Shown here one piece after another: positions 1 to 64,000 of a DNA stretch of 64,000 bases. A program made the position numbers and the translations under genes. The notes under the pieces were generated by a model. It made no database searches and had not been told where the DNA came from. It was given only the letters and a program-made list of their open reading frames with translations. Numbering within the stretch: the stretch's first letter is position 1; the number at the start of each line of letters is the position of its first letter. Origin of the DNA: Promethearchaeia archaeon (GTDB lineage Archaea; Asgardarchaeota; Lokiarchaeia; Sigyniarchaeales; SOKP01); NCBI GenBank assembly GCA_029856045.1, contig JAHQWG010000016.1, positions 64,001 to 128,000 on the forward strand, read 5' to 3'.

Positions 1-1889
1 AAAATTTCGGCCCTAACCTCTTTATTTGGGTCATTCATTAGGGATATTAATTCATTAACTGTACTTGAATCTAAATCTTCAATATTAATTCCTTGGAGAG
101 AAAATGCTGCTGCAGCTCTTACATTCTTATTTGGATGCTTCAATTTTTCAATAACTAAGGCTAAAGGAAATTTTTTAGGGGATTTTACTAAAAATTTAAG
201 CGTCTCTTCTTGAACCTTATAATCAGAATCTTGTAATAAATGTTCAAACTCTGTTAATGCGATATAATTTAAACTTTGGTTAGGAATTCTTGATAAAACC
301 ATAATTGCATAATATTTCATATGCCATTCAGTATCTTTGATTAATGATACAAGAACATTGATTGGAATCTGATTTATTAATTTTTTATCTGCTTTAGTTA
401 AGGTTTCTAAGATGGGGATTTTTTTATCATAATTTGGGCTATTTAATCCTTCAATTATCCATGAAAGTATTGTATCTGGAGCATCTTTTTCAAGTTGAAC
501 TAATACTTCAGTTGAGATTCTTTTAGAATTAGGATTAGGATCACTTATACCATCAAGTAATGTATTTTTAAATTTATTGCTTGTAAGGTCGATATCTCCC
601 TTCCGAGGTATTCTCTCAAACATTAATTTTATTGTTTCCTCTGCATGATCCCGTATTTTTTTATCTGAATTTTTAATAAAATTAAATAAAGGGATTGGAT
701 CAAAAGTTTGCCCGGATTTTGTTATCATTGAATATCTAAGATTTTGAGGGAACTCATTTTTTAAATTGATTACATAAAAAATAATAAAAAATAACAAAAT
801 AGTTTCTTCAATAATTGCTGCCGGAACAAATTCTATAAACCTAGTATTTATTGGTTGCGTGAAAATCCAAGAATTAAAAATTTTTTCTAATTTACTGGCG
901 TTTACTATTAAAAAATTGACTAAAACATTTAAACCAACAGCTGCAATTAAATACCCTGCAAAATATACATCAATTCCTCTGTATTTAATTTTTCGACCCC
1001 AAAATCTAGTAAAATAACCAATAATGCCAAATATCAATACTATAATAACCATCCAAGCATAGGACATGGTAGATATTGCCATTGAACCAGAAAAGTAGTA
1101 ATTTATAGTTTGTATTAATGAGATCCATGTCCAAACAAATACAAACAACATAACTCCAAGAATTATGTAAGGGGCTGGATCTCTGCCAAATTCTTCCATA
1201 GAACGCTTACTATTTTCAAATCCTAGAAAGAGATATCTATTTAACTCAGGTAGATGATAATATACATTACTTATTCCAGCTACATACCCTTTTGCTCCAT
1301 AGAATGTTAAAATCATTAAGGGATAAACTAACATCCATGACATCCAAATAATAATAACAGGAACGTTTGTGATTAACCATATCATAATAGGGGGAAAAAT
1401 AAAAATTATAAAATATAAAAGAACAGCAACAAGGAGAGAATAGGGTTTTGGAAATCGATTTATGATTTTTTTTCCAAGAAATTCATGAAAAGGAGTTAGA
1501 CCTTCACTCTTGTTCTCAGTCCATGCAATAAAGATAAAATCAAAGAGGGGATACCCTGAGATATAAAAAAGACCTGCAATCATTGGAAGGATTAATGCAT
1601 AAGGTGAAATCTCTGGAGGTGATACTCCTAATTGCCAAAATTCAGGAGTTTCGATAATAAAAATAACAATCATTGCAATAATCGTTATTGTTGCTAATCC
1701 AAAGATTAAACCGTAAATAACGCACACAAACCGATCCAAAATTGAAAATTCTCCTTTTTTAACAATAGAAACCTGTTTATAAATAAGTAAAAATCCGAAA
1801 ATGCTCGTACCAATGTAAAAAAACAATAATAAAATAGAAGTATCATTCCATGAGAATTGTAAATTGAATAGATCTCCGAAGATCCCCAT
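1..1889 (-). CDS. Multi-pass membrane protein with C-terminal HEAT/PBS-lyase-like repeats (3' end runs off the window; missing from ORF track)
   Basis: Manual translation from ATG at 1889 (MGIFGDLFNLQF...) is open to the window edge. About 9 hydrophobic segments are followed by HEAT-like units such as LKHPNKNVRAAAAFSL and LMNDPNKEVRAEI. Confidence 0.8.
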   Translation of the reverse strand, partial: MGIFGDLFNLQFSWNDTSILLLFFYIGTSIFGFLLIYKQVSIVKKGEFSILDRFVCVIYGLIFGLATITIIAMIVIFIIETPEFWQLGVSPPEISPYALILPMIAGLFYISGYPLFDFIFIAWTENKSEGLTPFHEFLGKKIINRFPKPYSLLVAVLLYFIIFIFPPIMIWLITNVPVIIIWMSWMLVYPLMILTFYGAKGYVAGISNVYYHLPELNRYLFLGFENSKRSMEEFGRDPAPYIILGVMLFVFVWTWISLIQTINYYFSGSMAISTMSYAWMVIIVLIFGIIGYFTRFWGRKIKYRGIDVYFAGYLIAAVGLNVLVNFLIVNASKLEKIFNSWIFTQPINTRFIEFVPAAIIEETILLFFIIFYVINLKNEFPQNLRYSMITKSGQTFDPIPLFNFIKNSDKKIRDHAEETIKLMFERIPRKGDIDLTSNKFKNTLLDGISDPNPNSKRISTEVLVQLEKDAPDTILSWIIEGLNSPNYDKKIPILETLTKADKKLINQIPINVLVSLIKDTEWHMKYYAIMVLSRIPNQSLNYIALTEFEHLLQDSDYKVQEETLKFLVKSPKKFPLALVIEKLKHPNKNVRAAAAFSLQGINIEDLDSSTVNELISLMNDPNKEVRAEI

Positions 1890-2071
1890 ATTAAACACTT
1901 TAAATTTTAGAATAATTAAGGAATTTTCTAATTAAATTAAATTTTATATTGTTATTTTAATATTAAATTTTAAAAAAGTAATGAATCTTATTATTTTAAT
2001 ATACTTTAAGTTATAATTTATTTGTGAATTTTTCTTTAGAATTGACAATCTTATTGAGTTAGTATATTAGA

Positions 2072-2623
2072 ATGCTAAAATTAGAAACAGACATCAGCTC
2101 TTATTTAGAGAGATTGAAGTTTATTTTTATAAACAAAATGATAGTTGTAGAATGTATTAAGGATAGTGATAGAATTAATTTATTTAGTGAAAATATTGGA
2201 CCTTTCAAAAGAGGACAAACTTATAAATTACCGTTTTGGAAAATAAAACCTTTTATTGAAAGAAACTATGTAAAAATTCAATCAGAGAATGATGTTAACA
2301 GTTCTTTAATTCAACAATTTGCAGAAAATGAACGAGATAATGCAAAATTGATAAAAAAAGAACATGATTTTTTTATAGAAATTAAAGAACTTAAGAAAAT
2401 AATTAAAAATAAAATTGAGAATGGTATAATTCCTAAAGAAGAATTGATTAAATTCCAATTGCATTTGGAATTTTTTTTGCATCAAAGAATCGCAAAAATT
2501 GAAAAATTGGCTACTAGTACCCCATCAATTGAGATATTGGGAAGATTAACCGATACAGAAAAGATATTATTTAAGGGATTTGAGAGTTTAATAAAAGAAT
2601 TTAAAGAATTTATATTAAATTAA
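2072..2623 (+). CDS. GINS complex subunit, Gins23/Psf2-type (B-A domain order)
   Basis: N-terminal B-domain motif IGPFKRGQTYKLPFW, then helical A domain with R-x-x-KI and LTDTEK. Confidence 0.7.
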   Translation: MLKLETDISSYLERLKFIFINKMIVVECIKDSDRINLFSENIGPFKRGQTYKLPFWKIKPFIERNYVKIQSENDVNSSLIQQFAENERDNAKLIKKEHDFFIEIKELKKIIKNKIENGIIPKEELIKFQLHLEFFLHQRIAKIEKLATSTPSIEILGRLTDTEKILFKGFESLIKEFKEFILN

Positions 2624-2642
2624 ACCTTCTAATTTTTCCTCT

Positions 2643-5315
2643 TTATTCAATAAAATCATAATAATTAATAATTTTAACAAATAATTTTAATAACCATATT
2701 GGAAGCAAGCTGCTTCCATAATCCAATAACATTAAATAATCGCTTTCTTTTGAATGCAATTCATTTTTAAAGTCAGGAAAATATAAGCCCCCACTAGCTT
2801 TTGGAGGACACCCAAAACTTAAACACAACTTCCAAGGCACGACAATATCAGTTGTTATATTCCAATTTTCTAAATTTTTTCGTGTAGCAATCCAACTGGA
2901 ATCACTATGAATTTGCAGTTTTTCCCCAGTTATTAAAAATATCTCTCCGAATACATTAATTGGGCCAATCCCTGTAATATAATCAATATTTTCTATTCCA
3001 ATTACATTTTTTCCTATTTTTAGAAATTTTCTAATATCAAAGATTTGAATGTTATTTTCTAACATGTTATAATTTAATGATTGTCGAGAAATGACGTGTC
3101 CAAGATATTCACCATTAATATAGACTTTGGAGAAACATCCAGCAATAACTTGTAAAAAGGCGTTTTTAATTTCCTCTTTAATCTCAATTATCTTTTTAAA
3201 ATAAGTGGGGGTACATCTTGCCTTTTTTGCTTCTGATTTCTCTTTTTCTTTAAGTGACTTAATAAAATAGCTATTAAAACTTCTTACTCTATCAGCTTTC
3301 AAGTAAATCCATTCACTAGGAATATTAGGGTTTTCCCATTCACTATTTTTTTTTAATTGTTCAATTTTATCATCATAAAATCTTACTAGCCAATAATAAT
3401 TATTTTTTAAGGTTGTGAAGCAATCAGATTTTGCGCTTTTTAACCATAAATACTCATAATCTTTAAATAAATTGGTAATTTCATCTTTTAAATCCACAAT
3501 CTCGCTACGTATTTTAGTAATTTTCTCTTTTTTTGCTTTTTTAAGATTGAGTTTAACTAATTTTTTTGAATTTATTTGTCTCTTACAAAAGAATTGTATT
3601 TGTTTCGCAACAAATCTTAAATTTTCAATATTGATTTTATTTTTCAATACAATATTTTCTAATTCAGAACAGTTTTCAATTATTTTATCCATATCATTGA
3701 TAATATTATTAAAGTCCTTTATCTTCCTAGTTCTCTTATATTTTGATGAATTTTTTCCGAAAGGATGGCTAAAAAATTTATTATAAAACCTTTTCCATCT
3801 AAAATGTAGTAATTTTTCATCTTGAATTCTTCGAAATATATCAATAATTTCTTTAGTCCTATCATCATATAACCCAAAGAAATGAAGTATAAGTTTTTTC
3901 CAAAATTCTTCTAAATCAATTTCTTTTCCCGGGTTCCAGCCAACTTCTGCAGAAAGAATAAATCCATATAATCGATTTTCTCTTATTTCTTTATTTCGGA
4001 AATCACCCCATGCAGACGTGATTTCCCCTAACATTCCACCCAATTCATAACCATATTTTATGAGATTGATAATATTTTTTTCAAAACCTGATATTGACGG
4101 GAATGGACGATTATAATCCCAAATTGAAGGACTTACAATAAATGGGAGGTCAAAACTTTTTATTTTATCTAATATTTTGTGTTTTTTTCTTGTGTTATAT
4201 TTCCAGTACATTATAATCATATCTTTGGGAAGATCTTCGAGTACTTCTGGATATTTATAGAGAATATCATGATAAATAATCACATATTTATTCCCATATT
4301 TTTTTACAGTATCATATATCTTGTTATAATGATTAAGATAAGCCTGAGCAATACCAATTTCTTCTACATACTCAGAAGATGCTCCTTTTCCTACATCCCA
4401 ACTCTCATCAGCAGCTATATGGAAATATTCTGTATCAAATGCTTCGCTTAATTCTCCAATCATCTCATCTAATAGGGGATATATTTCTTCATTACTGATA
4501 TTTAAACTATTAGAGCCGGGAAATTCCCCAAATTGCCAGTAATTTTGATTACTTAAGATATTTTCCCAATGACCAATTGTTTGAAATATTGGAATTAATT
4601 CAACAAAATGTTTTTTTGCATATTGAGATACTTCTTTAATTTCTTCTTTAGTATAAGATCCACGATTTTTGCCAATTTCAGGGTGATTTCGAAATTTAAA
4701 CATATCTTGCATATATACGAGGTAATATTGATTAATCTTAAAATGGCTTAATTCCAGAATGAAACGTTTAAGATTTTCAACAGTTGGGGCTTGACCTCGT
4801 GAAATATCATCTGAAATCCCCCTAATTAGCAATAAAGGATAATCAATTATGCAAAATTCAGGAAAAATTAACTTATTTTCTACACAATTTAATAATTGAA
4901 AAAAGGTTTGAACTCCATAAAATATACCTTGAGCACTTTCGGCTTGGATAATTAAATTAGTCCCTAATGTGTTTAAAGTATAACCTTGTTGTAAGAAATT
5001 ATCTTGATTTATTATTTGATTAATATTTATTTCTGAAAAGGTTTCTTGAAGAAAAATTAAATTCTCATTATCATTTTCTAATTTTTGAACCTTAATTATT
5101 TCTAAATTTTCAGATAAACCAAATTCAATTAATTTATCTTGGAGTTGTGAAATGACGTGCTTAAACTCCTCTGGTAAATTAGTTTTAATCTGTGATTTAG
5201 AAGTAATTTTATTATTTTTTTTAAAAATCTTAATGAATTGTGGTTCAGGTAATATTTTTATTTCATTTAAATTGAAATCTGAAGTTTTTTTAATTGAATC
5301 TATTATTAAAAACAT
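2643..5315 (-). CDS. GH20 beta-N-acetylhexosaminidase-like glycoside hydrolase with C-terminal beta-sandwich
   Basis: GH20b motif [24 protein letters not shown], and catalytic H-x-x-x-D-E (HIAADE). Confidence 0.85.
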
Positions 5316-5412
5316 TTCTTTCAGTTGCTATTTTAAGTTGATCTATTAAACAAAATTTAAAACTTAATCTATGGAAAAAAATTTTTCTAATATTAAATAT
5401 TATAATACTTAA

Positions 5413-6432
5413 ATGGAAGAAGTACTTACAGACATATTTTTAATTAAGGAAAAAGGTGCTTGGGGTGCATATAAACCAACACAAAATATTTACATACTAG
5501 TTGGGACTGGAGGCAATGATGGATTAATCTATGATGCTGGATATGGCAATAAAAAGACAGTTAAGTATCTTGTAGCTCAAATTAATAAACTAAGAAATTT
5601 TTTTAAAGAAAAGAATAAGGAATTTAACCTTTCTCGACTTCTTGTGAGTCATGCCCATCCAGATCATTTTTCTGGCGCAATAAAATTAAGAAAATATTTA
5701 GGAATAAAAATTATTCTTACAGAAAAAACAGCAAGGAAACTCAGTGATATAAAATATTTTTCTCAAAATTTTGAAGCCTCAAATGAAAAAGTATTAAAAA
5801 AGAAGAAATCTTGGTTTAAACGATTTAAAGGTTATTTCTTGACACAATTTGGTCATTTTTTTTTCAAAAGAGTATATGGACTAACATTAATTAAAAATCC
5901 TGATATTATTATTCCTGAAAATTGTGAAATTTTAATTAATGGAGAGAAATGGAAAATATTTCCATCTCCTGGACATAGCTCTGATCATATATCACTTTAT
6001 AATGAGAAAAAGGGAGTCTTATTTTCAGGTGATAATGTACTAAGTTCAATTACTACGTGGCTTGGTCCACCTGATTCAAATTTAGAAGATTATATAAGTT
6101 GGGTTAAAGAAATCTCAAACCTTCCAAATCTTAAACTAATTTTAGGAGCCCATGGAAGTGTAATTAAAGATCCAAGGCAGAGGCTTAAGGAAATATTGGA
6201 ACATAGAGAAGATAGAACAAAACAAATTGAAGAACTTGTAATGAAAAATAATGAAAATGGAGCTACAGTAACTGCAATCACTAAAGAATTATACCCCGGC
6301 GAAAGTCGGATGAAACACCGGATGGCAAAAGGATATGTAGTGTTAACACTTCGATATTTAGAAAAGAATCAAAAAATTTATAGCAAAATTGATAAGAAAA
6401 GTAAAATAAAATATTTTCCGATTAGGAGCTAA
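5413..6432 (+). CDS. Metallo-beta-lactamase fold hydrolase (LACTB2-like, C-terminal winged helix)
   Basis: SHAHPDH, PGHSSDH, FSGD and GAHG motifs. Confidence 0.85.
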   Translation: MEEVLTDIFLIKEKGAWGAYKPTQNIYILVGTGGNDGLIYDAGYGNKKTVKYLVAQINKLRNFFKEKNKEFNLSRLLVSHAHPDHFSGAIKLRKYLGIKIILTEKTARKLSDIKYFSQNFEASNEKVLKKKKSWFKRFKGYFLTQFGHFFFKRVYGLTLIKNPDIIIPENCEILINGEKWKIFPSPGHSSDHISLYNEKKGVLFSGDNVLSSITTWLGPPDSNLEDYISWVKEISNLPNLKLILGAHGSVIKDPRQRLKEILEHREDRTKQIEELVMKNNENGATVTAITKELYPGESRMKHRMAKGYVVLTLRYLEKNQKIYSKIDKKSKIKYFPIRS

Positions 6433-6444
6433 AATATTTTAATT

Positions 6445-7197
6445 TTAAATTTTCGCCAAAGAAATGATTTCTTTTATTTTGGCTTGATCTTGAAATTTAG
6501 AATAATCTTCAAAATATTCTCTTATAATCGAATATTCTTGGGGGTCGAATTTATCTTCAAGCCAATGAAGTTTGGATTTAAAGGGAATTAAGGAATAAAG
6601 ACTATACCCCAATTCTTCAGCTTTTTCTTTAGCTCCTTGTTCTCGATCTAAGAGAACAACAAAATCCTTACAGCTAACCTTGATATTTCGCTTTTTAGCA
6701 ACATACTTTAATTGTTCAAGGGCTAAGATTTTACTCGTAAATTTTGTAACTAAATCATCAATAATAACAATTTTATCATTATTTTCAATATCGCCTTCTA
6801 TTAATTTATGGTCGCCATATTGTGAAATAAATTTTTCAAAATCTTCTAAATTTTTTACATTTTCAAGCTTTCTAGTATATAAGGAAGGTATTCCAGAGAA
6901 AGCTGTTATAGAGGTAGCTATATAAATTCCAGTCATAGCAATACCTATAACTTTATCTACTTGGCCAATTTCATTCTTAATCAACTTTCCAAGGCTATTT
7001 CCAATAAGTTCTAATAATTTTTGAGCATTCTTTTTACTCGTTAATTCTCTTAGGGAGATATATATTGGGCTCCACAAGCCACTATGTAAAGTCCATCCTT
7101 CTTTTGTATCCCTATACCAAGTTTTAATAGCTCGAATTTGATATAATTCTTCAAGAATTTGTTTTCCGAGTTTTTCCTTTTCTTCTTTCCAAATCAT
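6445..7197 (-). CDS. pyrE: Orotate phosphoribosyltransferase
   Basis: WTLHSGLWSPIYISLR, YTRK, PRPP-binding IIDDLVT, VLLDREQGA. Confidence 0.8.
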   Translation of the reverse strand: MIWKEEKEKLGKQILEELYQIRAIKTWYRDTKEGWTLHSGLWSPIYISLRELTSKKNAQKLLELIGNSLGKLIKNEIGQVDKVIGIAMTGIYIATSITAFSGIPSLYTRKLENVKNLEDFEKFISQYGDHKLIEGDIENNDKIVIIDDLVTKFTSKILALEQLKYVAKKRNIKVSCKDFVVLLDREQGAKEKAEELGYSLYSLIPFKSKLHWLEDKFDPQEYSIIREYFEDYSKFQDQAKIKEIISLAKI

Positions 7198-7206
7198 TTT
7201 TAGTTA

Positions 7207-7749
7207 TTAATCGCCAATTTCTGCTTGTAATTTTAATAATTTTTTTCTTTCTGAGGCGTATTCTTCATTAGATACCTTTTCTTCTAGCCAATCTTTCTCA
7301 AGTTGTTCCATTTTTTTACGCATTTGCTCTAACTGTTTTTTCTTTTTGGCTTTCTCAAAGTTATTTAACGCTTTTTGGGCTAATTTTTTAATTTTTTCAT
7401 TTTCATCTTTAAGGAGTTTTTCTAGATAAGGTATAATTGGTTTAGCCATTTCAGTTTTTTTCCTAGTAATCTCCTCTAAACGTGTTAATAACGTTAATCT
7501 TTCCTCACTATTTTCTGTTTCCAAACCCTTAGCCATTAAGGGGATTGCAACATCTTTAATAAGTTCGTCCAAGTGTTTATTTATTTCAGATCTTAATTTA
7601 TTATTAGTAAATCTTGATAAATGGTCTTTTCGATAGTTTTCGATAATTACAATTGGAATCTCGGGAGACCAATCCATCATTTTCTCTTTATCAATTAATT
7701 GAACGATGCCACCATCGATATTTTTATTATTTTTATAAAATATTTTCAT
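7207..7749 (-). CDS. Hypothetical protein with HEAT-like pair and C-terminal coiled coil
   Basis: IPYLEKLLKDENEKIKKLAQKAL is HEAT-like; abuts top6A. Confidence 0.55.
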   Translation of the reverse strand: MKIFYKNNKNIDGGIVQLIDKEKMMDWSPEIPIVIIENYRKDHLSRFTNNKLRSEINKHLDELIKDVAIPLMAKGLETENSEERLTLLTRLEEITRKKTEMAKPIIPYLEKLLKDENEKIKKLAQKALNNFEKAKKKKQLEQMRKKMEQLEKDWLEEKVSNEEYASERKKLLKLQAEIGD

Positions 7750-7750
7750 C

Positions 7751-8935
7751 TTATATCCAATCTCCCGTAGTTAATTTTGTTGGTAAATATTTATCGGCTA
7801 AAAAGTTAAATCCATGAGAAGTAAAAGCTTGTATTTCCGCCTTTATTTTTAATTTAAGGGCTAAATTGAGATCTGCTTCCCATTTTTTATTTTTTTTAAC
7901 GAACTTTTCATTTAACATATCCTTTATTCTTTTAATGTCATTTGAATTCATAGGAATTCTAGCTTCTTGAGGTATTTTATATTCATCGAGATCTTTAGTT
8001 AGTACACCAAGGAGTTTAATATTGGGAGTTGCGAGAAACGGTGATTCGTAGCTTAACCTTTTAGAGCCTCTTAAATAAACAGAATGAATATAATGCCCAT
8101 ATGGATCACTATCAACTAATGAAAAGACTGGTAGATTCAATTCTTTACTAAGACGCTTTAAAAACATTCTAACTGCAACATTTCCAACGCCTTGAGCTGT
8201 TATCAGGATACTAGGATATTTTTCCCAGAATTTATGCTTGTTAAGGCGCATCATAGCGGCGTCTTTTTCAATTACTAAAATAAATTCGGCATCTGATTCA
8301 ATAATATCTATTTCATCTAACATAGTAGATACTTGCCAATATCCACTTCCTATCCTTTCAAGGTCAATTATTTCAGTACCATCTCTAATTCTAAGTTTAC
8401 CAACACACGCACCTCTTGGAGCAGCAATAATGTGAGTTGAATTTCTTATAGTATATAACATAGTAGAAATATCTTCTATATTTTTATCACTATTCTTTTG
8501 ATCTTGAAATAATTTCACAGCAGTATAGAAAATTTCACGTTTCGTTGCGTAATCATTTGTTTTAAGGAGTTCGTAGATCTTTTCTAAAACTTTCATTAAT
8601 CTAGTAATATCAACAACGCTAGTAAGACTGTGAAAGTGTTTTTCTACTATCTGCTTTCCTAATAGCAATAAGTCGTTTTCCTCGTCCCATATTATATTTG
8701 ATCCTGACCTCGAGGGCAGTTTAATTGAAGGTCGACCAGTTGTGTAAATTACCTGGACTAATTTATCTACAAGTTCGTTAATTCTTATAATTGTGTTTTT
8801 TACAGGAAGATCTTCGATTTTAATTGTATCTTCTGGAAATTTTATTTCCTTTTTTTGTTGTCCTATTTCTAAATATTGGCTTAATAGATCTTTAGTAGCT
8901 TTTAAATCGTAATTTTCTTTACTCTTTGATGCCAT
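7751..8935 (-). CDS. top6A: DNA topoisomerase VI subunit A (Spo11 family)
   Basis: TKREIFY (catalytic Tyr), VIEKDA, DSDPYG Toprim motif, KAEIQA. Confidence 0.95.
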   Translation of the reverse strand: MASKSKENYDLKATKDLLSQYLEIGQQKKEIKFPEDTIKIEDLPVKNTIIRINELVDKLVQVIYTTGRPSIKLPSRSGSNIIWDEENDLLLLGKQIVEKHFHSLTSVVDITRLMKVLEKIYELLKTNDYATKREIFYTAVKLFQDQKNSDKNIEDISTMLYTIRNSTHIIAAPRGACVGKLRIRDGTEIIDLERIGSGYWQVSTMLDEIDIIESDAEFILVIEKDAAMMRLNKHKFWEKYPSILITAQGVGNVAVRMFLKRLSKELNLPVFSLVDSDPYGHYIHSVYLRGSKRLSYESPFLATPNIKLLGVLTKDLDEYKIPQEARIPMNSNDIKRIKDMLNEKFVKKNKKWEADLNLALKLKIKAEIQAFTSHGFNFLADKYLPTKLTTGDWI

Positions 8936-8949
8936 TATATTTACCTATT

Positions 8950-11900
8950 TTATTTTTTTAACTTCCAATATTTTTTCCCACTTTGAATATTAGCTAAGAC
9001 TTTATTTTCCCGTTCAAGCTGTTTAAGTTTAACTTGTAATAATCGGGCATCCATCATATCACTGATTCCTAATCTAAATATCAAGTGCTTAATTGATTGC
9101 CATTCTTCATTTAATATAGAGAAGATTTTTTCTGTTGTTATTACAGGTAATGATGTTTGTACAGTTTTCTTTATAGGTTTTTTAATAGGTGTTATTTTTG
9201 GGGGAGTTCCAAGTTTTTTAGCCATTGCTATGGGTTGAGAGGTTTTAGGTTTTGAAATTAATGGTTTTGTAATTAGTTTTTTAGGAGTGGAAGTTTTCTT
9301 TGGAATAGTGGTAGGAATTTTTCCTATAGATGTAGGAACCTTAGTTTTTATAGATGGTGTAATTATTTTTGCTGGTTGAGGTTTAGGAGAGATTTGAGGT
9401 GTTTTAATAGCAGGTTTCGGTATTTCCGATATAATTTTTGATGGAATTATTGGAGGTTTTTCAACTTTAGGTACTTCTGGCAATAACACCTTCTCTGGTT
9501 TTTCACCTATAGCACTACGCAATAGATTTTCTAATTCAACCTTTTTCAATTTATTTTTGTATTTATCTTCATTTTTTGCAATATTATAAAGAGAATTAAC
9601 AAAAATTGGAATAAATTTCAAAATTTTTTTCTCTCTATCCATACCTCTACGTATTTTTTCTCTTCTGTTTAAATAACTCTTAATCTGGAGACCAATTTTC
9701 TGTAGAGTTAATTTAATTTCGGTCATTAAAATTTCGTCTTCAGCCAACGCATTTTTTGACTGAGATTTAAACATAAGATGAACAAATGGACCAGAAACAT
9801 TTATTATTAATCTAAGAGGCCCTTTAGGCAAGCCGTTATCATAAACATCCAATCTGTAATTCTCCTTCCACTTGACGGATTGTGCTGCTTTCATTATAGC
9901 ACAATCTGCACTATCTCGCAATTTCGATGTGCGATTAACATATCTTAAAAGAATATCCCTAGGTAATTTTGGACTCTCTAATCCCTCTTTATAAGCTAAT
10001 GCAGCCTCAACCACAAATGCAAGACCTTTTCCACTCGTAGGTGATCTAGTTTCAGCTGCAACAAAATCTTTTGGCATCATTTCATTGATTTCTCTTTGAG
10101 TTTCATTTTCAGTGATACTTTGAAGATCAATTTTGGATTCATCAATATCTTCGAGATTAGTAGAAACGTTTAGATTATATTCGTCAATTAAAATGTTTTT
10201 TAATATAGTTGAGCTTATGGGTATTGCTGTATCGGTCGGGGGAGATAAGTATTTCATAGATTTAAAAGCTAGAAATAACTCATTAAATTGATCACTTGTT
10301 ATTTCAGCTGGTTTAGTTTTAGAAATTAAAACCTTTTTAATTAATTCTAAATTCTTTGTTCGAACTTCAGAAGATTTAAGTTCTGTAATTCCATCTTTAA
10401 TATTTTCAAATTTATCTTCTAATTTCTTTTTAATTTCAACTTTTTGCTTTTCCTTTCTATCAATTTCATTATTAAGGTTATTTATACTTTTTCTTATTAT
10501 ATTTTCTCGCTTCTTAGTAATTTTTTCTTTCTCAAATTCATTTTTCGTAGATTTTATTTTTTTCTGTATTCCTTTAATTTCTTTACATTCTTGATTGAAT
10601 TGTTCGATTAAATCCCAGTATGTTTTTTTTAGGTCCATATTTTCAATTTTATAGGTTATTAACTGGTCTCTTTTTTTTGTAGATTTTCCCCAGACTCTTG
10701 GTTCATAGCGCATTAAATGTATTGGAGAAGTCAATTTTGGGGCTCTATTAATATAAAATTTATCTACTACTAATAGGTTTAATTTCTCCTCCAATTGCTG
10801 TTCAGCTTTATTAGTTATAGTTTTTGCTATTTTTGAGCTCATTCTAACAAAACTGTCCTGTAGGAAGGAAGATATCGTTTTATGTTCAGATTTTGTAATA
10901 TAATCTTGAAAATCTCCAATATTTACAGAAGAGGGATGTGGTAACGCATATTTTGGTTCAGGCGGAAATTTATTAACCCTTCTGGAATAATTAAAGCTTT
11001 CATTATTCGGATCGATATATTTTATTGTAACATGAGGGTTCATAAGTGCTGTTTTTTTAATATATTCATCAACATAACGTGCTATATATTTAATATTCAA
11101 GTAATTCAATTTAATATAGGTTCCGTGAAGAAATGATGTTTCAATTTCTGTATGGGGTATTACATATTTCTTTTCATTTTTTGAAGTCGTAAAAAATTGA
11201 GAGGCTGTTGCATAAACATCAAACTGAGTTTTGGAAACAGCAATTATTGGTTCTCCTGTTGTATTTTGTGAATCACTAAATGCACTAGGAGCTCCAAATC
11301 CTTGACTACCTCTGGTTTGTTTTAATTTTACACTTTTACTTGATGCTAAGTAGATACCGAATTTTCTTAAATCAGAACGATTCATTCCAGTTCCATTATC
11401 AAAGATTTCAAAGGTATATCTCATTATATTCTTTTTTCCTAATTCATCTGTTAAAACAGAAGGAGCTTCAGATTCTGTTAATTTAATAATTATAATTGGC
11501 TCATTATCTACAATATGCTCAAATGGTAAGAGCAACTTCTCCATATCATGAATTAAATTTTTTACTAACTTCTCTTTTTTCTTTTTATCTCTTTTTTCTG
11601 TAGGTTTTTCTTCAGTGAGCATAATTTTTTTTGGACTTGTTTCTGTTTTTAATTCCGCTTCTGAAGTTTTATAACTTTCTCCATTAATTTCCAATATTAG
11701 ATCTTCATTTAATTTTGCTCCAAACTTAATAACATCAAAATCTTTATCTATAGTGAATTTGGTTTTTGATTCATTTTTTAATTGTTCCCATTGGAAAGAT
11801 TCGATCGCATCAATAGCATTATCCATGAATTCTGCTGCATATTGAACATGTTTCCAATGGCCAAACTCAAATCCAACTAATTGAGTTCTCTTTCTCATAA

Positions 11901-11967
11901 ATTCGGCAATAGTGCCTTCCTTTATTTTACCTTCTTCTTCGTCTAAACCTTTTTTTCTTGGGCTAAT
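8950..11967 (-). CDS. top6B: DNA topoisomerase VI subunit B with large insertions and C-terminal extension
   Basis: GHKL motifs EFMDNAIDA, DNGTGM, TRGSQGFG, HGT; transducer motifs VEAALAY, RYVNR, FKSQSKNA. The frame stays open upstream of track start 11898 through EGTIAEF, so the start is uncertain (ATT at 11967 proposed). Confidence 0.9.
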   Translation of the reverse strand: MSPRKKGLDEEEGKIKEGTIAEFMRKRTQLVGFEFGHWKHVQYAAEFMDNAIDAIESFQWEQLKNESKTKFTIDKDFDVIKFGAKLNEDLILEINGESYKTSEAELKTETSPKKIMLTEEKPTEKRDKKKKEKLVKNLIHDMEKLLLPFEHIVDNEPIIIIKLTESEAPSVLTDELGKKNIMRYTFEIFDNGTGMNRSDLRKFGIYLASSKSVKLKQTRGSQGFGAPSAFSDSQNTTGEPIIAVSKTQFDVYATASQFFTTSKNEKKYVIPHTEIETSFLHGTYIKLNYLNIKYIARYVDEYIKKTALMNPHVTIKYIDPNNESFNYSRRVNKFPPEPKYALPHPSSVNIGDFQDYITKSEHKTISSFLQDSFVRMSSKIAKTITNKAEQQLEEKLNLLVVDKFYINRAPKLTSPIHLMRYEPRVWGKSTKKRDQLITYKIENMDLKKTYWDLIEQFNQECKEIKGIQKKIKSTKNEFEKEKITKKRENIIRKSINNLNNEIDRKEKQKVEIKKKLEDKFENIKDGITELKSSEVRTKNLELIKKVLISKTKPAEITSDQFNELFLAFKSMKYLSPPTDTAIPISSTILKNILIDEYNLNVSTNLEDIDESKIDLQSITENETQREINEMMPKDFVAAETRSPTSGKGLAFVVEAALAYKEGLESPKLPRDILLRYVNRTSKLRDSADCAIMKAAQSVKWKENYRLDVYDNGLPKGPLRLIINVSGPFVHLMFKSQSKNALAEDEILMTEIKLTLQKIGLQIKSYLNRREKIRRGMDREKKILKFIPIFVNSLYNIAKNEDKYKNKLKKVELENLLRSAIGEKPEKVLLPEVPKVEKPPIIPSKIISEIPKPAIKTPQISPKPQPAKIITPSIKTKVPTSIGKIPTTIPKKTSTPKKLITKPLISKPKTSQPIAMAKKLGTPPKITPIKKPIKKTVQTSLPVITTEKIFSILNEEWQSIKHLIFRLGISDMMDARLLQVKLKQLERENKVLANIQSGKKYWKLKK

Positions 11968-12252
11968 TTTAACTCTACCACAGAATGGGTGTTTTTTTTA
12001 TATATTTAAATTTAGTTGTATACTTATGATATATCTATATTATTAACTCTATAATTTGTTATCCGTATTAACTATTATATTGATCTACTTTACTACTTCT
12101 TTAATTTCTTTTTAATGTTTCAATTTTAATCAGAAATAATTCTAATATTTAAATCTTTTTCTTTAATTAAATTCAATTAAAAAAATGTGAATAACCCTAT
12201 TTAAAAATAAGGAGTTTATGTATTAACATCCAAAATAAAAGATATTGATTAA

Positions 12253-12753
12253 CTAAGAATTTTTTAATCTAAAGATTTCTAAGGAAACATCTATGATTTT
12301 TGATGCTACATATCGTTTTGTATTTAATGGAACGTGGGTAATATGTTTTTCTTTGTCAATAATAAAAACTTCATTTGTTTTGGTTCCGAACCCTCTTTCA
12401 TCACGTCCTACATCATTGGCGACTATTAAGTCCATATTTGATTTTAAAAGGCGTTTATAGGCTCTTTCGATAAGTTCCTTTTCTAAAACTTTCGTTTCAG
12501 CCTTAAAACCTACAATAAAAACGTTTTTATCCGTTTCTCTTGCTATATCAATAATTTTTGGAGTTAATCTTAATCCCAGTTTTAATTCTTCATTTTTATT
12601 CGAAGAGATTTTTCCTTCTAAGTATTGTTTTGGGGTATAATCACCAATTGCTGCTGCAGAAATGAAAAAATCATATTTATGTTTTGTTAATTCTTCTTTA
12701 GCCATATTTAAAAAATCATTTGTAGAAGTCGCTGGAACCATATCAATATATGC
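12253..12753 (-). pseudogene. coaBC: Displaced 3' portion of coaBC (CoaB/PPC synthetase C-terminal part)
   Basis: Gap-free alignment with the last 166 codons of 19767..21077 (manual count 46 differences, about 72% aa identity). Homology stops at GCATATAT (Ala-Tyr-Ile). Confidence 0.9.
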
Positions 12754-12934
12754 AGATTCGTCGATAAATTTGTTAAAATTGGAATAAACTCAAATTTAAC
12801 TGACAATACGGAACAAAATCGTATGAGAAATAATCTCTTAGATATGAAATTAAATAAAAAAAAAGTTGTTTTAATTTTTTTTGAGTTTTTGAACTTTTCT
12901 TCATTTAAATACTTTCAATATATTGGTAATAAAA

Positions 12935-13195
12935 ATGGCTAAATTAAATTTTAAATTTCTGAACATTATTGATATTTTTATTAATGATTTAGGTACTGCT
13001 TTAGGAGAATTTTGGGAGTTTATGAGATCAGTTCTCTCATTAAGTGGTCTCTTTGGAGCTGTATATTTCCTTATAATGATATTAATTGGAAAACACATAG
13101 GCGTAAAACCCCCTGTAAAAACATTGATAGTTTCAATAACATTACTGACAATTTTTGGGCCAGACTATGGTCTGAGGTATTTTAGAATAATATAG
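12935..13195 (+). CDS. Small two-TM membrane protein, VirB2/TrbC pilin-like topology
   Basis: ATG at 12935; amphipathic N-terminal helix plus two hydrophobic helices; first gene of the island operon. The family call is topology-based only. Confidence 0.55.
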   Translation: MAKLNFKFLNIIDIFINDLGTALGEFWEFMRSVLSLSGLFGAVYFLIMILIGKHIGVKPPVKTLIVSITLLTIFGPDYGLRYFRII

Positions 13196-13242
13196 TAAGA
13201 AGTAGTAAAATGTAAGTTTAAAAATAAAAAGTGGTTTAAAAA

Positions 13243-16200
13243 ATGGTATATATGTTTGAAATGTTCTTCCAGATTTTGCTGCTATTAACATGTGTTTTTG
13301 GAATCTTTGTAATTCTTGGTTTATTATTTTCAAAAAAAAATAGAGGAAAAATTTTTAAAAAAGCATTGTATTTATGCATTCCTCTGTGTAGCCTACTCCT
13401 TTTATTTTGGAGTTTTTTCATACTAGAAACTAACATATATAGATCTTTCGATTCGTTTATTGTTCTTATCTTTGAACTGGAATTTTTAGGCATATTAATT
13501 TGTATTGTTGCATTGTATTTTAATCTTAAAAAACACCCCCGACCCCCAAATCTTATCTATATCCTTGCAGTTTTCATGATTTTTCTCTCTCACATAGTGC
13601 TCGCAGGTCTAATGGCAGATTTATTTCGCGGGACCGTTGTTTCGATCATAATTGCCCTAATTGTATTTTTATATAATGACTTTTTTAGAGGTAAATTTAA
13701 ATCAGTAATACATACTATTCAAATGAATTTAAGAACTCCATTTTTTATTAGGAGAACTAATTTTGAAAGCAAACTGCCTGTAATTAATTCTGAGTATTTA
13801 CCGTGTGATTATGAAATGGATAATGCTAGTGACATAAACGAGAAAGATAATGAAGGAATAAAAACCAAAAAAATGAGGAGAGTAAAATTCTGGCATGCAG
13901 TCGTTGTGATAACCCAACCTCCAATCAATGATCAATTTAATAACAGAAATTGGGAAAAAACATGGCTTAAAAATTTTTTTAATAAGAAATCTTCATATGC
14001 TCTTAGACTTAAAATCCATAATAAGCTTCAATGGGAATTTTTTATGAATGTTCGTAATAGGTTTGGGGCAATAAGAGCAGGTAAAGCAATTCTCACAGAA
14101 TTAAAGCATATTTACCAAGGATTGGATGGAATAATTAAAGTAGTTCCAATCACCTCAGATGATCTTTATCAAAAAAGAATATTTTATGAAATTTTCCTTC
14201 CAAAACCGCCATTTATGAATAAAATTTTATTCATCGAAAAAGCAATAAAAATTTTTGATCAGACTCAGAATGAAATCGAGATATATATCTTATGGAAAGA
14301 AGCTCATCCCTATAAACGCGAAAAAATCCGATTAAAAATTAATGATATGATCTATGAGGACAATTATACTAAAAATAAAATTTTTGAGATGTGGACAGCG
14401 GTTCCGTTTAAGATTAGGATTTTTATTGCATCTAAGGTCCATTCGGAAGACCCTAATGAAATAGAAGAGCAAGAAGCGGACCTTCAAGGGATATTAAAAA
14501 CACTATTAATGGATATTAAAAACGAAAAAAAACGGGCACATTTTAAAAGAACCTCATCTGGAACGTATATCGACATCTTAAAGATAAATCATTATAAAGG
14601 CAGGGTAATCACCCATAAAGTGATAGATTTCGATTTCCCGAAAAATATTCCGTTATTAAAAGCACCAATATTATCAGTTGAAAATATTAAGGATAAATCT
14701 GTTTCAATTAATGATAAAAATCATATTGCCCTAGGATTGCAATACCACGTGGGAGTCTTAACAAAAAATATTGGATATGTACATATAGATGCTTTTGCTT
14801 CAAGCTGCTTTATAGGCGGGCTTTCTGGTACCGGAAAAACTTACTTGATTCTTTGGATTATCAAGGAATTGGCATCTAAACACTCTGAAGTAGGAATTTT
14901 GAATATTAACATTAGTAAAGAAAATCAACAGGAGTTATATGAAAAAGGTTTTAACGTAATTAAGTACGGTGATCCGGAATTTAAAGTTCCTTATTATGTT
15001 AAAGGGTCAAATCCAGATCAAACGCGTCAAGAAACATCATCAATTTTAGCAGCAAGTTTAGGATTAAATAATGTAGTTATTAATCTGCTTTTAAATGTAA
15101 TGCAACAATATGATGAGCAATTAGGAGATCAACCCGAATCACTGATGGTATTATTTAATACACTCATAATTTTCATGGAAAAAAACCCATATCACGAGAA
15201 ACTTCAAACAAATCTATTACGAGCAATTAAAAATCGAATAATGCCGCTCTTAGCCGGTAAAACATTTCATGATACAGTAATATACACCCAAAAGATACCA
15301 AAATGGTTTGTTGATTGGCAAAATGGAGAAAATGTTTTCCTTGATTTAAGCATGTGTAATGAATTTCAGAAACGATTATTAATCATGCTAGTCCTTCAAA
15401 TGGTTAGAACTTTAACTCCAAAAGGAGAAGCAGGTAAATTAACAAATCTAATCATAATTGATGAGTCTAAAAACATAGTTCGAAAACCAACTAACAATAA
15501 CCCATATGATTATGATTTCATTTCAAAGGAACAATTAGAGGAGATATTTATCAAATTAGTTTCAGAATTTCGAGCATTGGGAGTAGGATTTCTTTTTGCA
15601 GACCAATATCCTTCGTTATTATTTCCTTGTGTAGTAAAAGTAAGCCTTCAAATAATCTTTCGCGTTAAATACCCTTGCAATACTATCTTCACCGAAAATT
15701 ATGGCGATAGAGATTTATTACCAAATTTAAAAAACCGTGTAGCGTTGGTAATGAATGGTATTGAGAGTGAAAATTTTCTAATACAAACGCCGGACTATGC
15801 ACCTCCTAAGCAACCACAAGTTAATTTAACTTCTTCACAAGCTTTTCAGTCAAAACCTGAAAAGAAAAAACAAGAAAGACTTACTTTACTCGAAAAAATA
15901 TTTGAAAACCCGAATTGTCTAGTTCTAATGGACATAAAAGTTGATATAAAATTAAATAATTACTTCAAAGAGAAAATTAAGAAACTTGAAAAGAAAAAAA
16001 AAATAAAAGAACTTTATTGCCTAAAATATGCCATTTTTTATTATCAACTTAGAAAAAAAGTGGAACGAGCGCTTAGTCCAAATATTGAAAGGAATATTGA
16101 TCTCTATGGTTATATTTATTCTTTAACACAATTTTTATATCAAAGAGGATGGGAATTAGACCTTAAAATATATGATGATTTCATGTCATTTGGTTCCTTG

Positions 16201-16341
16201 CATGATTATTTCTTATTAAATAAGCCGGGAATAGAACATGAGATTAAGCGGTTAAATCACTCCTTTATGGCATTATATAACGAAATTTGTCCTATAATAA
16301 AACCGTTTGAACAGGATCAAAAAGATAAAGCGGTGATTTAA
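13243..16341 (+). CDS. Membrane-anchored FtsK/HerA/VirB4-superfamily ATPase
   Basis: About 5 N-terminal TM helices, Walker A GLSGTGKT, Walker B LIIIDES, and the FtsK-HerA arginine-finger/Gln motif EFRALGVGFLFADQYP. Confidence 0.85.
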   Translation: MVYMFEMFFQILLLLTCVFGIFVILGLLFSKKNRGKIFKKALYLCIPLCSLLLLFWSFFILETNIYRSFDSFIVLIFELEFLGILICIVALYFNLKKHPRPPNLIYILAVFMIFLSHIVLAGLMADLFRGTVVSIIIALIVFLYNDFFRGKFKSVIHTIQMNLRTPFFIRRTNFESKLPVINSEYLPCDYEMDNASDINEKDNEGIKTKKMRRVKFWHAVVVITQPPINDQFNNRNWEKTWLKNFFNKKSSYALRLKIHNKLQWEFFMNVRNRFGAIRAGKAILTELKHIYQGLDGIIKVVPITSDDLYQKRIFYEIFLPKPPFMNKILFIEKAIKIFDQTQNEIEIYILWKEAHPYKREKIRLKINDMIYEDNYTKNKIFEMWTAVPFKIRIFIASKVHSEDPNEIEEQEADLQGILKTLLMDIKNEKKRAHFKRTSSGTYIDILKINHYKGRVITHKVIDFDFPKNIPLLKAPILSVENIKDKSVSINDKNHIALGLQYHVGVLTKNIGYVHIDAFASSCFIGGLSGTGKTYLILWIIKELASKHSEVGILNINISKENQQELYEKGFNVIKYGDPEFKVPYYVKGSNPDQTRQETSSILAASLGLNNVVINLLLNVMQQYDEQLGDQPESLMVLFNTLIIFMEKNPYHEKLQTNLLRAIKNRIMPLLAGKTFHDTVIYTQKIPKWFVDWQNGENVFLDLSMCNEFQKRLLIMLVLQMVRTLTPKGEAGKLTNLIIIDESKNIVRKPTNNNPYDYDFISKEQLEEIFIKLVSEFRALGVGFLFADQYPSLLFPCVVKVSLQIIFRVKYPCNTIFTENYGDRDLLPNLKNRVALVMNGIESENFLIQTPDYAPPKQPQVNLTSSQAFQSKPEKKKQERLTLLEKIFENPNCLVLMDIKVDIKLNNYFKEKIKKLEKKKKIKELYCLKYAIFYYQLRKKVERALSPNIERNIDLYGYIYSLTQFLYQRGWELDLKIYDDFMSFGSLHDYFLLNKPGIEHEIKRLNHSFMALYNEICPIIKPFEQDQKDKAVI

Positions 16342-16342
16342 A

Positions 16343-19300
16343 ATGGTTGAAGGCGAAAGTGGTGGAGATGCAAGTCGAGACACAAGCGGAGATACAAGTG
16401 GAGATGCAGGAGAAGATACAGAAGGAGATAGTGAAGTAGATTATGAGGAAGGTCGCACAAAGGAAGAAGTAGAAGGTTATGATTCTCAGCAAGAATCTGA
16501 AGAAACAGAGAGTGTTCACAGTGAAGCTGAAGAATCTCCTACAATCGAAGATGAATTAAAAGAGATAGAAGAAGAACCTATTCAAGATGAGCTTCCAATG
16601 AGTGAAAATGATATAGAAAATCCAGATGATTTACTATCTGATGATGATCTTCCCATGAGAGGAGAAGATTTAAAGGATTCTGAAGAGAATTTAGATCTCC
16701 AAGAACTTCCCCAAACATTTGATGAAGTAGAAAAAGCAATTAAGGAAAGTGAGGAGCGACTTGACCTTACTGAGGTCCCCCAAACCTTCGATGAGGTTGA
16801 AAAAGCACTTAAGGAAAGTAAGGAACGACTTGACCTTTCAGAGATTCCTCAAACCTTCGATGAGGTTGAAAAAGCACTTAAGGAGAGTGAAGAGCGACTT
16901 GACCTTACTGAGGTCCCCCAAACATTCGATGAGGTTGAAAAAGCACTTAAAGAGAGTGAAGAGCGACTTAACCTTTCTGAAGTTCCTAAATCAATAGATG
17001 AATTAAACGCGTTAGAAGATTACCAAAACAAGAATATTGTTAAAAATTCAATTCGCAACATAATGCGAATGAGTCCAGAACAGCGGGAAAGTCATGGATT
17101 GCCTAGAGAATATACAAACCATGAGTTGGATATATTTTTTGCGCAAATTGATACTACTGCGACTTTAGATAGCAATAATGCCAAACCAAGTGAAGTTAGT
17201 AATCCAGAAGGCTCAGGACCATTTTCTCGTAATGGTTCATTTGATGGAAAATCTGAGGGTTTAAAAAAGGAAAGTGTAAATAAAATTATAGATAAAGAAA
17301 TGACATCAGATTCAGATATTAAACAAAAAGAAACATCATCTACTCTCAATAAAGATATAGAAAAGAGTTCTATTGATAATTATAAAAGCAAACTTGCTAA
17401 TATTGATTGGAAAAGACAATATCTACAAACAAAAAAAGGCATGGAGGAAACAAGTAATGAAAAATCGGAATTTGATATAAATAATTTAGAGAAAATTGAA
17501 AACACATTAGACTCGAAAAAAATAGAATTAGCTACTATTAATGACAAAATAAAAAAAGATAATAAAGATTTGAAAGAATGGGAAAAACTAAAAAAAGAAA
17601 AAAAAGAAGAAGGAAAATCAAAGAAAAAAATAGAGGAATTAAATAAAGAAAACTTAAAAAATAAATCTGAATCGGAAATTGAACAATTAAACATTATTTC
17701 TGGAAAAAATAGAAATGACACTTCTGAAGATTTATTAAAGAATGATTTGTCAATTTTTGCAACAAAAAGATCTTGGAAAGATTGGACATACGAAATGTTA
17801 TTGGAAGAATTTACAAAAATATGTTATAAACTAGGAGTTAAAGATGGTTTTGCACCAACTAAAACCCAGATTGAAAATATCGAATATCGCTATATTATGA
17901 GTGGAATAACATCTTTACGGAAAATGTATAAGAAAAAAGGAATAGATAAAAAAATTAATTATTCGACATTAGTAAAGGACGCAGGATTTAATATAAAACA
18001 TGATATATATAAATACTCGAATATTAGAACTTTAAAAGAAGCGGCGGAGAAATTAATGTCCATAAAAGATAAATTAGGAATTTTACGGGAACGACCACCA
18101 ACAAGAGCCGAATTAGAAGATGGAGGATACTCTGGTTTTTTAAATATGTTTCGCAATAAAAAATTTACATATAACGATGCTGTGAGAGCAGCAGGTTTAA
18201 TTCCAAATTACGACTCTCAAAAATGGATGTGGCTGGATAAAGGTGATACTCTATATTTAGCGAGTAATTATTTTAAAAAGATATATGAGCAAAAATTGAA
18301 GAATTTACTAGATTTAGAGAACAATAAAGCTCCTAGAAGTGGCGATTTGATTGAATACGGGCCAAAAGGATTTTATTACGCTGTTGTTGATCGAGGATTC
18401 ACTTATAATGAGTTGGTTAGAGCAGCTAGCTTATATCCAAATGTAGAACCTTTTAAATGGGGTAATACTTTCAATATTGTTGATGCTAAGGATTATTTAA
18501 TGAAACTAATTAATTCAGGTGCTTTAGATCATTTGGAATTATCAGAGGGAGAATCTCCTACCATTCAACAGCTTAAAAATAGTAATAATGATTTTGTTCA
18601 AAAATTTTCGAAGCAAGGAATAAAATACAACGATATATTACGATTAACGGGATTACAACCTAATCATGAGCCTTATAAATATTACAATTATAAGATTTCT
18701 GATTTCATAGGTCTTTTTAAAGAGATAATGGATACTAATGAAATTAAAGATTTAAATTTAGGTGTTAGAGAAGCACCTACATTAAGACAATTATATGAGT
18801 TGGGATTTGGTTTTTTTCCTAGTGCGATACAAAAGAAGGAGATTAATTATAACGAGATATTAAGAAAATCTGGATATGACATTAATCATGAAATTCGTAA
18901 ATATGAGGGATATTCAAATAATGATTTCAAACAAGAGGTAAAGAAAATAATTCTTGGCTCTTTTCTTAGAGATGAATTAAATCTTACAACTAAGGAAGCC
19001 CCTACTATAAAACAACTAATAAATCTGGGCTATGGAGATATAATTCATCAACTGATTGATCGAAAAATAAGTTATAACGATGTTGTTAAAGATGCTGATT
19101 TAGTCCCTAATATGTTCCAGACTAGTCAAGAGATAGGGAAAATACTTCACCCAATCCTAGAATACTTTTTTATGATCCATACAATTTCAAAAAATATTAA
19201 TTCTTATTTCGAAATAAGACCTAGTATTTTAGATAATCGGAAGCAATGCGACATTACGATACTATATCCTGAAACTTATTACATTGCCCCTTCAAAAAAT

Positions 19301-19732
19301 ATTAAAATGATAAATATCGACTATACTATGTCTTCAGATAGCGAGTTACTTCTTGACAAATGTTTTCGAGGTTATCAAGGAAAACATAAAAAATTAATTA
19401 TAGTACCTTTATACATGCCGAAAAATTATATTAAGATGACTAAATCTAAGCTACACTCTTTTAGCATACCTTTTATGGAAAAAGTTGATATCTTAACTTC
19501 TCAAGAATTTCTTAATCTTTTCTCATTTCCTGATAATATTAGAGATAAATTTTTCTATTACTTAAGATTAGCAAAGGATTCGTTTGATGACGAAGCATTA
19601 TACAATCAACTTGAGAGAGATTCCCTTAAGGCCAAAAATATTTTAAAAACTAAATTTAAAGCAAGACAACAAAACGGGTTTGAAAAATTTCTTAGAGAAA
19701 GAGGAGATTACTCTCTTTTAAAACAAGGATAA
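16343..19732 (+). CDS. Acidic, tandem-repeat protein with six ~70-78 aa helical repeats and a putative C-terminal PD-(D/E)XK-like nuclease domain
   Basis: Repeat consensus (A/P/S)P(T/R)..(Q/E/D)L...G......YN..(V/L)(R/K)..G..PN; C-terminal E...FE...CD...NIDYT. Starts 1 nt after the ATPase stop. Confidence 0.65.
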   Translation: MVEGESGGDASRDTSGDTSGDAGEDTEGDSEVDYEEGRTKEEVEGYDSQQESEETESVHSEAEESPTIEDELKEIEEEPIQDELPMSENDIENPDDLLSDDDLPMRGEDLKDSEENLDLQELPQTFDEVEKAIKESEERLDLTEVPQTFDEVEKALKESKERLDLSEIPQTFDEVEKALKESEERLDLTEVPQTFDEVEKALKESEERLNLSEVPKSIDELNALEDYQNKNIVKNSIRNIMRMSPEQRESHGLPREYTNHELDIFFAQIDTTATLDSNNAKPSEVSNPEGSGPFSRNGSFDGKSEGLKKESVNKIIDKEMTSDSDIKQKETSSTLNKDIEKSSIDNYKSKLANIDWKRQYLQTKKGMEETSNEKSEFDINNLEKIENTLDSKKIELATINDKIKKDNKDLKEWEKLKKEKKEEGKSKKKIEELNKENLKNKSESEIEQLNIISGKNRNDTSEDLLKNDLSIFATKRSWKDWTYEMLLEEFTKICYKLGVKDGFAPTKTQIENIEYRYIMSGITSLRKMYKKKGIDKKINYSTLVKDAGFNIKHDIYKYSNIRTLKEAAEKLMSIKDKLGILRERPPTRAELEDGGYSGFLNMFRNKKFTYNDAVRAAGLIPNYDSQKWMWLDKGDTLYLASNYFKKIYEQKLKNLLDLENNKAPRSGDLIEYGPKGFYYAVVDRGFTYNELVRAASLYPNVEPFKWGNTFNIVDAKDYLMKLINSGALDHLELSEGESPTIQQLKNSNNDFVQKFSKQGIKYNDILRLTGLQPNHEPYKYYNYKISDFIGLFKEIMDTNEIKDLNLGVREAPTLRQLYELGFGFFPSAIQKKEINYNEILRKSGYDINHEIRKYEGYSNNDFKQEVKKIILGSFLRDELNLTTKEAPTIKQLINLGYGDIIHQLIDRKISYNDVVKDADLVPNMFQTSQEIGKILHPILEYFFMIHTISKNINSYFEIRPSILDNRKQCDITILYPETYYIAPSKNIKMINIDYTMSSDSELLLDKCFRGYQGKHKKLIIVPLYMPKNYIKMTKSKLHSFSIPFMEKVDILTSQEFLNLFSFPDNIRDKFFYYLRLAKDSFDDEALYNQLERDSLKAKNILKTKFKARQQNGFEKFLRERGDYSLLKQG
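16682..17015 (+). repeat. 69-bp (23-aa) coding tandem repeat, about 5 copies
   Basis: Units start at 16682, 16751, 16820, 16889 and 16958 (last one partial); consensus EERLDLTEVPQTFDEVEKALKES. Confidence 0.9.
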
Positions 19733-19766
19733 AGTAGTATTATTTTATATTTTTTAAAAATTTTAA

Positions 19767-21077
19767 TTAATAATTTTTTATTCTGAAGTTTTCAATAGCA
19801 ACGTCAATTATCTTCGATGCTACATATCGTTTCGTATTTAATTCAACATGTGTAATATTTTTTTCTTTATCAATAATATAAACTTCATTCGTCTTGGACA
19901 CAAAACCTCTTTCCTTAAGTCCTACATCATTTGCTACAATTAAATCGACATCAGATTTTATTAAACGCTGATAAGCTCTTTCGATGAGTTCTTCTTTTGA
20001 AACCTTAGTTTCAGCCTTAAAAGCTACAATAAAAACATTTTTATCTGTTTCTCTTGCTATATCAATGATTTTAGGAGTTAACTTTAAATTAAGAATAAGT
20101 TCTTTACGCTCATCAGTCGATATCTTTCCTTTAAGACGTCGAATCGGTGTATAATCACTAATAGCTGCAGCCGATATGAAAAAATCATAACTATTTTTCG
20201 ACAATTCTTCTTTTACCACATTCAAGAAATCTTCAGTTGTGATAACAGATCTCGTTTCTATATATGCCGGAACCTTAGTTGTACCTTGACCATATACCAA
20301 TAAAACATCTCCTCCTCTAACCTTTACTTCTTTAGCTAGTTCAATTCCTTGACGACCTGAAGACCAATTCGTTAAATATCTCACCGTATCAAGCGGTTCT
20401 TTACTAGGACCAGCTGTTATAAGAAATTTTTTTCCTTCTAATTCTTTTACCGGGTGGACTAAATCAATCACTCTTTGGATGATATCATCAACTCTTGCAA
20501 TTTTAGCCTTACCTTCAGAGATTCTTGGACCTAAGATATCAACCCCTAGTCGTTTTAATTTAAGAATATTTTTCTCTAAAATTGGGTGATTGAACATACT
20601 CTCATGCATTGCGGGAACAATAATTATAGGAATCTGAGTTCCAAAAGCTGTGGTCACGACTGTAGTAACAGCTGTATCGTCAATTCCAGTAGCTATCTTT
20701 GAAATCGTATTTGCTGTCGCAGGACATACTAAAATAAGATCTGCTTTTCCTAACTTTTTTGGTCGTTCTCCTGCTAAATAGATATGTTCAACATTGCCTG
20801 TTAATTTTGTTATTGCTGGATTTCCGGTAGCCCAGTGCATTAGATCGGGACCAAGTAATTTTGTGGCAGCTCTAGTCATAACACATACCACCTCAGCACC
20901 AAGTCGCATTAATTCCCGGGAAATTATTGGAGCTTGAATTATCGCAACACTACCAGTGACACACAAGCAGATTGTTTTTCCTCTTAAAATTGTTCCCTTA
21001 GATTCTAAAATTTCCTTAGAGGGATGATCTTTATTCATATTAATCAAACTCTTAAATATGTACTTTTTTAAATTCAA
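19767..21077 (-). CDS. coaBC: Bifunctional phosphopantothenoylcysteine decarboxylase/synthetase
   Basis: CVTGSVA, PATANTISK, PAMH, ITAGP, LTNWSSGRQG, FKAET, IVANDV. The true start is probably ATG at 21038. Confidence 0.95.
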   Translation of the reverse strand: MNLKKYIFKSLINMNKDHPSKEILESKGTILRGKTICLCVTGSVAIIQAPIISRELMRLGAEVVCVMTRAATKLLGPDLMHWATGNPAITKLTGNVEHIYLAGERPKKLGKADLILVCPATANTISKIATGIDDTAVTTVVTTAFGTQIPIIIVPAMHESMFNHPILEKNILKLKRLGVDILGPRISEGKAKIARVDDIIQRVIDLVHPVKELEGKKFLITAGPSKEPLDTVRYLTNWSSGRQGIELAKEVKVRGGDVLLVYGQGTTKVPAYIETRSVITTEDFLNVVKEELSKNSYDFFISAAAISDYTPIRRLKGKISTDERKELILNLKLTPKIIDIARETDKNVFIVAFKAETKVSKEELIERAYQRLIKSDVDLIVANDVGLKERGFVSKTNEVYIIDKEKNITHVELNTKRYVASKIIDVAIENFRIKNY

Positions 21078-21325
21078 AATAAAAGTAATGATTATTTCAT
21101 TAAAATTTTTTTAAAAAAAAAACATAATGATAATTTAACTGATTTTTAATTTTAATTAAATCATCTTGTTATTGGATATTTCGAATTATCTGGTATAAAT
21201 TCATATCTTTACTATTTATAAACAATTGTTTAATTTAAAAAAGTATTATAATCTCTTAATCGAGATATTTTTATTAAAATAAGATAAAACTTAGGAAAAT
21301 CCATGTGGTGTAAAAAAAAATTCCA

Positions 21326-23809
21326 TTGGATATAATAGAAAATCAGAAAATTAGAATTCTTCTCGATATAAACGATGAAATTTCTTCTCAAAAAATTGAA
21401 ATAAGAGATGGAAATAAATATATTCCTGTTATCGGGAGTTCAGAATCGTTGGGTACTTTACTCTTCATATTTAAAAATTGCTTATATTCTAAGCCGTTGA
21501 TACTCAAAAAAAAGTCTGAAAGTAATTTAATCTTAAATTATGAAGATTCTATATTATCAATCCTTTTAGAAATTACAATTGAAAATGATGATTTAATTCA
21601 TTTTAAATATACAATAAAATTTAATCATAAATTAAAATTAACAAAACTTATTTCAAATTATGATATATTATTAGGAAATAATCCAGATTATACTTGGGTT
21701 CCTCATATTCGTCCAAAAGAAAATTATGTTATGGCAGATCATATTTTTCGCTCTCCTGCTGTAATATATAATAAAGGGAAATATTCTTTTTCATTAATTC
21801 CAGATTTAGATATCCTTGCTAAAAATAGACATTTCCAGACTATATTAGATTTAAATTTAAAGAATAAAGAATATACGGACTTTCCTCAACTATATTTTGG
21901 CTTCGGAAATTATAAAGCCGTTGAACATATTCTATTTCGTCACAATCCAAAGAAACATATGAAAATAAAAGCGGATTCAAATTTAATTTTTGGATACTAT
22001 GTGAAATTATTTAATGACTCACCTATTAATGATGTTTTAGCATATATTAATTCATTTTTATGGGAGAAATATGGAAAAAAAAGATTATATGCTGATTGTA
22101 AACCACAAGTATTATCATATGACACCTTTGTTGAGGAAGGTTTTAAAGCAATTTTTAAACGCCATAATTATTGGGGAAATTTTCAAATTGATAATATAGA
22201 ATGCGGAGGTGTTTTTCTTAGATCTTGGATGGGCTCCAAAAAAAAGCCACTTAAATATATAAAACCAGAAAAATTTGAAAAATATAAAAAAACAAGTTCA
22301 ATAGAATTATCTGGTCAAAGTAAACTTATCAATAGAATAATTTCAAGGTTTTCAAATAGTCCCTTTTGGATTAAAAGATTTGATAATTTCACGCGTCATC
22401 ATGCAATTATTACAAGAAACGCAGAGATACGAAATAATGCTTGGTTTTTAAATGTTCGGACTGGTTATGGTTTTAGATATTTTGCGAAATTATGGAATGA
22501 TCAATTTCTTAAAGATAAGGGAAATAGAACATTAAATACGGTATTAAATCTTCCTCGAATTAGAGGAGTATTTCCAAGTGTTATTTTACCAGAGAAAGAA
22601 AACGCAGTAAATTTTTCTACAATAAATGGGTTAAAAGCCTTTATCTTCACTGATGATTTTCACATAGTTGATATTTGTCTAGCTATTTACTGGGCAATCA
22701 AATTTTTTGAAGATTTTGGTGAAGTTAATGGAATTAAAGAAAAATGCAAGGAACTTTTTGATCTAATAGAAGAAGTTCAATTAGATAATGGTGCAATCCC
22801 CACATACATAGGTTTCAAAGAGGATAATAAGACACCGATTATTAGAGATACATTAATAAATTCGGCAAGTACAGGGGCACCATTGATGTTTCTAACAGAA
22901 TATTATAAAATTTCTAGAGATAAAAGAATCATTCCAATTGCTGAAAAATGTGCAAAATATATTCAAACTGAAATTATTCCTCAAGATAAATGGCATGATT
23001 ATGAACCTTTCTTTAGTTGCACACATTTACCTTTTGATATATATGATGATTTTACAAAATCTCATGTCATAAATACTTTGTCAATATATTGGAGCGCAGA
23101 AGGATTAAAAGAATTATATAAAATCACTAAGAACAAGGATTATTTAATATTAGGAGAAAGAGTTTTATCCGTTCTATCATTATTTCAACAAGTATGGGAC
23201 ATTCCTTACATCAGTTATAATACATTTGGAGGTTTTGGAGTGCAAAATGCAGATGCTGAATTGAGTGATGCGAGACAAGGTCTCTTTGTCCGGACGTATA
23301 TGGAGTATTATTTAGAAACAGGAAAAAAAGAATATATGGAAAGAGGAATCGCGACATTAAGAGCTTGTTTTGCTTTAATGCTTTTAAGAGAACTTAAAGA
23401 ACAATGTCCAGGTAACTTAAAAGGAATCGAAACGCTTGATGGTATTGATAGAGGATGTATCTGTGAAAATTATGGCCATTCAGGAAATGATCTACGAATT
23501 CCTGGATATATAATGTTTGATTGGGGAGTAGGTACATCTGCTTCAGCTTCTGCATATATAAAAAAACACTTTGGTGATTTATTCATTGATTTTAAAGAAA
23601 ATATTGCATGGGGGATTGATGGATTAATCGTGAGAACATTTGAATACAAGGATGATAAAATTTTCATAAAATTTGATAAAATTGAAGATAAAAAAGATAT
23701 TCTTGTAAAAGCGAGGGATCCTCCAAAAGAAAAACTAGAAATTTTTATAAATGACAAATCACTTGGGTTAAGAAGTAAAAAAGATTTAGAAGAAGGGTTC
23801 ATATTTTAA
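21326..23809 (+). CDS. Large hypothetical protein, probable six-hairpin (alpha/alpha)-barrel glycosidase-like
   Basis: Recurrent helix-pair motifs (EYYKISRDKRII, ELYKITKNKDYL, EYYLETGKKEYMERG) typical of alpha/alpha toroids. Confidence 0.5.
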   Translation: MDIIENQKIRILLDINDEISSQKIEIRDGNKYIPVIGSSESLGTLLFIFKNCLYSKPLILKKKSESNLILNYEDSILSILLEITIENDDLIHFKYTIKFNHKLKLTKLISNYDILLGNNPDYTWVPHIRPKENYVMADHIFRSPAVIYNKGKYSFSLIPDLDILAKNRHFQTILDLNLKNKEYTDFPQLYFGFGNYKAVEHILFRHNPKKHMKIKADSNLIFGYYVKLFNDSPINDVLAYINSFLWEKYGKKRLYADCKPQVLSYDTFVEEGFKAIFKRHNYWGNFQIDNIECGGVFLRSWMGSKKKPLKYIKPEKFEKYKKTSSIELSGQSKLINRIISRFSNSPFWIKRFDNFTRHHAIITRNAEIRNNAWFLNVRTGYGFRYFAKLWNDQFLKDKGNRTLNTVLNLPRIRGVFPSVILPEKENAVNFSTINGLKAFIFTDDFHIVDICLAIYWAIKFFEDFGEVNGIKEKCKELFDLIEEVQLDNGAIPTYIGFKEDNKTPIIRDTLINSASTGAPLMFLTEYYKISRDKRIIPIAEKCAKYIQTEIIPQDKWHDYEPFFSCTHLPFDIYDDFTKSHVINTLSIYWSAEGLKELYKITKNKDYLILGERVLSVLSLFQQVWDIPYISYNTFGGFGVQNADAELSDARQGLFVRTYMEYYLETGKKEYMERGIATLRACFALMLLRELKEQCPGNLKGIETLDGIDRGCICENYGHSGNDLRIPGYIMFDWGVGTSASASAYIKKHFGDLFIDFKENIAWGIDGLIVRTFEYKDDKIFIKFDKIEDKKDILVKARDPPKEKLEIFINDKSLGLRSKKDLEEGFIF

Positions 23810-23871
23810 TAAAATTTAAATAATTCATCAATTAATTGTAATATATTTCTTATAATCTTTAATGGATTTTT

Positions 23872-25053
23872 ATGTTTGATGTAGTAATTTCGGGAGCTGG
23901 TCCATCTGGTTCTAAATGTGCAGAAATTTTAGCTAAAAATGGTTTTAAGGTTGCATTAATTGAAAAAGATACTAATTGGCGAAAACCTTGTGGAGGTGGT
24001 GTAAGTGCGAGGATTTTTAAATATTTTCCTCAGTTGAGAAAATACAATATACCAAAAAAGAAAGGTATTGTTATGTTTTCCTCAAAATATTATAAATTGG
24101 AAAATAGATGGGAAGATCTTAAAGATTACTCAATTGTAATGGATCGATTGGAATTGGATAATTTAATCAGAGATGTTGCAGTTGATGCGGGAGTAGAACT
24201 TTTTGATAAGAATATTTCATTTGATTATGTAATTAAAAATCAAAAAAAAATTGGAATTAGGACAAAGACACCTTCAGGTGTTAATGAATATTTAGGGAAA
24301 ATAATTATTGTGGCCGATGGAATGAGTTCTAAATTGGCAATAAAATCCGGATTGAGAGAACGATGGAAAACTGAACAACTTGGTATAGCAAAATGTGCTA
24401 TTTTGGAAGGGGAGAATTCTTTAGATTCAAGTTCTATTTATATTTTCTTTCGACCTTATAAAGGATACGGATGGATATTTCCTATAGATGAACACCGTTT
24501 TAATATTGGATGTGGAACATTTGAAGAAGATAATTTAAGCTATAATTTAAATGAAATTTACAAGGAGTTTATAAATAATCCAAATATTAAAAATCTTTTA
24601 CCAAAATCGAATTATAAACAAATATGGATGGGATCTTATCCCTTACCAAGTCTAGGAGTATTAGAAAAAAGTTTATTTGGAGAAAATATAATGCTTATTG
24701 GAGATGCTGCAGGATTTGTATCCCCCATAAGTGGGGAAGGAATACATGCAAGTATAGTATCAGGAGATATAGCTGCTGAAACTGCAATTTATGCTTTAGA
24801 AAAAGAAGATGTGTCAGAAAAGACGTTAAAAAAATATAAATTCCATCCAAAAATTAAAAAAATAATTCGAAATTTCAAATTAAAACATTCAATGGCAAAT
24901 TTCTTTTTTGAAAATAGGGGTCAAAATCTTAATACCGTATTTAAAATAGCTGAGAAAGAGATATCATTTAAACAAGAAGTTATAAATATATTTTTATACA
25001 ACACTACTCCTCCAAAGGAATTCTTTCAAAGAATAAAAAACACGATTTCTTAA
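23872..25053 (+). CDS. Geranylgeranyl reductase family flavoprotein
   Basis: GAGPSG, KPCGGG, ADG, GYGWIFP, GDAAG..SPISGEGI. Confidence 0.9.
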   Translation: MFDVVISGAGPSGSKCAEILAKNGFKVALIEKDTNWRKPCGGGVSARIFKYFPQLRKYNIPKKKGIVMFSSKYYKLENRWEDLKDYSIVMDRLELDNLIRDVAVDAGVELFDKNISFDYVIKNQKKIGIRTKTPSGVNEYLGKIIIVADGMSSKLAIKSGLRERWKTEQLGIAKCAILEGENSLDSSSIYIFFRPYKGYGWIFPIDEHRFNIGCGTFEEDNLSYNLNEIYKEFINNPNIKNLLPKSNYKQIWMGSYPLPSLGVLEKSLFGENIMLIGDAAGFVSPISGEGIHASIVSGDIAAETAIYALEKEDVSEKTLKKYKFHPKIKKIIRNFKLKHSMANFFFENRGQNLNTVFKIAEKEISFKQEVINIFLYNTTPPKEFFQRIKNTIS

Positions 25054-25088
25054 AAATTAATTATAAGTTATTGATAAAAAGAATTTGA

Positions 25089-25111
25089 ATGGACTTGACG
25101 GGATTCGAACC
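25089..25111 (-). repeat. Degenerate copy of tRNA-Ala 3' end (att-like site 2)
   Basis: atggacttgacgggattcgaacc vs atggacctgacgggaatcgaacc at 30063-30085 (2 mismatches). Confidence 0.8.
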
Positions 25112-25114
25112 AAA

Positions 25115-25135
25115 GCTATGTCGTCACGGCATAGT
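25115..25135. other. 21-bp imperfect palindrome next to att-like site 2
   Basis: GCTATGTCGT-C-ACGGCATAGT (10-1-10). Confidence 0.7.
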
Positions 25136-25269
25136 ATTTTTCTTCAAATGAGAAAAATTCATATATAAAAGCTAATTCAAAAGTAATAGAAATAATCAAC
25201 CGAAATAAGGAAAACTCATTTCTTAATATCAGTTAAAATTTCATAGAATAAAAAAAATCTCAAAATAGT

Positions 25270-26949
25270 CTATAAGTTAATTTTATTCATCATATCATCT
25301 GGTATAATGATATACAATGGCCACTTTTTTAAAATCCCTTTTGGGACTTTCCCACTTCCTACGTTTTTTAAAACTAAATCACGTGATAAAACAAAATCTA
25401 TGGGTTTTTCATTTATAACTTCAAGCTCTAATGAGTTATTATTCAATAGGTTATTGATATTTGAATTTAATGGGCATTTCATAATCAACATTCGAAGCAC
25501 CCCTAAATCCATTGATTTATCTTCATTAGATACAAACAATGAAAACTTCCATGGTTTAGAATTAGAATAACTTTTATATAATACCAAATAGTTTAAAGAA
25601 TATTCCATATTTTTTTTTATACAATCTAATAGTTTTTTAGGGTTTAAAATAAAGAAATTTGGTAATTTAAAATAATATCCAGCTAATATTTTAAATTTGC
25701 TTGGTATAGTTAATTTTGGAGATAATTTTAGAGGGTATTTTATTATAAATCCCGAACGGATAATATCTCCACTGATTTGAGGAACCCCTTCTTGTTTTTT
25801 TATAGTGATCATATCTCCTAAATCAATATTAACTAATGGGTTTTTATCATCATAGCGAGAAACAAGTAACTTACCAAATTTATTTTTAGATTGGGTAAGT
25901 AAAGAACGGGAATTATTATATTCTAAAACGGGAATAGTTAATGGAAATACATACATCTTATTTTCTCTTGATATTGTGAAGTCTCCATTTGGGAGACTCG
26001 ATGCAAATGGTCCAATTTCTGATGCAACATAAAGGTTCGTGAACTTTTCCTTTCCTCTCTCCCATTGCATAAAACTCCTAATTAAATTCCACTGATTTTC
26101 AGAAAGATTCGATGTACTAAAAATAATTATTGCTTTTGATAAATGGACAGATAATAAATTCCGAATCTTCAATGCCGCTTTCTCTATATTATATTTATTT
26201 ATAATTTTTCTAATCTTATTTAAAACCTTGTTTTGGATTTCCTTATCGTCCCTTTGAAATTCAGTCTTTTTAAATATGCTAATAGAAGATTTTAACCGTT
26301 CAATATTATTCCATTTGAGGATGGTCAAAGCTGGGGCGGAGATCACAGAGATTTTAGGAATAGATAAGATTTTCGCAATTGTATCTATTTGAATAGAATG
26401 TTTATACTCATCTATTAAATATGAGTTAGGTTGGATAATAGAAAGCATGAGACGTTGTGAAAACTCAGAAGAATATAGCGAGACATACTTCAATCCATTT
26501 TTTTCATTTAATCCATCAAAACTCATTCGAGAAGGAATGAAAATAACCACAGATCCTTCTTTTGTTAGCCTGCTTGATTCAAATATTGCTTGCATCCCAG
26601 GTCCCCAAATTTTATATATTAATTGAGGGGACATATAAAACCACTTGAGATCTGAAACCCTACTGCTTGTCGTACCAGATGTATGGCATAATATGGGTAA
26701 TTTTAACCCTACTTTTGATTCAAAAAACGAATGTAAATCCAATGAAAACTCTCTCGATTTTATTTTCTCGACCTTAATACGTCGTAAAAGATATAAAACT
26801 TTATCAAGACCAGAAAGCCTAAGGGAGAGTTCCTCATATTCTTCTCTTGAATTAATATCTAACCAAGCTTTCCAATCCATCTTTTTATAATCTGATAGCT
26901 TTCTTTTAAATACACTCTGGAGTTTTGGATCAAAATCATATTTTAACAT
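25270..26949 (-). CDS. Divergent adenylate-forming (ANL superfamily; GH3/LuxE/PaaK-like) protein
   Basis: P-loop-like HTSGTTS, YVASEIG and IDLGD motifs. Confidence 0.6.
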   Translation of the reverse strand: MLKYDFDPKLQSVFKRKLSDYKKMDWKAWLDINSREEYEELSLRLSGLDKVLYLLRRIKVEKIKSREFSLDLHSFFESKVGLKLPILCHTSGTTSSRVSDLKWFYMSPQLIYKIWGPGMQAIFESSRLTKEGSVVIFIPSRMSFDGLNEKNGLKYVSLYSSEFSQRLMLSIIQPNSYLIDEYKHSIQIDTIAKILSIPKISVISAPALTILKWNNIERLKSSISIFKKTEFQRDDKEIQNKVLNKIRKIINKYNIEKAALKIRNLLSVHLSKAIIIFSTSNLSENQWNLIRSFMQWERGKEKFTNLYVASEIGPFASSLPNGDFTISRENKMYVFPLTIPVLEYNNSRSLLTQSKNKFGKLLVSRYDDKNPLVNIDLGDMITIKKQEGVPQISGDIIRSGFIIKYPLKLSPKLTIPSKFKILAGYYFKLPNFFILNPKKLLDCIKKNMEYSLNYLVLYKSYSNSKPWKFSLFVSNEDKSMDLGVLRMLIMKCPLNSNINNLLNNNSLELEVINEKPIDFVLSRDLVLKNVGSGKVPKGILKKWPLYIIIPDDMMNKINL

Positions 26950-26987
26950 AATAAAATAGTAGTAAGAGTAGTTTTAAAATAAAGTGA

Positions 26988-27129
26988 TTAATATTTTTTT
27001 GTATAGGGGATGTTCTGTGCAAGCCATTTAAAGCTTTCTTTCAAACCTATCCCAGTTTTAGCAGAGACCATATCATATCTAGCTTTTATTCCATATTTTC
27101 TAGGATCATATAGTTTTGAGTTTTCCTTT
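26988..27129 (-). pseudogene. C-terminal fragment of an Arf-like small GTPase
   Basis: Manual translation ...YDMVSAKTGIGLKESFKWLAQNIPYTKKY* (G5 SAK motif and terminal helix); no G1-G4 motifs upstream. Confidence 0.65.
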
Positions 27130-27386
27130 AGATTAAATCAAGGATTTTAATCAATATAAAAAAAAGAGAGCCAAAAATAACTAAATACAAATAATTAAAG
27201 TCATAATATTGATTTTCTTTAAGCGATAATGAAATAATTATATTAAAGAAAAATAAAAAAAGATATTTTTTTTGGATCTACTAAAATGGGGGATTCGATC
27301 CCTTTTTTTCAAAAAAAACAAACAGTATTAAATTTAAAATAGTCCAACCCTATTTTCATATTCTAATAATACTTGAAAAATTTTCA

Positions 27387-27405
27387 ATGGACCTGACGGG
27401 AATCG
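27387..27405 (-). repeat. Exact 19-bp copy of tRNA-Ala 3' end (att-like site 1)
   Basis: atggacctgacgggaatcg is identical to 30063-30081. Confidence 0.9.
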
Positions 27406-27412
27406 TTTAAAA

Positions 27413-27433
27413 GTGATATCACTGTGATATCAC
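27413..27433. other. 21-bp palindrome GTGATATCAC-T-GTGATATCAC (left copy)
   Basis: Identical to 30036-30056 (24-bp exact match including the preceding AAA). Confidence 0.9.
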
Positions 27434-27637
27434 CAAAATGTATTTTTTCCAGATTTTTAATTTAAACTGGAATATTTACTTTCCTCATTCAATTTCGTCA
27501 ATTGAGTAAGAAAATATTAGATTATCTTAGTGATTAATTGAGAAAAAGCAAGATATATTTAGTAAGAACTCACATTTCTTCTATGATTTAATACTATTTG
27601 TAGTTAAGTAAATTTTTGCTATCTTTATATCATTATT

Positions 27638-27920
27638 TTTACACGACTTCTCGGGATAAAGCCAAGAACACTTCTTCAACATTTCGACCTGTTTTTGCAG
27701 AGCATTAATAATATCCAAGCATTTATACTTTATTGCAAACAATAATGCATCTTCTCTTTTAACTCCTCTCCCGCTTTCGATGTCTATCTTATTTCCAATT
27801 AGTAAAAGGGGTAAATTTATTAGCAAATTAGGGTGTTGTTCCAAAATTATTTTTAAATTATTTTCACCTTCCCTTAATGATCTCTCACTCAAGATGTCAT
27901 ATACAAAAATTCCTCCATTT
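27638..27920 (-). pseudogene. Rab-like small GTPase pseudogene (5'-truncated, frameshifted)
   Basis: GGIFVYDI and LLIGNKID (G4) in one frame; CSAKTGRNVEEVFLALSREVV* (G5) in a shifted frame. Confidence 0.8.
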
Positions 27921-28093
27921 CTTTAGGATTTAAACGATCCCAAGATTAAACTAATTGTTTTATTAATCAACAAATTTAATTAAACTAATTTTATTCTTTT
28001 TAAAAAAATAAAATATATAGAAAAAGTAATAGGTTAGCAATTATTATTTATATAAGTAATAAAAAATAATTTTCAATATTTTCTCCATTTAAA

Positions 28094-28231
28094 ATGTCTG
28101 ATAAAGATTTAGAAACTCTTATATTCAAAATCGCACTTGATAATGCATTAAATTATAGGGGAAAAACAAGAGAAAAAAATATACTTTCAAAATTATTGGG
28201 ATTGATACAAGAAAAAAATAAATCAATTTAA
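28094..28231 (+). pseudogene. N-terminal fragment resembling archaeal glutamyl-tRNA synthetase
   Basis: MSDKDLETLIFKIALDNALNYRGKTREKNILSKLLG resembles the archaeal GluRS N-terminus (K.AL.NA....GK.....V..K.LG); stops after 45 aa. Confidence 0.55.
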
Positions 28232-28349
28232 TCTTTGTTTAAAATGATAATACTCTCGGTACCTTGTTTTCACGGGAAGACCCTTCACTTCTCAAAATTT
28301 ATAATTTATAATTATTAAATTAAAAATAATAGATCTCTTAATATTTTAT

Positions 28350-28892
28350 ATGAATCAATCTTCAAAAACTGAACCTAAACAGAGTTTACTTAAAAATAAA
28401 TCTTTTATCGCTGAAACAATCTATCTCATTATTATTATCATAATCATGGCATTAATTTTTCTTGATTTTATTGATACGGGATTTTTCCTCGGTCCATTAC
28501 GCTTTTCCCATTGGATGGGAATAATAGGAACCTTTTTTATCATGGTTTTTGCACCATTCTTTTATGTCATGAAACGTCGTTATCCCAAACGATATAAAAT
28601 TTTGTTGAATATCCATGTATTTGGATTTACTACTTCTTTTCTACTTGTGTCCATCCATTTTGCCGGACAACTGAGTCGTCCATTACAATTTTATCCGGAT
28701 CTAGGAGCTGGATTAGCACTATATATTATTGTAGCCGTCCTTGTTGGCACGGGGTATTTGTTTAGATATCATCTCTTTAAATCGAAAAGTGGAAAAATTC
28801 GCCCTCATTTTAGCAGGTGGTTACACGTTAGTCTGATAAGTGGATTATACATTGTAATGATCATTCACGTTGTATTAAACTTTCCAATTTAA
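28350..28892 (+). CDS. Five-TM membrane protein with intramembrane His residues (possible heme b / ferric reductase-like)
   Basis: Hydrophobic helices containing SHWMG, NIHVF, SIHFA, WLHVS and IIHVV. Confidence 0.55.
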   Translation: MNQSSKTEPKQSLLKNKSFIAETIYLIIIIIIMALIFLDFIDTGFFLGPLRFSHWMGIIGTFFIMVFAPFFYVMKRRYPKRYKILLNIHVFGFTTSFLLVSIHFAGQLSRPLQFYPDLGAGLALYIIVAVLVGTGYLFRYHLFKSKSGKIRPHFSRWLHVSLISGLYIVMIIHVVLNFPI

Positions 28893-29039
28893 TTCAATAT
28901 CTAAAAAAACATTAAGAAATAGGATCTCCCCATAGAATTTTATTTTATTTTTTCTTTAGACAACGGGTGCAACCACAAAATGCAGCTCGTAAAAAACAAA
29001 AGCAAAAATCAAAGAAATGCTAAAATCCAAGGTTCAAAT

Positions 29040-29642
29040 TTAGACCCTTAGCGAGCCACGGAACCCCCTAACGCCATAGAAAGAGGGCGCACTGTTATGA
29101 AACACGAAGACATGACCGTAGCGACGATCAACAAAGATGGCGCCGCCTAGTTTTCTAATATCAGAAGGCGTTTTCACCCAGCTCGACGTCTTCGTATCGA
29201 AATTTCCAAGTTTCTGCAACTCTCGATATTGTCCTTCCGTTAAAAGCTCAATGCCCATGGCAGCTGCCATATCAATAGCGTTACCTTCTGGATGCACCCC
29301 TCGCTTTTCCTTCGCCTCCTGCCCTTCACGGTCGTAACAAACATTTCTGCGGCCTTTAGGACTTTCCGCTGAACAATCATAAAAAATGTATTCGCCCGTC
29401 TTTTTATCATGATCAAAAACATCTGGTTCACCGCCAGTTCTTTCCATTTCATTGAGTGACCACAGTTTTTCAGTATTAGCTTCCAGCTTTGCTTGTACTT
29501 TAGCCCATTCAAGAACTTTATGGCGGTTCATGTTTTTCTCAAAACGGGCTTTCAATGCTCTGAGTAGTTCTTCACGTTGTTCTGGTGACAACTCTTTTTT
29601 GAATGCAGTAAATGATGGCTTGCGCATAATCATAGTATTCAT
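29040..29642 (-). CDS. DUF4256 family protein (bacterial-like)
   Basis: LKARFEKNMNRH, MERTGGEPDV, DCSAESPKGRR, DTKTSSW, RGFRGSLRV; visibly GC-richer than the flanks. Confidence 0.85.
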   Translation of the reverse strand: MNTMIMRKPSFTAFKKELSPEQREELLRALKARFEKNMNRHKVLEWAKVQAKLEANTEKLWSLNEMERTGGEPDVFDHDKKTGEYIFYDCSAESPKGRRNVCYDREGQEAKEKRGVHPEGNAIDMAAAMGIELLTEGQYRELQKLGNFDTKTSSWVKTPSDIRKLGGAIFVDRRYGHVFVFHNSAPSFYGVRGFRGSLRV

Positions 29643-30035
29643 CCTGAGTTTATAAAATTATCTAGGCAGGGAAGGACATTTTTTGTCCTAATTGCGGTGA
29701 AAAATTAGAAAACAATCGATTACTAAGATGGAACAATAATTGAACAAATATATCAACCAATTAAAGAATTATTTTAAATATGTTATTAATTATGGTGTTC
29801 CAAGAGACCGAAAAATCAGACCAAGTTGTCTAGTTTTCGAAAATACTTTTTATTAATTTGCACGAATAATTCAAGTGGAGCTTACTTTTTTCTACAAACC
29901 CATTTTGATTAAGGATAAAAGAGGTAACTAATATCAAACTGATATTAAGGTTGCTTGAATTTTAAATCTGGACAAAAATATTACCGAGCTTTCATATTAA
30001 GTGTAGGAATGATTTTTTCCAATTTTTGGAATAAA

Positions 30036-30056
30036 GTGATATCACTGTGATATCAC
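30036..30056. other. 21-bp palindrome (right copy), just downstream of the tRNA-Ala 3' end
   Basis: GTGATATCACTGTGATATCAC. Confidence 0.9.
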
Positions 30057-30063
30057 AAAAAGA

Positions 30064-30135
30064 TGGACCTGACGGGAATCGAACCCGTGACCTCTTGAAT
30101 GCGAATCAAGCGATCTTCCTCTGATCTACAGGCCC
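30064..30135 (-). tRNA. tRNA-Ala(CGC)
   Basis: Cloverleaf GGGCCTG...CAGGTCC-A with G3:U70, anticodon arm CTTGA-TT-CGC-AT-TCAAG, T-loop TTCGATT. Confidence 0.95.
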
Positions 30136-30360
30136 TTATTTTAGACAATTACTATGAGGAAATGAATTTCTACTAATTCTTTTTAAATTACTAAATAATA
30201 TTTTTAGATCTTCTTAATCGATAGCAACTTTTAATTTATATTTAATATTTAGAATCATCAAAAATAAATAATTTTGATGTATTCTGATTATATACATTTA
30301 TACATAAAAAAGAAAATTGCAAAACTTAACTAGTAATTGAATTAATTTGGCTAAAATATA

Positions 30361-32958
30361 ATGTTGGAGAAAAATAACTTCCCTAAACGATATAATTTTT
30401 CAGAAATCGAAAAAAAATGGATAAAATACTGGAAAAAAGAAAATATATATAAATTTGATTTAAATAAAGCAGGACAAATATTTTCGATTGATACACCCCC
30501 CGATTTTACAAGTGGGGATTTGCATATGGGACATATATTGAATCATTCATGGATTGATTTTGTAGCACGATTTCGAAGAATGCAAGGAATTAATGTTTAT
30601 TTTCCTCAAGGTTATGATTGCCATGGTCTTCCAACAGAATTAGCGGTCGCGGAAGAATTTAAAATAGATAAATATGATAGAGAAAATTTTCTTAAAAAGT
30701 GCATTGAATGGACAGAATATTGCATAAAACGAATGACTAGGCAATTTGATGAATTAGGATATTCTACAGATTGGAATTATATTTATAGAACAATGGATAA
30801 TACGTATAAAAAGCAAGTTCAAGAATCTCTTTTGGATTTTTATGAGAAAGGTTGGCTATATCGTGCTAAACATCCTACACATTATTGCATGAACTGTCAG
30901 ACTTCTGTCGCTAAAGCAGAAGTAGGATATATGGATGAAGAGGCAAAAATTTGGGAAGTTAAATTACCTTTAGCAAATTATCCTGAAGAATACATCACTA
31001 TTGCGACGACTAGACCAGAATATATTGAAGCATGTGTAGGCATCTTTGTTCATCCGAATGATGAAAGGCATTATGATTTAATAGGAACTCAGATAAGAAT
31101 CCCATTTTCAGAGAGAATTGTTCGTGTTGAAGCAGATAAAGAAGTGGATATGAATTTTGGAACTGGAATTGTATATTTATGTACATTTGGAGATGAGATG
31201 GATATACGATTGCAGATGAGATATAATCTTCCAATCGTACAAATTTTTACTAAAGATGGTCACATGAATGAAAACTCAAAATTTCAAGGTTTGACAATTC
31301 TTAAAGCTCGTGAAAAAATTTTAGAAGAATTAGATAAAAAGGGATTATTAGTAAGTGAGAAAGAATATCAACATCGAATAATAGTCCATACAGAAAGATC
31401 TTCCTGTAAGCAACCAATTGAATATCTCCCAATACCTCAATGGTTTATTAAAGTTAAGGATTTCACGAGAGATATTATAGAATCTGGAGAAAAAATGAAA
31501 TGGTTTCCGGAAAAACATAAACAACGACTAATTGATTGGTGCGAAAGTTTAGATTGGGATTGGGTCGTTTCTAGGCAGAGAGTATTTGGAACACCTATAC
31601 CATTTTGGTATTGTAATGATTGTGGGGAAATTTTTTCCGCAAAAAGAGAAGATTTGCCCGTTGATCCAGCAAAAGAAGAGTCGCCTGTAAAAGAATGCAC
31701 TAAATGTAAGAGTAAAGATATTATTGGTGAAAAGGACGTTTTAGACTGTTGGATTGACTCAAGCATCACACCTCTGGTTATATCAAAATGGAAAATTGAT
31801 AATGCTTTCTTTAATAAGACATATATGAAAGCCCAAGTTCATAGACCACAAGGTTATGAAATTATCAGAACATGGCTATTTTATACATTATTTCGCTGTA
31901 AAAAATTAACAGGGAAAGATCCATTTGATGAGGTTATGATTAATGGGATGGTTGCAGGCCCTGATGGAAGAAAAATGTCTAAAAGTTTTGGTAATGTTGT
32001 TTCTCCAGATGAAGTTTTGCCCCTATATGGAGCCGATGCACTAAGACAGTGGGCTGCAATGGGTTCATTAGGTGATGATTACCCGTTTGAATATTCGTGG
32101 ATTGAGAAAAATACCAAACAACCTGTTAGTAAAGATAAAATCGAAGATGATAAAAATAAATTACCTGAAGATAAATTCAAGAGAAAATATGAGAGAAGAT
32201 ACAATCAATTAATAGGGGCTTCTAAATTTCTAACAAAAATCTGGAATGCATATAGATTTTTATATTTAACTAATGAGAAAATTGATTTAAAAGAGATTGA
32301 CATAGATATAAATGAATTATCACCTATTGATAGCTATTTTTATAATAAATTTAATGAAGTTCTTGAATATATAACTAATTCTTTCGAAGGATATAATTGG
32401 CATGAAGGATTTGCAGCATTTCGCTCATTTTTTTGGTATGAAATATGTGATGATTACATTGAGGCAATAAAATATAAATTTTATTTAGAAGATGCAGCTA
32501 TAAAACAAAATGCATTAAAAGCCGTATTAAATCTGATGTATAAAATACTAAAGATTTTAGCAATAATAAGTCCTTTTATTTCAGAGGATATATATTCAAT
32601 TCTCTTTAAAAATTATATAAAACAGAAATCAATCCATCTTGAAAAATGGTCAGTTCCTTATCAAAGAATTCCAGAAAAATTCGCTGAACAAGGAAAATTT
32701 TGTTTAGAAATTATTAAAAATATTAGAATGGTTAAATCTTCAAATAAAATTCCATTGAATCAAGAATTAAATAAAGTTATATTAATTTTAGACATTAATA
32801 GAGTAAAAATGTTGGAAGCGTTACAAATCGATATAAAAAAAACAATTAGAATTAAAGAATTAATAGTAATTGATAAAGAGACACAGGAATCATTAGATAC
32901 ACCCGATATAGAAGAGAATATAGAAGATTTAGGGTTAAATATTTTAATTTTTAAATAA
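30361..32958 (+). CDS. valS: Valine--tRNA ligase
   Basis: IDTPP, HMGH, DCHGLPTE, ATTRPE, SRQR, QGYEIIRTW, KMSKS. Confidence 0.93.
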   Translation: MLEKNNFPKRYNFSEIEKKWIKYWKKENIYKFDLNKAGQIFSIDTPPDFTSGDLHMGHILNHSWIDFVARFRRMQGINVYFPQGYDCHGLPTELAVAEEFKIDKYDRENFLKKCIEWTEYCIKRMTRQFDELGYSTDWNYIYRTMDNTYKKQVQESLLDFYEKGWLYRAKHPTHYCMNCQTSVAKAEVGYMDEEAKIWEVKLPLANYPEEYITIATTRPEYIEACVGIFVHPNDERHYDLIGTQIRIPFSERIVRVEADKEVDMNFGTGIVYLCTFGDEMDIRLQMRYNLPIVQIFTKDGHMNENSKFQGLTILKAREKILEELDKKGLLVSEKEYQHRIIVHTERSSCKQPIEYLPIPQWFIKVKDFTRDIIESGEKMKWFPEKHKQRLIDWCESLDWDWVVSRQRVFGTPIPFWYCNDCGEIFSAKREDLPVDPAKEESPVKECTKCKSKDIIGEKDVLDCWIDSSITPLVISKWKIDNAFFNKTYMKAQVHRPQGYEIIRTWLFYTLFRCKKLTGKDPFDEVMINGMVAGPDGRKMSKSFGNVVSPDEVLPLYGADALRQWAAMGSLGDDYPFEYSWIEKNTKQPVSKDKIEDDKNKLPEDKFKRKYERRYNQLIGASKFLTKIWNAYRFLYLTNEKIDLKEIDIDINELSPIDSYFYNKFNEVLEYITNSFEGYNWHEGFAAFRSFFWYEICDDYIEAIKYKFYLEDAAIKQNALKAVLNLMYKILKILAIISPFISEDIYSILFKNYIKQKSIHLEKWSVPYQRIPEKFAEQGKFCLEIIKNIRMVKSSNKIPLNQELNKVILILDINRVKMLEALQIDIKKTIRIKELIVIDKETQESLDTPDIEENIEDLGLNILIFK

Positions 32959-32996
32959 CTTTCCATTTATTGGAGCAACTAATACTTCTTGTTAAA

Positions 32997-33878
32997 CTAT
33001 AGCTCGCCTTCAAGTTGAGAAATTATTTGCTTTTTCATTTCTTCAACGTTTGTTGAGAAGCCGAAAGTTTCAGCGAATTTTTGGTTCGTAGTTAACTCGT
33101 GAGTTCTTCCTTTTTTAATGGCGTTAATGAATTCATTATCTAATAACCATTTCACATGTTCGTAAGCGCCAGAACCACGTATTTTAATAAGTTTTGATTT
33201 CAGAATTGGTTGTTTTAAGGCAATAATAGTTAATGTTCGCATTATTCTTTGGGGAATAAGGCCACCAGCAGCAAACTTTGCAACTTTTTCAGTATATTCA
33301 GGTTTTATTTGCATACTATATTTATCTCCAATTTGAACGATTTCAATTGCAGTAGTTCTATCCAGAAACTCAAATGCGAGTTCATTGATTATATTTTTTA
33401 TTAAATCTTGCTTAATCTCTAATTTTGAAGAAAGTTCTTCAAGCCCAAGTGGACGACCTGCGACAAATAAAGCGGCTTCAATTTGATTTTTGTGAAAATC
33501 TAAATCAAGTCTTTCTTTTCTTTCTTCATCCGATAATTCTTGAATTTCTGGTTCAACTTTATTAATTTCCATTTCTATTAAGGATTCATCTATTGGTTTA
33601 ACTACTTCCTCTGTAGATTTATCCATTAATTCAACTTCATCTTCTCGTAAAGATTTATCTATTAATTCAATTTCATCTTCTTCTGTTGACTCATCTAATA
33701 ATTCAATTTTATCTTCTTCTAGAGATTCATCTATTAGTTTAACTTCTTCTTCTGTAGATTCATCTTTTAATTCAACTTCATCTTCTTCTAGAGATTCACC
33801 AATAGATTTATTTTCTAAATCTTGCTCTAATTCATTATTTTCATTATTTTCATTATTTTCTTGTTCCATGCACATCAA
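32997..33878 (-). CDS. scpB: SMC-Scp complex subunit ScpB with acidic repetitive N-terminus
   Basis: IEAALFVAGRPL, TLTIIALKQPI, IRG, TTNQKFAETFG. Confidence 0.9.
   Translation of the reverse strand: MMCMEQENNENNENNELEQDLENKSIGESLEEDEVELKDESTEEEVKLIDESLEEDKIELLDESTEEDEIELIDKSLREDEVELMDKSTEEVVKPIDESLIEMEINKVEPEIQELSDEERKERLDLDFHKNQIEAALFVAGRPLGLEELSSKLEIKQDLIKNIINELAFEFLDRTTAIEIVQIGDKYSMQIKPEYTEKVAKFAAGGLIPQRIMRTLTIIALKQPILKSKLIKIRGSGAYEHVKWLLDNEFINAIKKGRTHELTTNQKFAETFGFSTNVEEMKKQIISQLEGEL
33575..33800 (-). repeat. 11-12 aa acidic coding repeat, about 6 copies, in scpB
   Basis: ESLEEDEVELKD / ESTEEEVKLID / ESLEEDKIELLD / ESTEEDEIELID / KSLREDEVELMD / KSTEEVVKPID. Confidence 0.8.
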
Positions 33879-33910
33879 AATTTTTTTTTATTCTAATAAT
33901 TCTTTGTATA

Positions 33911-34900
33911 TTATTTAATTGTAATTGAAATATCTTCAAAATCATCTGCTTGAAATATATTTATTTTATTGGAAGTTCCTAAGAACATTAATGAAAGGAA
34001 CATCCTAACAAGAGCAAACTTACGGGAAATTGTTTCCTCTTGTTCATTTTTTATTAAATTTAAAAGTTTAAAAAAGGAGATATAATCAGTGTCATTAAGA
34101 TCTTGGGAAGCTTTAATTTTGTTATACCATCCATCGATCAATTCTTCAATCGTTTGGTCTTTTCCTGTAATATGTTTTAATAATTCTTTGGGTAATTTTG
34201 CTTTTGATTTTTTTAATTCTACCATTTGTTTTGCATCTTCTCTTCGTTCACGTGCGCGTCTTAATTTTTCTCGGTTTTGCATTGTTTCTAAAATAGCAGA
34301 TCTCATTGCAGAAAAGAGTTCTTCCCTAGTAGCGACTTTCTTTTTGGGTTGAATCGGTTGAGCAAATGCTTTTGGGATTGAACGTTTAGTTCGTTCCCTT
34401 AATTCCTCTAATTCTTGTTCCTGCTGTACTTTTTGTTCATGTTCAATGACATCCTTTATTTTTGTATGATGAATAGTTGCCGCACCTAAAATTGCCATTC
34501 CAGAAATTCTAAAATTAATAAAATCTTCTTTAAGCATCTTTTCAAAGAATTTATGAATTATCGGTGTGAAGTCTTGATTTAAAAATGTTGAATCCTTTAA
34601 TAATTCCGGATCCAAAAGTGAATTATATGGAGGTTTTTGCCAGAATTTTTTATCAGCTTCAATTTTTTTTTTCATTTCTTCTGTTATTTCTTTTAATAAT
34701 TCACCATCTTCTTCAAATTCTGCGATTAATTCTTCTTTAACTTCAATTTCCTTTTGGATTTCAGGTAATGGTTTTTCAATTGAATTTATTTGATCAATAT
34801 TTGATTTAGAAATATTTGGTGTTTCATCTTTAGGCTTTTTAGGGCATTTATGTTGAGATAGCCTTTTAAAGGTTTTTCCACAATAAGGGCATTTTGGCAT
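33911..34900 (-). CDS. scpA: Kleisin ScpA with N-terminal CxxC-x9-HxC zinc knuckle
   Basis: Lies between smc and scpB; kleisin N-domain FRISGMAILGAATIHHTK and C-terminal FLSLMFL...Q...FEDISI. Confidence 0.8.
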   Translation of the reverse strand: MPKCPYCGKTFKRLSQHKCPKKPKDETPNISKSNIDQINSIEKPLPEIQKEIEVKEELIAEFEEDGELLKEITEEMKKKIEADKKFWQKPPYNSLLDPELLKDSTFLNQDFTPIIHKFFEKMLKEDFINFRISGMAILGAATIHHTKIKDVIEHEQKVQQEQELEELRERTKRSIPKAFAQPIQPKKKVATREELFSAMRSAILETMQNREKLRRARERREDAKQMVELKKSKAKLPKELLKHITGKDQTIEELIDGWYNKIKASQDLNDTDYISFFKLLNLIKNEQEETISRKFALVRMFLSLMFLGTSNKINIFQADDFEDISITIK

Positions 34901-34922
34901 ATTTACGTTCTCCTTATTTTTT

Positions 34923-37900
34923 TTAAGTTTCCTCTAATTCCAATATTTGTTTAGCTTCTTTTTCTAAATCCACACTAAAAACATCTGTAATTCCACCTTG
35001 CATTGAAACACCGTATATTCTATCTGCATTTACAATGTTTTCTTCACGGTGACTAATAACTAAAAATTGAGCTTGTTTAGCGAATTCCTTAATAACCATC
35101 GAAACACGATGAACATTTGGGCCGTCTAAGGCCGCATCGATCTCATCTAAAATATAAAATGGAGCAGGATAAAATTCTTGAACGGCAAAGATGAAAGATA
35201 ATGCAACTAGAGTCTTTTCTCCGCCACTTAAAATTTCAAGTGAACTAATTTTTTTACCTCTTGGGCGAGCTTCTATGTCAATTCCTCCTTCAAAAGGTTT
35301 ATCTGGTCGCTCTAATATCATTTTAGCAGAGCCGCCTGGTGATAATTTTTGAAACACACTTGAAAATTGTCTATTAATCTCATGGTAAGCTTTCATGAAA
35401 TTTCTAGTTTTTTCCAATTCAATTTTATCAATAGAGTCAAGAATCGCTTTTCTTTCTCGTTGGATGGTTTGTCTTCTCATATCTATTTCATCAAATCGCT
35501 CTTTAACATCATCATATTGATCAATCGCTTTAAGATTTACTGGTTCAAGTTTCTTCTTAGCATTTTGCGTTTCTATGATATCATTTTGAAGTCCTTGTTC
35601 TGTAAGTTCTTCAGTTACTGGTGGAAGAGCTCCGTAATCTTTACCTCTTTCATAAAGTGTTTCAATCTGATCAGTCGTTATTATTTTTTTAGATTCAAGA
35701 TTATTTAATTTGGAATGTTCCATCGATAGATCCGCTTTTAATGAGGAAATAACATTTTGCATTTCTTTTTGTTTTTTCCAGGATTCATCTTTTTTAATCA
35801 CTATCTCGTCGATTTCTTTTTGTTTTTCTATTTTATCATTATTTACTTCAGTAAGAGTTTCATTAATTTTTTCTATATCTTTTTCAATCTGTTCAATGAG
35901 CTGATTAGAATTCTCAATTTCTTCTACCAAAATTTTAATTTGTTGTTCTCGTTCTTTATTTTTAGATAATTCGTTTAGATCTTTTTGTTGTTTCTGTAAT
36001 TTTTTGTTCATGTCTTTCAAGTATTTTTGAATTTCCTTCTGTTTATTGAATTCCTCATCTTTATGGTTTTTTAATTCATTAATTGTAATTTGTTCTTCAT
36101 CGATTTTCTTTTGAATTTCTTCTTGAGAAAGAGTTTGTTCCTCAATTTTTTTATTATTAGCATCGATTTTATTATTCGAGTCAACATTTTCAGTTTTTAA
36201 TTCTTCAATAGAATCTATGAGTCGCTGAATATTTTGTAGAGCTCTCAAATTATCAGTTATTAATTCTAGATTTTGATTTTCTACATCAATTTGTTTTTGT
36301 AATTCCGCTGTTTTTCCCCAGAATTTTTCTTTCTCTAATTTTAAATCGTTAATTTTGTTCTGATGTGTTTCTAATTCTTTTTTCCTTGTTTCAATGCTTT
36401 TATTTGTTGCAATAATTTCATTATTTTTTTCTTCAATCTCTATTTCAATAGACTTAATATTTTCCTCAATTTCTGTTATGTTTTCCAATAAATTTTGTAT
36501 GCCTTTGAGATCTTGTAAATTCTCTTGAATATTATCAAGTTCCTTCTGATTATTTTCAACCTTATCTTGAATCTCTTTCTTTATTGTCCAAAACTGTTTT
36601 TTCAGCTCTTTAATATTTTCTTGTTCTTTAATTAATTGTTCTTTCTCTTTGTTTTTCTCATCGATAAATTTATTTTTTTCAGTGGTCTCGTTTTCAAATT
36701 CTATAATTTTATTTTTTATTTCTTCCGATTGAGAAGAGAAATCATCTAATTTTCTTTTATCCTCTGATAATTTTTGATCGAATGATTCCTTTTTTGAATT
36801 AAAAACAGTTAGTTTTTGTTCATGATCATTCAATTCATTTAATTGGGAATTAATACTTTCAGAAATTTCTTCTAATTCTTTATAAAGATCTTGACTTTTT
36901 GATAATGTTAATTTTCTTAAAGCAAGATAAACATTTTCTAATATTTCCATTAAATCTTGGACGAAATCGTCAATATTGGAGGTTGATTCTTGGACAGCAA
37001 CGTCTGTAGATTCTTTTACGGATGTAAGTAATTGAGAAATTGAAGAGTCTGCATTTTCAATATATAAATTCAGAGTTTGAGTGAAAGAATTCAATGACCC
37101 ACGAATATTCTCATCAGATAATTCCTCCTTATTAATTTCTTCAATAATTTTCATCATTTCAACAATATCATAGATATAAGTTTTGAAATCTTCAGCAGAT
37201 GTTGAAATTGCTTCAAAATTTGATTCTTGAATTGCGCCTTTTATTGATTCAACAGAAATATGTATATTTTGGGTTAACATATTTAAAATTTGTAAAATTC
37301 CTGTTAAATTTTCTTTATTTTGATCATAATCTTCCTCAGAAACCCTAATTCGGTCTAAAAGAGTTTCTTTTTCCTTACTCAATTCATTTATTCTTTTGTT
37401 AATATTTTCTTTCTTTTTAGAGAGATTATTAAGATTAGAATTTGTTTCATTCAAATCCTCGGTAAGTGACTTTGTTTCTAAGTTAAGGTTTTTGATTTCT
37501 CGCTCAAAATTTTTTTGATTCTTTTGGAGAATTCTTATTTCAGTTTTAATGTTAGAGATTCTGGTATTATATTCAGTAATTTCAGATTCTGATGTATTTT
37601 TTTTCATTTGAATTAATTCATAATTCTGTTCATTCTTTTTTAAAGTATTTTCTTCTTGTAGAAGTTGTTTCTTTAAATCTGCTATATTCTTAATATAACT
37701 ATCTTTCTTTTTCATTAATTCTATTATTCTTACTTGAACTTCTTTTCCCTCACTTAATCTCTTGAATTCTTCTTCGATTTCAATTTTCTTTTTATTGAGT
37801 GTATTGATTTGGTTTTTATTCATTTTTATCTCTGTATTTAAAGATGAAAAAGATGAATGTAAATCAGAGATGATTTTATTAATATCACTTCTCTGGTTCT

Positions 37901-39353
37901 CGATTTCAGTAATTTGCGATTCCAAATCTTTCTGAACTTTATTTTCATTATTAATATTTTTCTTAATTTCTGCTATTTTTTCTCGAATTTGCTGCTGTTT
38001 TTGTTTAGTTTTATCAACGGCTTTTTCAATGTCTTCTTCTTCCCCCTTTAATTTTTCTAGTTCGGTTTCAAGTTCAACTTTTTTATTCTTATTTCGTTTA
38101 ATATTATTTTTCAATACCCCAATTTCAGCTTTGAGTGAAGAAATATTTTGTTTTATTGTAGAGATTTCACCTTTAAAACCTGCAACAATTTTTGTATGTT
38201 CATTAATATCTCCTTCAATTTCTTTATGCTTTGATTGACTAATTTCAAATGAGTTTCTAGAATTTTCTATTTCTTTTTCAATATTTGATATATCTTTCTG
38301 GACATCTTCAATCATATTATCAAATGTTTGACCCTCTTCCAAAACCTTTAGCTCTTTTTCAAGGTTCTCCTTTTTTATTTTTGATTTTTCAAGGGATTGT
38401 TTTTCTATTTCCATCGTTGTTTTATTAGAACTAAGTTCTGTTTTAATCTTAGTGATTTTTTCAGAGATATCTTCTCGTTCCTTTTCTTTCTCACTTATCG
38501 TTTGTTGAAGATTTTCCATAATAAGAGCTTCTTGTTTATAAATATCCTCTTGTCTATCAATTTTTCCTTTAAATTCTTCAATGATTTCTTGGGTCTTTTC
38601 CATATATTTTTCTAATTGTTCCTCTTCCGCTTGTAATTGGGATATTTTTAGAGCAATCAATTGCGAATTATAATAGTTAATTTTTTCATCTAATTCCTTC
38701 CATTTTAACGCATCATTTTTTTCTTTCTCAACTTTTTTCAGTTGAGAAGATACTTCTGAGAAAATTGCTTCAAATTTTCCTAAATCACGTTCTGCTTTAT
38801 CTAATTTTTTAAGAGTAGCATCTCTCATTTCATCATATTTTTCTAAACCTATAAGCGTTTCAATGAATGCGCGTCTATCAACAGAATTCATATGAGTTAA
38901 TTCCACTATTTTTCCTTGTAAAACAAATTGATTTGAGCCATCGGGGTCAATATTTGCTTGTGCTAAAGCATTTAATAATGCTGAGCGGGTTGCATTCTTT
39001 CCATTAATTAAATATTTACTTCCTGTTGTTTTTCTTACTTCTCTTGCTATTTCAAATGTATCTCCACCACCAGGAAATATTCCCTCTGAATTATCAAATG
39101 TAATTGCTACCCTTGAAGTTGAGGCAGGCTTTTCTTTTTGGGTTCCAGCAAAAATTAAATCCTTTAATGATTCAGCTCTCATAGTTTTTTTCGATAAACG
39201 CCCAAGACAAAAACATAATGCATCAATAACATTCGATTTTCCTGCCCCATTAGGTCCTACAATACAAGTAAAACCAGGAGAGAGCTTAATCGAAACCGTT
39301 CTATCTCCAAAGGATTTAAAACCAGTCATACTGATTTTCTTTATAATAGTCAT
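34923..39353 (-). CDS. smc: SMC chromosome segregation ATPase (long, atypical centre)
   Basis: GFKSF, Walker A GPNGAGKSN, Q-loop VLQG, PVNLKAI, signature LSGGEK, Walker B/D-loop LDEIDAALD, ISHRE. Confidence 0.95.
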   Translation of the reverse strand: MTIIKKISMTGFKSFGDRTVSIKLSPGFTCIVGPNGAGKSNVIDALCFCLGRLSKKTMRAESLKDLIFAGTQKEKPASTSRVAITFDNSEGIFPGGGDTFEIAREVRKTTGSKYLINGKNATRSALLNALAQANIDPDGSNQFVLQGKIVELTHMNSVDRRAFIETLIGLEKYDEMRDATLKKLDKAERDLGKFEAIFSEVSSQLKKVEKEKNDALKWKELDEKINYYNSQLIALKISQLQAEEEQLEKYMEKTQEIIEEFKGKIDRQEDIYKQEALIMENLQQTISEKEKEREDISEKITKIKTELSSNKTTMEIEKQSLEKSKIKKENLEKELKVLEEGQTFDNMIEDVQKDISNIEKEIENSRNSFEISQSKHKEIEGDINEHTKIVAGFKGEISTIKQNISSLKAEIGVLKNNIKRNKNKKVELETELEKLKGEEEDIEKAVDKTKQKQQQIREKIAEIKKNINNENKVQKDLESQITEIENQRSDINKIISDLHSSFSSLNTEIKMNKNQINTLNKKKIEIEEEFKRLSEGKEVQVRIIELMKKKDSYIKNIADLKKQLLQEENTLKKNEQNYELIQMKKNTSESEITEYNTRISNIKTEIRILQKNQKNFEREIKNLNLETKSLTEDLNETNSNLNNLSKKKENINKRINELSKEKETLLDRIRVSEEDYDQNKENLTGILQILNMLTQNIHISVESIKGAIQESNFEAISTSAEDFKTYIYDIVEMMKIIEEINKEELSDENIRGSLNSFTQTLNLYIENADSSISQLLTSVKESTDVAVQESTSNIDDFVQDLMEILENVYLALRKLTLSKSQDLYKELEEISESINSQLNELNDHEQKLTVFNSKKESFDQKLSEDKRKLDDFSSQSEEIKNKIIEFENETTEKNKFIDEKNKEKEQLIKEQENIKELKKQFWTIKKEIQDKVENNQKELDNIQENLQDLKGIQNLLENITEIEENIKSIEIEIEEKNNEIIATNKSIETRKKELETHQNKINDLKLEKEKFWGKTAELQKQIDVENQNLELITDNLRALQNIQRLIDSIEELKTENVDSNNKIDANNKKIEEQTLSQEEIQKKIDEEQITINELKNHKDEEFNKQKEIQKYLKDMNKKLQKQQKDLNELSKNKEREQQIKILVEEIENSNQLIEQIEKDIEKINETLTEVNNDKIEKQKEIDEIVIKKDESWKKQKEMQNVISSLKADLSMEHSKLNNLESKKIITTDQIETLYERGKDYGALPPVTEELTEQGLQNDIIETQNAKKKLEPVNLKAIDQYDDVKERFDEIDMRRQTIQRERKAILDSIDKIELEKTRNFMKAYHEINRQFSSVFQKLSPGGSAKMILERPDKPFEGGIDIEARPRGKKISSLEILSGGEKTLVALSFIFAVQEFYPAPFYILDEIDAALDGPNVHRVSMVIKEFAKQAQFLVISHREENIVNADRIYGVSMQGGITDVFSVDLEKEAKQILELEET

Positions 39354-39472
39354 AAGATGAAAAACCTTTTGATCTAATATCTTACTTTAATTTAAATAAT
39401 CACATTTATTTATAATTATTTTTAATTTCTTATAATTTATTTATTGGAATTTATAACGTAGAATTTTAATTG

Positions 39473-39898
39473 TTATAAAATTTTTTCACATTCAATATTA
39501 ATTTCACGCATTACTTTTGCAAAAGTAGTCCATAACTGTTGAGAAAATTGACTTACTAATATGGTATCTGTTCGTTTTGAATCTAAACATTTTAATTCTT
39601 CTTTATGAGATTTAATTTTTGTTTTCCAAATTTCCGAAAAGATTTCCTGTAGATTTATCTTTACTTTTTTTGCAATTTGTTCATATGTTTCATCGATATC
39701 TGCCTCCTTTTGCAATTTTTGAAGTTGTTCATATCTTCTTTTTTCTTTTGCATGCGTTAAATCTTTGCAATCAATAATAATTTGAAATGGATTTTTTTTT
39801 CCATATTGGCAGCCTCTAATATCACATTCATTACATATATCTTCGAATGAGATTGTAAATTGAGAAAGACCAGTTATAGAATATTTTAGAGTTGCCAT
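39473..39898 (-). CDS. Hypothetical Cys-containing protein upstream of smc
   Basis: ORF with CNEC-x4-C and further Cys residues; same strand as smc. Confidence 0.6.
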   Translation of the reverse strand: MATLKYSITGLSQFTISFEDICNECDIRGCQYGKKNPFQIIIDCKDLTHAKEKRRYEQLQKLQKEADIDETYEQIAKKVKINLQEIFSEIWKTKIKSHKEELKCLDSKRTDTILVSQFSQQLWTTFAKVMREINIECEKIL

Positions 39899-40007
39899 TA
39901 TCTTTTTTTTTTTTTCTCTTTAATAAATTAAGTGTTTATATAATATTTTAACTTTAATTAATGATTAAATCAATAAGGTTAAGAAATAATTTGATTAGTT
40001 GTGATAG

Positions 40008-40102
40008 TGCGCCCGGGGGGATTTGGACCCCCGACTTCACGGTTATATCGGCAGTAATTTTTACTTCAGCCGTGCGCTCTAACCAAGCTAAGCCACGGGC
40101 GC
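40008..40102 (-). tRNA. tRNA-Ile(GAT) with a 20-nt intron at position 34/35 (40047-40066)
   Basis: BHB motif: central helix CGGC/GCCG, bulges TGA and ATA, inner helix AGTAA/TTACT. Splicing gives CACGG-CT-GAT-AA-CCGTG. Confidence 0.85.
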
Positions 40103-40617
40103 AAAATCTCAAGAACTATATTTATAATTTTAATAATCTTGGATTTAAATAAAAAATTTACTTTTTTAATATATCATAAGAAAACTTTTGTCCAGTCTCT
40201 AATTCAAATTCATATATAAAAACGGTTTAAAACTTATAAGAAAGTTAGATATTATTCGGTGAATTTCTTACTAGCCGGAGATTCTTGAGTAGAAATTCTT
40301 AATAATGTTATTGATAACTTATTGCAAAGAGAAGAGCCTTTAACTATTGCTCTAAAGACGATTCAGTTACATGAAATTAAGAAAAATATAAACTTTTTCC
40401 TCGAAGTATGCAATCTTGTGATGGATGATGAGAATAAAGAGATACTGAATTTATAGTATTTCATTTTTTTATTTAAATTTGGTCGGTTATTATAAGTTAT
40501 TATAAAAACATTAGTTTAGAAGGTCTTTATTCGAACATGCCGATAAGCCTAAGCATATTATTGACGGCAACTAAAGGAATCTTCCTTTTTCTCTGCTCAT
40601 TTTTCAAAAGAGGTGAT

Positions 40618-41217
40618 ATTAATAAAGTTTGTATTATTTCTGGAACACCCGGGACGGGGAAAACTTTTTTGACAAAAATAATTAGTCAAAAAATTAACAC
40701 ATTTTGTGTTTTTTTAAATGAATTAATTATTAATGAAAAACACACATTGAATTATGATAATGCAAGAGAAACATGGGTAGTAAATGAAAAAACATTGATT
40801 CCGCGATTAAAAGAAATCATAAAACGAGAGAAAAGAAGTAAAAATTATGAATTAATTATCATTGAAGGTCATTTATCCGATTTAGTTCCTAATAAATTAA
40901 TTGATTATGGAATTGTTCTTAGATGCCATCCAGACGTATTAAAGAGGAGATTGGAAAAAAGAAATTATAAAGAGGGAAAAATAAAGGAAAATGTACAAGC
41001 TGAAATTTTAGGAGATTGTGTTTCCTTCCTCTTAGAGAAAAAGAGAATAAAATCAATTTTGGAAATTGATACAACAAATGAAAATTTTGAAGAAATTGCT
41101 AAAAATGTGGTTTCAATAATTAGAAATGATAAAAGTTTTAAAAAATATGCATTAGGAAAGATAGACTGGCTAGAAGAGTTATTTTCAAATAATCGCCTAG
41201 GTGAATTTTTTGAATAA
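40618..41217 (+). CDS. Adenylate kinase 6 / Fap7-type nucleoside monophosphate kinase
   Basis: ISGTPGTGKT, IIEGH, LRCHP..L..RLEKRNY...KIKEN...E, IDTT. Start probably near ATT at 40618 after GAGGTGA (track start 40537). Confidence 0.85.
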   Translation: MNKVCIISGTPGTGKTFLTKIISQKINTFCVFLNELIINEKHTLNYDNARETWVVNEKTLIPRLKEIIKREKRSKNYELIIIEGHLSDLVPNKLIDYGIVLRCHPDVLKRRLEKRNYKEGKIKENVQAEILGDCVSFLLEKKRIKSILEIDTTNENFEEIAKNVVSIIRNDKSFKKYALGKIDWLEELFSNNRLGEFFE

Positions 41218-41271
41218 AAATAATATTTGTAGAGTCTATATTTATATGAAAAGAAGAAAAATTCTAGAACA

Positions 41272-42912
41272 ATGAATTTTGAAATTATCGAGACGGACGG
41301 ACTCGGAAGAATCGGAAAAATTGAAGTGAACGGTAAAAAATTAATAACTCCCAATTTATTTGCTGTAGTTAAACCTTCAGGGAATTTAATTACCCCGTAT
41401 GAGCTTAAAAGATTAGGGGTTGATTGTATATTTACAAATGCATATATATTATATCAAAATGAAATTTTAAAAGAGAGAGCATTAAGGAATGGCATTCATA
41501 AATTATTAGAGTATGATGGCATTATTGCAACAGATTCCGGAGCTTTTCAGCAATATATGTATAATGACAAAATAGATATTAATCCAGAGGAAATTGAGCT
41601 TTTCCAAGAGGATATTGGTTCAGATTTTCCTGTGATTTTAGATATCCCAGTGCAACCCAATGATTCTTACGAAGTTGCAAAAAGTAAAGTATTAAAAACC
41701 ATTGAAAGGGCAAAAGAAAACATAAAAAGAAGGAAGCAAACTAAATCTGAATGGATGGGACCAATTCATGGAGCAAAATATAAAGATTTGCTCCAAATGA
41801 GTGCTAAAGAAATGAGTAAATTAGATTTTAGTATAAATGCTATAGGAGGGTTGGTTAAATTATTTGTAAATTATCGTTTTGATTTAGCAGTTGATATTTT
41901 ATTAACTGTTAAGAAAAATGTTATTCCAAATAGACCATTACATATGTTTGGTTTAGGACTCCCTCAATTTTTTTCTTTAGCTGTTGCTTGTGGGTGTGAT
42001 TTTATGGATTCAGCAGCTTTTATGTTATATGCTAAAGACGAGCGATATTTTACCTTATCCACCGGGACTAAGAAATTAGATCAATTAAAAGAATTTCCTT
42101 GTACATGTCCAGTTTGTTTTAATTTTAGTCCCAAAGAACTGATGACGTTCAATAAAAAATTAAGAACAGAATTATTAGCAAAACACAATTTACATGTTTC
42201 TTATTCAGAATTAAAGACAATTAGACAAGCTATTAGGGAGGGGAAATTGTGGGAATTAGTAGAAATAAGAACTCGTTCCCATCCAAATTTAATTAGAGGT
42301 TTAAATGTATTAAAAAAATATTCTGGTTTTATTGAAAAATATGAAAAAAGATATAAAAAAGGAGGTTTATTTTACATTTCTTCAGAAACACTTAATCGTC
42401 CAATAATTACGCGGCAATTAAAGTATTTAAAAAACACCTATATTGTTCCTGAATCAGTTAAATATGTTCTAATATTACCAGAATTAGATGTTAATAGAGA
42501 GAGTTCTCCAATCATAAAAAAATGGCTAAATTTTATAGAGAATTTTAAGGAGATAAATAGAAAATTGATCCATGTGATTTTTATGACAACCCTCTTTGGA
42601 ATAGTACCTTTAGAATTAAGTGATTCTTATCCATTTGGTCAGAATGAAACAATTACATTTCCAGATCAATTTAATGAGCTATATAAAAAATCTATAAGGA
42701 ATTCGGTAGATTTTTTCGAAAATTATGCCAAATTATATCAAAAATGCGGAATTTTAGTTCCAAAAACCTATTATAATCAATTTAATGAAAAAAAAGAATT
42801 TATTTCCCATCCAATAAAAGACTTAAAGGCTTATTTAGAGAAAAACTTTCAAAACACTCTGATTGAAAGCGATTCATTAGAAGAAATTTTAAATTTTTTT
42901 ATTGAAAATTAA
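41272..42912 (+). CDS. tgtA: Archaeosine tRNA-guanine(15) transglycosylase
   Basis: DGLGRIG, TNAY, TDSGAFQ, LDIP, HMFG, DSAA, CTCPVC...HNL, LWELVE.R...HP. Confidence 0.93.
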   Translation: MNFEIIETDGLGRIGKIEVNGKKLITPNLFAVVKPSGNLITPYELKRLGVDCIFTNAYILYQNEILKERALRNGIHKLLEYDGIIATDSGAFQQYMYNDKIDINPEEIELFQEDIGSDFPVILDIPVQPNDSYEVAKSKVLKTIERAKENIKRRKQTKSEWMGPIHGAKYKDLLQMSAKEMSKLDFSINAIGGLVKLFVNYRFDLAVDILLTVKKNVIPNRPLHMFGLGLPQFFSLAVACGCDFMDSAAFMLYAKDERYFTLSTGTKKLDQLKEFPCTCPVCFNFSPKELMTFNKKLRTELLAKHNLHVSYSELKTIRQAIREGKLWELVEIRTRSHPNLIRGLNVLKKYSGFIEKYEKRYKKGGLFYISSETLNRPIITRQLKYLKNTYIVPESVKYVLILPELDVNRESSPIIKKWLNFIENFKEINRKLIHVIFMTTLFGIVPLELSDSYPFGQNETITFPDQFNELYKKSIRNSVDFFENYAKLYQKCGILVPKTYYNQFNEKKEFISHPIKDLKAYLEKNFQNTLIESDSLEEILNFFIEN

Positions 42913-42937
42913 TTTTTAATAAAATTTGTGAATAAAG

Positions 42938-43363
42938 ATGGATTCTTTGGAAGTTCTTAAAGCGTTCGGTCATGCAAACATTCTAGGAACACATAAAACT
43001 ACTATTGAGATTACAAAAGAGAAAGATTTAACTTTAAAAGGAGATTGTATAATAGGAATTAAAGCAGATAAAGCATGTTCTGATTTAAATATAAAACTAA
43101 AACAAGAAATTAGGAGAGAAAATAAATTTAAAGTGGTTATAAAATTAAATAATATAAGTGAAACTTTTTATGGATGGGGTCATAAAGGTTTAAAATTAAG
43201 GAGTTCTAGAGATATCGTTTTTAGAAAGAGTAATTTTATTTGTAACCGAACAATTTTAATTAATTGCACCAAATCAAGTCAAGATTTAAATCGCACATTG
43301 ATTGAAAAATTAAAGAATGAAAATCAACTAATTGAATTGACTATTGGATTATCAGATGAATGA
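42938..43363 (+). CDS. DUF371 family protein
   Basis: GHANILGTHKTTIEIT, GDCIIGI, VFRKS. Confidence 0.85.
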   Translation: MDSLEVLKAFGHANILGTHKTTIEITKEKDLTLKGDCIIGIKADKACSDLNIKLKQEIRRENKFKVVIKLNNISETFYGWGHKGLKLRSSRDIVFRKSNFICNRTILINCTKSSQDLNRTLIEKLKNENQLIELTIGLSDE

Positions 43364-44489
43364 AGAAAATATTCATTATTTAAAGATTGATAGAGAAAAA
43401 TCAAACTCTATTAAAAAATTATTCTCAAAAAAAAAAATTATCGAAAAGAAATATCGCATTTTAAGAAGCCAAGATTATGTTTTATTTCCTTTAAAAGAGG
43501 AGATTTTCACTCAAGAAAAAATTATAAAAATAATTGAACAAAAACCATTTATGGAGATAATTGTTAGCAAACCAATAATTAATGAGAATTACGATTATAA
43601 AGATATAATCGGAGAATTAAAAAATAAATTAGATAATAACTATTTATATTTAATTCCAAGATCTTTTGATATAATTGGGTCAAAAAAATCAAAAAGATTT
43701 GCAATTATTGAATTTCCAGAAAATACGGATATCGAAAGAGAAAGATTTAACCAAATTAAAAAGACTATTGCCGTTGCGTTTCTGAATGTAAATAAAAGTA
43801 TTAATTCAGTATTTGAGAAAAAAGGTGAAAGAGAAGGAATATATAGAACTAGAAGATTAAACCTTTTAGCAGGTGAGGAGAGATCAGAAACAATACACAA
43901 GGAAAACAACTGTTTTTTTAAATTGGACATTAAAAAAGTTTTCTTTTCTCCCAGGCTAGTTCATGAAAGGCAGAGAATAACGCATTCAGGTTTAAATGAG
44001 AAAAATTTCGTTTTAGATTTATTTGCTGGGGTAGGAACGTTTTCAATTCAGATAGCAAAAAAGTGTAATTCGAAAATTTTTGCGATAGATATTAATCCTG
44101 ATGCAATTAAATACCTGAAGGAAAACACTAAAATTAATAAAGTTGAAGGAAATATAACTTGTTTTCTGATGGATGCTAAAGATCTGCTGAATAAAAATAA
44201 TGATTTAGGAAAAAAGCTCAAAGATAAAGTGGATAGAATAATTATGAATTTACCAAAAAATTCAATAGACTATTTAGAAGTAGCATGTAATATGATAAAA
44301 AAGAAAGAAGGGATTATTCATTTTTATAGTATTTCTGGAGAACCTTATCCTTTAGAAAATGTTAACAAGAAATTTAAATCAAAATTAGAAGAATTGAATT
44401 TTAATATTGAGAAAGTCTTAACAACAAAAATCGTTAAAACATATAGTCCTTATAAATATCTAACTGTGATGGATGTAAAGATTAGATAA
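43356..44489 (+). CDS. trm5: Trm5/Taw22-family tRNA methyltransferase
   Basis: SFDIIG, HKEN, FFSPRL..ER, DLFAGVG, DINP, RIIMNLP. Confidence 0.85.
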   Translation: MNEENIHYLKIDREKSNSIKKLFSKKKIIEKKYRILRSQDYVLFPLKEEIFTQEKIIKIIEQKPFMEIIVSKPIINENYDYKDIIGELKNKLDNNYLYLIPRSFDIIGSKKSKRFAIIEFPENTDIERERFNQIKKTIAVAFLNVNKSINSVFEKKGEREGIYRTRRLNLLAGEERSETIHKENNCFFKLDIKKVFFSPRLVHERQRITHSGLNEKNFVLDLFAGVGTFSIQIAKKCNSKIFAIDINPDAIKYLKENTKINKVEGNITCFLMDAKDLLNKNNDLGKKLKDKVDRIIMNLPKNSIDYLEVACNMIKKKEGIIHFYSISGEPYPLENVNKKFKSKLEELNFNIEKVLTTKIVKTYSPYKYLTVMDVKIR

Positions 44490-44502
44490 GTAAATATGGT
44501 AA

Positions 44503-45549
44503 TTATGATACCTTTCTACCTCTAATGAAAGGTTCCATAATTGTTGGTTTAAATATATTAATTAAATCGATTGAATCAGTAAAAATTCCAATCGTTTTTT
44601 CATCCCTTGTTATTCCGATAGTAATAGTAGCGGAATCTATATTTAAAGCAAAAATACCTTCATTAGAATAATTAATAATCTGATATCTTTTTCTTATTTC
44701 TTGAATAAATTTATTATCGGCTTGTTCATCAATTTTTCCTGCAACCCAAACATTTACATTTTCAGGCAATTCATTTAGAATTTCTAATAAACCATATCTT
44801 TCGAGATCCCTAATATTTGGTAAAACTAATCGAATATTTCGCTTAGTATTTTTTATATGGTTTTTGAAATAATTTTCCATAGCAGAAATATCTGAAATTA
44901 TTCCTGTTCCTTGAATGTCAATATCTTGTTTGAATTCTACTTTTTGAGTTTCCTCGTGATCCAACCGAATTATTTGTTGAAGTTCCGCCACTTTTTGCTT
45001 ATAATTTACCAATTCTTCAAAAATTAACGTTCTGGTTTCTTCCAACTCTTTCTGATTATTTAGATTTTTTTCAAAATCCATTTGTTTTATTAAAATTTGA
45101 CTTAAAGCCCTGTTAAATTTGGCTTTTAAATCAGCTATTTTTACCTCTCTCTCTTGCATTTTAAGTTTTAAATTAGCATTTTCTTGAAGAATTTCATTCT
45201 TTTTTTCTAAGATTTGTGCTTTTTCATTTAAAATTGTTTCTCGATCTTTTAATAAATATTCATTCTTTTGTCGATATTCTGATAATTGTTGTTCGAGTTT
45301 CATTTGCTCTCTTGATAAATTTTTAACCCGTTCTTCCATTACTTCTGTGTTTTTTACTTTAATCTCCATTAATTTCATTTCTGAATTTATTGCTTTCAAA
45401 TCGCCTTCAAATTTAACTTTTGAAATTTTAGTTTCATTTAATTCCGACTTCAATTGTGATATTTTTTCATTTAACTGGATAATAAGATCTTCTTTTTCTT
45501 TTAATTCTTTCTGGAGGTTTTCTATCTCAAGTTCATTTTCTAAACTCAT
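44503..45549 (-). CDS. Coiled-coil protein with C-terminal alpha/beta (TrmB/PLD-like) domain
   Basis: About 200 aa heptad-rich region, then NTKRNIRLVLP...IFALNID. Confidence 0.5.
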   Translation of the reverse strand: MSLENELEIENLQKELKEKEDLIIQLNEKISQLKSELNETKISKVKFEGDLKAINSEMKLMEIKVKNTEVMEERVKNLSREQMKLEQQLSEYRQKNEYLLKDRETILNEKAQILEKKNEILQENANLKLKMQEREVKIADLKAKFNRALSQILIKQMDFEKNLNNQKELEETRTLIFEELVNYKQKVAELQQIIRLDHEETQKVEFKQDIDIQGTGIISDISAMENYFKNHIKNTKRNIRLVLPNIRDLERYGLLEILNELPENVNVWVAGKIDEQADNKFIQEIRKRYQIINYSNEGIFALNIDSATITIGITRDEKTIGIFTDSIDLINIFKPTIMEPFIRGRKVS

Positions 45550-45919
45550 TTATTTCCTCACAAATAGAAGATGAATATTTTATTTATTATAAGCTTAGAG
45601 AGGTGATTATTAATACTCTTTTGAATAATAAAAAATATTTTATATTATTAATTATCTTCGAGAAATTTATCTTTTAATTTTATGAATTAAATTGAAATTG
45701 ATAAAAAACAATTTAGTATTATATATAAGCAGGTTTAATAGGATTGAATGTTCTTAAATTAACTTAATGATTTTACCTTTTATTTTTTTTTTTTATATTT
45801 TCAAACACCATAATTATTTTTGAAATGAAATCATATCAATTTTTTAATTTTAAAGAAAAATTTAACTTAAATGACCTTTTCTTTTTAAATAGATTTAGGT
45901 TTAAAATAATAAAAAAAAT

Positions 45920-46056
45920 GGACCTATAGCCTAGCCTGGATTTAATACATTATTTATACTGTCAAATGGGTAAATAGGGCATCGGACTTCTAATCCGAGG
46001 GTCGGCGGTTCAAAAAAAAGTGCATTTCGTACTTTTTGAAATTCCGCCTAGGTCCG
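45920..46056 (+). tRNA. tRNA-Arg(TCT) with two non-canonical introns (D-arm ~45942-45977; T-loop 46015-46042)
   Basis: Acceptor stem GGACCTA/TAGGTCC; anticodon arm TCGGA-CT-TCT-AA-TCCGA; the T-loop insertion forms a strict BHB whose removal restores TTCAAAT. Confidence 0.88.
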
Positions 46057-46265
46057 CTAATTTAAAATATTTAATTTATGGAAGCATCTTAATTAATGTA
46101 CTTTTAGAATTAGAGTAAGTTTCTTTTGATATTGTCGGTAATATACTCAAATAAAATCGGGTAAAATTAATAATTCATTAATATCTTAATTTTATTAAGA
46201 ACAGTTAGTTATTTCTTTTTATAAATCTAATATTAAATTGAATTAACAATTTTAAAGTTTTTTTT

Positions 46266-46982
46266 TTGATAAAAAGAAAGAATTTTCATCATAAAAATCT
46301 GGTATATTCCTTTAATTGGAATATGGAAAATCATAAAAAATTAAAACATATTTCAAATAATCCAGATATTATTAAACTTTGGAATTTTTTTGAAAGAATT
46401 GGAAAAGGAGATATACCAAATCAACTATTTAATGATTATAATCTTCCAAGAATATCACAATTCAAATTATCGGGAATTAATCCTAAATTACTTGGATCAT
46501 TTAAAACAAAATTAATAAGACAAGGAAAAATAAAACGATTAGATGAAACATCTAAATATTCTAAAATGGTTCAAAGCGTATTTAGAAATTTTAAACAGAA
46601 TGGTTTTAAAAAAAAACCCAATCATGAAGCCGTATTAAAAAATATTCTTATAAAAGATGAGGAATCTCTTGCTATAGAAATTCCAGTTTGGAAAAGAGGT
46701 CAAAATGGCTCCTTAACAGGACATATTGATTTGATTCAAGCAAATGAAAATTTAATTAAAGTTATTGACTATAAACCTGAGGGAAGGTTCCTGTGGAGCC
46801 TACCACAAGTAGCAACATATGGGAATTTAATAAAAAATCTTTTAAAAGTGAAGAAATTACGTTGTATTTCATTTAGTTTGAGGGAAGTTTGGGAATACAA
46901 TCCAGAAATATTATTAACAGACATCAAGGATTTTTTAAGTAATCATGGTTATGAAGATAGAATGTGGGAGAAATATTTTTAA
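46266..46982 (+). CDS. PD-(D/E)XK nuclease (RecB/Cas4-like motifs)
   Basis: EIPVW, GHIDL, IDYKP, QVATY. Confidence 0.8.
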   Translation: MIKRKNFHHKNLVYSFNWNMENHKKLKHISNNPDIIKLWNFFERIGKGDIPNQLFNDYNLPRISQFKLSGINPKLLGSFKTKLIRQGKIKRLDETSKYSKMVQSVFRNFKQNGFKKKPNHEAVLKNILIKDEESLAIEIPVWKRGQNGSLTGHIDLIQANENLIKVIDYKPEGRFLWSLPQVATYGNLIKNLLKVKKLRCISFSLREVWEYNPEILLTDIKDFLSNHGYEDRMWEKYF

Positions 46983-46999
46983 AAAAAAAATTAAAGTAA

Positions 47000-47281
47000 T
47001 TACATTATATTATTTGATTTTCCTTTATTGATTGGCTTTTTCTGTTCTTCTGATATTAAAAAGCCTTTTAGTAAAAAATAAAGTAGGGTAATACAAATTA
47101 ATTCAATAATTATTGAAAAAAACAAAATAATTAATCCATCAAATTCAAGAAATCTCAAAATTGTGGCAACAGCAACCCCACTAACCGCCAAAATAAAAAC
47201 TAATGAAGCCATAATAATTTCTGAAGTAGATGCAATGAGTTGTTTGAACTGATCTTTTAGCCAGATAGTGAAAGTCCCCAA
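47000..47281 (-). CDS. Small two-TM membrane protein
   Basis: Two hydrophobic helices. Confidence 0.6.
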   Translation of the reverse strand: MGTFTIWLKDQFKQLIASTSEIIMASLVFILAVSGVAVATILRFLEFDGLIILFFSIIIELICITLLYFLLKGFLISEEQKKPINKGKSNNIM

Positions 47282-47444
47282 TTTTTTTCACATATTATCA
47301 TTATAAGATATTTAATTAAGAAAAAATAATTTAAGATTTATTTTAATCCCTTAGGTTTTTTTAAAATTTCTTTAAAATTTCATTCAGAAATTTATTTTAA
47401 TAGGGGAATTAATGATTAAAAATTAAATACTTACTTTTATCAAA

Positions 47445-49850
47445 TTATTTTTTTCGATGCGTTTTGAATTTCTCATATAATGCTTTATCCAAAAATTTTC
47501 CGATTTTTTTTGATATATTACTAGCAATTCCCAAACGTTCTCCTTCAATCATTAATTTAAAATCTTCAGAAGTTGGCTCACGATTCAGTCTTGTTTGTAA
47601 AATTGGAGCTGCAATTTTGATTACTATTTCTTTTATTTCTTCATACGCCGGAATTCGGATAGGATCCCAGCGTTCTTTTATTTTCTGTAGTGCAAAATAA
47701 TAATATTGAGTGAGTAATTCAATAGGATCTCCTTTTAATTCACTATGAAGTTTAATATTTTCAGCTGCTGTTTTATTATCTTTTTCATTCCAATATAATT
47801 GATTAGGATTTATTCCTGGACTAGTAATTCTCATTAATGATGAGGTTATTTTTCTCTCTATCCAATTTAACGTACTAATTTCTTGTTTCTCTCTTATTTC
47901 TTTTTTCTTCTCTTCTTCTTTTTGTTTCTTTTCTTCATAGATTTCTTCAATTCTTAATTTTCTAAGCTGTTCATATGTTTTAAGTCTTTGAATTAAATCA
48001 TATGCAATTATATAAGAGACTGGAGAAACATATTCTTCTTTTAATGTCAATGAAGCAAAATCCTCAAAAATTGGACTAACTTCAGTTTTTAATTCATTAA
48101 TACCTTCTTTTAATGATTTATCTGTAAGTCTAGCCAAAATGAAACCGTTTACTAAGAAAGGATTGTTTTGTGCGTTAAAAATATTACTTAACTCTGTTTG
48201 TCTTCTTAACATTCTCTCAATCATTAACTCTTCAATTTTAACACTAACCCATCCTTCAGTACTTGTTGTACCGAATATTCTTTCTAATCCTTTTAAAAAT
48301 AATGATTTATCATCACTGATTTTAATATACGCTTCAAGAATTCGGCCCAAATGTCGATTAATTTCCGAAAAAATATTAAAATATACTTCTTTTGCGAGAT
48401 TTAATAGTATTTCTTTATATTCTAATATTTTTAATAATTGAGAATAATTTTGAAGATTATATTTTTTAATAATTCGATTATTAATAATTTGGTGTTTAAG
48501 ATTATATGTTTTTAACTCTTTCGGTGAGATGCCAATACCATTGCAAATTCGTGCAATTATTTTTTGATTTTTATCATCTGAGAATAGTTCCTTTAAATTC
48601 ATGTATTTTAATTCATTTACATTTTCCATGGCAGTTAATCCTTGATAATGAGGCTTTTTTAGTTCATTATAAAAAAGTTTTGCAAGAATTATTGGATTCC
48701 TTTGAGGATCTCGCAATTTATTTATATCTGATTTATCAATATTAAAATTCTTCATTGTTTCTATAACATTTTCTACAACTTCAAGTGAAATTTTATTAAG
48801 ATGGTTAAGGTTAAAAACACCATACTTATTTAGTACAAAAATGGTATCGGAAAATGAATAATTCATTAAACTTTGAAAGTAATAGACAAAATCATTAACA
48901 TTTTTACTATTTATTTGAGCAAGATCATTAAATATGAATCCAATTATTTCTTTCTCAAAATCTTCATAATTTATTTCTTGTTGAAGACCATCTTCAATTT
49001 TACTTACAAGTTCTTGTTTAGTTTGATTTGCATGTAGAAATAAATTTAACCCACGTTTTGAAATGGGAAAAGTATCAAAATTAAATTCTAAAGCTTTTCT
49101 TAAAATCATTCTAATAGACATTGTCTGCATTTGGAGATCTTTAAATGACTTGAATTCAAATTTTTTTTTTAACGTTTCTTCTAATCGAGAAATTAAGGAT
49201 AATTCAATATATTTATCTTCTTTTTCTTTTAAGGCTAGTTCCTTCTCAATCTCAATAGAAATGCTTTTTAATTCTGATCCTTCTTCAATAATTTCACCTT
49301 TAATTTGATTGGTAAACCCTAAAAGATCTCCAAGAAAATCATAGAAATGATATTCAGGATAATTTTGTATTAGTAGGACAAGAAAATCTTCCATTTCTTG
49401 TTTAATTTTTTGTTTTTCTTGTTCTTTTTGAAAATCAGCTAACTTATCATAATTTAGTAAATAGGTTATTATGTTCTTTCTAATATTTAACTTCTTATTA
49501 TTAAGTTTTATCTCATAATCAAATGAATCTTTTCCAAATGATTTTATTTCTTTAAATAAAGTATCTTTTTCCATTTTTTCAATTTTATATGTAGATTCCA
49601 CAGAGATTTGAGCTAAATTAGATGAATCCTGTATTCTTATACCTAAATTATGATATGCATGGATTGCAGCAGCAGCTATGAGTACATTATGAAGTTTATT
49701 TTTATTACCAATTAATTCAAAAATTTTCTGTTTATCTGCCTTACGTTTCAAGTGTGAAATTATTAAGTATATAGTTTGAAAAAACTTTTGAGTGCTCTCA
49801 GCTGCTGTAGTTTTTCTTTTTATTCCAGAGATGCTCAATATATCATCCAC
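47445..49850 (-). CDS. Large all-helical hypothetical protein
   Basis: 801-aa ORF overlapping the upstream gene; no recognised motif. Confidence 0.7.
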   Translation of the reverse strand: MDDILSISGIKRKTTAAESTQKFFQTIYLIISHLKRKADKQKIFELIGNKNKLHNVLIAAAAIHAYHNLGIRIQDSSNLAQISVESTYKIEKMEKDTLFKEIKSFGKDSFDYEIKLNNKKLNIRKNIITYLLNYDKLADFQKEQEKQKIKQEMEDFLVLLIQNYPEYHFYDFLGDLLGFTNQIKGEIIEEGSELKSISIEIEKELALKEKEDKYIELSLISRLEETLKKKFEFKSFKDLQMQTMSIRMILRKALEFNFDTFPISKRGLNLFLHANQTKQELVSKIEDGLQQEINYEDFEKEIIGFIFNDLAQINSKNVNDFVYYFQSLMNYSFSDTIFVLNKYGVFNLNHLNKISLEVVENVIETMKNFNIDKSDINKLRDPQRNPIILAKLFYNELKKPHYQGLTAMENVNELKYMNLKELFSDDKNQKIIARICNGIGISPKELKTYNLKHQIINNRIIKKYNLQNYSQLLKILEYKEILLNLAKEVYFNIFSEINRHLGRILEAYIKISDDKSLFLKGLERIFGTTSTEGWVSVKIEELMIERMLRRQTELSNIFNAQNNPFLVNGFILARLTDKSLKEGINELKTEVSPIFEDFASLTLKEEYVSPVSYIIAYDLIQRLKTYEQLRKLRIEEIYEEKKQKEEEKKKEIREKQEISTLNWIERKITSSLMRITSPGINPNQLYWNEKDNKTAAENIKLHSELKGDPIELLTQYYYFALQKIKERWDPIRIPAYEEIKEIVIKIAAPILQTRLNREPTSEDFKLMIEGERLGIASNISKKIGKFLDKALYEKFKTHRKK

Positions 49851-52150
49851 TCTTTATATATTTCATTCCAATTATTTTTTAATCGAATTTTAAGATTATT
49901 ATGCCAATATTGAAAATCAAGGACATGATATAATTCCTCTTTAACCCGGTCTTTTTCATTCTCATCTAAAATATGCTTTAGAGTTATAGTCATAGGTCGT
50001 GCGATTAATTTCGAGAAATATTTTAATTCTATTCTTTCTAAAAATTCAAATAATGATTCTTGAGAATCATCTGGAAAAATTAATTTAATAGGTATTTGAG
50101 GTTCTAATTCAAATCTAATTTTTTTTAGATCCTCAATTATAATGTTTTCTATATATTTAGGAAAATTTTGTTTAATTTCTAATGAAGCTTGATAATGTTT
50201 AGAGAAATTTAAGAGAATACTTTTTTCTTCTTGATTAATAATGGTTTCAATGTATCTATTCAAAACTGCGCTAAAATTTTTTGGGTCTTGATCTTGTTTT
50301 TCAATTTTTTCCAAGAAATCAATAAATTCATTAACAATTTCATAAATTTGCCAATCTTTCTTTTCTATTATGTTCAAGTATTGTTTAACATATAATTTTA
50401 TCCAATTTAGACAATGCTCGCTCCATTTTAAATCAATCCCTCCCACTCTTTTTTGTAAGAATCTATGAAAGTAATTTCCAAATGTAACTGGATCTTGAAT
50501 TTCATCTATAGATATTCCTCTAAGGAATCGGTTTATTGTAGAATATCGTAAAATAAAATTTAGTAGATATTTTATTTCTTCAGAAAAAACTTTAAGTTTA
50601 TCTAAATGTATTCTAATTCGGCTTGGGTCTTCATCCATCATTATCTCTGAAAAAGAAATAAGATCGGATATATTGAAATCTAGATTTTCAAAAAATTCCA
50701 TTATACTGGAATTAATTATTTCTTTAATTTCTTCAATTGGTTGTGTCTCATCATATTTATTTATTCTTTCAATAATCAATCTTTTTTCTATTAAATTACT
50801 AATGAAATCATCCAATTTATCAATAAATTTATTTCCGAGGATATTTGAGAGTTTTGGCTTATTTTTCATCAAGATTCTTAGACTTTGTATATATTTCTTT
50901 AAATAGAATTTTAATCGATAGCCAAAAAGGTATTTTGGAAGCGCGATAATGAATATTTTTAAGGTTTTTTTAAATAACTCATTCAAATAGTTTAGTGTTG
51001 ATTCGAGCTCAGCAGCGTGAATATAATTATATTCTTTTAACAATTGTTTCAGAGTAAATTCAACTAAATAATTATATTCTTTGTAATTTTCTTCGGTTAT
51101 TTCTATTTTATGAGAAGCATATTTTAATAATTTTTCTATAATTTCCTCTAAATTGCCAGTTTCGCCCGTTTTAATGAATTTAAAAATGAAATCGAAATAT
51201 TTACTAAAAGATAAAGAACAATTCATTAATATTGCATTTATCTTATCAATTAACCATTGATCATTTTTAAGCTCTTTTATTGGTTGAATTTTTTGAGCAA
51301 TATGTTCAATTAAGTAAGTAACAATCTTTTCTTGAATCTCGTCAATTGTACCAGTATTTGCAATTTTTAATAAATTCGCCCCCAATTTCAACGTATTTAA
51401 CGTAATGAAATATGCGCTTGGTGATGAGATAAAATATTTAGTATGTTCATTAATAACAGTTTCTTTAAAATTTAAAGGCATTTTTACAAATATAGGGTTC
51501 TCAACTCGTATTTCAGGGGGGGATTCTCCATATAAAAATATATTATCACCCTTAATTGTGCTATATACATTCATTGATTCATCTTCAGTAGGTGTCGAAG
51601 ATTTTATTCCAACTAATTTTTTATTCCATTTACCCTCCAATAAATCTCCTTGTAGTTTAAATGTGAAATGAGTGGCAAATTTCGCTAGAACTGCTTCTTT
51701 ATGAAATTTATTTAAATCAGGACGTCTAGTAAATTCCTCAACTTCAAAAAATAATTTACTGATTTTATCGAGAGATTCTCGGGAATTATGAATTTCTAAA
51801 ACTTTTTTTTCAGGCTTTAATGCAAGTAGAAGAGTTTCACAATCCTTAAAAGAACCAGGAATAAAAATCATAGAATTTGGATATAATTTAGTTTTTGCAT
51901 CTTTCTCATCAATATTAAATAATTCAAATTCAATGAAATAAATTTCTGAGCCAGCATAATCTTTTAACATTGCATTATATTGAGCTTGAAATATCAATAG
52001 TTCACTAACTAAGTTTTTTATTTTTTCCTGTGTTAATTTTCCAGGTCCAATAACTTCTCCAACTTTTATATTTCGATCTGGAGAGGAATATCCAAAGATT
52101 ATGGTATAAATATTCTCAATATATTCGCGTGTAGTAATCAAATAAATCAA
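49835..52150 (-). CDS. Large hypothetical protein
   Basis: 771-aa ORF coupled to the downstream gene; no recognised motif. Confidence 0.7.
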   Translation of the reverse strand: MIYLITTREYIENIYTIIFGYSSPDRNIKVGEVIGPGKLTQEKIKNLVSELLIFQAQYNAMLKDYAGSEIYFIEFELFNIDEKDAKTKLYPNSMIFIPGSFKDCETLLLALKPEKKVLEIHNSRESLDKISKLFFEVEEFTRRPDLNKFHKEAVLAKFATHFTFKLQGDLLEGKWNKKLVGIKSSTPTEDESMNVYSTIKGDNIFLYGESPPEIRVENPIFVKMPLNFKETVINEHTKYFISSPSAYFITLNTLKLGANLLKIANTGTIDEIQEKIVTYLIEHIAQKIQPIKELKNDQWLIDKINAILMNCSLSFSKYFDFIFKFIKTGETGNLEEIIEKLLKYASHKIEITEENYKEYNYLVEFTLKQLLKEYNYIHAAELESTLNYLNELFKKTLKIFIIALPKYLFGYRLKFYLKKYIQSLRILMKNKPKLSNILGNKFIDKLDDFISNLIEKRLIIERINKYDETQPIEEIKEIINSSIMEFFENLDFNISDLISFSEIMMDEDPSRIRIHLDKLKVFSEEIKYLLNFILRYSTINRFLRGISIDEIQDPVTFGNYFHRFLQKRVGGIDLKWSEHCLNWIKLYVKQYLNIIEKKDWQIYEIVNEFIDFLEKIEKQDQDPKNFSAVLNRYIETIINQEEKSILLNFSKHYQASLEIKQNFPKYIENIIIEDLKKIRFELEPQIPIKLIFPDDSQESLFEFLERIELKYFSKLIARPMTITLKHILDENEKDRVKEELYHVLDFQYWHNNLKIRLKNNWNEIYKEWMIY

Positions 52151-52359
52151 AAAAAATTTTTTATTATCTATATTTATTTTAAAATCTTATATAAATAATT
52201 ATATCGTTATTTTTAATTTAATCCATCCTAAATTTATCTGAAATCATATTTACATTTTTTATTTAAAAATAATCTTAAAAGAAAAAAAATAAATAACCAT
52301 TTCCTTATTAGAATTATATTAGTCATAAAAAAAGTTTAAATTTGTGGACGTGAGAATAA

Positions 52360-52764
52360 ACGCAATTCGGTTCTGACCTAGGATTAGATCAGCGGGTTAT
52401 TGATGAAATTGCCCCTCAAATAACTTTTATCACATCAAATTGTGAAATAGAGGCACTAGCACTTGTAAGCCAAGAAGGATATGTCATAGCTTTCAGTTGT
52501 CTCCCACAATATAAAATGGATGGAGATAGATTTGGAGGTCTAAGTTCGGCAATTCTAATGACAGCGAGGAGCGCAATGAACTCACTTTTTGGAGAAAATA
52601 TTAATGAAATAATTGTAAGAGGAGATACAGGTTATTTTATTGTATCAAATGCCGGTCGTTTCGTTTTAGTTGGAGCAGGAACTATTATTCAAACAATGAT
52701 GAAAACAGTGAAGGTATTTAGAATCGCCGCAAATAAAATCAGAGAAATTCTAAGCAGAGTCTAA
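52360..52764 (+). CDS. Roadblock/LC7 domain protein (apparent ACG start)
   Basis: IEALALVSQEGYVIA lies upstream of track ATG 52516, followed by helix and EIIVRGDTGYFIV. The frame is closed by TAA at 52357-59. Confidence 0.85.
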   Translation, partial: TQFGSDLGLDQRVIDEIAPQITFITSNCEIEALALVSQEGYVIAFSCLPQYKMDGDRFGGLSSAILMTARSAMNSLFGENINEIIVRGDTGYFIVSNAGRFVLVGAGTIIQTMMKTVKVFRIAANKIREILSRV

Positions 52765-52857
52765 TATTCTAATTTTGTTTTAAAAAAAAAGATTTATATA
52801 TTTTAAAATATATCACATTTTAATATTGGGAAATTTTAAAAAAATTGGTTAAAAAGC

Positions 52858-52935
52858 TTGAAAATTAAGGAATTTAATTGTAATTTTTTTAATTGTTCAT
52901 GGCGTTGGCAGTGGGCTTGGCGTTGGTGTCGATAA
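52858..52935 (+). promoter_or_regulatory. Trp-rich leader ORF upstream of trpB2 (candidate attenuator peptide)
   Basis: TTG...TAA encodes MKIKEFNCNFFNCSWRWQWAWRWCR*, with 5 TGG codons in alternate positions, about 180 nt upstream of trpB2. Confidence 0.7.
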
Positions 52936-53062
52936 GCCTATTGGCATTGGTCTTTCCTTAATATAATCTTGCAACTTTATTAACTTTTACTTAAATAGTT
53001 TATAATAACTATTTCGCGTCCTAAAACTGCATCATTCTTATTAAGATCTAATAAGAGATGAA

Positions 53063-53079
53063 TCACATCTTAGATGTGA
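53063..53079. promoter_or_regulatory. Perfect inverted repeat, operator-like
   Basis: TCACATCT-T-AGATGTGA, about 40 nt before trpB2. Confidence 0.5.
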
Positions 53080-53115
53080 ATAAATTGTAATATTAAAAAT
53101 AATATTGAAGGAAAA

Positions 53116-54519
53116 TTGAATATGGATTTATTTAATAGCAGAATAATATTGCCAACTAGTGAAATACCAAAAGAATGGATAAATATACTTCCAGATTTAC
53201 CAACTCCAATAACACCACTAGTCAATCCTGCCGATGGTAAACCAGCACCTCCCGAATTAGCAATGAGGATTTTCGCAAAGGAATGTGTTTTACAAGAGGT
53301 ATCACAAGAAAACTCAATTCCAATCCCAAATGATTTAAGAGCAATGTATGCATCTATAGGAAGACCTACACCACTTCATAGAGCATACAGATTGGAAAAA
53401 GAACTTGGAATAGAAGGAGATAATATAAAGATTTTTTATAAAAATGAATCAGTAAGCCCAACTGGTAGCCACAAATTGAATACTGCACTTGCACAAGCAT
53501 ATTTTTGCAAGAAACAAGGTATTACTGAGATGGTGACAGAAACAGGTGCAGGTCAATGGGGTAGTGCTTTAGCTTTAGCATGTAATTTATTTGGGATAAA
53601 ATGTACAGTGTATATGGTTCGAATAAGTTTTTTACAAAAACCAGGAAGAAAAATTTTAATGAGTATTTTTAATGCCAAAGTACATGCTAGTCCATCAGAA
53701 TTCACAGAATCTGGAAGGAGATATTGGGAAAAAGATAATAATCATAATGGAAGTTTAGGACTTGCAATATCTGAAGCGATAGAACATTGTTTAAGGGATG
53801 AATCTATTAGATATTCTTTAGGAAGCGTTGTAAATCACGTGCTTTTACATCAAACAGTAATCGGTCAGGAGGCAAAATCCCAGCTTTCTAAAATAGGAGA
53901 ATATCCTGACATTGTGATTGGTTGTGCTGGAGGTGGATCAAATTTTGCTGGAACCGCCATTCCTTTTATAAGAGAAAAGATAAGGGGTATACACCCCGAA
54001 ACGGAAATGATCGCTGTTGAGCCTAGAGCATGTCCAAGTATGTGTAAAGGAAAGTATATGTGGGATTATGGAGATACGGCAAAGATGGCACCTATTGTGA
54101 AGATGTATACTTTAGGGCATAACTTTATTCCCTCTCCAATTCATGCGGGAGGATTAAGATATCATGGAATGGCACCAATCCTCTCTATTTTATTGAAGAA
54201 TAACGTCATAAAAACAGTTATGCACCATCAAACAGATGTTATTAAAGCGGGAATTTTATTTGCAAAAACAGAAAATATATTACCTGCACCAGAAACATGT
54301 CATGCGATAAAAGAAGCAATAGATCAGGCATTAAAAGCTAAGGAAAATAAAGAGAAAAAAACAATTCTATTTAATTTTAGTGGTCATGGATTTTTTGATT
54401 TGTTAGCTTATAAAGAATATATGGATGGAGCCCTAAAAGATTATGAGATGCCAACGGAAGAAATTGAAAAGGCGTTATCTGCAGAGGATATGCCGAATAT
54501 AGATGAAGCCTTATTTTAA
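53116..54519 (+). CDS. trpB2: Tryptophan synthase beta chain, TrpB2 type
   Basis: IPKEWINI, GRPTPL, SPTGSHKLN (PLP Lys), TETGAGQWG, GGGSN, HAGGLRYHG, PAPE, SGHG. Confidence 0.95.
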   Translation: MNMDLFNSRIILPTSEIPKEWINILPDLPTPITPLVNPADGKPAPPELAMRIFAKECVLQEVSQENSIPIPNDLRAMYASIGRPTPLHRAYRLEKELGIEGDNIKIFYKNESVSPTGSHKLNTALAQAYFCKKQGITEMVTETGAGQWGSALALACNLFGIKCTVYMVRISFLQKPGRKILMSIFNAKVHASPSEFTESGRRYWEKDNNHNGSLGLAISEAIEHCLRDESIRYSLGSVVNHVLLHQTVIGQEAKSQLSKIGEYPDIVIGCAGGGSNFAGTAIPFIREKIRGIHPETEMIAVEPRACPSMCKGKYMWDYGDTAKMAPIVKMYTLGHNFIPSPIHAGGLRYHGMAPILSILLKNNVIKTVMHHQTDVIKAGILFAKTENILPAPETCHAIKEAIDQALKAKENKEKKTILFNFSGHGFFDLLAYKEYMDGALKDYEMPTEEIEKALSAEDMPNIDEALF

Positions 54520-54602
54520 ATTTAATAAATTTTTTTTTTTTTTATTTTTTTAGTTAAGTTAAAATTTTTTTTAATATTTAACTTAATAATAAAAATTAGT
54601 AA

Positions 54603-55697
54603 TTGTGCATTTTTTTGATAGTTACGTACCTAATATATTTATTTTTACTATTTTTGACATGTGGTACGTTATTTAAACTTTCATTTATTTCATATAAATA
54701 TGATGAAATGATTGCTTTTATTAATAATATTATTACTAGTTCAACATTACTATTCGCAATTATTTCAAGTATTTTGAGATCTATTATTAACCCAAATATT
54801 AATCCAATTTTAATATATCCATTTGATTTCTTTACTATAATATTTATGTTCCCCTTTTTTCTTGCGTTCCATTTATTAATATATAGAGAAAGAAAAAGAA
54901 TGAAAAAAGATACGAATAATTTAACTGAATTACGTGTTGATGCTGAAGGATTGAGAGTATTACCTCTTAAATATGAGATATACAGGAAATTAACTCATTT
55001 AATAGTTATTTGCATTTGCTTTTTCTATTTCATATTTGGAGTATTTACAAAATTTCTTTTAGATAATTTTATTTCCATTCTTCCCGATTTTATTAAGAAT
55101 TTTTTTTCTGGGGCAAATTTAATAATTTTAAATAATGTAGATTTTACTCAATATTTAGTTGTTTTTTTAACCAGTATTTCATTAATGGGACTTTTAACAG
55201 CAGATTATGTGAGAATAATTGCTCCCGAAGATTATCCTTTGAAATCAATTAATCGACTTTTACGACAAAGAGAATTAAAAACTAGAATAGGACCTCATAT
55301 TACAATGGCAGTAGGGACTATTTCAATAGTCCTAATTTTTGGACCTCTATCAAACATTGGTCCGTTAATAGTTAGTCTTTCAATACTTATGTCCTCCGTT
55401 GGTGATAGTTCAGCAAATTTAATAGGAATCACAATAGGATGTCATAAAATAAGAGAGGGAAAAAAGAGTTATGAAGGATTAATTGGTGGGATTTTATTTT
55501 CTTTTTTATCCGGAATTTTCTTTTTAATTTTTCAATTCTTCCCGAACTTTATAAGCCCTCAGAAAATACTTCTTATCTCATTAACAGTTGCTTTAATAAT
55601 TGGGATAATAGATTATCTTGATTTGCCAATTGATGATAATCTTAGTTTCCTAATAACATCTTCAATTATTATATATTTATTATTGCAAAGTTTTTAA
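54603..55697 (+). CDS. Polyprenol/diacylglycerol kinase family (dolichol/phytol kinase-like) membrane protein
   Basis: RKLTHL, GDSSANLIG, KKSYEG, IDDNL. Confidence 0.8.
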   Translation: MCIFLIVTYLIYLFLLFLTCGTLFKLSFISYKYDEMIAFINNIITSSTLLFAIISSILRSIINPNINPILIYPFDFFTIIFMFPFFLAFHLLIYRERKRMKKDTNNLTELRVDAEGLRVLPLKYEIYRKLTHLIVICICFFYFIFGVFTKFLLDNFISILPDFIKNFFSGANLIILNNVDFTQYLVVFLTSISLMGLLTADYVRIIAPEDYPLKSINRLLRQRELKTRIGPHITMAVGTISIVLIFGPLSNIGPLIVSLSILMSSVGDSSANLIGITIGCHKIREGKKSYEGLIGGILFSFLSGIFFLIFQFFPNFISPQKILLISLTVALIIGIIDYLDLPIDDNLSFLITSSIIIYLLLQSF

Positions 55698-55764
55698 TTA
55701 TGGATAATTTCTTAAAAGATAAATAAAGAACAATTATTGGTTTTATTATTAAAGTGAGATAGAT

Positions 55765-56271
55765 ATGGAAGAATTAGACAAATTAAAAATACCAAAAATT
55801 AAAAAAGGGACAGTAATTGATCATATAGACCCAGGATATGCATTATCTATTATGGATATTATTGGGTTAGGAGAGACACAGAATCTAATGACAATTGGTG
55901 TTAATATTGAATCAAAAAAATACGGAAAAAAGGACCTTATTAAAGTTGAAAATATATTTTTAACAGAAACTCAAATACAACAAATTTCAATAATCACACC
56001 AAATGTGTCAATATCGTTAATAGAAGATTTCAATGTAATAGAAAAAGTAAGATTAAAGTTACCAAAAATAATTAAAAAATTAATCAAGTGCCCAAATGGT
56101 ACTTGCATTTCTAATTCTGAAAAAGAACCAATTGACTCTGAATTTAATGTATTAAATGAAAAACCTTTAAAAATTCAATGTATTTATTGTGATCGAATTT
56201 TAAATTTAGATGAATTAGTTTTTATTGAAAAAAAGCGAGAAAAGAGAATAAAACAGAGAATATTATTATAA
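55765..56271 (+). CDS. pyrI: Aspartate carbamoyltransferase regulatory chain
   Basis: IKKGTVIDHI, KKDLIKVE, CPNGTCISN, CIYC. Confidence 0.95.
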   Translation: MEELDKLKIPKIKKGTVIDHIDPGYALSIMDIIGLGETQNLMTIGVNIESKKYGKKDLIKVENIFLTETQIQQISIITPNVSISLIEDFNVIEKVRLKLPKIIKKLIKCPNGTCISNSEKEPIDSEFNVLNEKPLKIQCIYCDRILNLDELVFIEKKREKRIKQRILL

Positions 56272-56592
56272 AAATAAAAATTTTAAAATTGTATGTATCA
56301 AAGTCCCAGCTACCATGAAAGTAAAGAAAAAAATTCCAATACCAGTTTTTAACATTATTTTCCAATTCCATTCTTCATTATCATAAGGAGAAATCAAAAA
56401 ACCAATTATAAAAGGAAAGCCGAGCCAAAAAGAGAGCATCCAAATAAACATCGGCCAACCAATTAAACCAAGAAATAATCTTCCAACTAATGCACTAACG
56501 ACACCTGTTATTGCTTTAGTCCAATAAAGCTTATTTTCTTTCTTCAATCGTATTTCTAAGAGATCAGTTTCTTCCTCTTTTTTATTGGACAT
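56266..56592 (-). CDS. EMC6/Rab5ip-like three-TM membrane protein
   Basis: LYWTKAITGVVSALVG...GIGIFFFTFMVAGTLIHT; size and three-helix layout fit the EMC6 family. Confidence 0.55.
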   Translation of the reverse strand: MSNKKEEETDLLEIRLKKENKLYWTKAITGVVSALVGRLFLGLIGWPMFIWMLSFWLGFPFIIGFLISPYDNEEWNWKIMLKTGIGIFFFTFMVAGTLIHTILKFLFL

Positions 56593-56631
56593 AAAATCTA
56601 ATAATTATAATTATTTTAAATAATTATTGTT

Positions 56632-58677
56632 ATGAAAACGCAACTCTCCAATATTGATGTTTTTGCTGTAGCTAAGGAATTAAATGATAAGTTATCTGAT
56701 GGATTTATTGATAATATATACGAGGTAAAAGATTTATTAATAATAAAAATTAGAACTAGAGAAGCAAATAGAAATCTAGTTATTGAACGAGATTCAAGAG
56801 TAAATCTTACCAATTATAATTATCCTGTACTAAAATTTCCAAGTCAATATTGTAGTTCTTTAAGAAAATTTTTAAAAAATCGTCGAATTTTAAGCGTCTA
56901 TCAGCATAATTTAGATAGAATATTGATAATTGAGTTGAGTAATCAGAACACAGCTTCATGGAAATTTATTATTGAACTTTTTGCCAAAGGTAACTATATT
57001 CTCATAAATGAAGAAAATTTAGTTATGGTAGCAAAGAAATATAAAAAATTTAAAGATCGAGATATATTAGCTAAAAGAGAATATAAATTTCCTCCATCAA
57101 GAGGTTTAGATTTATTTTCATTAGATAAAGATACCTTATCTAAAATTATTTATACTTCTAATGATGAGTTAGTGAGAATAATCGCAAGAAACATTAATAT
57201 AGCAGGATTATATAGTGAAGAAATTTGTAAAACGTCCCAATTAGATAAGAATGTTAAATCAAATACATTAAGCGAAGAAAATTTTAGCGAATTATTCAAT
57301 AAATTAAAGAAATTTGCTCTAAAATTAAAAAATGAAAAATTTAAGCCTCAATTTATTTTAGATGATAAGAATGAAGCGATTGATGTAGTACCATTTGATC
57401 TATCCATATATGATGGGTATCAGAAACAATATTTTGAATCTTTTAATGAAGGTCTTGATAATTATTTTTCAAAGTTAGATTCTGCGAAAATTATAACTCA
57501 ACCAATTGAAAAATATGATCGAGAGATGCAGAAATTAGAAAAAAGATTACAAACACAAAAGGAATATATAAAAGAGCAAGAAAATAAAAAAGAAAAAAAT
57601 TACATTATTGGAGAGAGTATATATAAACATTTCAAAGAATTAGAAAAACTATTAAAAACCATATTGGAAGCAAAAAAGAAAGGATATCATTGGAATGAGA
57701 TTGATGATAAATTAAATTCTGGAAAAGAACAAGGAATTAAAGAGACAATTCCATTTAGAAAAATCATAGCTTCTAAAAAGCAAATTGTTATTCAATTAGA
57801 TGGGAATGAATTTATCATAGATTTAAATAAAAGTATAGGAGTAAATGCAAATTTATTTTTTTCCATAGGTAAAAAAGCACAAAAAAAAATTGAAGGAACT
57901 TATTCTGCCATTGAGGAAACAAAAAAAAAGATAAAAAAACTTATAATTGAGAAAGAAAGTGAACAAGTTATTGTTGATCATTTGGTAAGAAAACCAAAGA
58001 AAAAATGGTATGAAAAATATAGATGGTTCATTTCCAGTGATGATTTTTTAGTAATTGGAGGAAGGGATATCAGTTCGAATGAAGCAATCTATAGAAAATA
58101 TATTGAGCCTAATGATTTGGTTTTACATTCAGAAATTAGAGGATCTCCATTAACAGTTATAAAAAATCCAGAAAATAAGGAGATACCTCTTAATACTATT
58201 AATGAAGCTAGTATTTTTGTTGGTTGCTATTCTCGAGCATGGAAAGAAGGTTATAAAATAACTGACATTTTTTATGTTTTACCTAAACAAGTAAGTAAAA
58301 CGCCCCCTTCGGGAGAATTTTTACAAAAAGGTTCATTTATAATCTCAGGAAAAAAGAATTTTATTCAAAAAGTAAAATTAATATTGGGAATTGGAATTAT
58401 AATTGAAAAAATTAAGGATGATTTGAATCCTGAATTAATACATTTTTACCCGAAGGTAATTTCAGGACCAGAATCATCTATTAAAAAACAAACGCAGATT
58501 TATGAGCTATTAATTCCTCAAAAAGAGGGAAAATCTTCAGGGAGTATCGCAAAAAAATTAAAAATTCTTTTTTTGAAGAAAGTTGATAATGATTTGAAAA
58601 AGTGGGTGAATATTTTGTCCCTAGATGATATAATATTACTGATCCCAGCCGGAAACTCGGAAATATTAGCTAATTAA
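56632..58677 (+). CDS. rqcH: Ribosome quality-control protein RqcH/Rqc2 (NFACT family)
   Basis: LRKFL, LDRI, IELFAKGNYIL, WYEKYRWFISSD..LVIGGRD, QVSKTPPSGEFL.KGSF. Confidence 0.92.
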   Translation: MKTQLSNIDVFAVAKELNDKLSDGFIDNIYEVKDLLIIKIRTREANRNLVIERDSRVNLTNYNYPVLKFPSQYCSSLRKFLKNRRILSVYQHNLDRILIIELSNQNTASWKFIIELFAKGNYILINEENLVMVAKKYKKFKDRDILAKREYKFPPSRGLDLFSLDKDTLSKIIYTSNDELVRIIARNINIAGLYSEEICKTSQLDKNVKSNTLSEENFSELFNKLKKFALKLKNEKFKPQFILDDKNEAIDVVPFDLSIYDGYQKQYFESFNEGLDNYFSKLDSAKIITQPIEKYDREMQKLEKRLQTQKEYIKEQENKKEKNYIIGESIYKHFKELEKLLKTILEAKKKGYHWNEIDDKLNSGKEQGIKETIPFRKIIASKKQIVIQLDGNEFIIDLNKSIGVNANLFFSIGKKAQKKIEGTYSAIEETKKKIKKLIIEKESEQVIVDHLVRKPKKKWYEKYRWFISSDDFLVIGGRDISSNEAIYRKYIEPNDLVLHSEIRGSPLTVIKNPENKEIPLNTINEASIFVGCYSRAWKEGYKITDIFYVLPKQVSKTPPSGEFLQKGSFIISGKKNFIQKVKLILGIGIIIEKIKDDLNPELIHFYPKVISGPESSIKKQTQIYELLIPQKEGKSSGSIAKKLKILFLKKVDNDLKKWVNILSLDDIILLIPAGNSEILAN

Positions 58678-59425
58678 TCAATCTTTCTTTTATTAATTCA
58701 TTTCTGATAATTTTTAAATTAGTTAATGAATCAAATAGAATTCCATCGATATCTAATTTTAATAATTCTCTGATCTTTAAAATGGAATTCTTGAGATTAA
58801 TGAAATCCCAAGCTAAGGCGATAATATTATTAGAATGACAAATTTTAATAAAATTTTGTGAAACCAATGTAGAGCGGAGGGAAATCATATCAAATTTCAT
58901 GGATTTAATCTTTTCAGAATTATTTTTTAGGAATTTTTTTAACGTATATTCCTTTGCTTTCGTTATATTATAGCAAATTCTACAATTTGGTAAAATAGAT
59001 TTGACTTTTTCTAATTTCCAAAGGTCTCTTGAGCTAATCACACAATTTGAAATAAGATTATATTTTTCAATTATTCTTACGGCAGGTTCTACTACATTAT
59101 CTCCTTTTAATTCTACTAAAAATTTAGTTTTATTTTTAAATGCTGAAATTAATTCAGTAAATAATGGCATTTTCTGACCATCTTTTTTTGATCTAAACTT
59201 ACAAATTTCTCCGTAAGTCATTTTGGAAATTATACCATTTCCATTATAAGTTCTTTGTAAAGTATTATCATGATTAATGACTAATTTTTGATCTTTTGTT
59301 ATATGGATATCAAATTCAATAAAATCTACACCGTTCTCTATAGCTTTAGAAAATGAAATTATAGTATTTTCATCATAATCTAATCTAGTTCCACGATGGG
59401 CAATTAATAAAGGGTTTTTTGTCAT
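58670..59425 (-). CDS. Glycerophosphodiester phosphodiesterase
   Basis: AHRG, ENT, EFDIH.TKD, HD, VELK, DGILFD. Confidence 0.9.
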   Translation of the reverse strand: MTKNPLLIAHRGTRLDYDENTIISFSKAIENGVDFIEFDIHITKDQKLVINHDNTLQRTYNGNGIISKMTYGEICKFRSKKDGQKMPLFTELISAFKNKTKFLVELKGDNVVEPAVRIIEKYNLISNCVISSRDLWKLEKVKSILPNCRICYNITKAKEYTLKKFLKNNSEKIKSMKFDMISLRSTLVSQNFIKICHSNNIIALAWDFINLKNSILKIRELLKLDIDGILFDSLTNLKIIRNELIKERLIN

Positions 59426-59512
59426 ATGATTTAAAATAAGCTTTTTTCATTCCAATTTTATAATACTGAAATAATATACGTAATTATATTTTTGAATTCT
59501 TATTTAAATTTC

Positions 59513-59659
59513 ATGAAATTAATTACAATTCATCTACCTGAAAAATATATAGATAAATTGGAAGAATTAGTAACGCGAGATCTATATCCAAATAGAAGTG
59601 AAGCAATCCGCATGGCCGTAAGAGACCTTTTAAAAGAAGAACTAGGCAGGTTAACTTAA
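59513..59659 (+). CDS. Ribbon-helix-helix protein, CopG/CdrS-like (missing from ORF track)
   Basis: MKLITIHLPEKYIDKLEELVTRDLYPNRSEAIRMAVRDLLKEELGRLT*. Confidence 0.85.
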   Translation: MKLITIHLPEKYIDKLEELVTRDLYPNRSEAIRMAVRDLLKEELGRLT

Positions 59660-59685
59660 TTTATAAAGTTATTCTCTCTTTTTTA

Positions 59686-60111
59686 TCAACTTTCTTGGAG
59701 CAACCAAAAATAAAGAATTAATACAATAATCCCTAGACTTGAGAAAAGAAATACCCAACCATTTCTTATGGATTGAATTAATGATATTATTATGAGGATC
59801 GTGAGTTTTTTCCAACCAAGTACTTTTCCGTTTATTTCTTCTACATTACCTATTGCAACACTAAAAAACAAGAAAAATAGTATAATTGTAATAGTTTTAA
59901 TTGAAATATCAACAATATCTAGGAAAAGATTTTGATTCATAAAAATAGTTACTATCCCCGAATTGAATAATATGGAAACAACAAAGAATATACCAGCTAG
60001 ATAAAACGAATTAACTCCCGATTTTATTATAAATTCATCTGTTGATAATATTTTCTCAGGTTTTTGTTTTTCTACGGTTTCTTTTTCGGGAATTTTTTTA
60101 TATTTTGACGT
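59686..60111 (-). CDS. Membrane protein (apparent ACG start; extends track ORF 59686..59940)
   Basis: The frame is open for 57 codons upstream of ATG 59940, including a TM helix; it begins TAA-ACG after AGGAGGAG. Confidence 0.65.
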   Translation of the reverse strand, partial: TSKYKKIPEKETVEKQKPEKILSTDEFIIKSGVNSFYLAGIFFVVSILFNSGIVTIFMNQNLFLDIVDISIKTITIILFFLFFSVAIGNVEEINGKVLGWKKLTILIIISLIQSIRNGWVFLFSSLGIIVLILYFWLLQES

Positions 60112-60948
60112 TTATCTACTCCTCCTTTTATGTTTGCTTTTAGTTTTAAAGATATAAAAACCAAAATAACTATAAATAATCCCTGCACTAATAAAAAAAA
60201 TTATTGTAAAAACATTTATTGTTAATTCTAATAGATCTAAAGGTAATTCTTCAGATTCTTCGAACAAACCAATCGTTATTTTTAGAGTTGCAGATTCTTT
60301 TAAAATAGAGCTTGAGCTATTATAATTGGGATTATCTCCATATATGAATTTAATTGCATAAGTTTGTGAGACATTCAATAAAACATCCTGCTTATCTGTA
60401 TTATTTTCATTGAATTTTATTTCAAATTCATATTTAGTCTTCTTCTCATCAAGCTTACAGGAGCCATTTCCATTTATATTAGTATCTAGAATATAATTGG
60501 TCCCACTAACTATATTAAAATCAAAAAATGACGTATTATGAAGTGATAAACTGTCCAAATTATAGTTTTGAACAATTTTCGCGTCTAAAAATTCTGTTTC
60601 ATTTTCATCTGAAGAATTGCAAAGAATTATTCCTAAAAATTCATTGGAAGGATGGATTTCTAACTCAATACTAATTGCTATATATAGTGATGAATTAGAT
60701 TTATTATGACAAACCCAAATTTCAATAGGAAGATCATCAATAACTCCTTCTGTACTATTTGCATTCATCCATTCATTTTCTTTAGATGAAAAATTTCCAT
60801 CAATAATTGGTGGCATTGTTTCAATTGAGGTTAAAATATCATCATTAAAACCAGCTCCAACAAATTTTGGATAAGAATTTAGAGAATAACTAATTAAGAC
60901 AAGAATAATAAATGCAAGAAATATTTTTACACTATTAATTTTCTTCAC
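60112..60948 (-). CDS. Secreted, C-terminally anchored beta-sandwich protein (CBM9/DOMON-like)
   Basis: Signal peptide, PPIIDG..EW, YEFEI, C-terminal TM helix with basic tail. Confidence 0.6.
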   Translation of the reverse strand: MKKINSVKIFLAFIILVLISYSLNSYPKFVGAGFNDDILTSIETMPPIIDGNFSSKENEWMNANSTEGVIDDLPIEIWVCHNKSNSSLYIAISIELEIHPSNEFLGIILCNSSDENETEFLDAKIVQNYNLDSLSLHNTSFFDFNIVSGTNYILDTNINGNGSCKLDEKKTKYEFEIKFNENNTDKQDVLLNVSQTYAIKFIYGDNPNYNSSSSILKESATLKITIGLFEESEELPLDLLELTINVFTIIFFISAGIIYSYFGFYIFKTKSKHKRRSR

Positions 60949-61116
60949 AAGAGTCGAACCAATTTATTTCAACATTATTAAATATAATATTAGATTATAG
61001 TGAAAAATACATTTTAAATAGATACTAAAGTAGTAAAAATCAACATCACTCACTATGATAAAGATTTTTTAGTTAAAATATATAAGAGAATATAAGAAAA
61101 GAGAAAAACCTTCTTT

Positions 61117-61560
61117 TTAAAGAAAATTTGGGAGCAGAACTAGATTTGCCCACTTGCTAGGGTACGCTATAAAGTAATTTAATAATTTCTTAATAGTTTT
61201 ATCTGATTCCTTTCTAGAATTTAGATAGTTTGCAAATTGTTTTGGACCTATTGCAACCAGTAATCCATCTAGATTTTTTTCTCTTTTAAACAAGAGCCAA
61301 ATTGGTTTTTGATTTTCCAATTCTTTTATTAATAAAAAAAGCCATGGATTGTTTGTCCAATCAGATCCATCTGGTCCAGAAACTTTATTAATTGCTTTCC
61401 CCGTAATATATTTTGGGTTATCTTTTATTTGTTTAATTAATTCATTAAAATACTTTCGTTTGATGGTTATATATTCATTGAATATTGATGCGCAATCATA
61501 TAAATCTAACTGATCATTGGTTCCATCAGAAAAATTAATCCCAATTTTCCATATCTTCAT
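61117..61560 (-). CDS. Hypothetical protein
   Basis: ORF in operon orientation; no recognised motif. Confidence 0.55.
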   Translation of the reverse strand: MKIWKIGINFSDGTNDQLDLYDCASIFNEYITIKRKYFNELIKQIKDNPKYITGKAINKVSGPDGSDWTNNPWLFLLIKELENQKPIWLLFKREKNLDGLLVAIGPKQFANYLNSRKESDKTIKKLLNYFIAYPSKWANLVLLPNFL

Positions 61561-61600
61561 TAAAGTTTATTTATTCTGATTAAATTTTTTTTATACATTT

Positions 61601-62017
61601 TTAGTAATTTATTTTCTCAATTAATAATTTATAAATTCCTTCTATGTCTTTAATTTCTTTTTCCAAAATACTTTGATCAATTTCTTTAGGGTTTAAATAT
61701 ATTTCTTGAATTATTTCATCTTTTTTTAATGATACTCCGGAGGTATGAATAATATTAAATTTTTTGAGAATTTCAAATATTTTTAATGTGTTTTCACTGG
61801 AAAAGTTAATTCCATAAGTTGTTATTTTTATGACAGTATCATTTTGGACTGGATAAACCATATATTTTATAAATTTTTTTGAAATAGTTCGTATTATTAA
61901 AATACTACTTTTATTTTTTAAACTTTGCAAGGTGGATTTTGAAATATCGATTTTTAATGAAAAATCATCATTAATTTTCTTCAAAAATGCGGTAGTTAAT
62001 TGTTTTTTTTCATTCAT
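61601..62017 (-). CDS. Hypothetical protein, possible C-terminal ACT-like domain
   Basis: Overlaps the Rpp14 stop; IIHTSG motif. Confidence 0.5.
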   Translation of the reverse strand: MNEKKQLTTAFLKKINDDFSLKIDISKSTLQSLKNKSSILIIRTISKKFIKYMVYPVQNDTVIKITTYGINFSSENTLKIFEILKKFNIIHTSGVSLKKDEIIQEIYLNPKEIDQSILEKEIKDIEGIYKLLIEKINY

Positions 62018-62369
62018 ATTTTAAAGAAGCATTTTTTTCTAAGTGAAAGTTTTTTAAAATTTTTCTTAATTTTTTTATTGTTCCGCTTGTTTTTATTGGA
62101 TAAATAGATATTCGAGAATTCTGAAAATATCGTATCATTCCTAATGAAGTGATTACAATTTCTTTTGATGTATGAGCAAATCTTAAGATACCCCATCGTT
62201 CTTCTAAATTAAATTTAACTAGCCATAATCCGATTTTACTTGTCTCTTTTACGCCAAAATATCTAAATAAATTATTCCAAATGAGATTGATAATAGATTT
62301 TCCATCAATTGTTAGATCTTTTTCAATAATATAATAAAATAAAATATATCGCTGTCTTTCAAATTTCAA
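62010..62369 (-). CDS. rnp2: Ribonuclease P protein component 2 (Rpp14/Pop5)
   Basis: RQRYILF, YFG, GILR, TSGTIKKL. Confidence 0.9.
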   Translation of the reverse strand: MKFERQRYILFYYIIEKDLTIDGKSIINLIWNNLFRYFGVKETSKIGLWLVKFNLEERWGILRFAHTSKEIVITSLGMIRYFQNSRISIYPIKTSGTIKKLRKILKNFHLEKNASLKYE

Positions 62370-62391
62370 TTTTCATTTAACTCCAAATTAC

Positions 62392-63105
62392 TTATTTTAT
62401 TATTTTAACTCCATTTTCAACTATGTTTGGATCAATTTTTTTATTCAATTTTTGTATTAATTTGGATGGATTATCTTTTAAAGCTAATTTAGCGTTAGTA
62501 AAACTCATATCTAAAAGTGTCTGGCAAATACTTATTAATACTCTTGGGGATTTGTAATCAAGAAAACTTAAAAAATTTCCACTAATGAAATAATTGACTT
62601 TTTTAACTAAGGTCATTCGCAATGCAGAGAAAATAATACGAATATTTTTAGATTGAGTATATTTATTTTCATTAAAAATCGGAGCAAAAGAAAATTCAAT
62701 AAAAGAATTATACTGCTTGGAAAGGGATAATACCCCAGGAGTTAATGTTTTTGCAATAATTGGATTAGAGAAAGAAACAACATCAATTCTAGTATCTCTT
62801 GCACAAAAAATTTGTATCTCTTTATTTTCAGATTCCACTGATAAAATATGTGAAAAATTATTATACTTTTTGATTAATTTTTTTAACTCTGTAATATTTT
62901 TTGGTTTAAGATTTATTCTGAAATAGACATTAAGATCGATTGCTTTTCTTATTTTTTCTAATAATTTTTTTGGCAATTTTTCAATATTATTTACTGGTTC
63001 TATGATAACATTTTTAAAATCCAATTCTCCAAGAAATTTGAGTCTATTTATGATATCATCATATTTTTCAATGTCTACCGGGACTCTTGATTCAAAAAAC
63101 CCCAT
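62392..63105 (-). CDS. rnp3: Ribonuclease P protein component 3 (Rpp30)
   Basis: RIDVV, IEFSF, ISG......KSPR; located between rpl15e and Rpp14. Confidence 0.85.
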   Translation of the reverse strand: MGFFESRVPVDIEKYDDIINRLKFLGELDFKNVIIEPVNNIEKLPKKLLEKIRKAIDLNVYFRINLKPKNITELKKLIKKYNNFSHILSVESENKEIQIFCARDTRIDVVSFSNPIIAKTLTPGVLSLSKQYNSFIEFSFAPIFNENKYTQSKNIRIIFSALRMTLVKKVNYFISGNFLSFLDYKSPRVLISICQTLLDMSFTNAKLALKDNPSKLIQKLNKKIDPNIVENGVKIIK

Positions 63106-63328
63106 TTATTATTAAACTCCTTTATTATGAAACATCTTCTAAAAATTTAATATTATTTTCAAAATTTTTATTTTATGTGATAAATTTTGTTATTGAGCTT
63201 GATTAATATATAATTCGTAAAAAGATAGGTCGATATATAAATTCACTTTAAATTATGCATCAATAATTATAGATTATAAACATAAGGATTTAAAAGATTA
63301 AAACTAAATGAATGATACTTAAAGTAAT

Positions 63329-63913
63329 TTATTTTCCACGTCCTTTATTTGCTCTGATGCTTGGGCGGGTTTTTTCAGAACCCCATCCTTTCTTATGCAA
63401 ACCTCTACCCCGTTTTCCTGCAGAAGTCAATCCTCTAAAGACTCTCTTCTTATGTTGTTGATGTACAATCCAATTTATATTTGGATCTAAGATAATCCTT
63501 GGATGAAGTGGATCAACAAATATCACTTCATAATACCACGATTTTCCGTCATCATACACTTTATATGAATTTAAGACTTCAAGATTTGGATATTTTTTCT
63601 GTGCTCTTTCTTCGGCAATTCTTTGTAAGTTTTTCCCAGGAGTAATTTTTGAGACACCCATAGCCCTTGGTTTTCGGCCCATTTTTGGTCTAGATTTACG
63701 TCTACTACCCTTTCGGATTCTCGAGCGAACGATACAATATCCTTGTTTTGCTTTATAACCTAATTCCCTCGCCCTATATAATTTAGTTGGTTTTTCTATG
63801 CGTTCGACTGATCTACCCTTTCTATATTTTATACCTCTATGCCAATAGTCCGTATCATGTCCAGTTTCGATATTCTGAAAAGTCTCCTTAATGAATCTAT
63901 ATCCTGACTTCAA
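63329..63913 (-). CDS. rpl15e: 50S ribosomal protein L15e
   Basis: ARELGYKAKQG, IAEERA, NLEVLNSY, FRGLTSAG. Confidence 0.97.
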   Translation of the reverse strand: MKSGYRFIKETFQNIETGHDTDYWHRGIKYRKGRSVERIEKPTKLYRARELGYKAKQGYCIVRSRIRKGSRRKSRPKMGRKPRAMGVSKITPGKNLQRIAEERAQKKYPNLEVLNSYKVYDDGKSWYYEVIFVDPLHPRIILDPNINWIVHQQHKKRVFRGLTSAGKRGRGLHKKGWGSEKTRPSIRANKGRGK

Positions 63914-64000
63914 ACATGTTTCACTTAATTCTAATGTAATTGTTAAAAAATTTCATAAGTTAAAAATTTTGTTTCTCAAAAAATTAAGGTAAATGATCAA

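Follow-up and report, generated by a model that had tools for sequence, protein, structure and literature searches.

Three genes on the same strand, spaced 47 nt and 1 nt apart, are flanked by an orphan 3' fragment of coaBC and a full coaBC in a Promethearchaeia archaeon (GCA_029856045.1, JAHQWG010000016.1:64001-128000; the window is this whole stretch of 64,000 nt, and positions are counted from its first letter). On the plus strand, they encode a small membrane protein (12923/12935-13195; 86-90 aa, the open reading frame running from a TTG at 12923), an ATPase of 1032 aa (13243-16341) and a long protein of 1129 aa (16343-19732). On the minus strand, the orphan (12253..12756, with an intact reading frame at 12253-12741) corresponds to about codons 272-436 of coaBC, and the full working gene occupies 19767-21077; the orphan frame is 75% identical to full coaBC at the amino acid level over 156 residues (E = 2e-80). 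The insert in coaBC measures 7.5 kb, with a direct-repeat spacing of 7514 nt in a repeat search. Searches of the three insert genes with Pfam, NCBIfam, PHROGs and PADLOC found no integrase, relaxase or replication protein, the insert has no Pfam or NCBIfam match to a tyrosine or serine recombinase catalytic domain, and no tRNA gene lies within 8000-26000. A sequence-only reading of this DNA had described three tightly spaced, co-oriented genes of Asgard origin between two coaBC 3' ends, lacking an integrase, relaxase or replication gene; the open reading frames and gaps were reproduced here, the absences recurred in these four resources, and the Asgard assignment is supported by the titles of all related records, which read Promethearchaeota.

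This arrangement is not due to chance, as three genomes of the same genus (G001, G002 and G004) keep an uninterrupted junction between a TopoVIB-like gene and coaBC, that is, an empty site. The orphan aligns colinearly with these uninterrupted junctions and shares 92-97% nucleotide identity with same-genus coaBC, and its synonymous divergence from G001 (dS = 0.13) equals that of the 5' part of the working gene (codons 1-225, dS = 0.13; 96% nucleotide identity for the native 5' part). At position 20407, the identity of the working gene to same-genus coaBC falls from 92-98% to 55-85%. Against G001, dS rises to 1.9 in codons 225-280 and is 1.15 in codons 280-436, at dN/dS ratios of 0.12-0.15; for the 3' part overall, dS ranges from 1.1 to 1.9 and dN/dS from 0.12 to 0.22. 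The trees of the two halves are discordant: in the 5'-half tree the working gene falls within the genus clade, whereas in the 3'-half tree its end lies outside that clade and it is the orphan that is nested there (support 0.99). Identity, dS and phylogeny thus show, at the sequence level, that the working coaBC is a chimera, in which a native 5' part (about codons 1-224; 20407..21077, minus strand) is joined to a foreign but functionally constrained replacement 3' part (about codons 225-436, the last ~212 codons; 19767..20406, minus strand), and that the native coaBC 3' end survives beyond the insert, as the orphan.

An 11-nt core, TC[A/T]ATATATGC, emerged from a motif search and from aligning the coaBC copies; it lies at the orphan/insert junction (12743..12753), and a second copy is found inside the working coaBC (20257-20267). 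The native homology of the orphan ends within 3 nt of the core, and the foreign tract begins 140 nt upstream of it, with ~50 native coaBC codons upstream of the junction overwritten. In the aligned copies, these overwritten codons have the look of co-conversion and not of a crossover at a fixed att site.

The ATPase (AF2 monomer model, pLDDT 79.5) comprises five N-terminal transmembrane helices (residues 7-148), an alpha/beta N-domain, a motor at residues ~481-856 and a poorly modelled helical tail. A profile search against the PDB retrieved HerA (4d2i, E = 4e-8), and VIA Z scores over ~330 residues were 29.1 for DndH-C, 26.8 for VirB4, ~25 for HerA, 23 for TrwB and 18.5 for FtsK. The best full-length Foldseek match was TrwK/VirB4 (5e-16), which aligns over both ATPase domains but with an rmsd of 16.5 Å. 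Across 20 homologs, neither Walker A (G526-x-x-G-x-GK532) nor Walker B (D740-E741) varies. Profile and model confirm the protein as a predicted membrane-anchored P-loop translocase of the FtsK/HerA/VirB4 superfamily that is HerA/VirB4/DndH-like, in line with the HerA/VirB4 assignment made earlier from sequence, and VirB4 is here indistinguishable from HerA or DndH. In a hydropathy scan, the small protein shows hydrophobic helices at residues 36-52 and 64-80, with a basic loop between them. By inspection, the first helix begins at residue 36 after an amphipathic stretch; in the class III signal peptide of archaeal type IV pilins, the hydrophobic helix comes immediately after a short charged N-terminus. 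The small protein has no family match in Pfam, NCBIfam, PHROGs or PADLOC, and homologs with 65-79% identity are found upstream of the ATPase at two other loci (L028 and L029).

Residues 1-200 of the long protein (16343..16942, plus strand) form an acidic, probably disordered N-terminal arm, whose net charge is -58 in a charge profile. Tandem 69-nt (23-aa) repeats lie within it (16633..17046, plus strand), with 3.9 copies and 87% matches by TRF and five copies at 69-nt spacing in a separate repeat search. Self-alignment identified six units of ~71-73 aa (17816..19141, plus strand) that resemble the homing-endonuclease-associated repeat and may form a DNA-reading array. Unit 2 matches PF18780 (HNH_repeat) with E = 0.013 and 16.2 bits, under the cut-off of 26, and a homolog (P0011) also matches it weakly (E = 0.006); homologs of the long protein further show a faint match, located in the repeat region, to PF26683, the N-terminal domain of haloarchaeal tyrosine recombinases. 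Residues 900-1129 (19040..19729, plus strand) are modelled by AF2 with a pLDDT of 91.8 as a helix and four strands in the alpha-beta-beta-beta-alpha-beta core order, a PD-(D/E)xK-fold domain that is the putative catalytic domain of a homing endonuclease and is C-terminal in nearly all of 102 cluster representatives. Its top fold matches are uniformly PD-(D/E)xK, namely Can2 (probability 1.0), AF1548 (Z 6.8, 134 aligned), the R2 endonuclease domain, CCGG-family restriction enzymes, Bse634I, BglII and EcoRII, and are modest in strength (Z at most 6.8, Foldseek E at least 0.008). Among the conserved residues (H936, E940, E957, D970, D993, Y1011 and Q1012), D970 in strand 2 is invariant, and D993 in strand 3, E940 and E957 are nearly so. 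The position two after D993 is variable and lacks the canonical Lys of the catalytic D ... (D/E)-x-K motif, and a Lys or His in the helix that follows the D993 strand could serve as its replacement. The "repeat-array nuclease" suggested by the sequence-only reading therefore holds at the level of fold and no further, the last ~230 aa being restriction-endonuclease-like.

The same combination recurs in Promethearchaeota. Conservation of the triad with variable C-terminal domains had been put forward as a check on the sequence-only reading. The small protein and the ATPase co-occur as a unit with the acidic N-terminal portion of the long protein, at 65-79% identity, in two other assemblies, and an ATPase followed by a large partner with a variable C-terminal domain was found at ~20 loci. 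The tips of partners elsewhere are of the LAGLIDADG, Hint+LAGLIDADG, GIY-YIG and treble-clef types. A strongly acidic N-terminus was found in 11 of 18 ATPase partners and in none of 61 other large proteins at the same loci, counts that are not independent because the related genomes are kin. We infer that the ATPase and its large partner, which in most cases combines an acidic, repeat-rich N-terminus with an exchangeable nuclease tip, constitute an Asgard-specific cassette family; our literature search found no publication on such elements, and the motor-coupled family is undescribed. The long protein has no match to the conserved core of the other large partners, its only ties to them being its position, its acidic arm and a single repeat match. 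A membrane protein with an HExxH motif (zincin) is encoded in seven of the eight family members found and is absent from the present copy; since the closest relatives carry this gene, the motor module of the present copy may be incomplete.

Both the ATPase and the nuclease families are patchy and multi-copy in distribution, and at most other ATPase loci no flanking target duplication was seen in the DNA examined. Several related insertions bear on how the element reached coaBC. At one locus (L086), a TopoVIB-like gene is followed by a coaBC orphan, genes for 230 aa and 606 aa that are 58% identical to residues 532-1127 of the long protein, and coaBC, without an ATPase. At another (L046), a 943-aa protein with 49% identity converges on coaBC, with neither ATPase nor orphan. 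Because elements free of the ATPase occupy the same coaBC site, the motor appears not to be needed for insertion; a common cut position is not established, since the orphans differ in length (162 codons here and about 65 in L086) and L046 has none. A different gene is affected at a third locus (L087), where a more distant member of 893 aa lies between a 159-aa orphan (76% identity) and a full gene of 341 aa. In G001 (C7), a broken ATPase, a 193-aa gene and a 632-aa SegE-like GIY-YIG protein lie within the 3' end of a ydjM-like gene, an insertion that leaves a 58-aa orphan and has empty counterparts in G000 (C21) and G004 (C10).

This anatomy recalls the WHO elements found at FBA1 in Torulaspora and Lachancea yeasts, whose mechanism has been shown experimentally: a free-standing endonuclease gene adjoins the 3' end of a housekeeping gene, and each homing event swaps in a resistant 3' end and displaces the old one, the resulting fragment then acting as a homology arm (Coughlan et al. 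2020, PMC7282813). In both cases there are a chimeric target gene with discordant 5' and 3' trees and a displaced native 3' fragment. Here, relatives have empty sites, the same nuclease lineage sits at coaBC in L086 and L046, and the same anatomy is seen at another target in L087. The machinery differs, as WHO proteins are intein-derived LAGLIDADG enzymes with zinc fingers in a sexual eukaryote, whereas here a putative PD-(D/E)xK-fold nuclease stands behind an HNH-repeat-like array and an acidic arm, with a linked membrane ATPase, in an archaeon. By this analogy, we read the C-terminal half of the long protein as a candidate homing endonuclease working like those of the WHO elements, which would itself explain the integrase-less insertion.

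Thus, we suggest, with a probability of roughly 0.6, that window positions 12757-20406 represent a homing element without an integrase, which reached coaBC through a cut and its repair and carries a linked motor cassette. The six HNH-repeat-like modules and the PD-(D/E)xK-fold domain would recognise an uninterrupted coaBC and cut it near the TC[A/T]ATATATGC core, and the break would be repaired from an element-bearing copy, with the 5' part of coaBC and the orphan as homology arms. The substituted 3' end, sharply divergent just past the core, would make the occupied allele uncuttable while also preserving CoA synthesis. On this homing reading, the immunity gene that was remarked upon earlier as missing would be the substituted coaBC 3' end itself.

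The small two-helix membrane protein and the ATPase would then form the motor module of the cassette family, and the tip of the present long protein would be the coaBC-specific version. Homing requires donor and recipient DNA within one cell, and we know of no mating route for these archaea. Our best guess, held with low confidence, is that the motor, as a hexamer, binds the acidic, DNA-like arm of its partner at the membrane and assists the passage of DNA and/or the nuclease from cell to cell, a step on which homing in a clonal host would depend. It would be tempting to go further and propose that the motor threads the DNA-mimicking arm and passes the endonuclease, alone or together with element DNA, into adjacent cells, where an unprotected coaBC, an essential gene, is cut and the recipient either dies or has the element copied in during repair of the break, carriers being immune by their re-spelled target. 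This idea is a long shot. If true, it would amount to a gene drive of a contact-dependent, "kill-or-convert" kind among the prokaryotes most closely related to eukaryotes, and to a new use for motors of the HerA/VirB4 type.

Other readings of the same genes were weighed against the homing element. Hexameric motors of the HerA type are encoded beside nucleases in HerA-NurA repair and in defence systems, and these pairs provide the closest solved structures to the ATPase (Z 24-29). The insert might accordingly be defence cargo, in which the ATPase activates the PD-(D/E)xK protein or loads it against invading DNA, as in Sir2-HerA, DUF4297-HerA or DndFGH, with the insertion into coaBC having come about by another route. 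The motor comes closest in structure to DndH-C (Z 29.1) and to defence HerAs (Z about 25), PADLOC reports mad8 (1.6e-9) and weak HerA matches on the ATPase, and the nuclease domain resembles the effector domains of Can2, Cap4 and NucC. However, PADLOC 2.0 finds no complete known system, its matches cover only the P-loop of the ATPase and none falls on the other genes, leaving the anti-MGE role raised by the sequence-only reading without support. The motors of HerA-NurA, Sir2-HerA, DUF4297-HerA and DndH/DptH are soluble, whereas the one here is membrane-anchored and accompanied by small transmembrane proteins (and, in relatives, by the membrane zincin), and its partner bears an acidic arm and homing-type tips (LAGLIDADG, SegE-like GIY-YIG, HNH-repeat arrays) with long sequence-reading arrays. 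In addition, the same nuclease lineage is found at this coaBC site by itself, with an orphan arranged in the same way, and the conserved geometry between nuclease and target gene is one that a defence effector does not need. We therefore regard a defence function as unlikely. Slightly less probable still is an exported nuclease toxin, as the sequence-only reading had proposed, in which the ATPase would thread the acidic N-terminus and deliver the protein to competitors (compare EssC and LXG toxins of the T7SS). The membrane anchoring of the ATPase, acidic disordered repeat arms specific to its partners, the variable C-terminal domains of those partners and the 1-nt gap, which suggests coupled translation, are what such a system might display. 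Yet family searches of the three insert genes turned up neither a toxin family nor a signal peptide or immunity gene, the tips are of homing types, which are sequence-specific where toxin nucleases are unspecific, and to our knowledge protein export by HerA-like motors has no precedent.

A decayed conjugative or Ced/Ted-like DNA-transfer element, consisting of a VirB2-like pilin, a VirB4-like ATPase and a DNA-processing protein after loss of the integrase and most other genes, seems very improbable to us. It would account for TrwK/VirB4 as the best Foldseek match (5e-16) and a Z of 26.8 to VirB4, for the CedA1/VirB2 topology of the small two-helix hairpin (PMC9905601) and for the T2SSE/VirB11-like ATPase carried by a distant paralog locus (L014). 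Against this, VirB4 cannot be told from HerA or DndH here, Pfam and NCBIfam find no VirB6, T4CP, relaxase or VirB11 among the window genes, a peptide-pattern scan of IMG/VR contigs returned no relatives, and PLSDB plasmids gave only one weak partial P-loop match. The cassette is, moreover, equally minimal at ~20 loci and so is not a decay product, and nothing indicates the remnant that the sequence-only reading had named as a possible outcome. The least credible of these readings is that the long protein is a cryptic site-specific recombinase, integrating by itself at TC[A/T]ATATATGC as an att core, with no double-strand break and repair. The 11-nt core is common to both junction-equivalent positions, and the faint PF26683 match of the homologs points in the same direction, but that signal falls in the repeat region, the C-terminal domain has a restriction-endonuclease fold and not that of a tyrosine or serine recombinase, and a foreign tract starting 140 nt upstream of the core is not what a conservative crossover there would produce.

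Parts of the proposed homing element have counterparts in other systems. In fungal mitochondrial mobile ORFs (Allomyces atp6; Glomus atp6 and atp9), an endonuclease ORF brings a foreign C-terminal part of the host gene, and the native end of the hybrid gene remains as a downstream pseudogene; these ORFs differ in being organellar, in using GIY-YIG or LAGLIDADG enzymes and in having no motor module. The free-standing seg and mob genes of phage T4 home without an intron or intein and co-convert flanking markers, and I-Ssp6803I is a PD-(D/E)xK homing endonuclease, so that the fold is an accepted, though rare, one for this class. Both differ from the present case in showing mostly no gene-end replacement, no repeat array and no ATPase partner. 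A membrane VirB4/HerA-like ATPase beside a small two-helix protein is also seen in VirB4/CedB of type IV secretion systems and archaeal Ced/Ted DNA import (PMC9905601), whereas no VirB6/CedA-like channel protein was recognised here. Identity with the aloposons of Heimdallarchaeum was rejected, as these encode twin proteins of 3,000-6,000 aa together with a MinD/ParA ATPase and integrate at tRNA genes (PMC8813620). The likeness to them lies in their being Asgard mobile elements that combine very large proteins with an ATPase.

The insert in coaBC lies on contig C27 of a genome of 3.34 Mb in 55 contigs and carries three co-oriented ORFs on the plus strand, which encode a small protein of 86-90 aa (12923/12935-13195), an ATPase of 1032 aa (13243-16341) and a long protein of 1129 aa (16343-19732), separated by 47 nt and 1 nt, respectively. 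They are bracketed by a minus-strand ORF of 162 aa (12253-12741), whose Pfam match is confined to the C-terminal part of DFP, and by a full coaBC gene on the same strand (19767-21077) with Pfam Flavoprotein and DFP matches. This orphan is 75% identical to residues 280-435 of the full coaBC, and the two copies form a direct repeat spaced 7514 nt apart. No tRNA gene was found near the insert. Searches of Pfam, NCBIfam, PHROGs and PADLOC found no integrase, relaxase or replication protein within it, and thus the sequence-only reading of three tightly spaced genes between two coaBC copies, with none of these functions, is confirmed.

The site is empty in three genomes of the same genus (G001, G002 and G004), in which a single uninterrupted coaBC directly adjoins the TopoVIB-like gene. 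Relative to G001, the working coaBC shows 92-98% nucleotide identity up to window position 20407 (codon ~224) and 55-85% beyond it, and the orphan shows 92-97% from 12756 downward. In the same comparison, dS is 0.13 for codons 1-225 of the working gene (dN/dS 0.09), 1.9 for codons 225-280 (dN/dS 0.15) and 1.15 for codons 280-436 (dN/dS 0.12), and 0.13 for the orphan (dN/dS 0.35). The working coaBC nests within its own genus in the 5'-half tree; in the 3'-half tree it is the orphan that does so (support 0.99), and the working 3' end falls outside the genus, yet nearer to it than any other sampled genus. Together, the identity break, the contrast in dS and the discordant trees show that coaBC is a chimera: its 3' part derives from an unsampled relative and has been evolving under the constraints of a functional gene, and its native end was displaced. 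The orphan junction carries an 11-nt core, TC[A/T]ATATATGC, at 12743-12753, and the working gene has a second copy at the matching position (20257-20267). Foreign sequence starts 140 nt upstream of this core, so that ~50 native codons were overwritten, a pattern that fits repair-associated co-conversion and not a conservative crossover at an att core.

WHO elements, yeast homing elements that replace the 3' end of their target gene (FBA1), are defined by a nuclease lineage that stays beside the 3' end of a single gene, a native end displaced beyond it, a resistant substitute end and empty sites in relatives, and allele-specific cleavage and gene conversion have been demonstrated for them (PMC7282813). 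All four have counterparts at the coaBC insert, where the substitute end is putatively resistant. By this analogy, we read residues ~490-1129 of the long protein as a putative homing endonuclease; the substituted 3' end of coaBC would then serve as the element's 'immunity' against its own endonuclease.

The long protein begins with an acidic arm (net charge -58 over residues 1-200), within and just past which lie four to five tandem units of 23 aa, encoded by 69-nt repeats (residues ~98-235). Residues ~200-490 are mixed and partly Lys/Glu-rich, and are followed by six units of ~71-73 aa, one of which matches the Pfam 'homing endonuclease associated repeat' weakly and below the cut-off (E 0.013). 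Placed ahead of the nuclease, this array may serve as a modular scaffold for reading DNA. The last 230 residues represent a domain family with 102 cluster representatives among the 1.8 billion proteins searched, in nearly all of which the domain is C-terminal, behind N-terminal parts of varying length. G932, H936, D970 and Y1011 are invariant in the alignment, and E940, E957, D993 and Q1012 nearly so. In an AlphaFold model of the domain (pLDDT 91.8), helices and strands are ordered as in restriction-endonuclease-like enzymes, and the top matches of this model, found with Foldseek and an exhaustive aligner, are PD-(D/E)xK nucleases, namely Can2, AF1548 (Z 6.8), the R2 endonuclease domain and CCGG-family restriction enzymes. 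Because the match scores are modest and the canonical lysine is absent from its usual position, the label 'nuclease' is used at the level of the predicted fold, the level at which the repeat-array nuclease proposed in the sequence-only reading is supported. The repeat-array/PD-(D/E)xK enzyme family was previously uncharacterised. Its nuclease domain is multi-copy and, among the 40 relatives searched, confined to the genome's own taxonomic family. One member of 1051 aa (L088, 633-5589) is encoded immediately 3' of a group II intron reverse transcriptase/maturase gene.

Most decisively, the nuclease half is tied to the target gene rather than to the ATPase. At L086, a locus with TopoVIB-like/coaBC synteny and no ATPase, a coaBC orphan (codons 371-435) is followed by a 230-aa gene, a 606-aa gene and a convergent coaBC, and the 606-aa product is 58% identical to residues 532-1127 of the long protein. 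L046 encodes a 943-aa protein with an unrelated N-terminus and 49% identity to residues 558-1127, whose gene ends 18 nt from the coaBC stop. In L087 (GCA_013375355.1, 2083-6604), the repeat/PD-(D/E)xK family is represented by an 893-aa protein encoded between a 341-aa gene and a 159-aa orphan, which copies the last 160 residues of that gene with 76% identity; the arrangement thus recurs at another target.

The ATPase belongs to a cassette with a shared order at ~20 loci: small TM proteins, a polytopic HExxH membrane protein (motif conserved in 7/8 family members), the ATPase, at some loci a protein of 100-155 aa, and then a large partner protein (450-2437 aa). No published description of it was found in a literature search. 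The partners' tips include LAGLIDADG, Hint+LAGLIDADG, treble-clef zinc fingers, TFIIB/HTH and SegE-like GIY-YIG domains. The two closest cassettes, one of which does not adjoin coaBC, encode counterparts of the small protein (65-79% identity) and of the ATPase (77-79%), together with a 401-aa HExxH membrane protein and a partner that shares with the long protein only the acidic repeat arm (67% over residues 111-309). The long protein is thus a mosaic of a motor-partner arm and a coaBC-specific nuclease. It gave no match to an HMM built from the core that the other large partners conserve, and an HMM of the nuclease domain matched no other ATPase partner. The proposal that small protein, ATPase and acidic repeat protein form a conserved triad with variable C-termini holds in part: all three recur in the two closest cassettes and tips vary over the ~20 loci, and the acidic arm (net charge <= -28 in the first 150 residues) is limited to 11/18 partners, as against 0/61 other large proteins at the same loci. 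The short tandem repeats of the acidic-armed partners are mutually unrelated. The zincin gene is missing from the window's copy, and kinship of the ATPase TM domain with the upstream zincin family was rejected, the two being unrelated on comparison. At two loci (L013, 12765-14891; L031, 8658-11324), the partner has an intein-splicing Hint region with LAGLIDADG reaching nearly to the C-terminus and hardly any C-extein.

A 4.9-kb cassette (L018, contig C7 of G001, 9570-15276) interrupts the 3' end of a ydjM-like gene, flanked by a 58-aa orphan and a full ydjM-like copy. It encodes an ATPase broken by an internal stop, a 193-aa protein and a 632-aa GIY-YIG protein that bears NUMOD-like repeats; the corresponding site is empty in the window's own genome (C21) and in G004. 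This anatomy indicates that motor cassettes as such move by the same insertion route, with different nuclease types and targets. In self-comparisons of ~25 ATPase loci and ~20 short nuclease loci, many of them too short to judge, flanking target duplications were found only in L018, L086 and L087.

The ATPase has five N-terminal TM helices and intact Walker motifs, and its homologs are patchily distributed (17/40 relatives, with up to six matches per genome). Its HerA/VirB4 label holds: a 20-sequence profile matched HerA in the PDB (E 4e-8), an Atlas feature search returned DUF87/HerA_C clusters, and the best full-length Foldseek matches of the model of residues 200-1032 (pLDDT 79.5) were TrwK/VirB4. 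Motor-domain Z scores were 29.1 for DndH-C, 26.8 for VirB4, ~25 for HerA, 23 for TrwB and 18.5 for FtsK, and the protein is HerA/VirB4-like with no finer class assignable among these motors. As the ATPase-free L086 element shows, insertion does not require the motor. Its strict pairing with acidic-armed partners and membrane components suggests that it works at the membrane and acts there on either the partner or DNA. Candidate roles are transfer of DNA and/or nuclease between cells, end processing, for which HerA-NurA is one model, and defence; since homing in a clonal host depends on intercellular spread, we tentatively favor that role. Downstream of a distant TM-anchored paralog (27% identity) at L014 (contig C16 of G014, 9365-15578) lie genes for a 730-aa T2SSE/VirB11-like ATPase and for several small TM proteins, which may represent a secretion- or pilus-like gene set.

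Beside homing, the insert could, less probably, be read as a defence system, a conjugative remnant, an exported toxin or a cryptic recombinase. The proposal of a known defence system found no support in a PADLOC run, which returned partial ATPase matches only, and MADS and other PADLOC systems were rejected. For a conjugative remnant, the likeness of the motor to TrwK/VirB4 stands beside the lack of a relaxase; for an exported toxin, the membrane motor and the acidic arms of its partners stand beside family searches that recovered neither an immunity gene nor a toxin family. A tyrosine recombinase, prompted by a faint PF26683 match in homologs, was rejected on the fold of the C-terminal domain. 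A provirus or plasmid origin was likewise rejected, as a pattern scan of IMG/VR found no relatives, PLSDB gave one weak partial P-loop match and PHROGs nothing useful; so was an aloposon, as these have a MinD/ParA ATPase, proteins of 3,000-6,000 aa and tRNA sites.

To our knowledge, yeasts provide the only demonstrated case of homing with replacement of a host gene end; for fungal mitochondria it has been inferred. If homing also holds in Asgard archaea, integrase-free, nuclease-driven swapping of gene ends would shape essential genes in the lineage nearest eukaryotes and offer a concrete route to mosaic housekeeping genes. Moreover, homing-type nucleases are constantly paired with a membrane HerA/VirB4-like motor and an acidic arm, and this association may show by what means such elements pass from one archaeal cell to another.

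Several further observations concern coaBC and its neighbors. In G018, an extra degraded coaBC 3' fragment (L117, contig C331, 9506-9718) lies far from that genome's coaBC and has neither a nuclease nor an ATPase gene as neighbor; it may be left over from an old event. In G020, from another genus, coaBC is split between the end of C11 (L057) and the start of C48 (L056), which overlap at residues 268-290, the same region as the window junction; this may be an assembly break from a similar insertion, and searches of G020 yielded no homolog of the ATPase or the nuclease. An 827-aa ORF on the 5' side of coaBC (21326-23809, plus strand; indel span 21123-23661) is missing in G004 and G002, which have its two flanks directly abutting, and at least its start is apparently present in G001. 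It has no Pfam match, its Atlas feature search led to bacterial hypothetical proteins, some with GH127/GH76-like domains, and it is a second indel, unrelated to the insert. Finally, a 982-aa protein (8950-11898, minus strand), which has a Topo VI B transducer domain and also matches GHKL ATPase weakly, is much longer than the usual Topo VI B and is a coaBC neighbor in several genera (G004, G018, G020 and L086).

Follow-up and report, generated by a model that had tools for sequence, protein, structure and literature searches.

The CIMEs and accretion arrays of the streptococcal ICE and IME families are att-bounded units without recombination genes, stacked at the end of a conserved gene, and presumably owe their mobility to an autonomous relative. 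Family 2 casposons, which are found at tRNA 3' ends, carry terminal inverted repeats directly inside the direct repeat of the tRNA 3' end, and tandem insertions of them are known. Genomic islands at the 3' ends of tRNA and tmRNA genes, including tandem ones, are covered by the Islander definition (PMC4383910), and Asgard examples of tRNA islands come from Heimdallarchaeum (PMC8813620). Suicidal integration in archaea is known to yield integrase-less elements flanked by tRNA sequence (PMC7253208, PMC8371274), and arrays of integron gene cassettes have also been reported in archaeal MAGs (PMC9668308).

Two units stacked at a tRNA-Ala gene

The locus described here lies in a window of 64,000 nucleotides, the whole stretch of DNA that was analysed, from the genome of a Loki-type Asgard archaeon (G000) that carries three islets, E1, E2 and E3. 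The target of integration is an intact tRNA-Ala(CGC) gene on the minus strand (30064-30135; ARAGORN; Rfam RF00005, 67.7 bits), in which the G3:U70 pair is present. Between this gene and a GGR-like gene there is an insert of 4,974 bp; in three genomes of the same genus (G004, G001 and G002, approximately 93% DNA identity) the insert is absent and the GGR-like gene directly adjoins tRNA-Ala. The last 19-23 nt of the tRNA gene form the proximal att core (30063-30085, given on the + strand), the junction of E1 and E2 is occupied by a middle core that is an exact copy (19/19) of the tRNA 3' end (27387-27405, +), and the outermost core, a 21/23 copy with mismatches at positions 7 and 16 (25089-25111, +), adjoins the native chromosomal flank. 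All three relatives (3/3) have the unmutated sequence at the place of the outermost core, and the 23-nt tRNA pattern had no match in 100 shuffles. The locus thus combines, as tRNA islands do, an intact tRNA and displaced 3' fragments standing as direct repeats (25089, 27387 and 30063) with empty sites in relatives (G004, G001 and G002 for E1 and E2; G004 and G001 for E3). The two copies of the tRNA-Ala 3' end that the original prediction had taken as the bounds of two cassettes are indeed present, and it is confirmed that the segment is a real insertion, made of two units stacked at one tRNA.

The outer unit, E1 (25112-27386, approximately 2.28 kb), is absent from congeners, and the inner unit, E2 (27406-30062, approximately 2.66 kb), is absent from G004, G001 and G002. 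E1 carries one ORF of 559 aa (25270-26949, -) that belongs to an uncharacterised Asgard-wide family, while the cargo of E2 is a mosaic of four pieces: a Ras-like 3' fragment (27581-27892, -), a 180-aa membrane protein (28350-28892, +), a DUF4256 gene of 45% GC (29040-29642, -) and the start of a truncated zinc-ribbon ORF (about 29680-29760, +). No ORF reads through the att sites of E1 or E2. Approximately 100 nt before the middle core, a GGGGGATTCGATCCC hairpin followed by a T-run (27279-27300, +) looks like a terminator or a T-arm; it is part of a conserved junction module that is also found in four other genera (alignment A2). As for age, the core of E2 is exact and its palindromes are identical, while E1 has two mismatches in its core and no palindrome at its tRNA-proximal end, and from these signs we infer that E1 is the older arrival and E2 the younger.

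Palindromes and arms of the islets

The palindrome of E1, PAL1 (GCTATGTCGT-C-ACGGCATAGT, 25115-25135), and the distal palindrome of E2, PAL2 (GTGATATCAC-T-GTGATATCAC, 27413-27433), each start 25 nt from the discriminator position, as had been predicted. Eight of the ten pairs of PAL1 are Watson-Crick (8/10), and both mismatches are G.T on the + strand. PAL2 recurs exactly at the far end of E2 (30036-30056), 6-7 nt beyond the tRNA 3' end; with flanks, the two copies agree at 28/29 positions, and they are the only exact copies genome-wide. Each half of PAL2 (GTGATATCAC) is palindromic in itself, so that PAL2 can equally be read as a tandem repeat spaced at 11 bp. The predicted inner TTCCA..TGGAA hairpin was found beside both copies, as TTCCAG..CTGGAA in the distal arm (27447-27472) and as TTCCAA-TTT-TTGGAA in the proximal arm (30017-30031), and E1 has a distal hairpin of its own, ATTTTTCT..AGAAAAAT (25136-25158). 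When the arms are folded as single-stranded DNA, their z-scores range from -3.4 to -5.0 (E1 distal arm, -5.05). In 3.34 Mb there are 23 perfect 10-1-10 palindromes (6.9e-6 per site), and the density rises to 1.7e-3 per site when 8/10 pairs suffice; two palindromes at equal offset from two tRNA fragments have a chance expectation of approximately 1e-8, and chance does not explain the arrangement.

The whole arm was described by a covariance model (R1) that comprises the core, the palindrome, the TTCCA..TGGAA hairpin and a conserved block of approximately 60 nt. Beyond PAL1, the E1 distal arm consists of its hairpin and a degraded conserved block (25136-25221, +), and the model matches it at 25090-25221 with 94.8 bits. 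Beyond PAL2, the E2 distal arm consists of the hairpin and the conserved block ..TTACTTTCCTCATTCAATTTCGTCAATTGAG..ATATTAGATTAT.. (27434-27545, +; alignments A1-A3), matched at 27388-27523 with 147 bits. The E2 proximal arm, with its hairpin and a partial conserved block outside PAL2 (29992-30035, -), is matched by cmsearch at 29992-30056 (-) over model positions 26-110 (29.6 bits, E 3e-4); together with PAL2, it is an inverted and shortened copy of the E2 distal arm.

A family of arms with discrete palindrome types

Full-length arms are found by the model in 12 of 135 genomes, which belong to five of the 13 genera of one Loki-type Asgard family. The genome studied here has exactly three, in addition to the partial arm that lies inverted on the tRNA-proximal side of E2. 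The third full-length arm belongs to E3, an islet of the same architecture located at tRNA-Ala(GGC) on contig C38 and absent in G004 and G001. One end of E3 has a PAL2-type site and the other a PAL1-type site, which implies that the two arms need not carry identical sites, provided that E3 did not arise by a deletion that fused two units; variants of the PAL1 type are found at G000:C38:15716-15734, G041:C558 and G045:C82. The displaced core copies of E1 and E3 are mismatched and the natively encoded CCA has been lost at C38, which places the junction at the discriminator or within approximately 6 nt of it.

The dyad occupies the same position in the arms of this genome and of 11 others, with many compensatory differences. 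In 18 aligned arms, 77% of the cells of the dyad are paired, as compared with 37-42% when the partner column is slid, and 46 double changes were counted where shuffles gave 17 and never reached 46 (0/500). Because the arm recurs at the third islet and in other genomes, in five genera, the spacing of 25 nt is not a peculiarity of this locus; nor is the insert fixed in all relatives, being absent from congeners. The original prediction had named the opposite outcome as the one that would speak against it.

The palindromes fall into at least seven discrete sequence types, each conserved across genera, and these types are reassorted against the remainder of the arm. Palindromes of the same type are 81-90% identical across genera, and the adjacent block 40-73%; palindromes of different types are only 24-48% identical in six of the eight pairs compared (G041 vs G093b, 62%), and the adjacent block in all eight pairs is 67-79% identical. 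Between E2 and E3, 9/21 positions of the palindrome agree, as against 41/52 of the block. The existence of discrete, modular types speaks for recognition of the sequence rather than for a stem of purely structural function. It also modifies the prediction of covariation between PAL1 and PAL2: symmetry is indeed kept, but not through gradual compensatory drift, and on the evidence of these comparisons the two belong to a set of at least seven discrete types that are exchanged independently of what surrounds them in the arm. An arm with a dyad of fixed position and variable type is an end-structure that the literature examined does not describe. The cargo, for its part, is unrelated between cassettes and includes toxin-antitoxin pairs, GTPases, LRR proteins, DprA and membrane proteins, and the junction module is conserved in five genera.

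Search for a recombinase

No integrase was found when all ORFs of E1 and E2 were compared with Pfam, NCBIfam, PADLOC and PHROGs, so the integrase that is expected inside a tRNA island is missing from both. E2, with both arms and both cores and no recombinase, has the make-up of a non-autonomous element. The claim that no integrase is present thus holds for the insert, and in the whole assembly PF00589 detects only one tyrosine recombinase, XerA-like and encoded on contig C8. The genome gave no matches to Cas1 (PF01867, 0 matches) or to SSV-type integrases (PF16795, 0 matches), no serine recombinase was found in it, and there is no tyrosine recombinase near either of its tRNA-Ala loci. The tyrosine integrases that had been expected to adjoin palindrome sites did not appear: none of the approximately 20 arms examined contains or adjoins an integrase or a recombinase of another kind, and the extra tyrosine recombinases of relatives adjoin neither arms nor tRNAs.

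Mobilisation in trans at the present day, which had also been proposed, finds no cognate integrase, autonomous relative or free attP to sustain it. No free attP or autonomous relative was found in viral contigs, metagenome contigs, or phage or plasmid records, and the arms of the 12 genomes revealed no autonomous relative with the same att and a cognate integrase, an absence that is unproven given that bins may omit extrachromosomal contigs. The predicted circular junctions, or any trace of excision, were searched for in the contigs of four studies, where only the assembled array was seen, and no palindrome type yielded a candidate for a cognate DNA-binding protein.

Several known classes of element were compared with the islets and lack a match in one feature or another. 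A casposon does not fit the lack of PF01867 matches or the repeats of 19 and 23 nt, which are not a fixed duplication of 14-15 bp; an integron does not fit, as there is no IntI-type integrase with attI and Pc near either tRNA-Ala locus; and an IS200/IS605-type element would share the subterminal hairpins, but here direct repeats of the tRNA end, 19-23 nt long, mark the limits of the units.

Origin of the islets

We lean towards the view that tRNA-targeting elements, decayed or non-autonomous, integrated site-specifically and twice in succession at the outermost 3' end of tRNA-Ala(CGC), and that their palindromes would be type-specific recognition sites. The family of these elements would be one found, among the genomes searched, only in one Loki-type Asgard family. 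Each element would bring its own tRNA-3'-like segment and an adjoining conserved arm of approximately 140-165 nt, in which the dyad, 25 nt from the discriminator, is followed by the TTCCA..TGGAA hairpin and then by the conserved AT-rich block. E1 would have entered first and has presumably decayed, and E2 would have entered later, at the regenerated tRNA. Since both arms of E2 are kept as inverted copies, its attP can be reconstructed, and would have read hairpin, palindrome, 6-7 nt, core, 7 nt, palindrome, hairpin. The dyads may well bind a protein of the recombination machinery, either the arm-binding domain of an integrase or an accessory factor, acting as a dimer, and the cassettes may have been mobilised in trans. 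With no recombinase in the islets and no dedicated one in the genome, they would be either remnants that lost their recombinase or helper-dependent non-autonomous cassettes; they now appear to be fixed.

An unlikely alternative role for the palindromes is that of terminator or insulator hairpins, that is, a stem-loop and a T-run on the tRNA-sense strand, of which the proximal one would block read-through from the tRNA into the islet and the distal one would block transcripts leaving it, the fixed position being due only to membership in a conserved arm. T3-T6 directly follows most palindrome copies on that strand, the native trailers of the tRNA copies carry oligo-T, the hairpins are stable (z-scores of -3.4 to -5) and compensatory change is the pattern of a purely structural stem. 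However, the T-stretches are weak after the palindromes of G041:C558 (TTAC) and E3 (GTTTGGG), loops of one nucleotide make poor hairpins, and archaeal termination is based on oligo-T and needs no hairpin. Furthermore, the discrete palindrome types vary less between genera than the arm around them, which is unexpected for a stem that only has to pair, and a circular form would have a terminator on each side of the core without obvious purpose.

Other readings differ in how the DNA arrived. That the units are integron-like or IMEX-like cassettes, each with a module of approximately 300 nt and inserted by a recombinase encoded elsewhere, possibly the host XerA, would account for diverse cargo that includes toxin-antitoxin pairs, for cassettes that never carry a recombinase and for a junction module conserved in five genera; the XerA-like protein is the only recombinase in the genome, and XerA of Pyrococcus is reported to bind weakly to stem-looped att sites (PMC8371274). 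We nevertheless hold it to be improbable: there is no sign of present mobility in the contigs of the four studies, no IntI-like gene and no attI, the arms are unlike attC (by eye, a GTTRRRY-type core is absent), Rfam finds only the tRNA at the locus, and no dif-like site was identified in the core. With regard to XerA itself, the enzyme is present in all genomes and the arms in only 12 of 135, and discrete conserved types argue for cognate partners over one general enzyme. More doubtful still is an origin as remnants of SSV-type ("suicidal") integrases, in which attP lies inside the integrase ORF, integration splits the gene, and the conserved arm would be the promoter and 5' end of an integrase whose remainder has decayed. 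On the sense strand, the palindrome is closely preceded by a conserved ATG, and in G041:C558, E3 and G043:C170 an open frame, the same one, runs through palindrome and core; this common frame is automatic, because the alignment is indel-free. Most copies have stops within approximately 15 codons, and downstream of the core the frame ends after approximately 11 (E3) to 22 codons (E2). PF16795 and PF00589 reveal no Int fragments in the islets, or in the genome beyond XerA, no Int(C) lies beside any arm, and in place of int(N)/int(C) borders with the core inside an ORF there are only short frames that cross the core, in three relatives. Very little credence can be given to spread without a site-specific recombinase, either by cutting with a homing nuclease at the tRNA 3' end and repair from a donor or by homologous recombination between strains through flanking genes and conserved arms. 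Arms of 140-300 nt are long enough for cassette exchange within a species, but E1, E2 and E3 have no nuclease gene, the displaced copies bear non-native variants, the opposite of simple donor-copy repair, and site-specific chemistry is indicated both by the symmetry of the arms and by a junction that falls precisely, and repeatedly, at the discriminator.

Comparison with known systems

The islets resemble tRNA islands in the regenerated intact tRNA, the displaced 3' direct repeats, the empty sites in relatives and the stacked insertions. They differ from them in that no unit has an integrase, the units measure only 2.3-2.7 kb, the junction is at the very end of the tRNA, and the conserved arm has a fixed, type-variable dyad that is undescribed in the literature examined. 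Like CIMEs, they are att-bounded units without recombination genes stacked at a conserved gene end; in contrast, 135 related genomes yielded no cognate autonomous element, and no integrase, that shares their att arms, and with respect to the streptococcal CIMEs the host is archaeal and the arm architecture unrelated. The inverted repeats just inside a direct repeat of the tRNA 3' end recall casposons, from which the islets are set apart by a genome without Cas1, by unequal direct repeats of 19-23 nt and by the lack of a polymerase gene. With SSV-type elements (PMC7253208, PMC8371274) they share an archaeal host, a tRNA target and the condition of being trapped without a working integrase after integration.

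The likeness to integron arrays lies in small units with unrelated cargo, including toxin-antitoxin genes, in a recombinase outside the cassettes and in a palindromic module per unit that resembles a recombination site and varies in sequence with its symmetry kept. In contrast to integrons, there is neither IntI nor attI, the anchor is a tRNA 3' end, and the module, of approximately 140-300 nt, has a tRNA-like core, a second hairpin conserved in sequence and discrete, conserved palindrome types. A tentative and rather doubtful extension of this comparison is a Loki-type cassette system, in which circles of cargo with a module of approximately 300 nt would be inserted serially at tRNA 3' ends by a recombinase encoded elsewhere. 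The module would then be the tRNA-like core flanked by type-specific dyads and the conserved hairpin, and the recombinase would be that of a helper element or the host XerA. If this were true, the system would be the functional equivalent, in an archaeal host, of integrons or IMEX elements.

Cores and palindromes at the tRNA-Ala(CGC) gene

The window forms part of contig C27 of an archaeal MAG of 3.34 Mb (GC 29%), whose closest protein relatives carry labels such as Promethearchaeota and Lokiarchaeota. The tRNA-Ala(CGC) gene lies on the minus strand at 30064–30135 (67.7 bits) and is the sole match of the Rfam scan. Two copies of its 3' end (cores), in the same orientation as each other and as the tRNA, are located at 27387–27405 (19/19 identical) and 25089–25111 (21/23), and the genome holds no extra 3' fragments of other tRNAs. 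Beyond each core a palindrome starts 25 nt from the discriminator position: PAL1 at 25115–25135 (GCTATGTCGT-C-ACGGCATAGT) and PAL2 at 27413–27433 (GTGATATCAC-T-GTGATATCAC). The latter is repeated exactly at 30036–30056, 6–7 nt past the tRNA 3' end, and one hairpin adjoins each palindrome (25136–25158, 27447–27472 and 30017–30031). Folded as single-stranded DNA, the arms have z-scores of −3.4 to −5.0. The original prediction had described the two copies (one exact, one with two mismatches), the 10-1-10 palindromes at a 25-nt offset and the recurrence at the far end, and all of these were confirmed. Perfect 10-1-10 palindromes number 23 in the genome, and those with at least 8 of 10 pairs occur at 1.7e-3 per site; given these frequencies, the shared offset from the tRNA fragments is far beyond chance, which is ruled out as the cause of the palindrome positions.

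The inner islet, E2 (27406–30062), carries a palindrome and a hairpin at each end. Its proximal arm (29992–30056, minus strand) matches positions 26–110 of R1, a covariance model of the distal arm, so that the arms of E2 are inverted copies just inside direct repeats. When its ends are joined, the reconstructed attP reads hairpin, PAL2, AAAAAG, 19-nt core, TTTAAAA, PAL2, hairpin. The outer islet, E1 (25112–27386), keeps the distal arm alone, and its tRNA-proximal end shows a GGGGGATTCGATCCC hairpin with a T-run (27279–27300) and no arm. The core of E2 is exact and its palindromes are identical, while E1 has two mismatches and a missing arm; we infer that E1 is older and that E2 entered the regenerated tRNA later.

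The cargo of E1 is a single 559-aa ORF, single-copy in the genome and without a match in Pfam, NCBIfam or PADLOC, which falls in a large family of hypothetical proteins spread across the Asgard archaea (best identity 50%). An Arf-like fragment considered at 26988–27137 was rejected, as Pfam gave no match there with an E of 1 or less. E2 contains a Ras-family 3' fragment (27581–27892; weak Pfam support, E 0.001), a 180-aa membrane protein, a DUF4256 gene (GC 45%) and the start of a zinc-ribbon ORF, and no ORF spans an att site in either islet. The DUF4256 gene and the zinc-ribbon start form a GC-rich module of 761 bp (28959–29719), which recurs with sharp ends and 85–96% identity, far above background divergence, in dozens of genomes belonging to other genera and, beyond these, to another family of the order. 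Outside the source genome its context is different and mutually conserved, and no arms lie near it; it looks like the recent horizontal spread of a bacterial-type gene.

Empty sites and the search for present mobility

In a near-complete genome of the same genus (G004; flanks of ~93% DNA identity), the sequences corresponding to 23660–25111 and 30063–35999 are contiguous, and the tRNA-Ala directly follows the GGR-like gene, the native neighbour beyond the outermost core. Two further relatives (G001 and G002) also have the empty site, and therefore the 4,974 bp are specific to the source species. The tRNA 3' end is unmutated in 3/3 of these relatives, which means that the outermost copy, at 25089, has two non-native bases despite its native flank.

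In four separate studies of marine sediment and salt marsh (2016–2024), Logan contigs span all three junctions as assembled. The circular junctions expected of elements mobilised in trans did not appear in these contigs, nor did empty-site or single-cassette joints; contigs lose rare variants, so the missing joints say little about rare excision. An odd joint in X19, which links 28076 to the earlier position 27246 and contains 15 foreign letters, lies outside the att sites. In several runs, contigs follow the GGR flank as far as 25086, or the tRNA starting at 30057, before they pass into other sequence; they probably represent related species with other content at the site.

Two other differences were seen in this region. 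An 827-aa ORF (21326–23809; no family match, GC 21–29%) is missing from G004 at a clean breakpoint (21158–23659) and partly present in G001, which makes it another presence/absence polymorphism, immediately upstream of the GGR-like gene. The tRNA-Ala(CGC) gene is intron-less in the source genome and G004 and carries an anticodon-loop intron of ~28 nt in G001 and G002, an intron gained or lost within one genus.

A third islet and the position of the junction

At the tRNA-Ala(GGC) of contig C38 lies a third islet, E3 (G000:C38:13241–15775, locus L162). The tRNA is followed by T-CTTTTT and then GTAATATCAC-T-GTGATATTAC, which differs from PAL2 by a compensatory G>A/C>T pair and keeps its spacing; ~2.4 kb beyond this proximal palindrome come CTATGTCGTAACGACATAG (PAL1 type), GTTT and a diverged tRNA 3' fragment. 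The cargo comprises a DprA/Smf-family gene (PF02481, E 2e-36) and a PRTase fragment, and the islet is missing from G004 and G001. In G004 the CCA of tRNA-Ala(GGC) is natively encoded; in the source genome TCTTTTT stands in its place, and CCA and the native trailer sit after the displaced copy, which puts the junction directly after the discriminator or in the last few bases. The insertion has also taken away the encoded CCA end, and this tRNA now relies on CCA addition. One of the two mismatches in the displaced copy of E1 falls in the acceptor strand (CAAGTCC), and these mismatches point to that junction position as well. The CAAGTCC variant is also present in a core of another genome (G045:C9); it would fit an attP that originated in a host whose tRNA-Ala differs slightly, the alternative being drift.

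The arm family

Each arm consists of core, palindrome (dyad), TTCCA..TGGAA hairpin and conserved block. Pattern searches followed by a search with R1 (136 positions) located arms in 12/135 genomes of the family and 5/13 genera, with exactly three in the source genome. The predicted recurrence of a palindrome at a fixed distance from tRNA fragments is thereby upheld. Five complete genomes, of which four represent other families within the order, lack arms. The arms have in common a core similar to tRNA-Ala, in many cases decayed (in one arm the 3' end of a different tRNA takes its place), a dyad-symmetric site with the same centre column in the alignment, the motif AAAATnATATTTTTTCCA..TGGAAnAATTA and the block TTTCCTCnTTCAATnTTATCAnCTGAnAAA..TATATTAGATTATAT..AGATAAtTGAGGA. 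On the other side of the core, ~130 nt are common to five loci in five genera; given conservation on both sides, the whole inter-cassette junction of ~300 nt is a conserved module. The proximal-type order (tRNA fragment, 6–7 nt, palindrome, hairpin) recurs at G045:C82 and G093:C170, and no conserved ORF lies downstream of the arm.

The five loci (27279–27300 in the window, L140, L141, L075 and L070) include a T-arm-like hairpin, GGnGGTTCGAnnCC, followed by T6–7 and an A-run, ~100 nt before the core, which may be a terminator or the relic of another tRNA-like site. A subgroup from genus g4 (L145, L146, L143, L148) has the dyad GGTACC-N5-GGTACC and a core (..CGTGAAACTGTCC..) that is not recognisable as a tRNA end; to judge by these cores, the arm family may also stand behind other kinds of target.

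The symmetry of the dyad is well preserved: in 18 aligned arms, 77% of cells are paired, versus 37–42% with a slid partner column, and 46 cells are changed on both sides versus 17 in shuffles (0/500 shuffles as high). At least seven sequence types can be distinguished, namely GTGATATCAC twice, CTATGTCG.., GGTACC-N5-GGTACC, GGGGACAT-T-ATATCCCC, AACAACGTC-N5-GACGTCGTT, a TATATAC type and a TGTGCTA type. Three of them (GTGATATCAC, GGTACC and GACGTC) are a short palindrome repeated 11 bp apart, that is, one helical turn. Between arms of the same type from different genera, the palindrome is 81–90% identical and the adjacent block 40–73%; between different types, 67–79% of the block is common and the palindrome falls to 24–48% in 6/8 pairs compared, with one exception at 62% (G041 vs G093b). 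By these identities the palindrome types are discrete and apparently modular. At least five types occur on one tRNA-Ala core, so the target is not specified by the dyad. The sequence of the second hairpin (TTCCA/TGGAA) is conserved, with hardly any covariation.

The search for a recombinase and the possible explanations

As originally described, the islets contain no integrase: the only PF00589 match of the genome (318 aa) is on contig C8. Since 9/10 related genomes searched have one match of like strength (E ~1e-39 to 1e-43), and G041 (83% complete) a weaker one only, it is read as a putative XerA. PF16795, Cas1 and serine recombinases are absent from the genome. Tyrosine integrases next to arm sites, a further expectation, were not encountered: the extra tyrosine recombinases of seven relatives (G106, G093, G119, G007, G041, G045 and G060) have no adjoining arms (best E 0.07) or tRNAs.

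A free attP or autonomous relative was equally absent from the viral, metagenome, phage and plasmid collections searched. In viral_contigs and genome_contigs the exact PAL2 pattern matched only unrelated sequences, bacterial or high-GC; in viral_contigs the tRNA core had four matches in unrelated coding sequence (GC 51–56%) and the E1 core variant none. The attP pattern (PAL2 half, core, PAL2 half) had 0 matches in metagenome_contigs, a looser core and PAL2 junction pattern recovered from metagenome contigs only the window's own sequence (a 1.3-kb JGI contig), and the junction module had 0 matches among phage and plasmid records.

The palindromes could be understood as terminator hairpins, given that T3–T6 follows most copies on the sense strand; a stem kept for pairing alone would not retain 85–90% identity between genera while its flanks drift, which argues for sequence-specific recognition. 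The pattern is what type-specific dimeric proteins recognising sequence would produce, and we lean, by a modest margin over even odds, towards the palindromes being type-specific recognition sites, with a recombination machinery that acts in trans or has since been lost. An SSV-type integrase, since decayed, with an ORF running across the site would account for the conserved ATG before the palindrome and for the frame open through the core in three copies, but fragments of Int are found nowhere. An integron- or IMEX-like system could employ XerA itself. Spread might also be driven by nuclease or homology. An all-against-all BLASTP comparison found no gene common to cassette interiors. Outside E1 and E2, the DprA-family gene and PRTase fragment of E3 were the cargo checked against Pfam; the cargo of other cassettes, labelled from ORF sequences, comprises AbrB/PIN-like and other toxin-antitoxin-like pairs, small GTPases, LRR proteins and transporters.

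Significance and comparison with known systems

These observations describe gene packets of 2–3 kb that enter at a tRNA without a visible integrase. The arm is a searchable signature, defined by a covariance model and seven or more palindrome types. With it, unbinned contigs and enrichment cultures can be screened for the recombinase that is missing here, and it could test whether a single mechanism underlies the integrase-less cassette arrays of Asgard genomes. Should the palindrome types prove to be addresses for cognate proteins, they would mark out compatibility groups within a new family of elements.

It is well known that stacked insertions at a tRNA 3' end, such as E1 and E2, are the scar of serial site-specific integration, and that CIME accretion in bacteria leads to integrase-less units. 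Site-specific integration has been described for Asgard mobile genetic elements in general (PMC8813620), and integrase-less outcomes of suicidal integrases are known in other archaea (PMC7253208, PMC8371274). The novelty is the arm, a conserved scaffold found in this family alone among the genomes searched: its dyad is swappable and keeps a constant distance from the junction, and the units that bear it never have a recombinase of their own.

Follow-up and report, generated by a model that had tools for sequence, protein, structure and literature searches.

We show here that a short open frame with alternating Trp codons is conserved directly upstream of trpB2 throughout much of an order of Asgard archaea, and that the same module precedes the trpD-trpC-trpF operon. 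In the absence of any transcript or ribosome data, we consider it quite likely that this module is a tryptophan sensor that is read by the ribosome and controls the downstream gene in cis. Attenuation by leader peptides, familiar from bacterial textbooks, requires that a ribosome translate RNA that is still being made; the characterised control of archaeal trp genes works through repressors. Asgard trp genes are probably subject to bacterial-style sensing of tryptophan by ribosomes, for which a full-text literature search returned no archaeal precedent, neither a Trp leader nor a leader-peptide attenuator. An initial annotation of the window, that is, of the whole 64,000-nt stretch of DNA analysed, had raised the idea of a Trp-codon leader serving as a ribosome-based sensor, and this idea is supported by the conservation at both trpB2 and trpD operons and by the covariation of a hairpin, H1, around the leader stop codon.

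The leader frame in the source genome

The features described in this study are collected in Table 1. The TGG codons of the leader frame stand at 52900, 52906, 52912, 52918 and 52924, in a strict 6-nt period that was also detected as a weak tandem period at 52900-52926, and the start of trpB2 lies 187 nt 3' of the frame. The patch with five TGG in nine codons had been described as a GC-rich island in an AT-rich spacer, and this was confirmed, with a GC fraction of 0.53 at 52900-52959 and of 0.10-0.18 in the flanking spacer. Against the composition of intergenic frames, five Trp in nine codons has a binomial p of about 2e-8. At least five TGG at a 6-nt period are found at one further site in the 3.34-Mb source genome, and its six frames contain about 50 cases of three alternating Trp codons. 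Judged by its frequency in the source genome, the Trp run by itself is rare, yet not decisive. The other five-TGG site (contig 41, 81615-81665, minus strand, locus L002) is made up of an 18-nt tandem repeat and probably lies inside a coding or repeat region.

When all upstream short frames of the source genome were ranked, the leader came sixth, and the scan of these frames revealed no convincing second leader, specific to another amino acid. The first rank was taken by a frame on the minus strand of contig 40, about 100 nt 5' of a gene starting at reverse-strand position 525; one frame of this GC-rich stretch is rich in Trp and another in Val, and the stretch resembles a repeat or an unannotated gene, not a leader.

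All five Trp codons are identical in four species of the source genus, in which six other codons of the frame have changed without a frameshift or stop. The leader of this genus is atypical in its TTG start and in the 14 codons that stand 5' of the run. The TTG start has to be counted against the leader, as does the preceding GGT, which is not kept in the sister species: its first G is an A in three other species of the genus. Going by the position of the TATA-like box, transcription is predicted to start at approximately 52820-52828, without experimental mapping.

Table 1. Features of the trpB2 upstream region and of trpB2 (positions in the window)
Feature	Position	Strand	Remarks
TATA-box-like element of leader promoter	52793-52800	+	65 nt 5' of TTG; prediction only
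GGT, possible Shine-Dalgarno core of leader	52847-52849	+	8 nt 5' of TTG
Hairpin pairing leader start region with sequence up to first Trp codon	52856-52903	+	Predicted; AU-rich counterpart of H0
Leader ORF	52858-52935	+	TTG start, 25 codons, TAA stop, five Trp codons
Five-TGG run alternating with CGT, CAG, GCT, CGT	52900-52926	+	Frame and tandem-period analysis
Hairpin H1	52906-52946	+	Predicted; 5' strand 52906-52922 (Trp codons 2-4 and neighbours), 3' strand 52930-52946 (includes stop codon)
Motif X (CATTGG type), duplicated in source genus	52940-52953	+	Conserved post-hairpin motif
Pyrimidine/T-rich stretch, candidate termination signal	52951-52989	+	Includes closing-helix 5' strand 52955-52981
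Domain II closing helix	52955-52981 with 53079-53112	+	Predicted fold
Hairpin HA	52993-53014	+	8-bp arms 52993-53000 and 53007-53014
Hairpin H2	53032-53061	+	Predicted fold; genus-specific version of most conserved domain II element
Hairpin H3	53064-53078	+	6-bp stem
Shine-Dalgarno-like AAGGA of trpB2	53108-53112	+	53109-53112 paired with 52955-52958 in predicted fold
trpB2, stand-alone tryptophan synthase beta-type enzyme	53122-54519	+	465 aa; PALP, E 1e-39

Conservation of the leader upstream of trpB2 and trpD

Orthologues of trpB2 are present in 130 of the 154 genomes of the source organism's order, and 128 upstream regions were collected from this order. A short frame in which Trp codons alternate with other codons precedes the gene at 104 of these 128 loci. 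The initial annotation had suggested looking for conservation of the TGG cluster as a check, and Trp codons are indeed kept 5' of trpB2 in most genera of the order, with between two and six alternating Trp codons across the collected loci and two-Trp versions in the sister families. The source family contributed 91 distinct leader sequences, located 170-225 nt 5' of trpB2, and 88 of them have three to five Trp codons.

These sequences have the properties of a translated frame. An ATG start is found in the Trp frame of 83 of the 91 family leaders, as compared with 2 and 10 in the other two sense frames and 29, 15 and 29 in the antisense frames. A Pro-rich frame on the opposite strand, whose conservation in place of that of the Trp codons was to have refuted the proposal, is accordingly not kept. 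Exactly eight codons stand 5' of the first Trp in 64 of the 91 leaders, the stop follows one or two codons past the last Trp in 74, and leader frames with anything from 1 to 15 codons 5' of the run are all in phase. The peptide sequence is not conserved outside the Trp residues: Gln, Pro, Arg, Cys, His, Ala and others occur between them, and Gln, Arg, His, Ala, Ser and others just 5' of the stop. The intervening codons are strongly biased to those beginning with C, for example CAG, CCT and CGT. In nearly all 91 loci a T-rich box resembling a BRE/TATA element lies 50-65 nt 5' of the leader start codon, and a GGT-containing motif is present 7-9 nt 5' of many leader starts and also of trpB2.

The core motif of the run is found about once per genome in the family (125 matches, compared with 8 for a reversed control), and where it is not at trpB2 it is located 5' of a trpD-trpC-trpF operon, which was identified by Pfam as anthranilate phosphoribosyltransferase followed by IGPS and PRAI. 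The module is present at 27 of the 33 trpD loci examined in the order; this total includes 21 of 27 further trpD upstream regions, in which a Trp-rich short frame was found, one of them from a species of the source genus. A complete single-contig genome of 6.04 Mb has paralogous modules of about 170 nt upstream of both trpB2 and trpD, consisting of promoter, leader and a long hairpin that begins at the stop codon. A frame rich in codons for the end product, kept before two units of one pathway, is what comparative analysis classically takes as the mark of a leader-peptide sensor. Three of the trpD loci (L160, L162 and L165) carry a 90-aa frame without a Pfam match between the leader module and trpD.

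Outside the order, frames with three or four Trp codons precede trpB2 at 4 of 40 loci, and such versions occur in other Asgard classes; two-Trp cases are near chance level here and were left out of this count. One of the four, in a 1.42-Mb single-contig genome of another class, keeps the hairpin spanning the stop and motif X.

RNA structure of the leader (domain I)

The sequence at 52855-52960 has a predicted folding energy of -29.8 kcal/mol (z -2.8). A pairing of 52913-18 with 52934-39 across the Trp codons and stop had been put forward from the sequence of the window, and it turned out to be the core of the predicted hairpin H1. Across genera, H1 is formed between the last Trp codons and the sequence past the stop, the stop itself lying in the loop or in the 3' strand; the arms differ from genus to genus but are still complementary, with at least six arm pairs. 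In an alignment fitted to a covariance model, five of the six H1 pairs show changes in both partners. In other genera the leader start region also pairs with Trp codons 2-3, in a second helix, H0, whose changes are mostly G.U-compatible. Over the domain I alignment, 87.4% of cells are paired, as against 20-49% when the partners are slid. An alignment fitted to a covariance model leans towards that model, and the slid controls are the fairer comparison.

Because the intervening codons pair in H0 and H1, their bias to C in first position is accounted for, and the Trp run is under constraint both as coding sequence and as a strand of RNA. Past the hairpin, motif X is conserved 11-14 nt beyond the stop across genera. 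Its phase relative to the leader frame varies, being 0, 2 and 1 in 37, 26 and 7 sequences, respectively. The two additional TGG that had been noted after the stop, at 52942 and 52948, are therefore present and in the phase of the leader frame in the source genome, but their in-frame status is a peculiarity of the source genus and is not conserved. A pairing of motif X with the loop of hairpin H2 (see below) was also considered and was rejected, as X varies while the loop is constant.

The U-rich tract and domain II

The T fraction reaches a peak of 0.58, with an A fraction of 0.17, at 30-50 nt past the leader stop over the 91 family loci. A run of T5 or longer is present within 60 nt in 74 of the 91 loci (81%), compared with 64% in windows upstream of the leader, so that the tract is just modestly above the AT-rich background. 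It is weak in the source window, where the T-rich tracts that had been pointed out 3' of the leader were found as T-rich stretches, with no T5 run within 60 nt of the stop. In the largest group, X forms a weak hairpin with a T6 run immediately 3' of it, which is the geometry of an intrinsic terminator. The proposal of termination through oligo-U and aCPSF1 fits the position of the T-rich peak, although such termination has not been shown.

Between the U-rich tract and the trpB2 ribosome-binding site, the loci of the source family contain a covarying RNA of about 150 nt, which we refer to as domain II (examples are loci L050, L055, L160 and L164). A closing helix, formed by the U-tract and an A-rich tract beside the ribosome-binding site, encloses the hairpins HA, H2 and H3, and the domain has an invariant loop and invariant junction bases. 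Neither domain II nor the leader has a match among the T-box and all other Rfam families. A covariance model, R1, was derived from one group; a search of 99 loci with it gave matches at 71, including trpD loci. In the domain II alignment 85.9% of cells are paired, a value that drops to 38-50% when the partners are slid, and both partners change in 31 of 36 pairs; helix 1 of the model covaries in relatives. At the position of HA, the hairpins have unrelated sequences between genera and compensatory changes within one group. One stem pair of H2 switches from A-U to G-C in 10 sequences, and in relatives the H2 motif is confined to the trpB2 and trpD modules. All five of the H3 pairs change on both sides in relatives. 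The domain II region of the source window has a predicted fold of -30.5 kcal/mol (z -3.2); R1 remained below significance on the source genus, and the assignment of domain II rests here on position and fold alone. Domain I and domain II fold independently of each other.

In the seed group, nearly every change that affects one side alone is from A to G opposite U, which gives G.U on the plus strand and C.A mismatches on the other. This pattern points to domain II being an RNA rather than a DNA operator, as far as can be read from sequence alone. In some species the Trp run has been lost and domain II retained, and because of this, part of the control is predicted to be independent of the leader.

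One transcript or two, and what is read

Since the U-tract is one strand of a covarying RNA helix, transcripts would have to start upstream of it, and as the leader box is the sole promoter-like box in that region, the leader and the gene are predicted to share a transcript. This argues, indirectly and without RNA data, that leader and trpB2 are expressed as one unit. The single run labelled as a metatranscriptome yielded one contig of 290 nt, which lies inside trpB2 and is uninformative on the leader either way.

On such a shared transcript, the same sensor might have a translational output, in which translation of the leader would alter the fold of the closing helix, which involves the region at or just 5' of the trpB2 Shine-Dalgarno sequence, in a manner similar to ermC or cat. 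The closing helix of the source window pairs its first bases with the AAGGA element (Table 1), a covarying closing helix of 18 bp in other genera stops immediately at the Shine-Dalgarno sequence, and the small hairpin of motif X overlaps the 5' strand of this helix. However, in most genera the Shine-Dalgarno sequence itself is outside the helix, and partition-function folding of 90 loci gave an accessibility of the ribosome-binding site of 0.413 for the free and 0.421 for the stalled state, that is, no gain. An ermC-like switch was rejected on the ground of this unchanged accessibility, and a translational output of the sensor as such seems to us unlikely.

It could also be argued that there are two units, with the leader transcript ending at the T-rich tract and trpB2 being transcribed from its own promoter within or past domain II; the leader RNA or peptide would then act in trans or have a function of its own. 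AT-rich, TATA-like strings 45-75 nt 5' of trpB2 could provide such a promoter, the conserved trpB2 locus persists in species without the Trp run, and Sinorhizobium is known to have an attenuator RNA and a leader peptide that act in trans (PMC7968998, PMC7298713). Three findings make us regard this arrangement as distinctly improbable: the helices flanking the candidate promoter, as well as the helix between U-tract and A-tract, covary as plus-strand RNA; the module is always directly 5' of a Trp gene on the same strand and nowhere else; and the peptide is not conserved apart from its Trp residues.

The UGG repeats might not be read as codons at all and could instead be the site for a TRAP-like protein activated by Trp, or for T-box-like binding of tRNA-Trp. 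This would be in keeping with their strict 6-nt period, with the bias to a C after each UGG and with the extra UGG past the stop in the source genus. It is very hard to reconcile with an ATG and a stop that flank the run in phase almost everywhere, with the sufficiency of two repeats in the sister families and with a post-stop motif that lacks a constant phase; the C bias, for its part, follows from the pairing in H0 and H1. In addition, a search for the TRAP family (TrpBP, PF02081) gave no match in the source genome and did find the Bacillus control, and there is no T-box or other Rfam match. Lastly, a chance open frame in a GC-rich patch, which the roughly 50 occurrences of three alternating Trp codons might suggest, is refuted by the fact that the run is conserved in more than 100 genomes and in two gene contexts.

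Taken as a whole, a cis-acting Trp sensor that is built on a translated leader frame is in our view the best explanation and a likely one, its coupling to gene expression being inferred.

Proposed mechanism

According to the mechanism that we propose for this cis-acting sensor, a ribosome would linger on the Trp codons of the leader when charged tRNA-Trp is scarce. With the third or a later Trp codon in the A site, its footprint would cover the 5' strand of H1, and stalls at earlier codons would hold open H0, the helix of the leader start region. An unfolded H1 would mean less premature termination at the U-rich tract, and RNA polymerase would read on into trpB2. With ample tryptophan, the ribosome would finish the leader and leave, and the leader would fold (approximately -20 to -30 kcal/mol); H1, perhaps stacked on the X hairpin, would then favour premature termination, which may be of the intrinsic oligo-U type, aided by FttA/aCPSF1, or both, so that most transcripts would end or be poorly expressed. 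Archaeal termination is not known to require hairpins, which counts against the model. The species that lack the Trp run but have kept the rest would fit the loss of a repressing hairpin, not a loss of expression.

That termination at the U-tract is the controlled step is inferred, and we can put it forward only as a possibility in which we have somewhat less than even confidence. FttA/aCPSF1 prefers U-rich nascent RNA (PMC8716108, PMC11616081). A search for alternative structures, another of the checks suggested beforehand, did not bear out a classical switch: constrained folds of 16 representatives contained no mutually exclusive antiterminator, and the freed strand has no alternative partner. 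Given this, and given that the footprint has no effect on the ribosome-binding site at equilibrium, the coupling, if real, would have to be kinetic or dependent on a factor.

More tentatively still, control may be layered, with domain II being a new class of trp-specific cis-regulatory RNA that binds a ligand, tRNA-Trp or a protein and that acts together with the leader through archaeal U-tract/FttA termination; its function is unexplained and we offer this as a rather doubtful extension of the model. Direct functional evidence for the coupling of transcription and translation in archaea is scarce (PMC13681488). If true, such layered control by leader and domain II would be the first functional read-out of this coupling in the closest prokaryotic relatives of eukaryotes. 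A conserved Asgard Trp leader would offer a natural way of reading out coupling, ribosome stalling and U-tract/FttA termination in this lineage, and the module may be testable in culture, since some complete genomes of the order have it, including a single contig of 6.04 Mb. The short frames and the structured RNA, both absent from Rfam, are also a gain for annotation.

Comparison with known regulatory systems

The Asgard module meets most of the criteria by which leader-peptide attenuators are recognized. A short frame lies directly 5' of amino acid biosynthesis genes on the same strand, it shows a conserved enrichment in codons for the end product with variable residues elsewhere, similar leaders stand before different units of one pathway (trpB2 and trpD-trpC-trpF), and a conserved helix contains the regulatory codons and the stop region. 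The criterion of mutually exclusive antiterminator and terminator helices is not met. With trpL of E. coli and Salmonella (RF00513) and its his, leu, thr, ilv and phe relatives, the module has in common the frame with end-product codons, the hairpin over codons and stop, and the U-rich tract. It differs in its archaeal host, in having two to six alternating Trp codons where those of trpL are in tandem, in lacking a 2:3 antiterminator, in that any terminator would be of the archaeal U-tract or FttA type, and, in the source family, in the structured domain of about 150 nt that separates leader and gene. The alternating Trp codons, the archaeal termination signals and the added structured domain are what distinguishes it from bacterial attenuators of the trpL type. 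The Trp_leader model RF00513 gave no match at E values up to 10 in 52300-53600, nor at E values up to 1 in seven related loci.

The simplest reading resembles pyrBI of E. coli, where the folding of a single hairpin depends on whether the ribosome covers its 5' strand, without an antiterminator. In pyrBI a closely following ribosome blocks the terminator hairpin and the signal is the pausing of polymerase at low UTP, whereas here the stalling would be codon-specific. As in the ermC and cat systems, a ribosome stalled on the leader could remodel downstream RNA involving the gene's ribosome-binding site; in those systems, however, the stall results from a drug and the nascent peptide, and folding provides no support for a switch here. 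TnaC is likewise a Trp-related leader peptide that works via the ribosome, at its stop codon or close to it, but what it senses is free Trp, through a defined peptide with Pro at its end, and the operon that it induces is catabolic (PMC8429421). The Asgard leader peptides are variable apart from Trp and precede biosynthetic genes, so that the features of the TnaC type, a peptide with conserved Trp, Asp and C-terminal Pro and a catabolic operon, are not found.

Periodic triplet repeats in a trp leader RNA are also known from the Bacillus subtilis TRAP system, in which TRAP binds 11 GAG/UAG repeats and MtrB is needed (PMC3064811). For TRAP-regulated leaders, 9-11 GAG/UAG repeats would be expected; the repeats described here are UGG, number two to six and lie inside a frame that runs from start to stop. 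Short ORFs rich in Cys codons in mycobacteria are another example of attenuators outside the enterobacteria that are rich in a single amino acid (bioRxiv 10.1101/834739), although these are bacterial, leaderless and specific for Cys.

The trpB2 gene and its neighbours

The gene downstream of the leader had been read as tryptophan synthase beta, and it does encode an enzyme of the TrpB2 type with the PALP fold. Its AAGGA element is replaced by a stronger AGGAG in other species of the genus. TrpB2 is the sole Trp-forming enzyme that we found in the source genome, which is estimated to be 100% complete and in which the TrpA, IGPS, TrpE and TrpD families had no match over the cut-off. Since trpA, trpC, trpD and trpE are missing, the stand-alone trpB2 probably makes tryptophan from salvaged indole, a role that is inferred. 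In genomes without the rest of the pathway, the leaders mark trpB2 as a Trp-regulated and probably indole-salvaging enzyme.

The closest non-archaeal relatives of this TrpB2 are proteins of Bacteroidales with approximately 50% identity (loci L145-L157), a similarity that hints at gene transfer between these groups. A Trp leader is absent upstream of these Bacteroidales genes. A scan of the source genome with aragorn reported just 25 tRNA genes, with tRNA-Trp not among them; the shortfall fits tRNA genes that are rich in introns or split and are missed by standard scans. Downstream of trpB2, a 364-aa frame at 54603-55697 on the plus strand separates it from pyrI and has no Pfam match at E 1e-3; pyrB would be expected beside pyrI. 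Upstream of the leader, a Roadblock/LC7 gene occupies 52345-52764 on the plus strand, and as the match of its ATG-started frame begins at profile position 37, the true start is probably a non-canonical codon further upstream.
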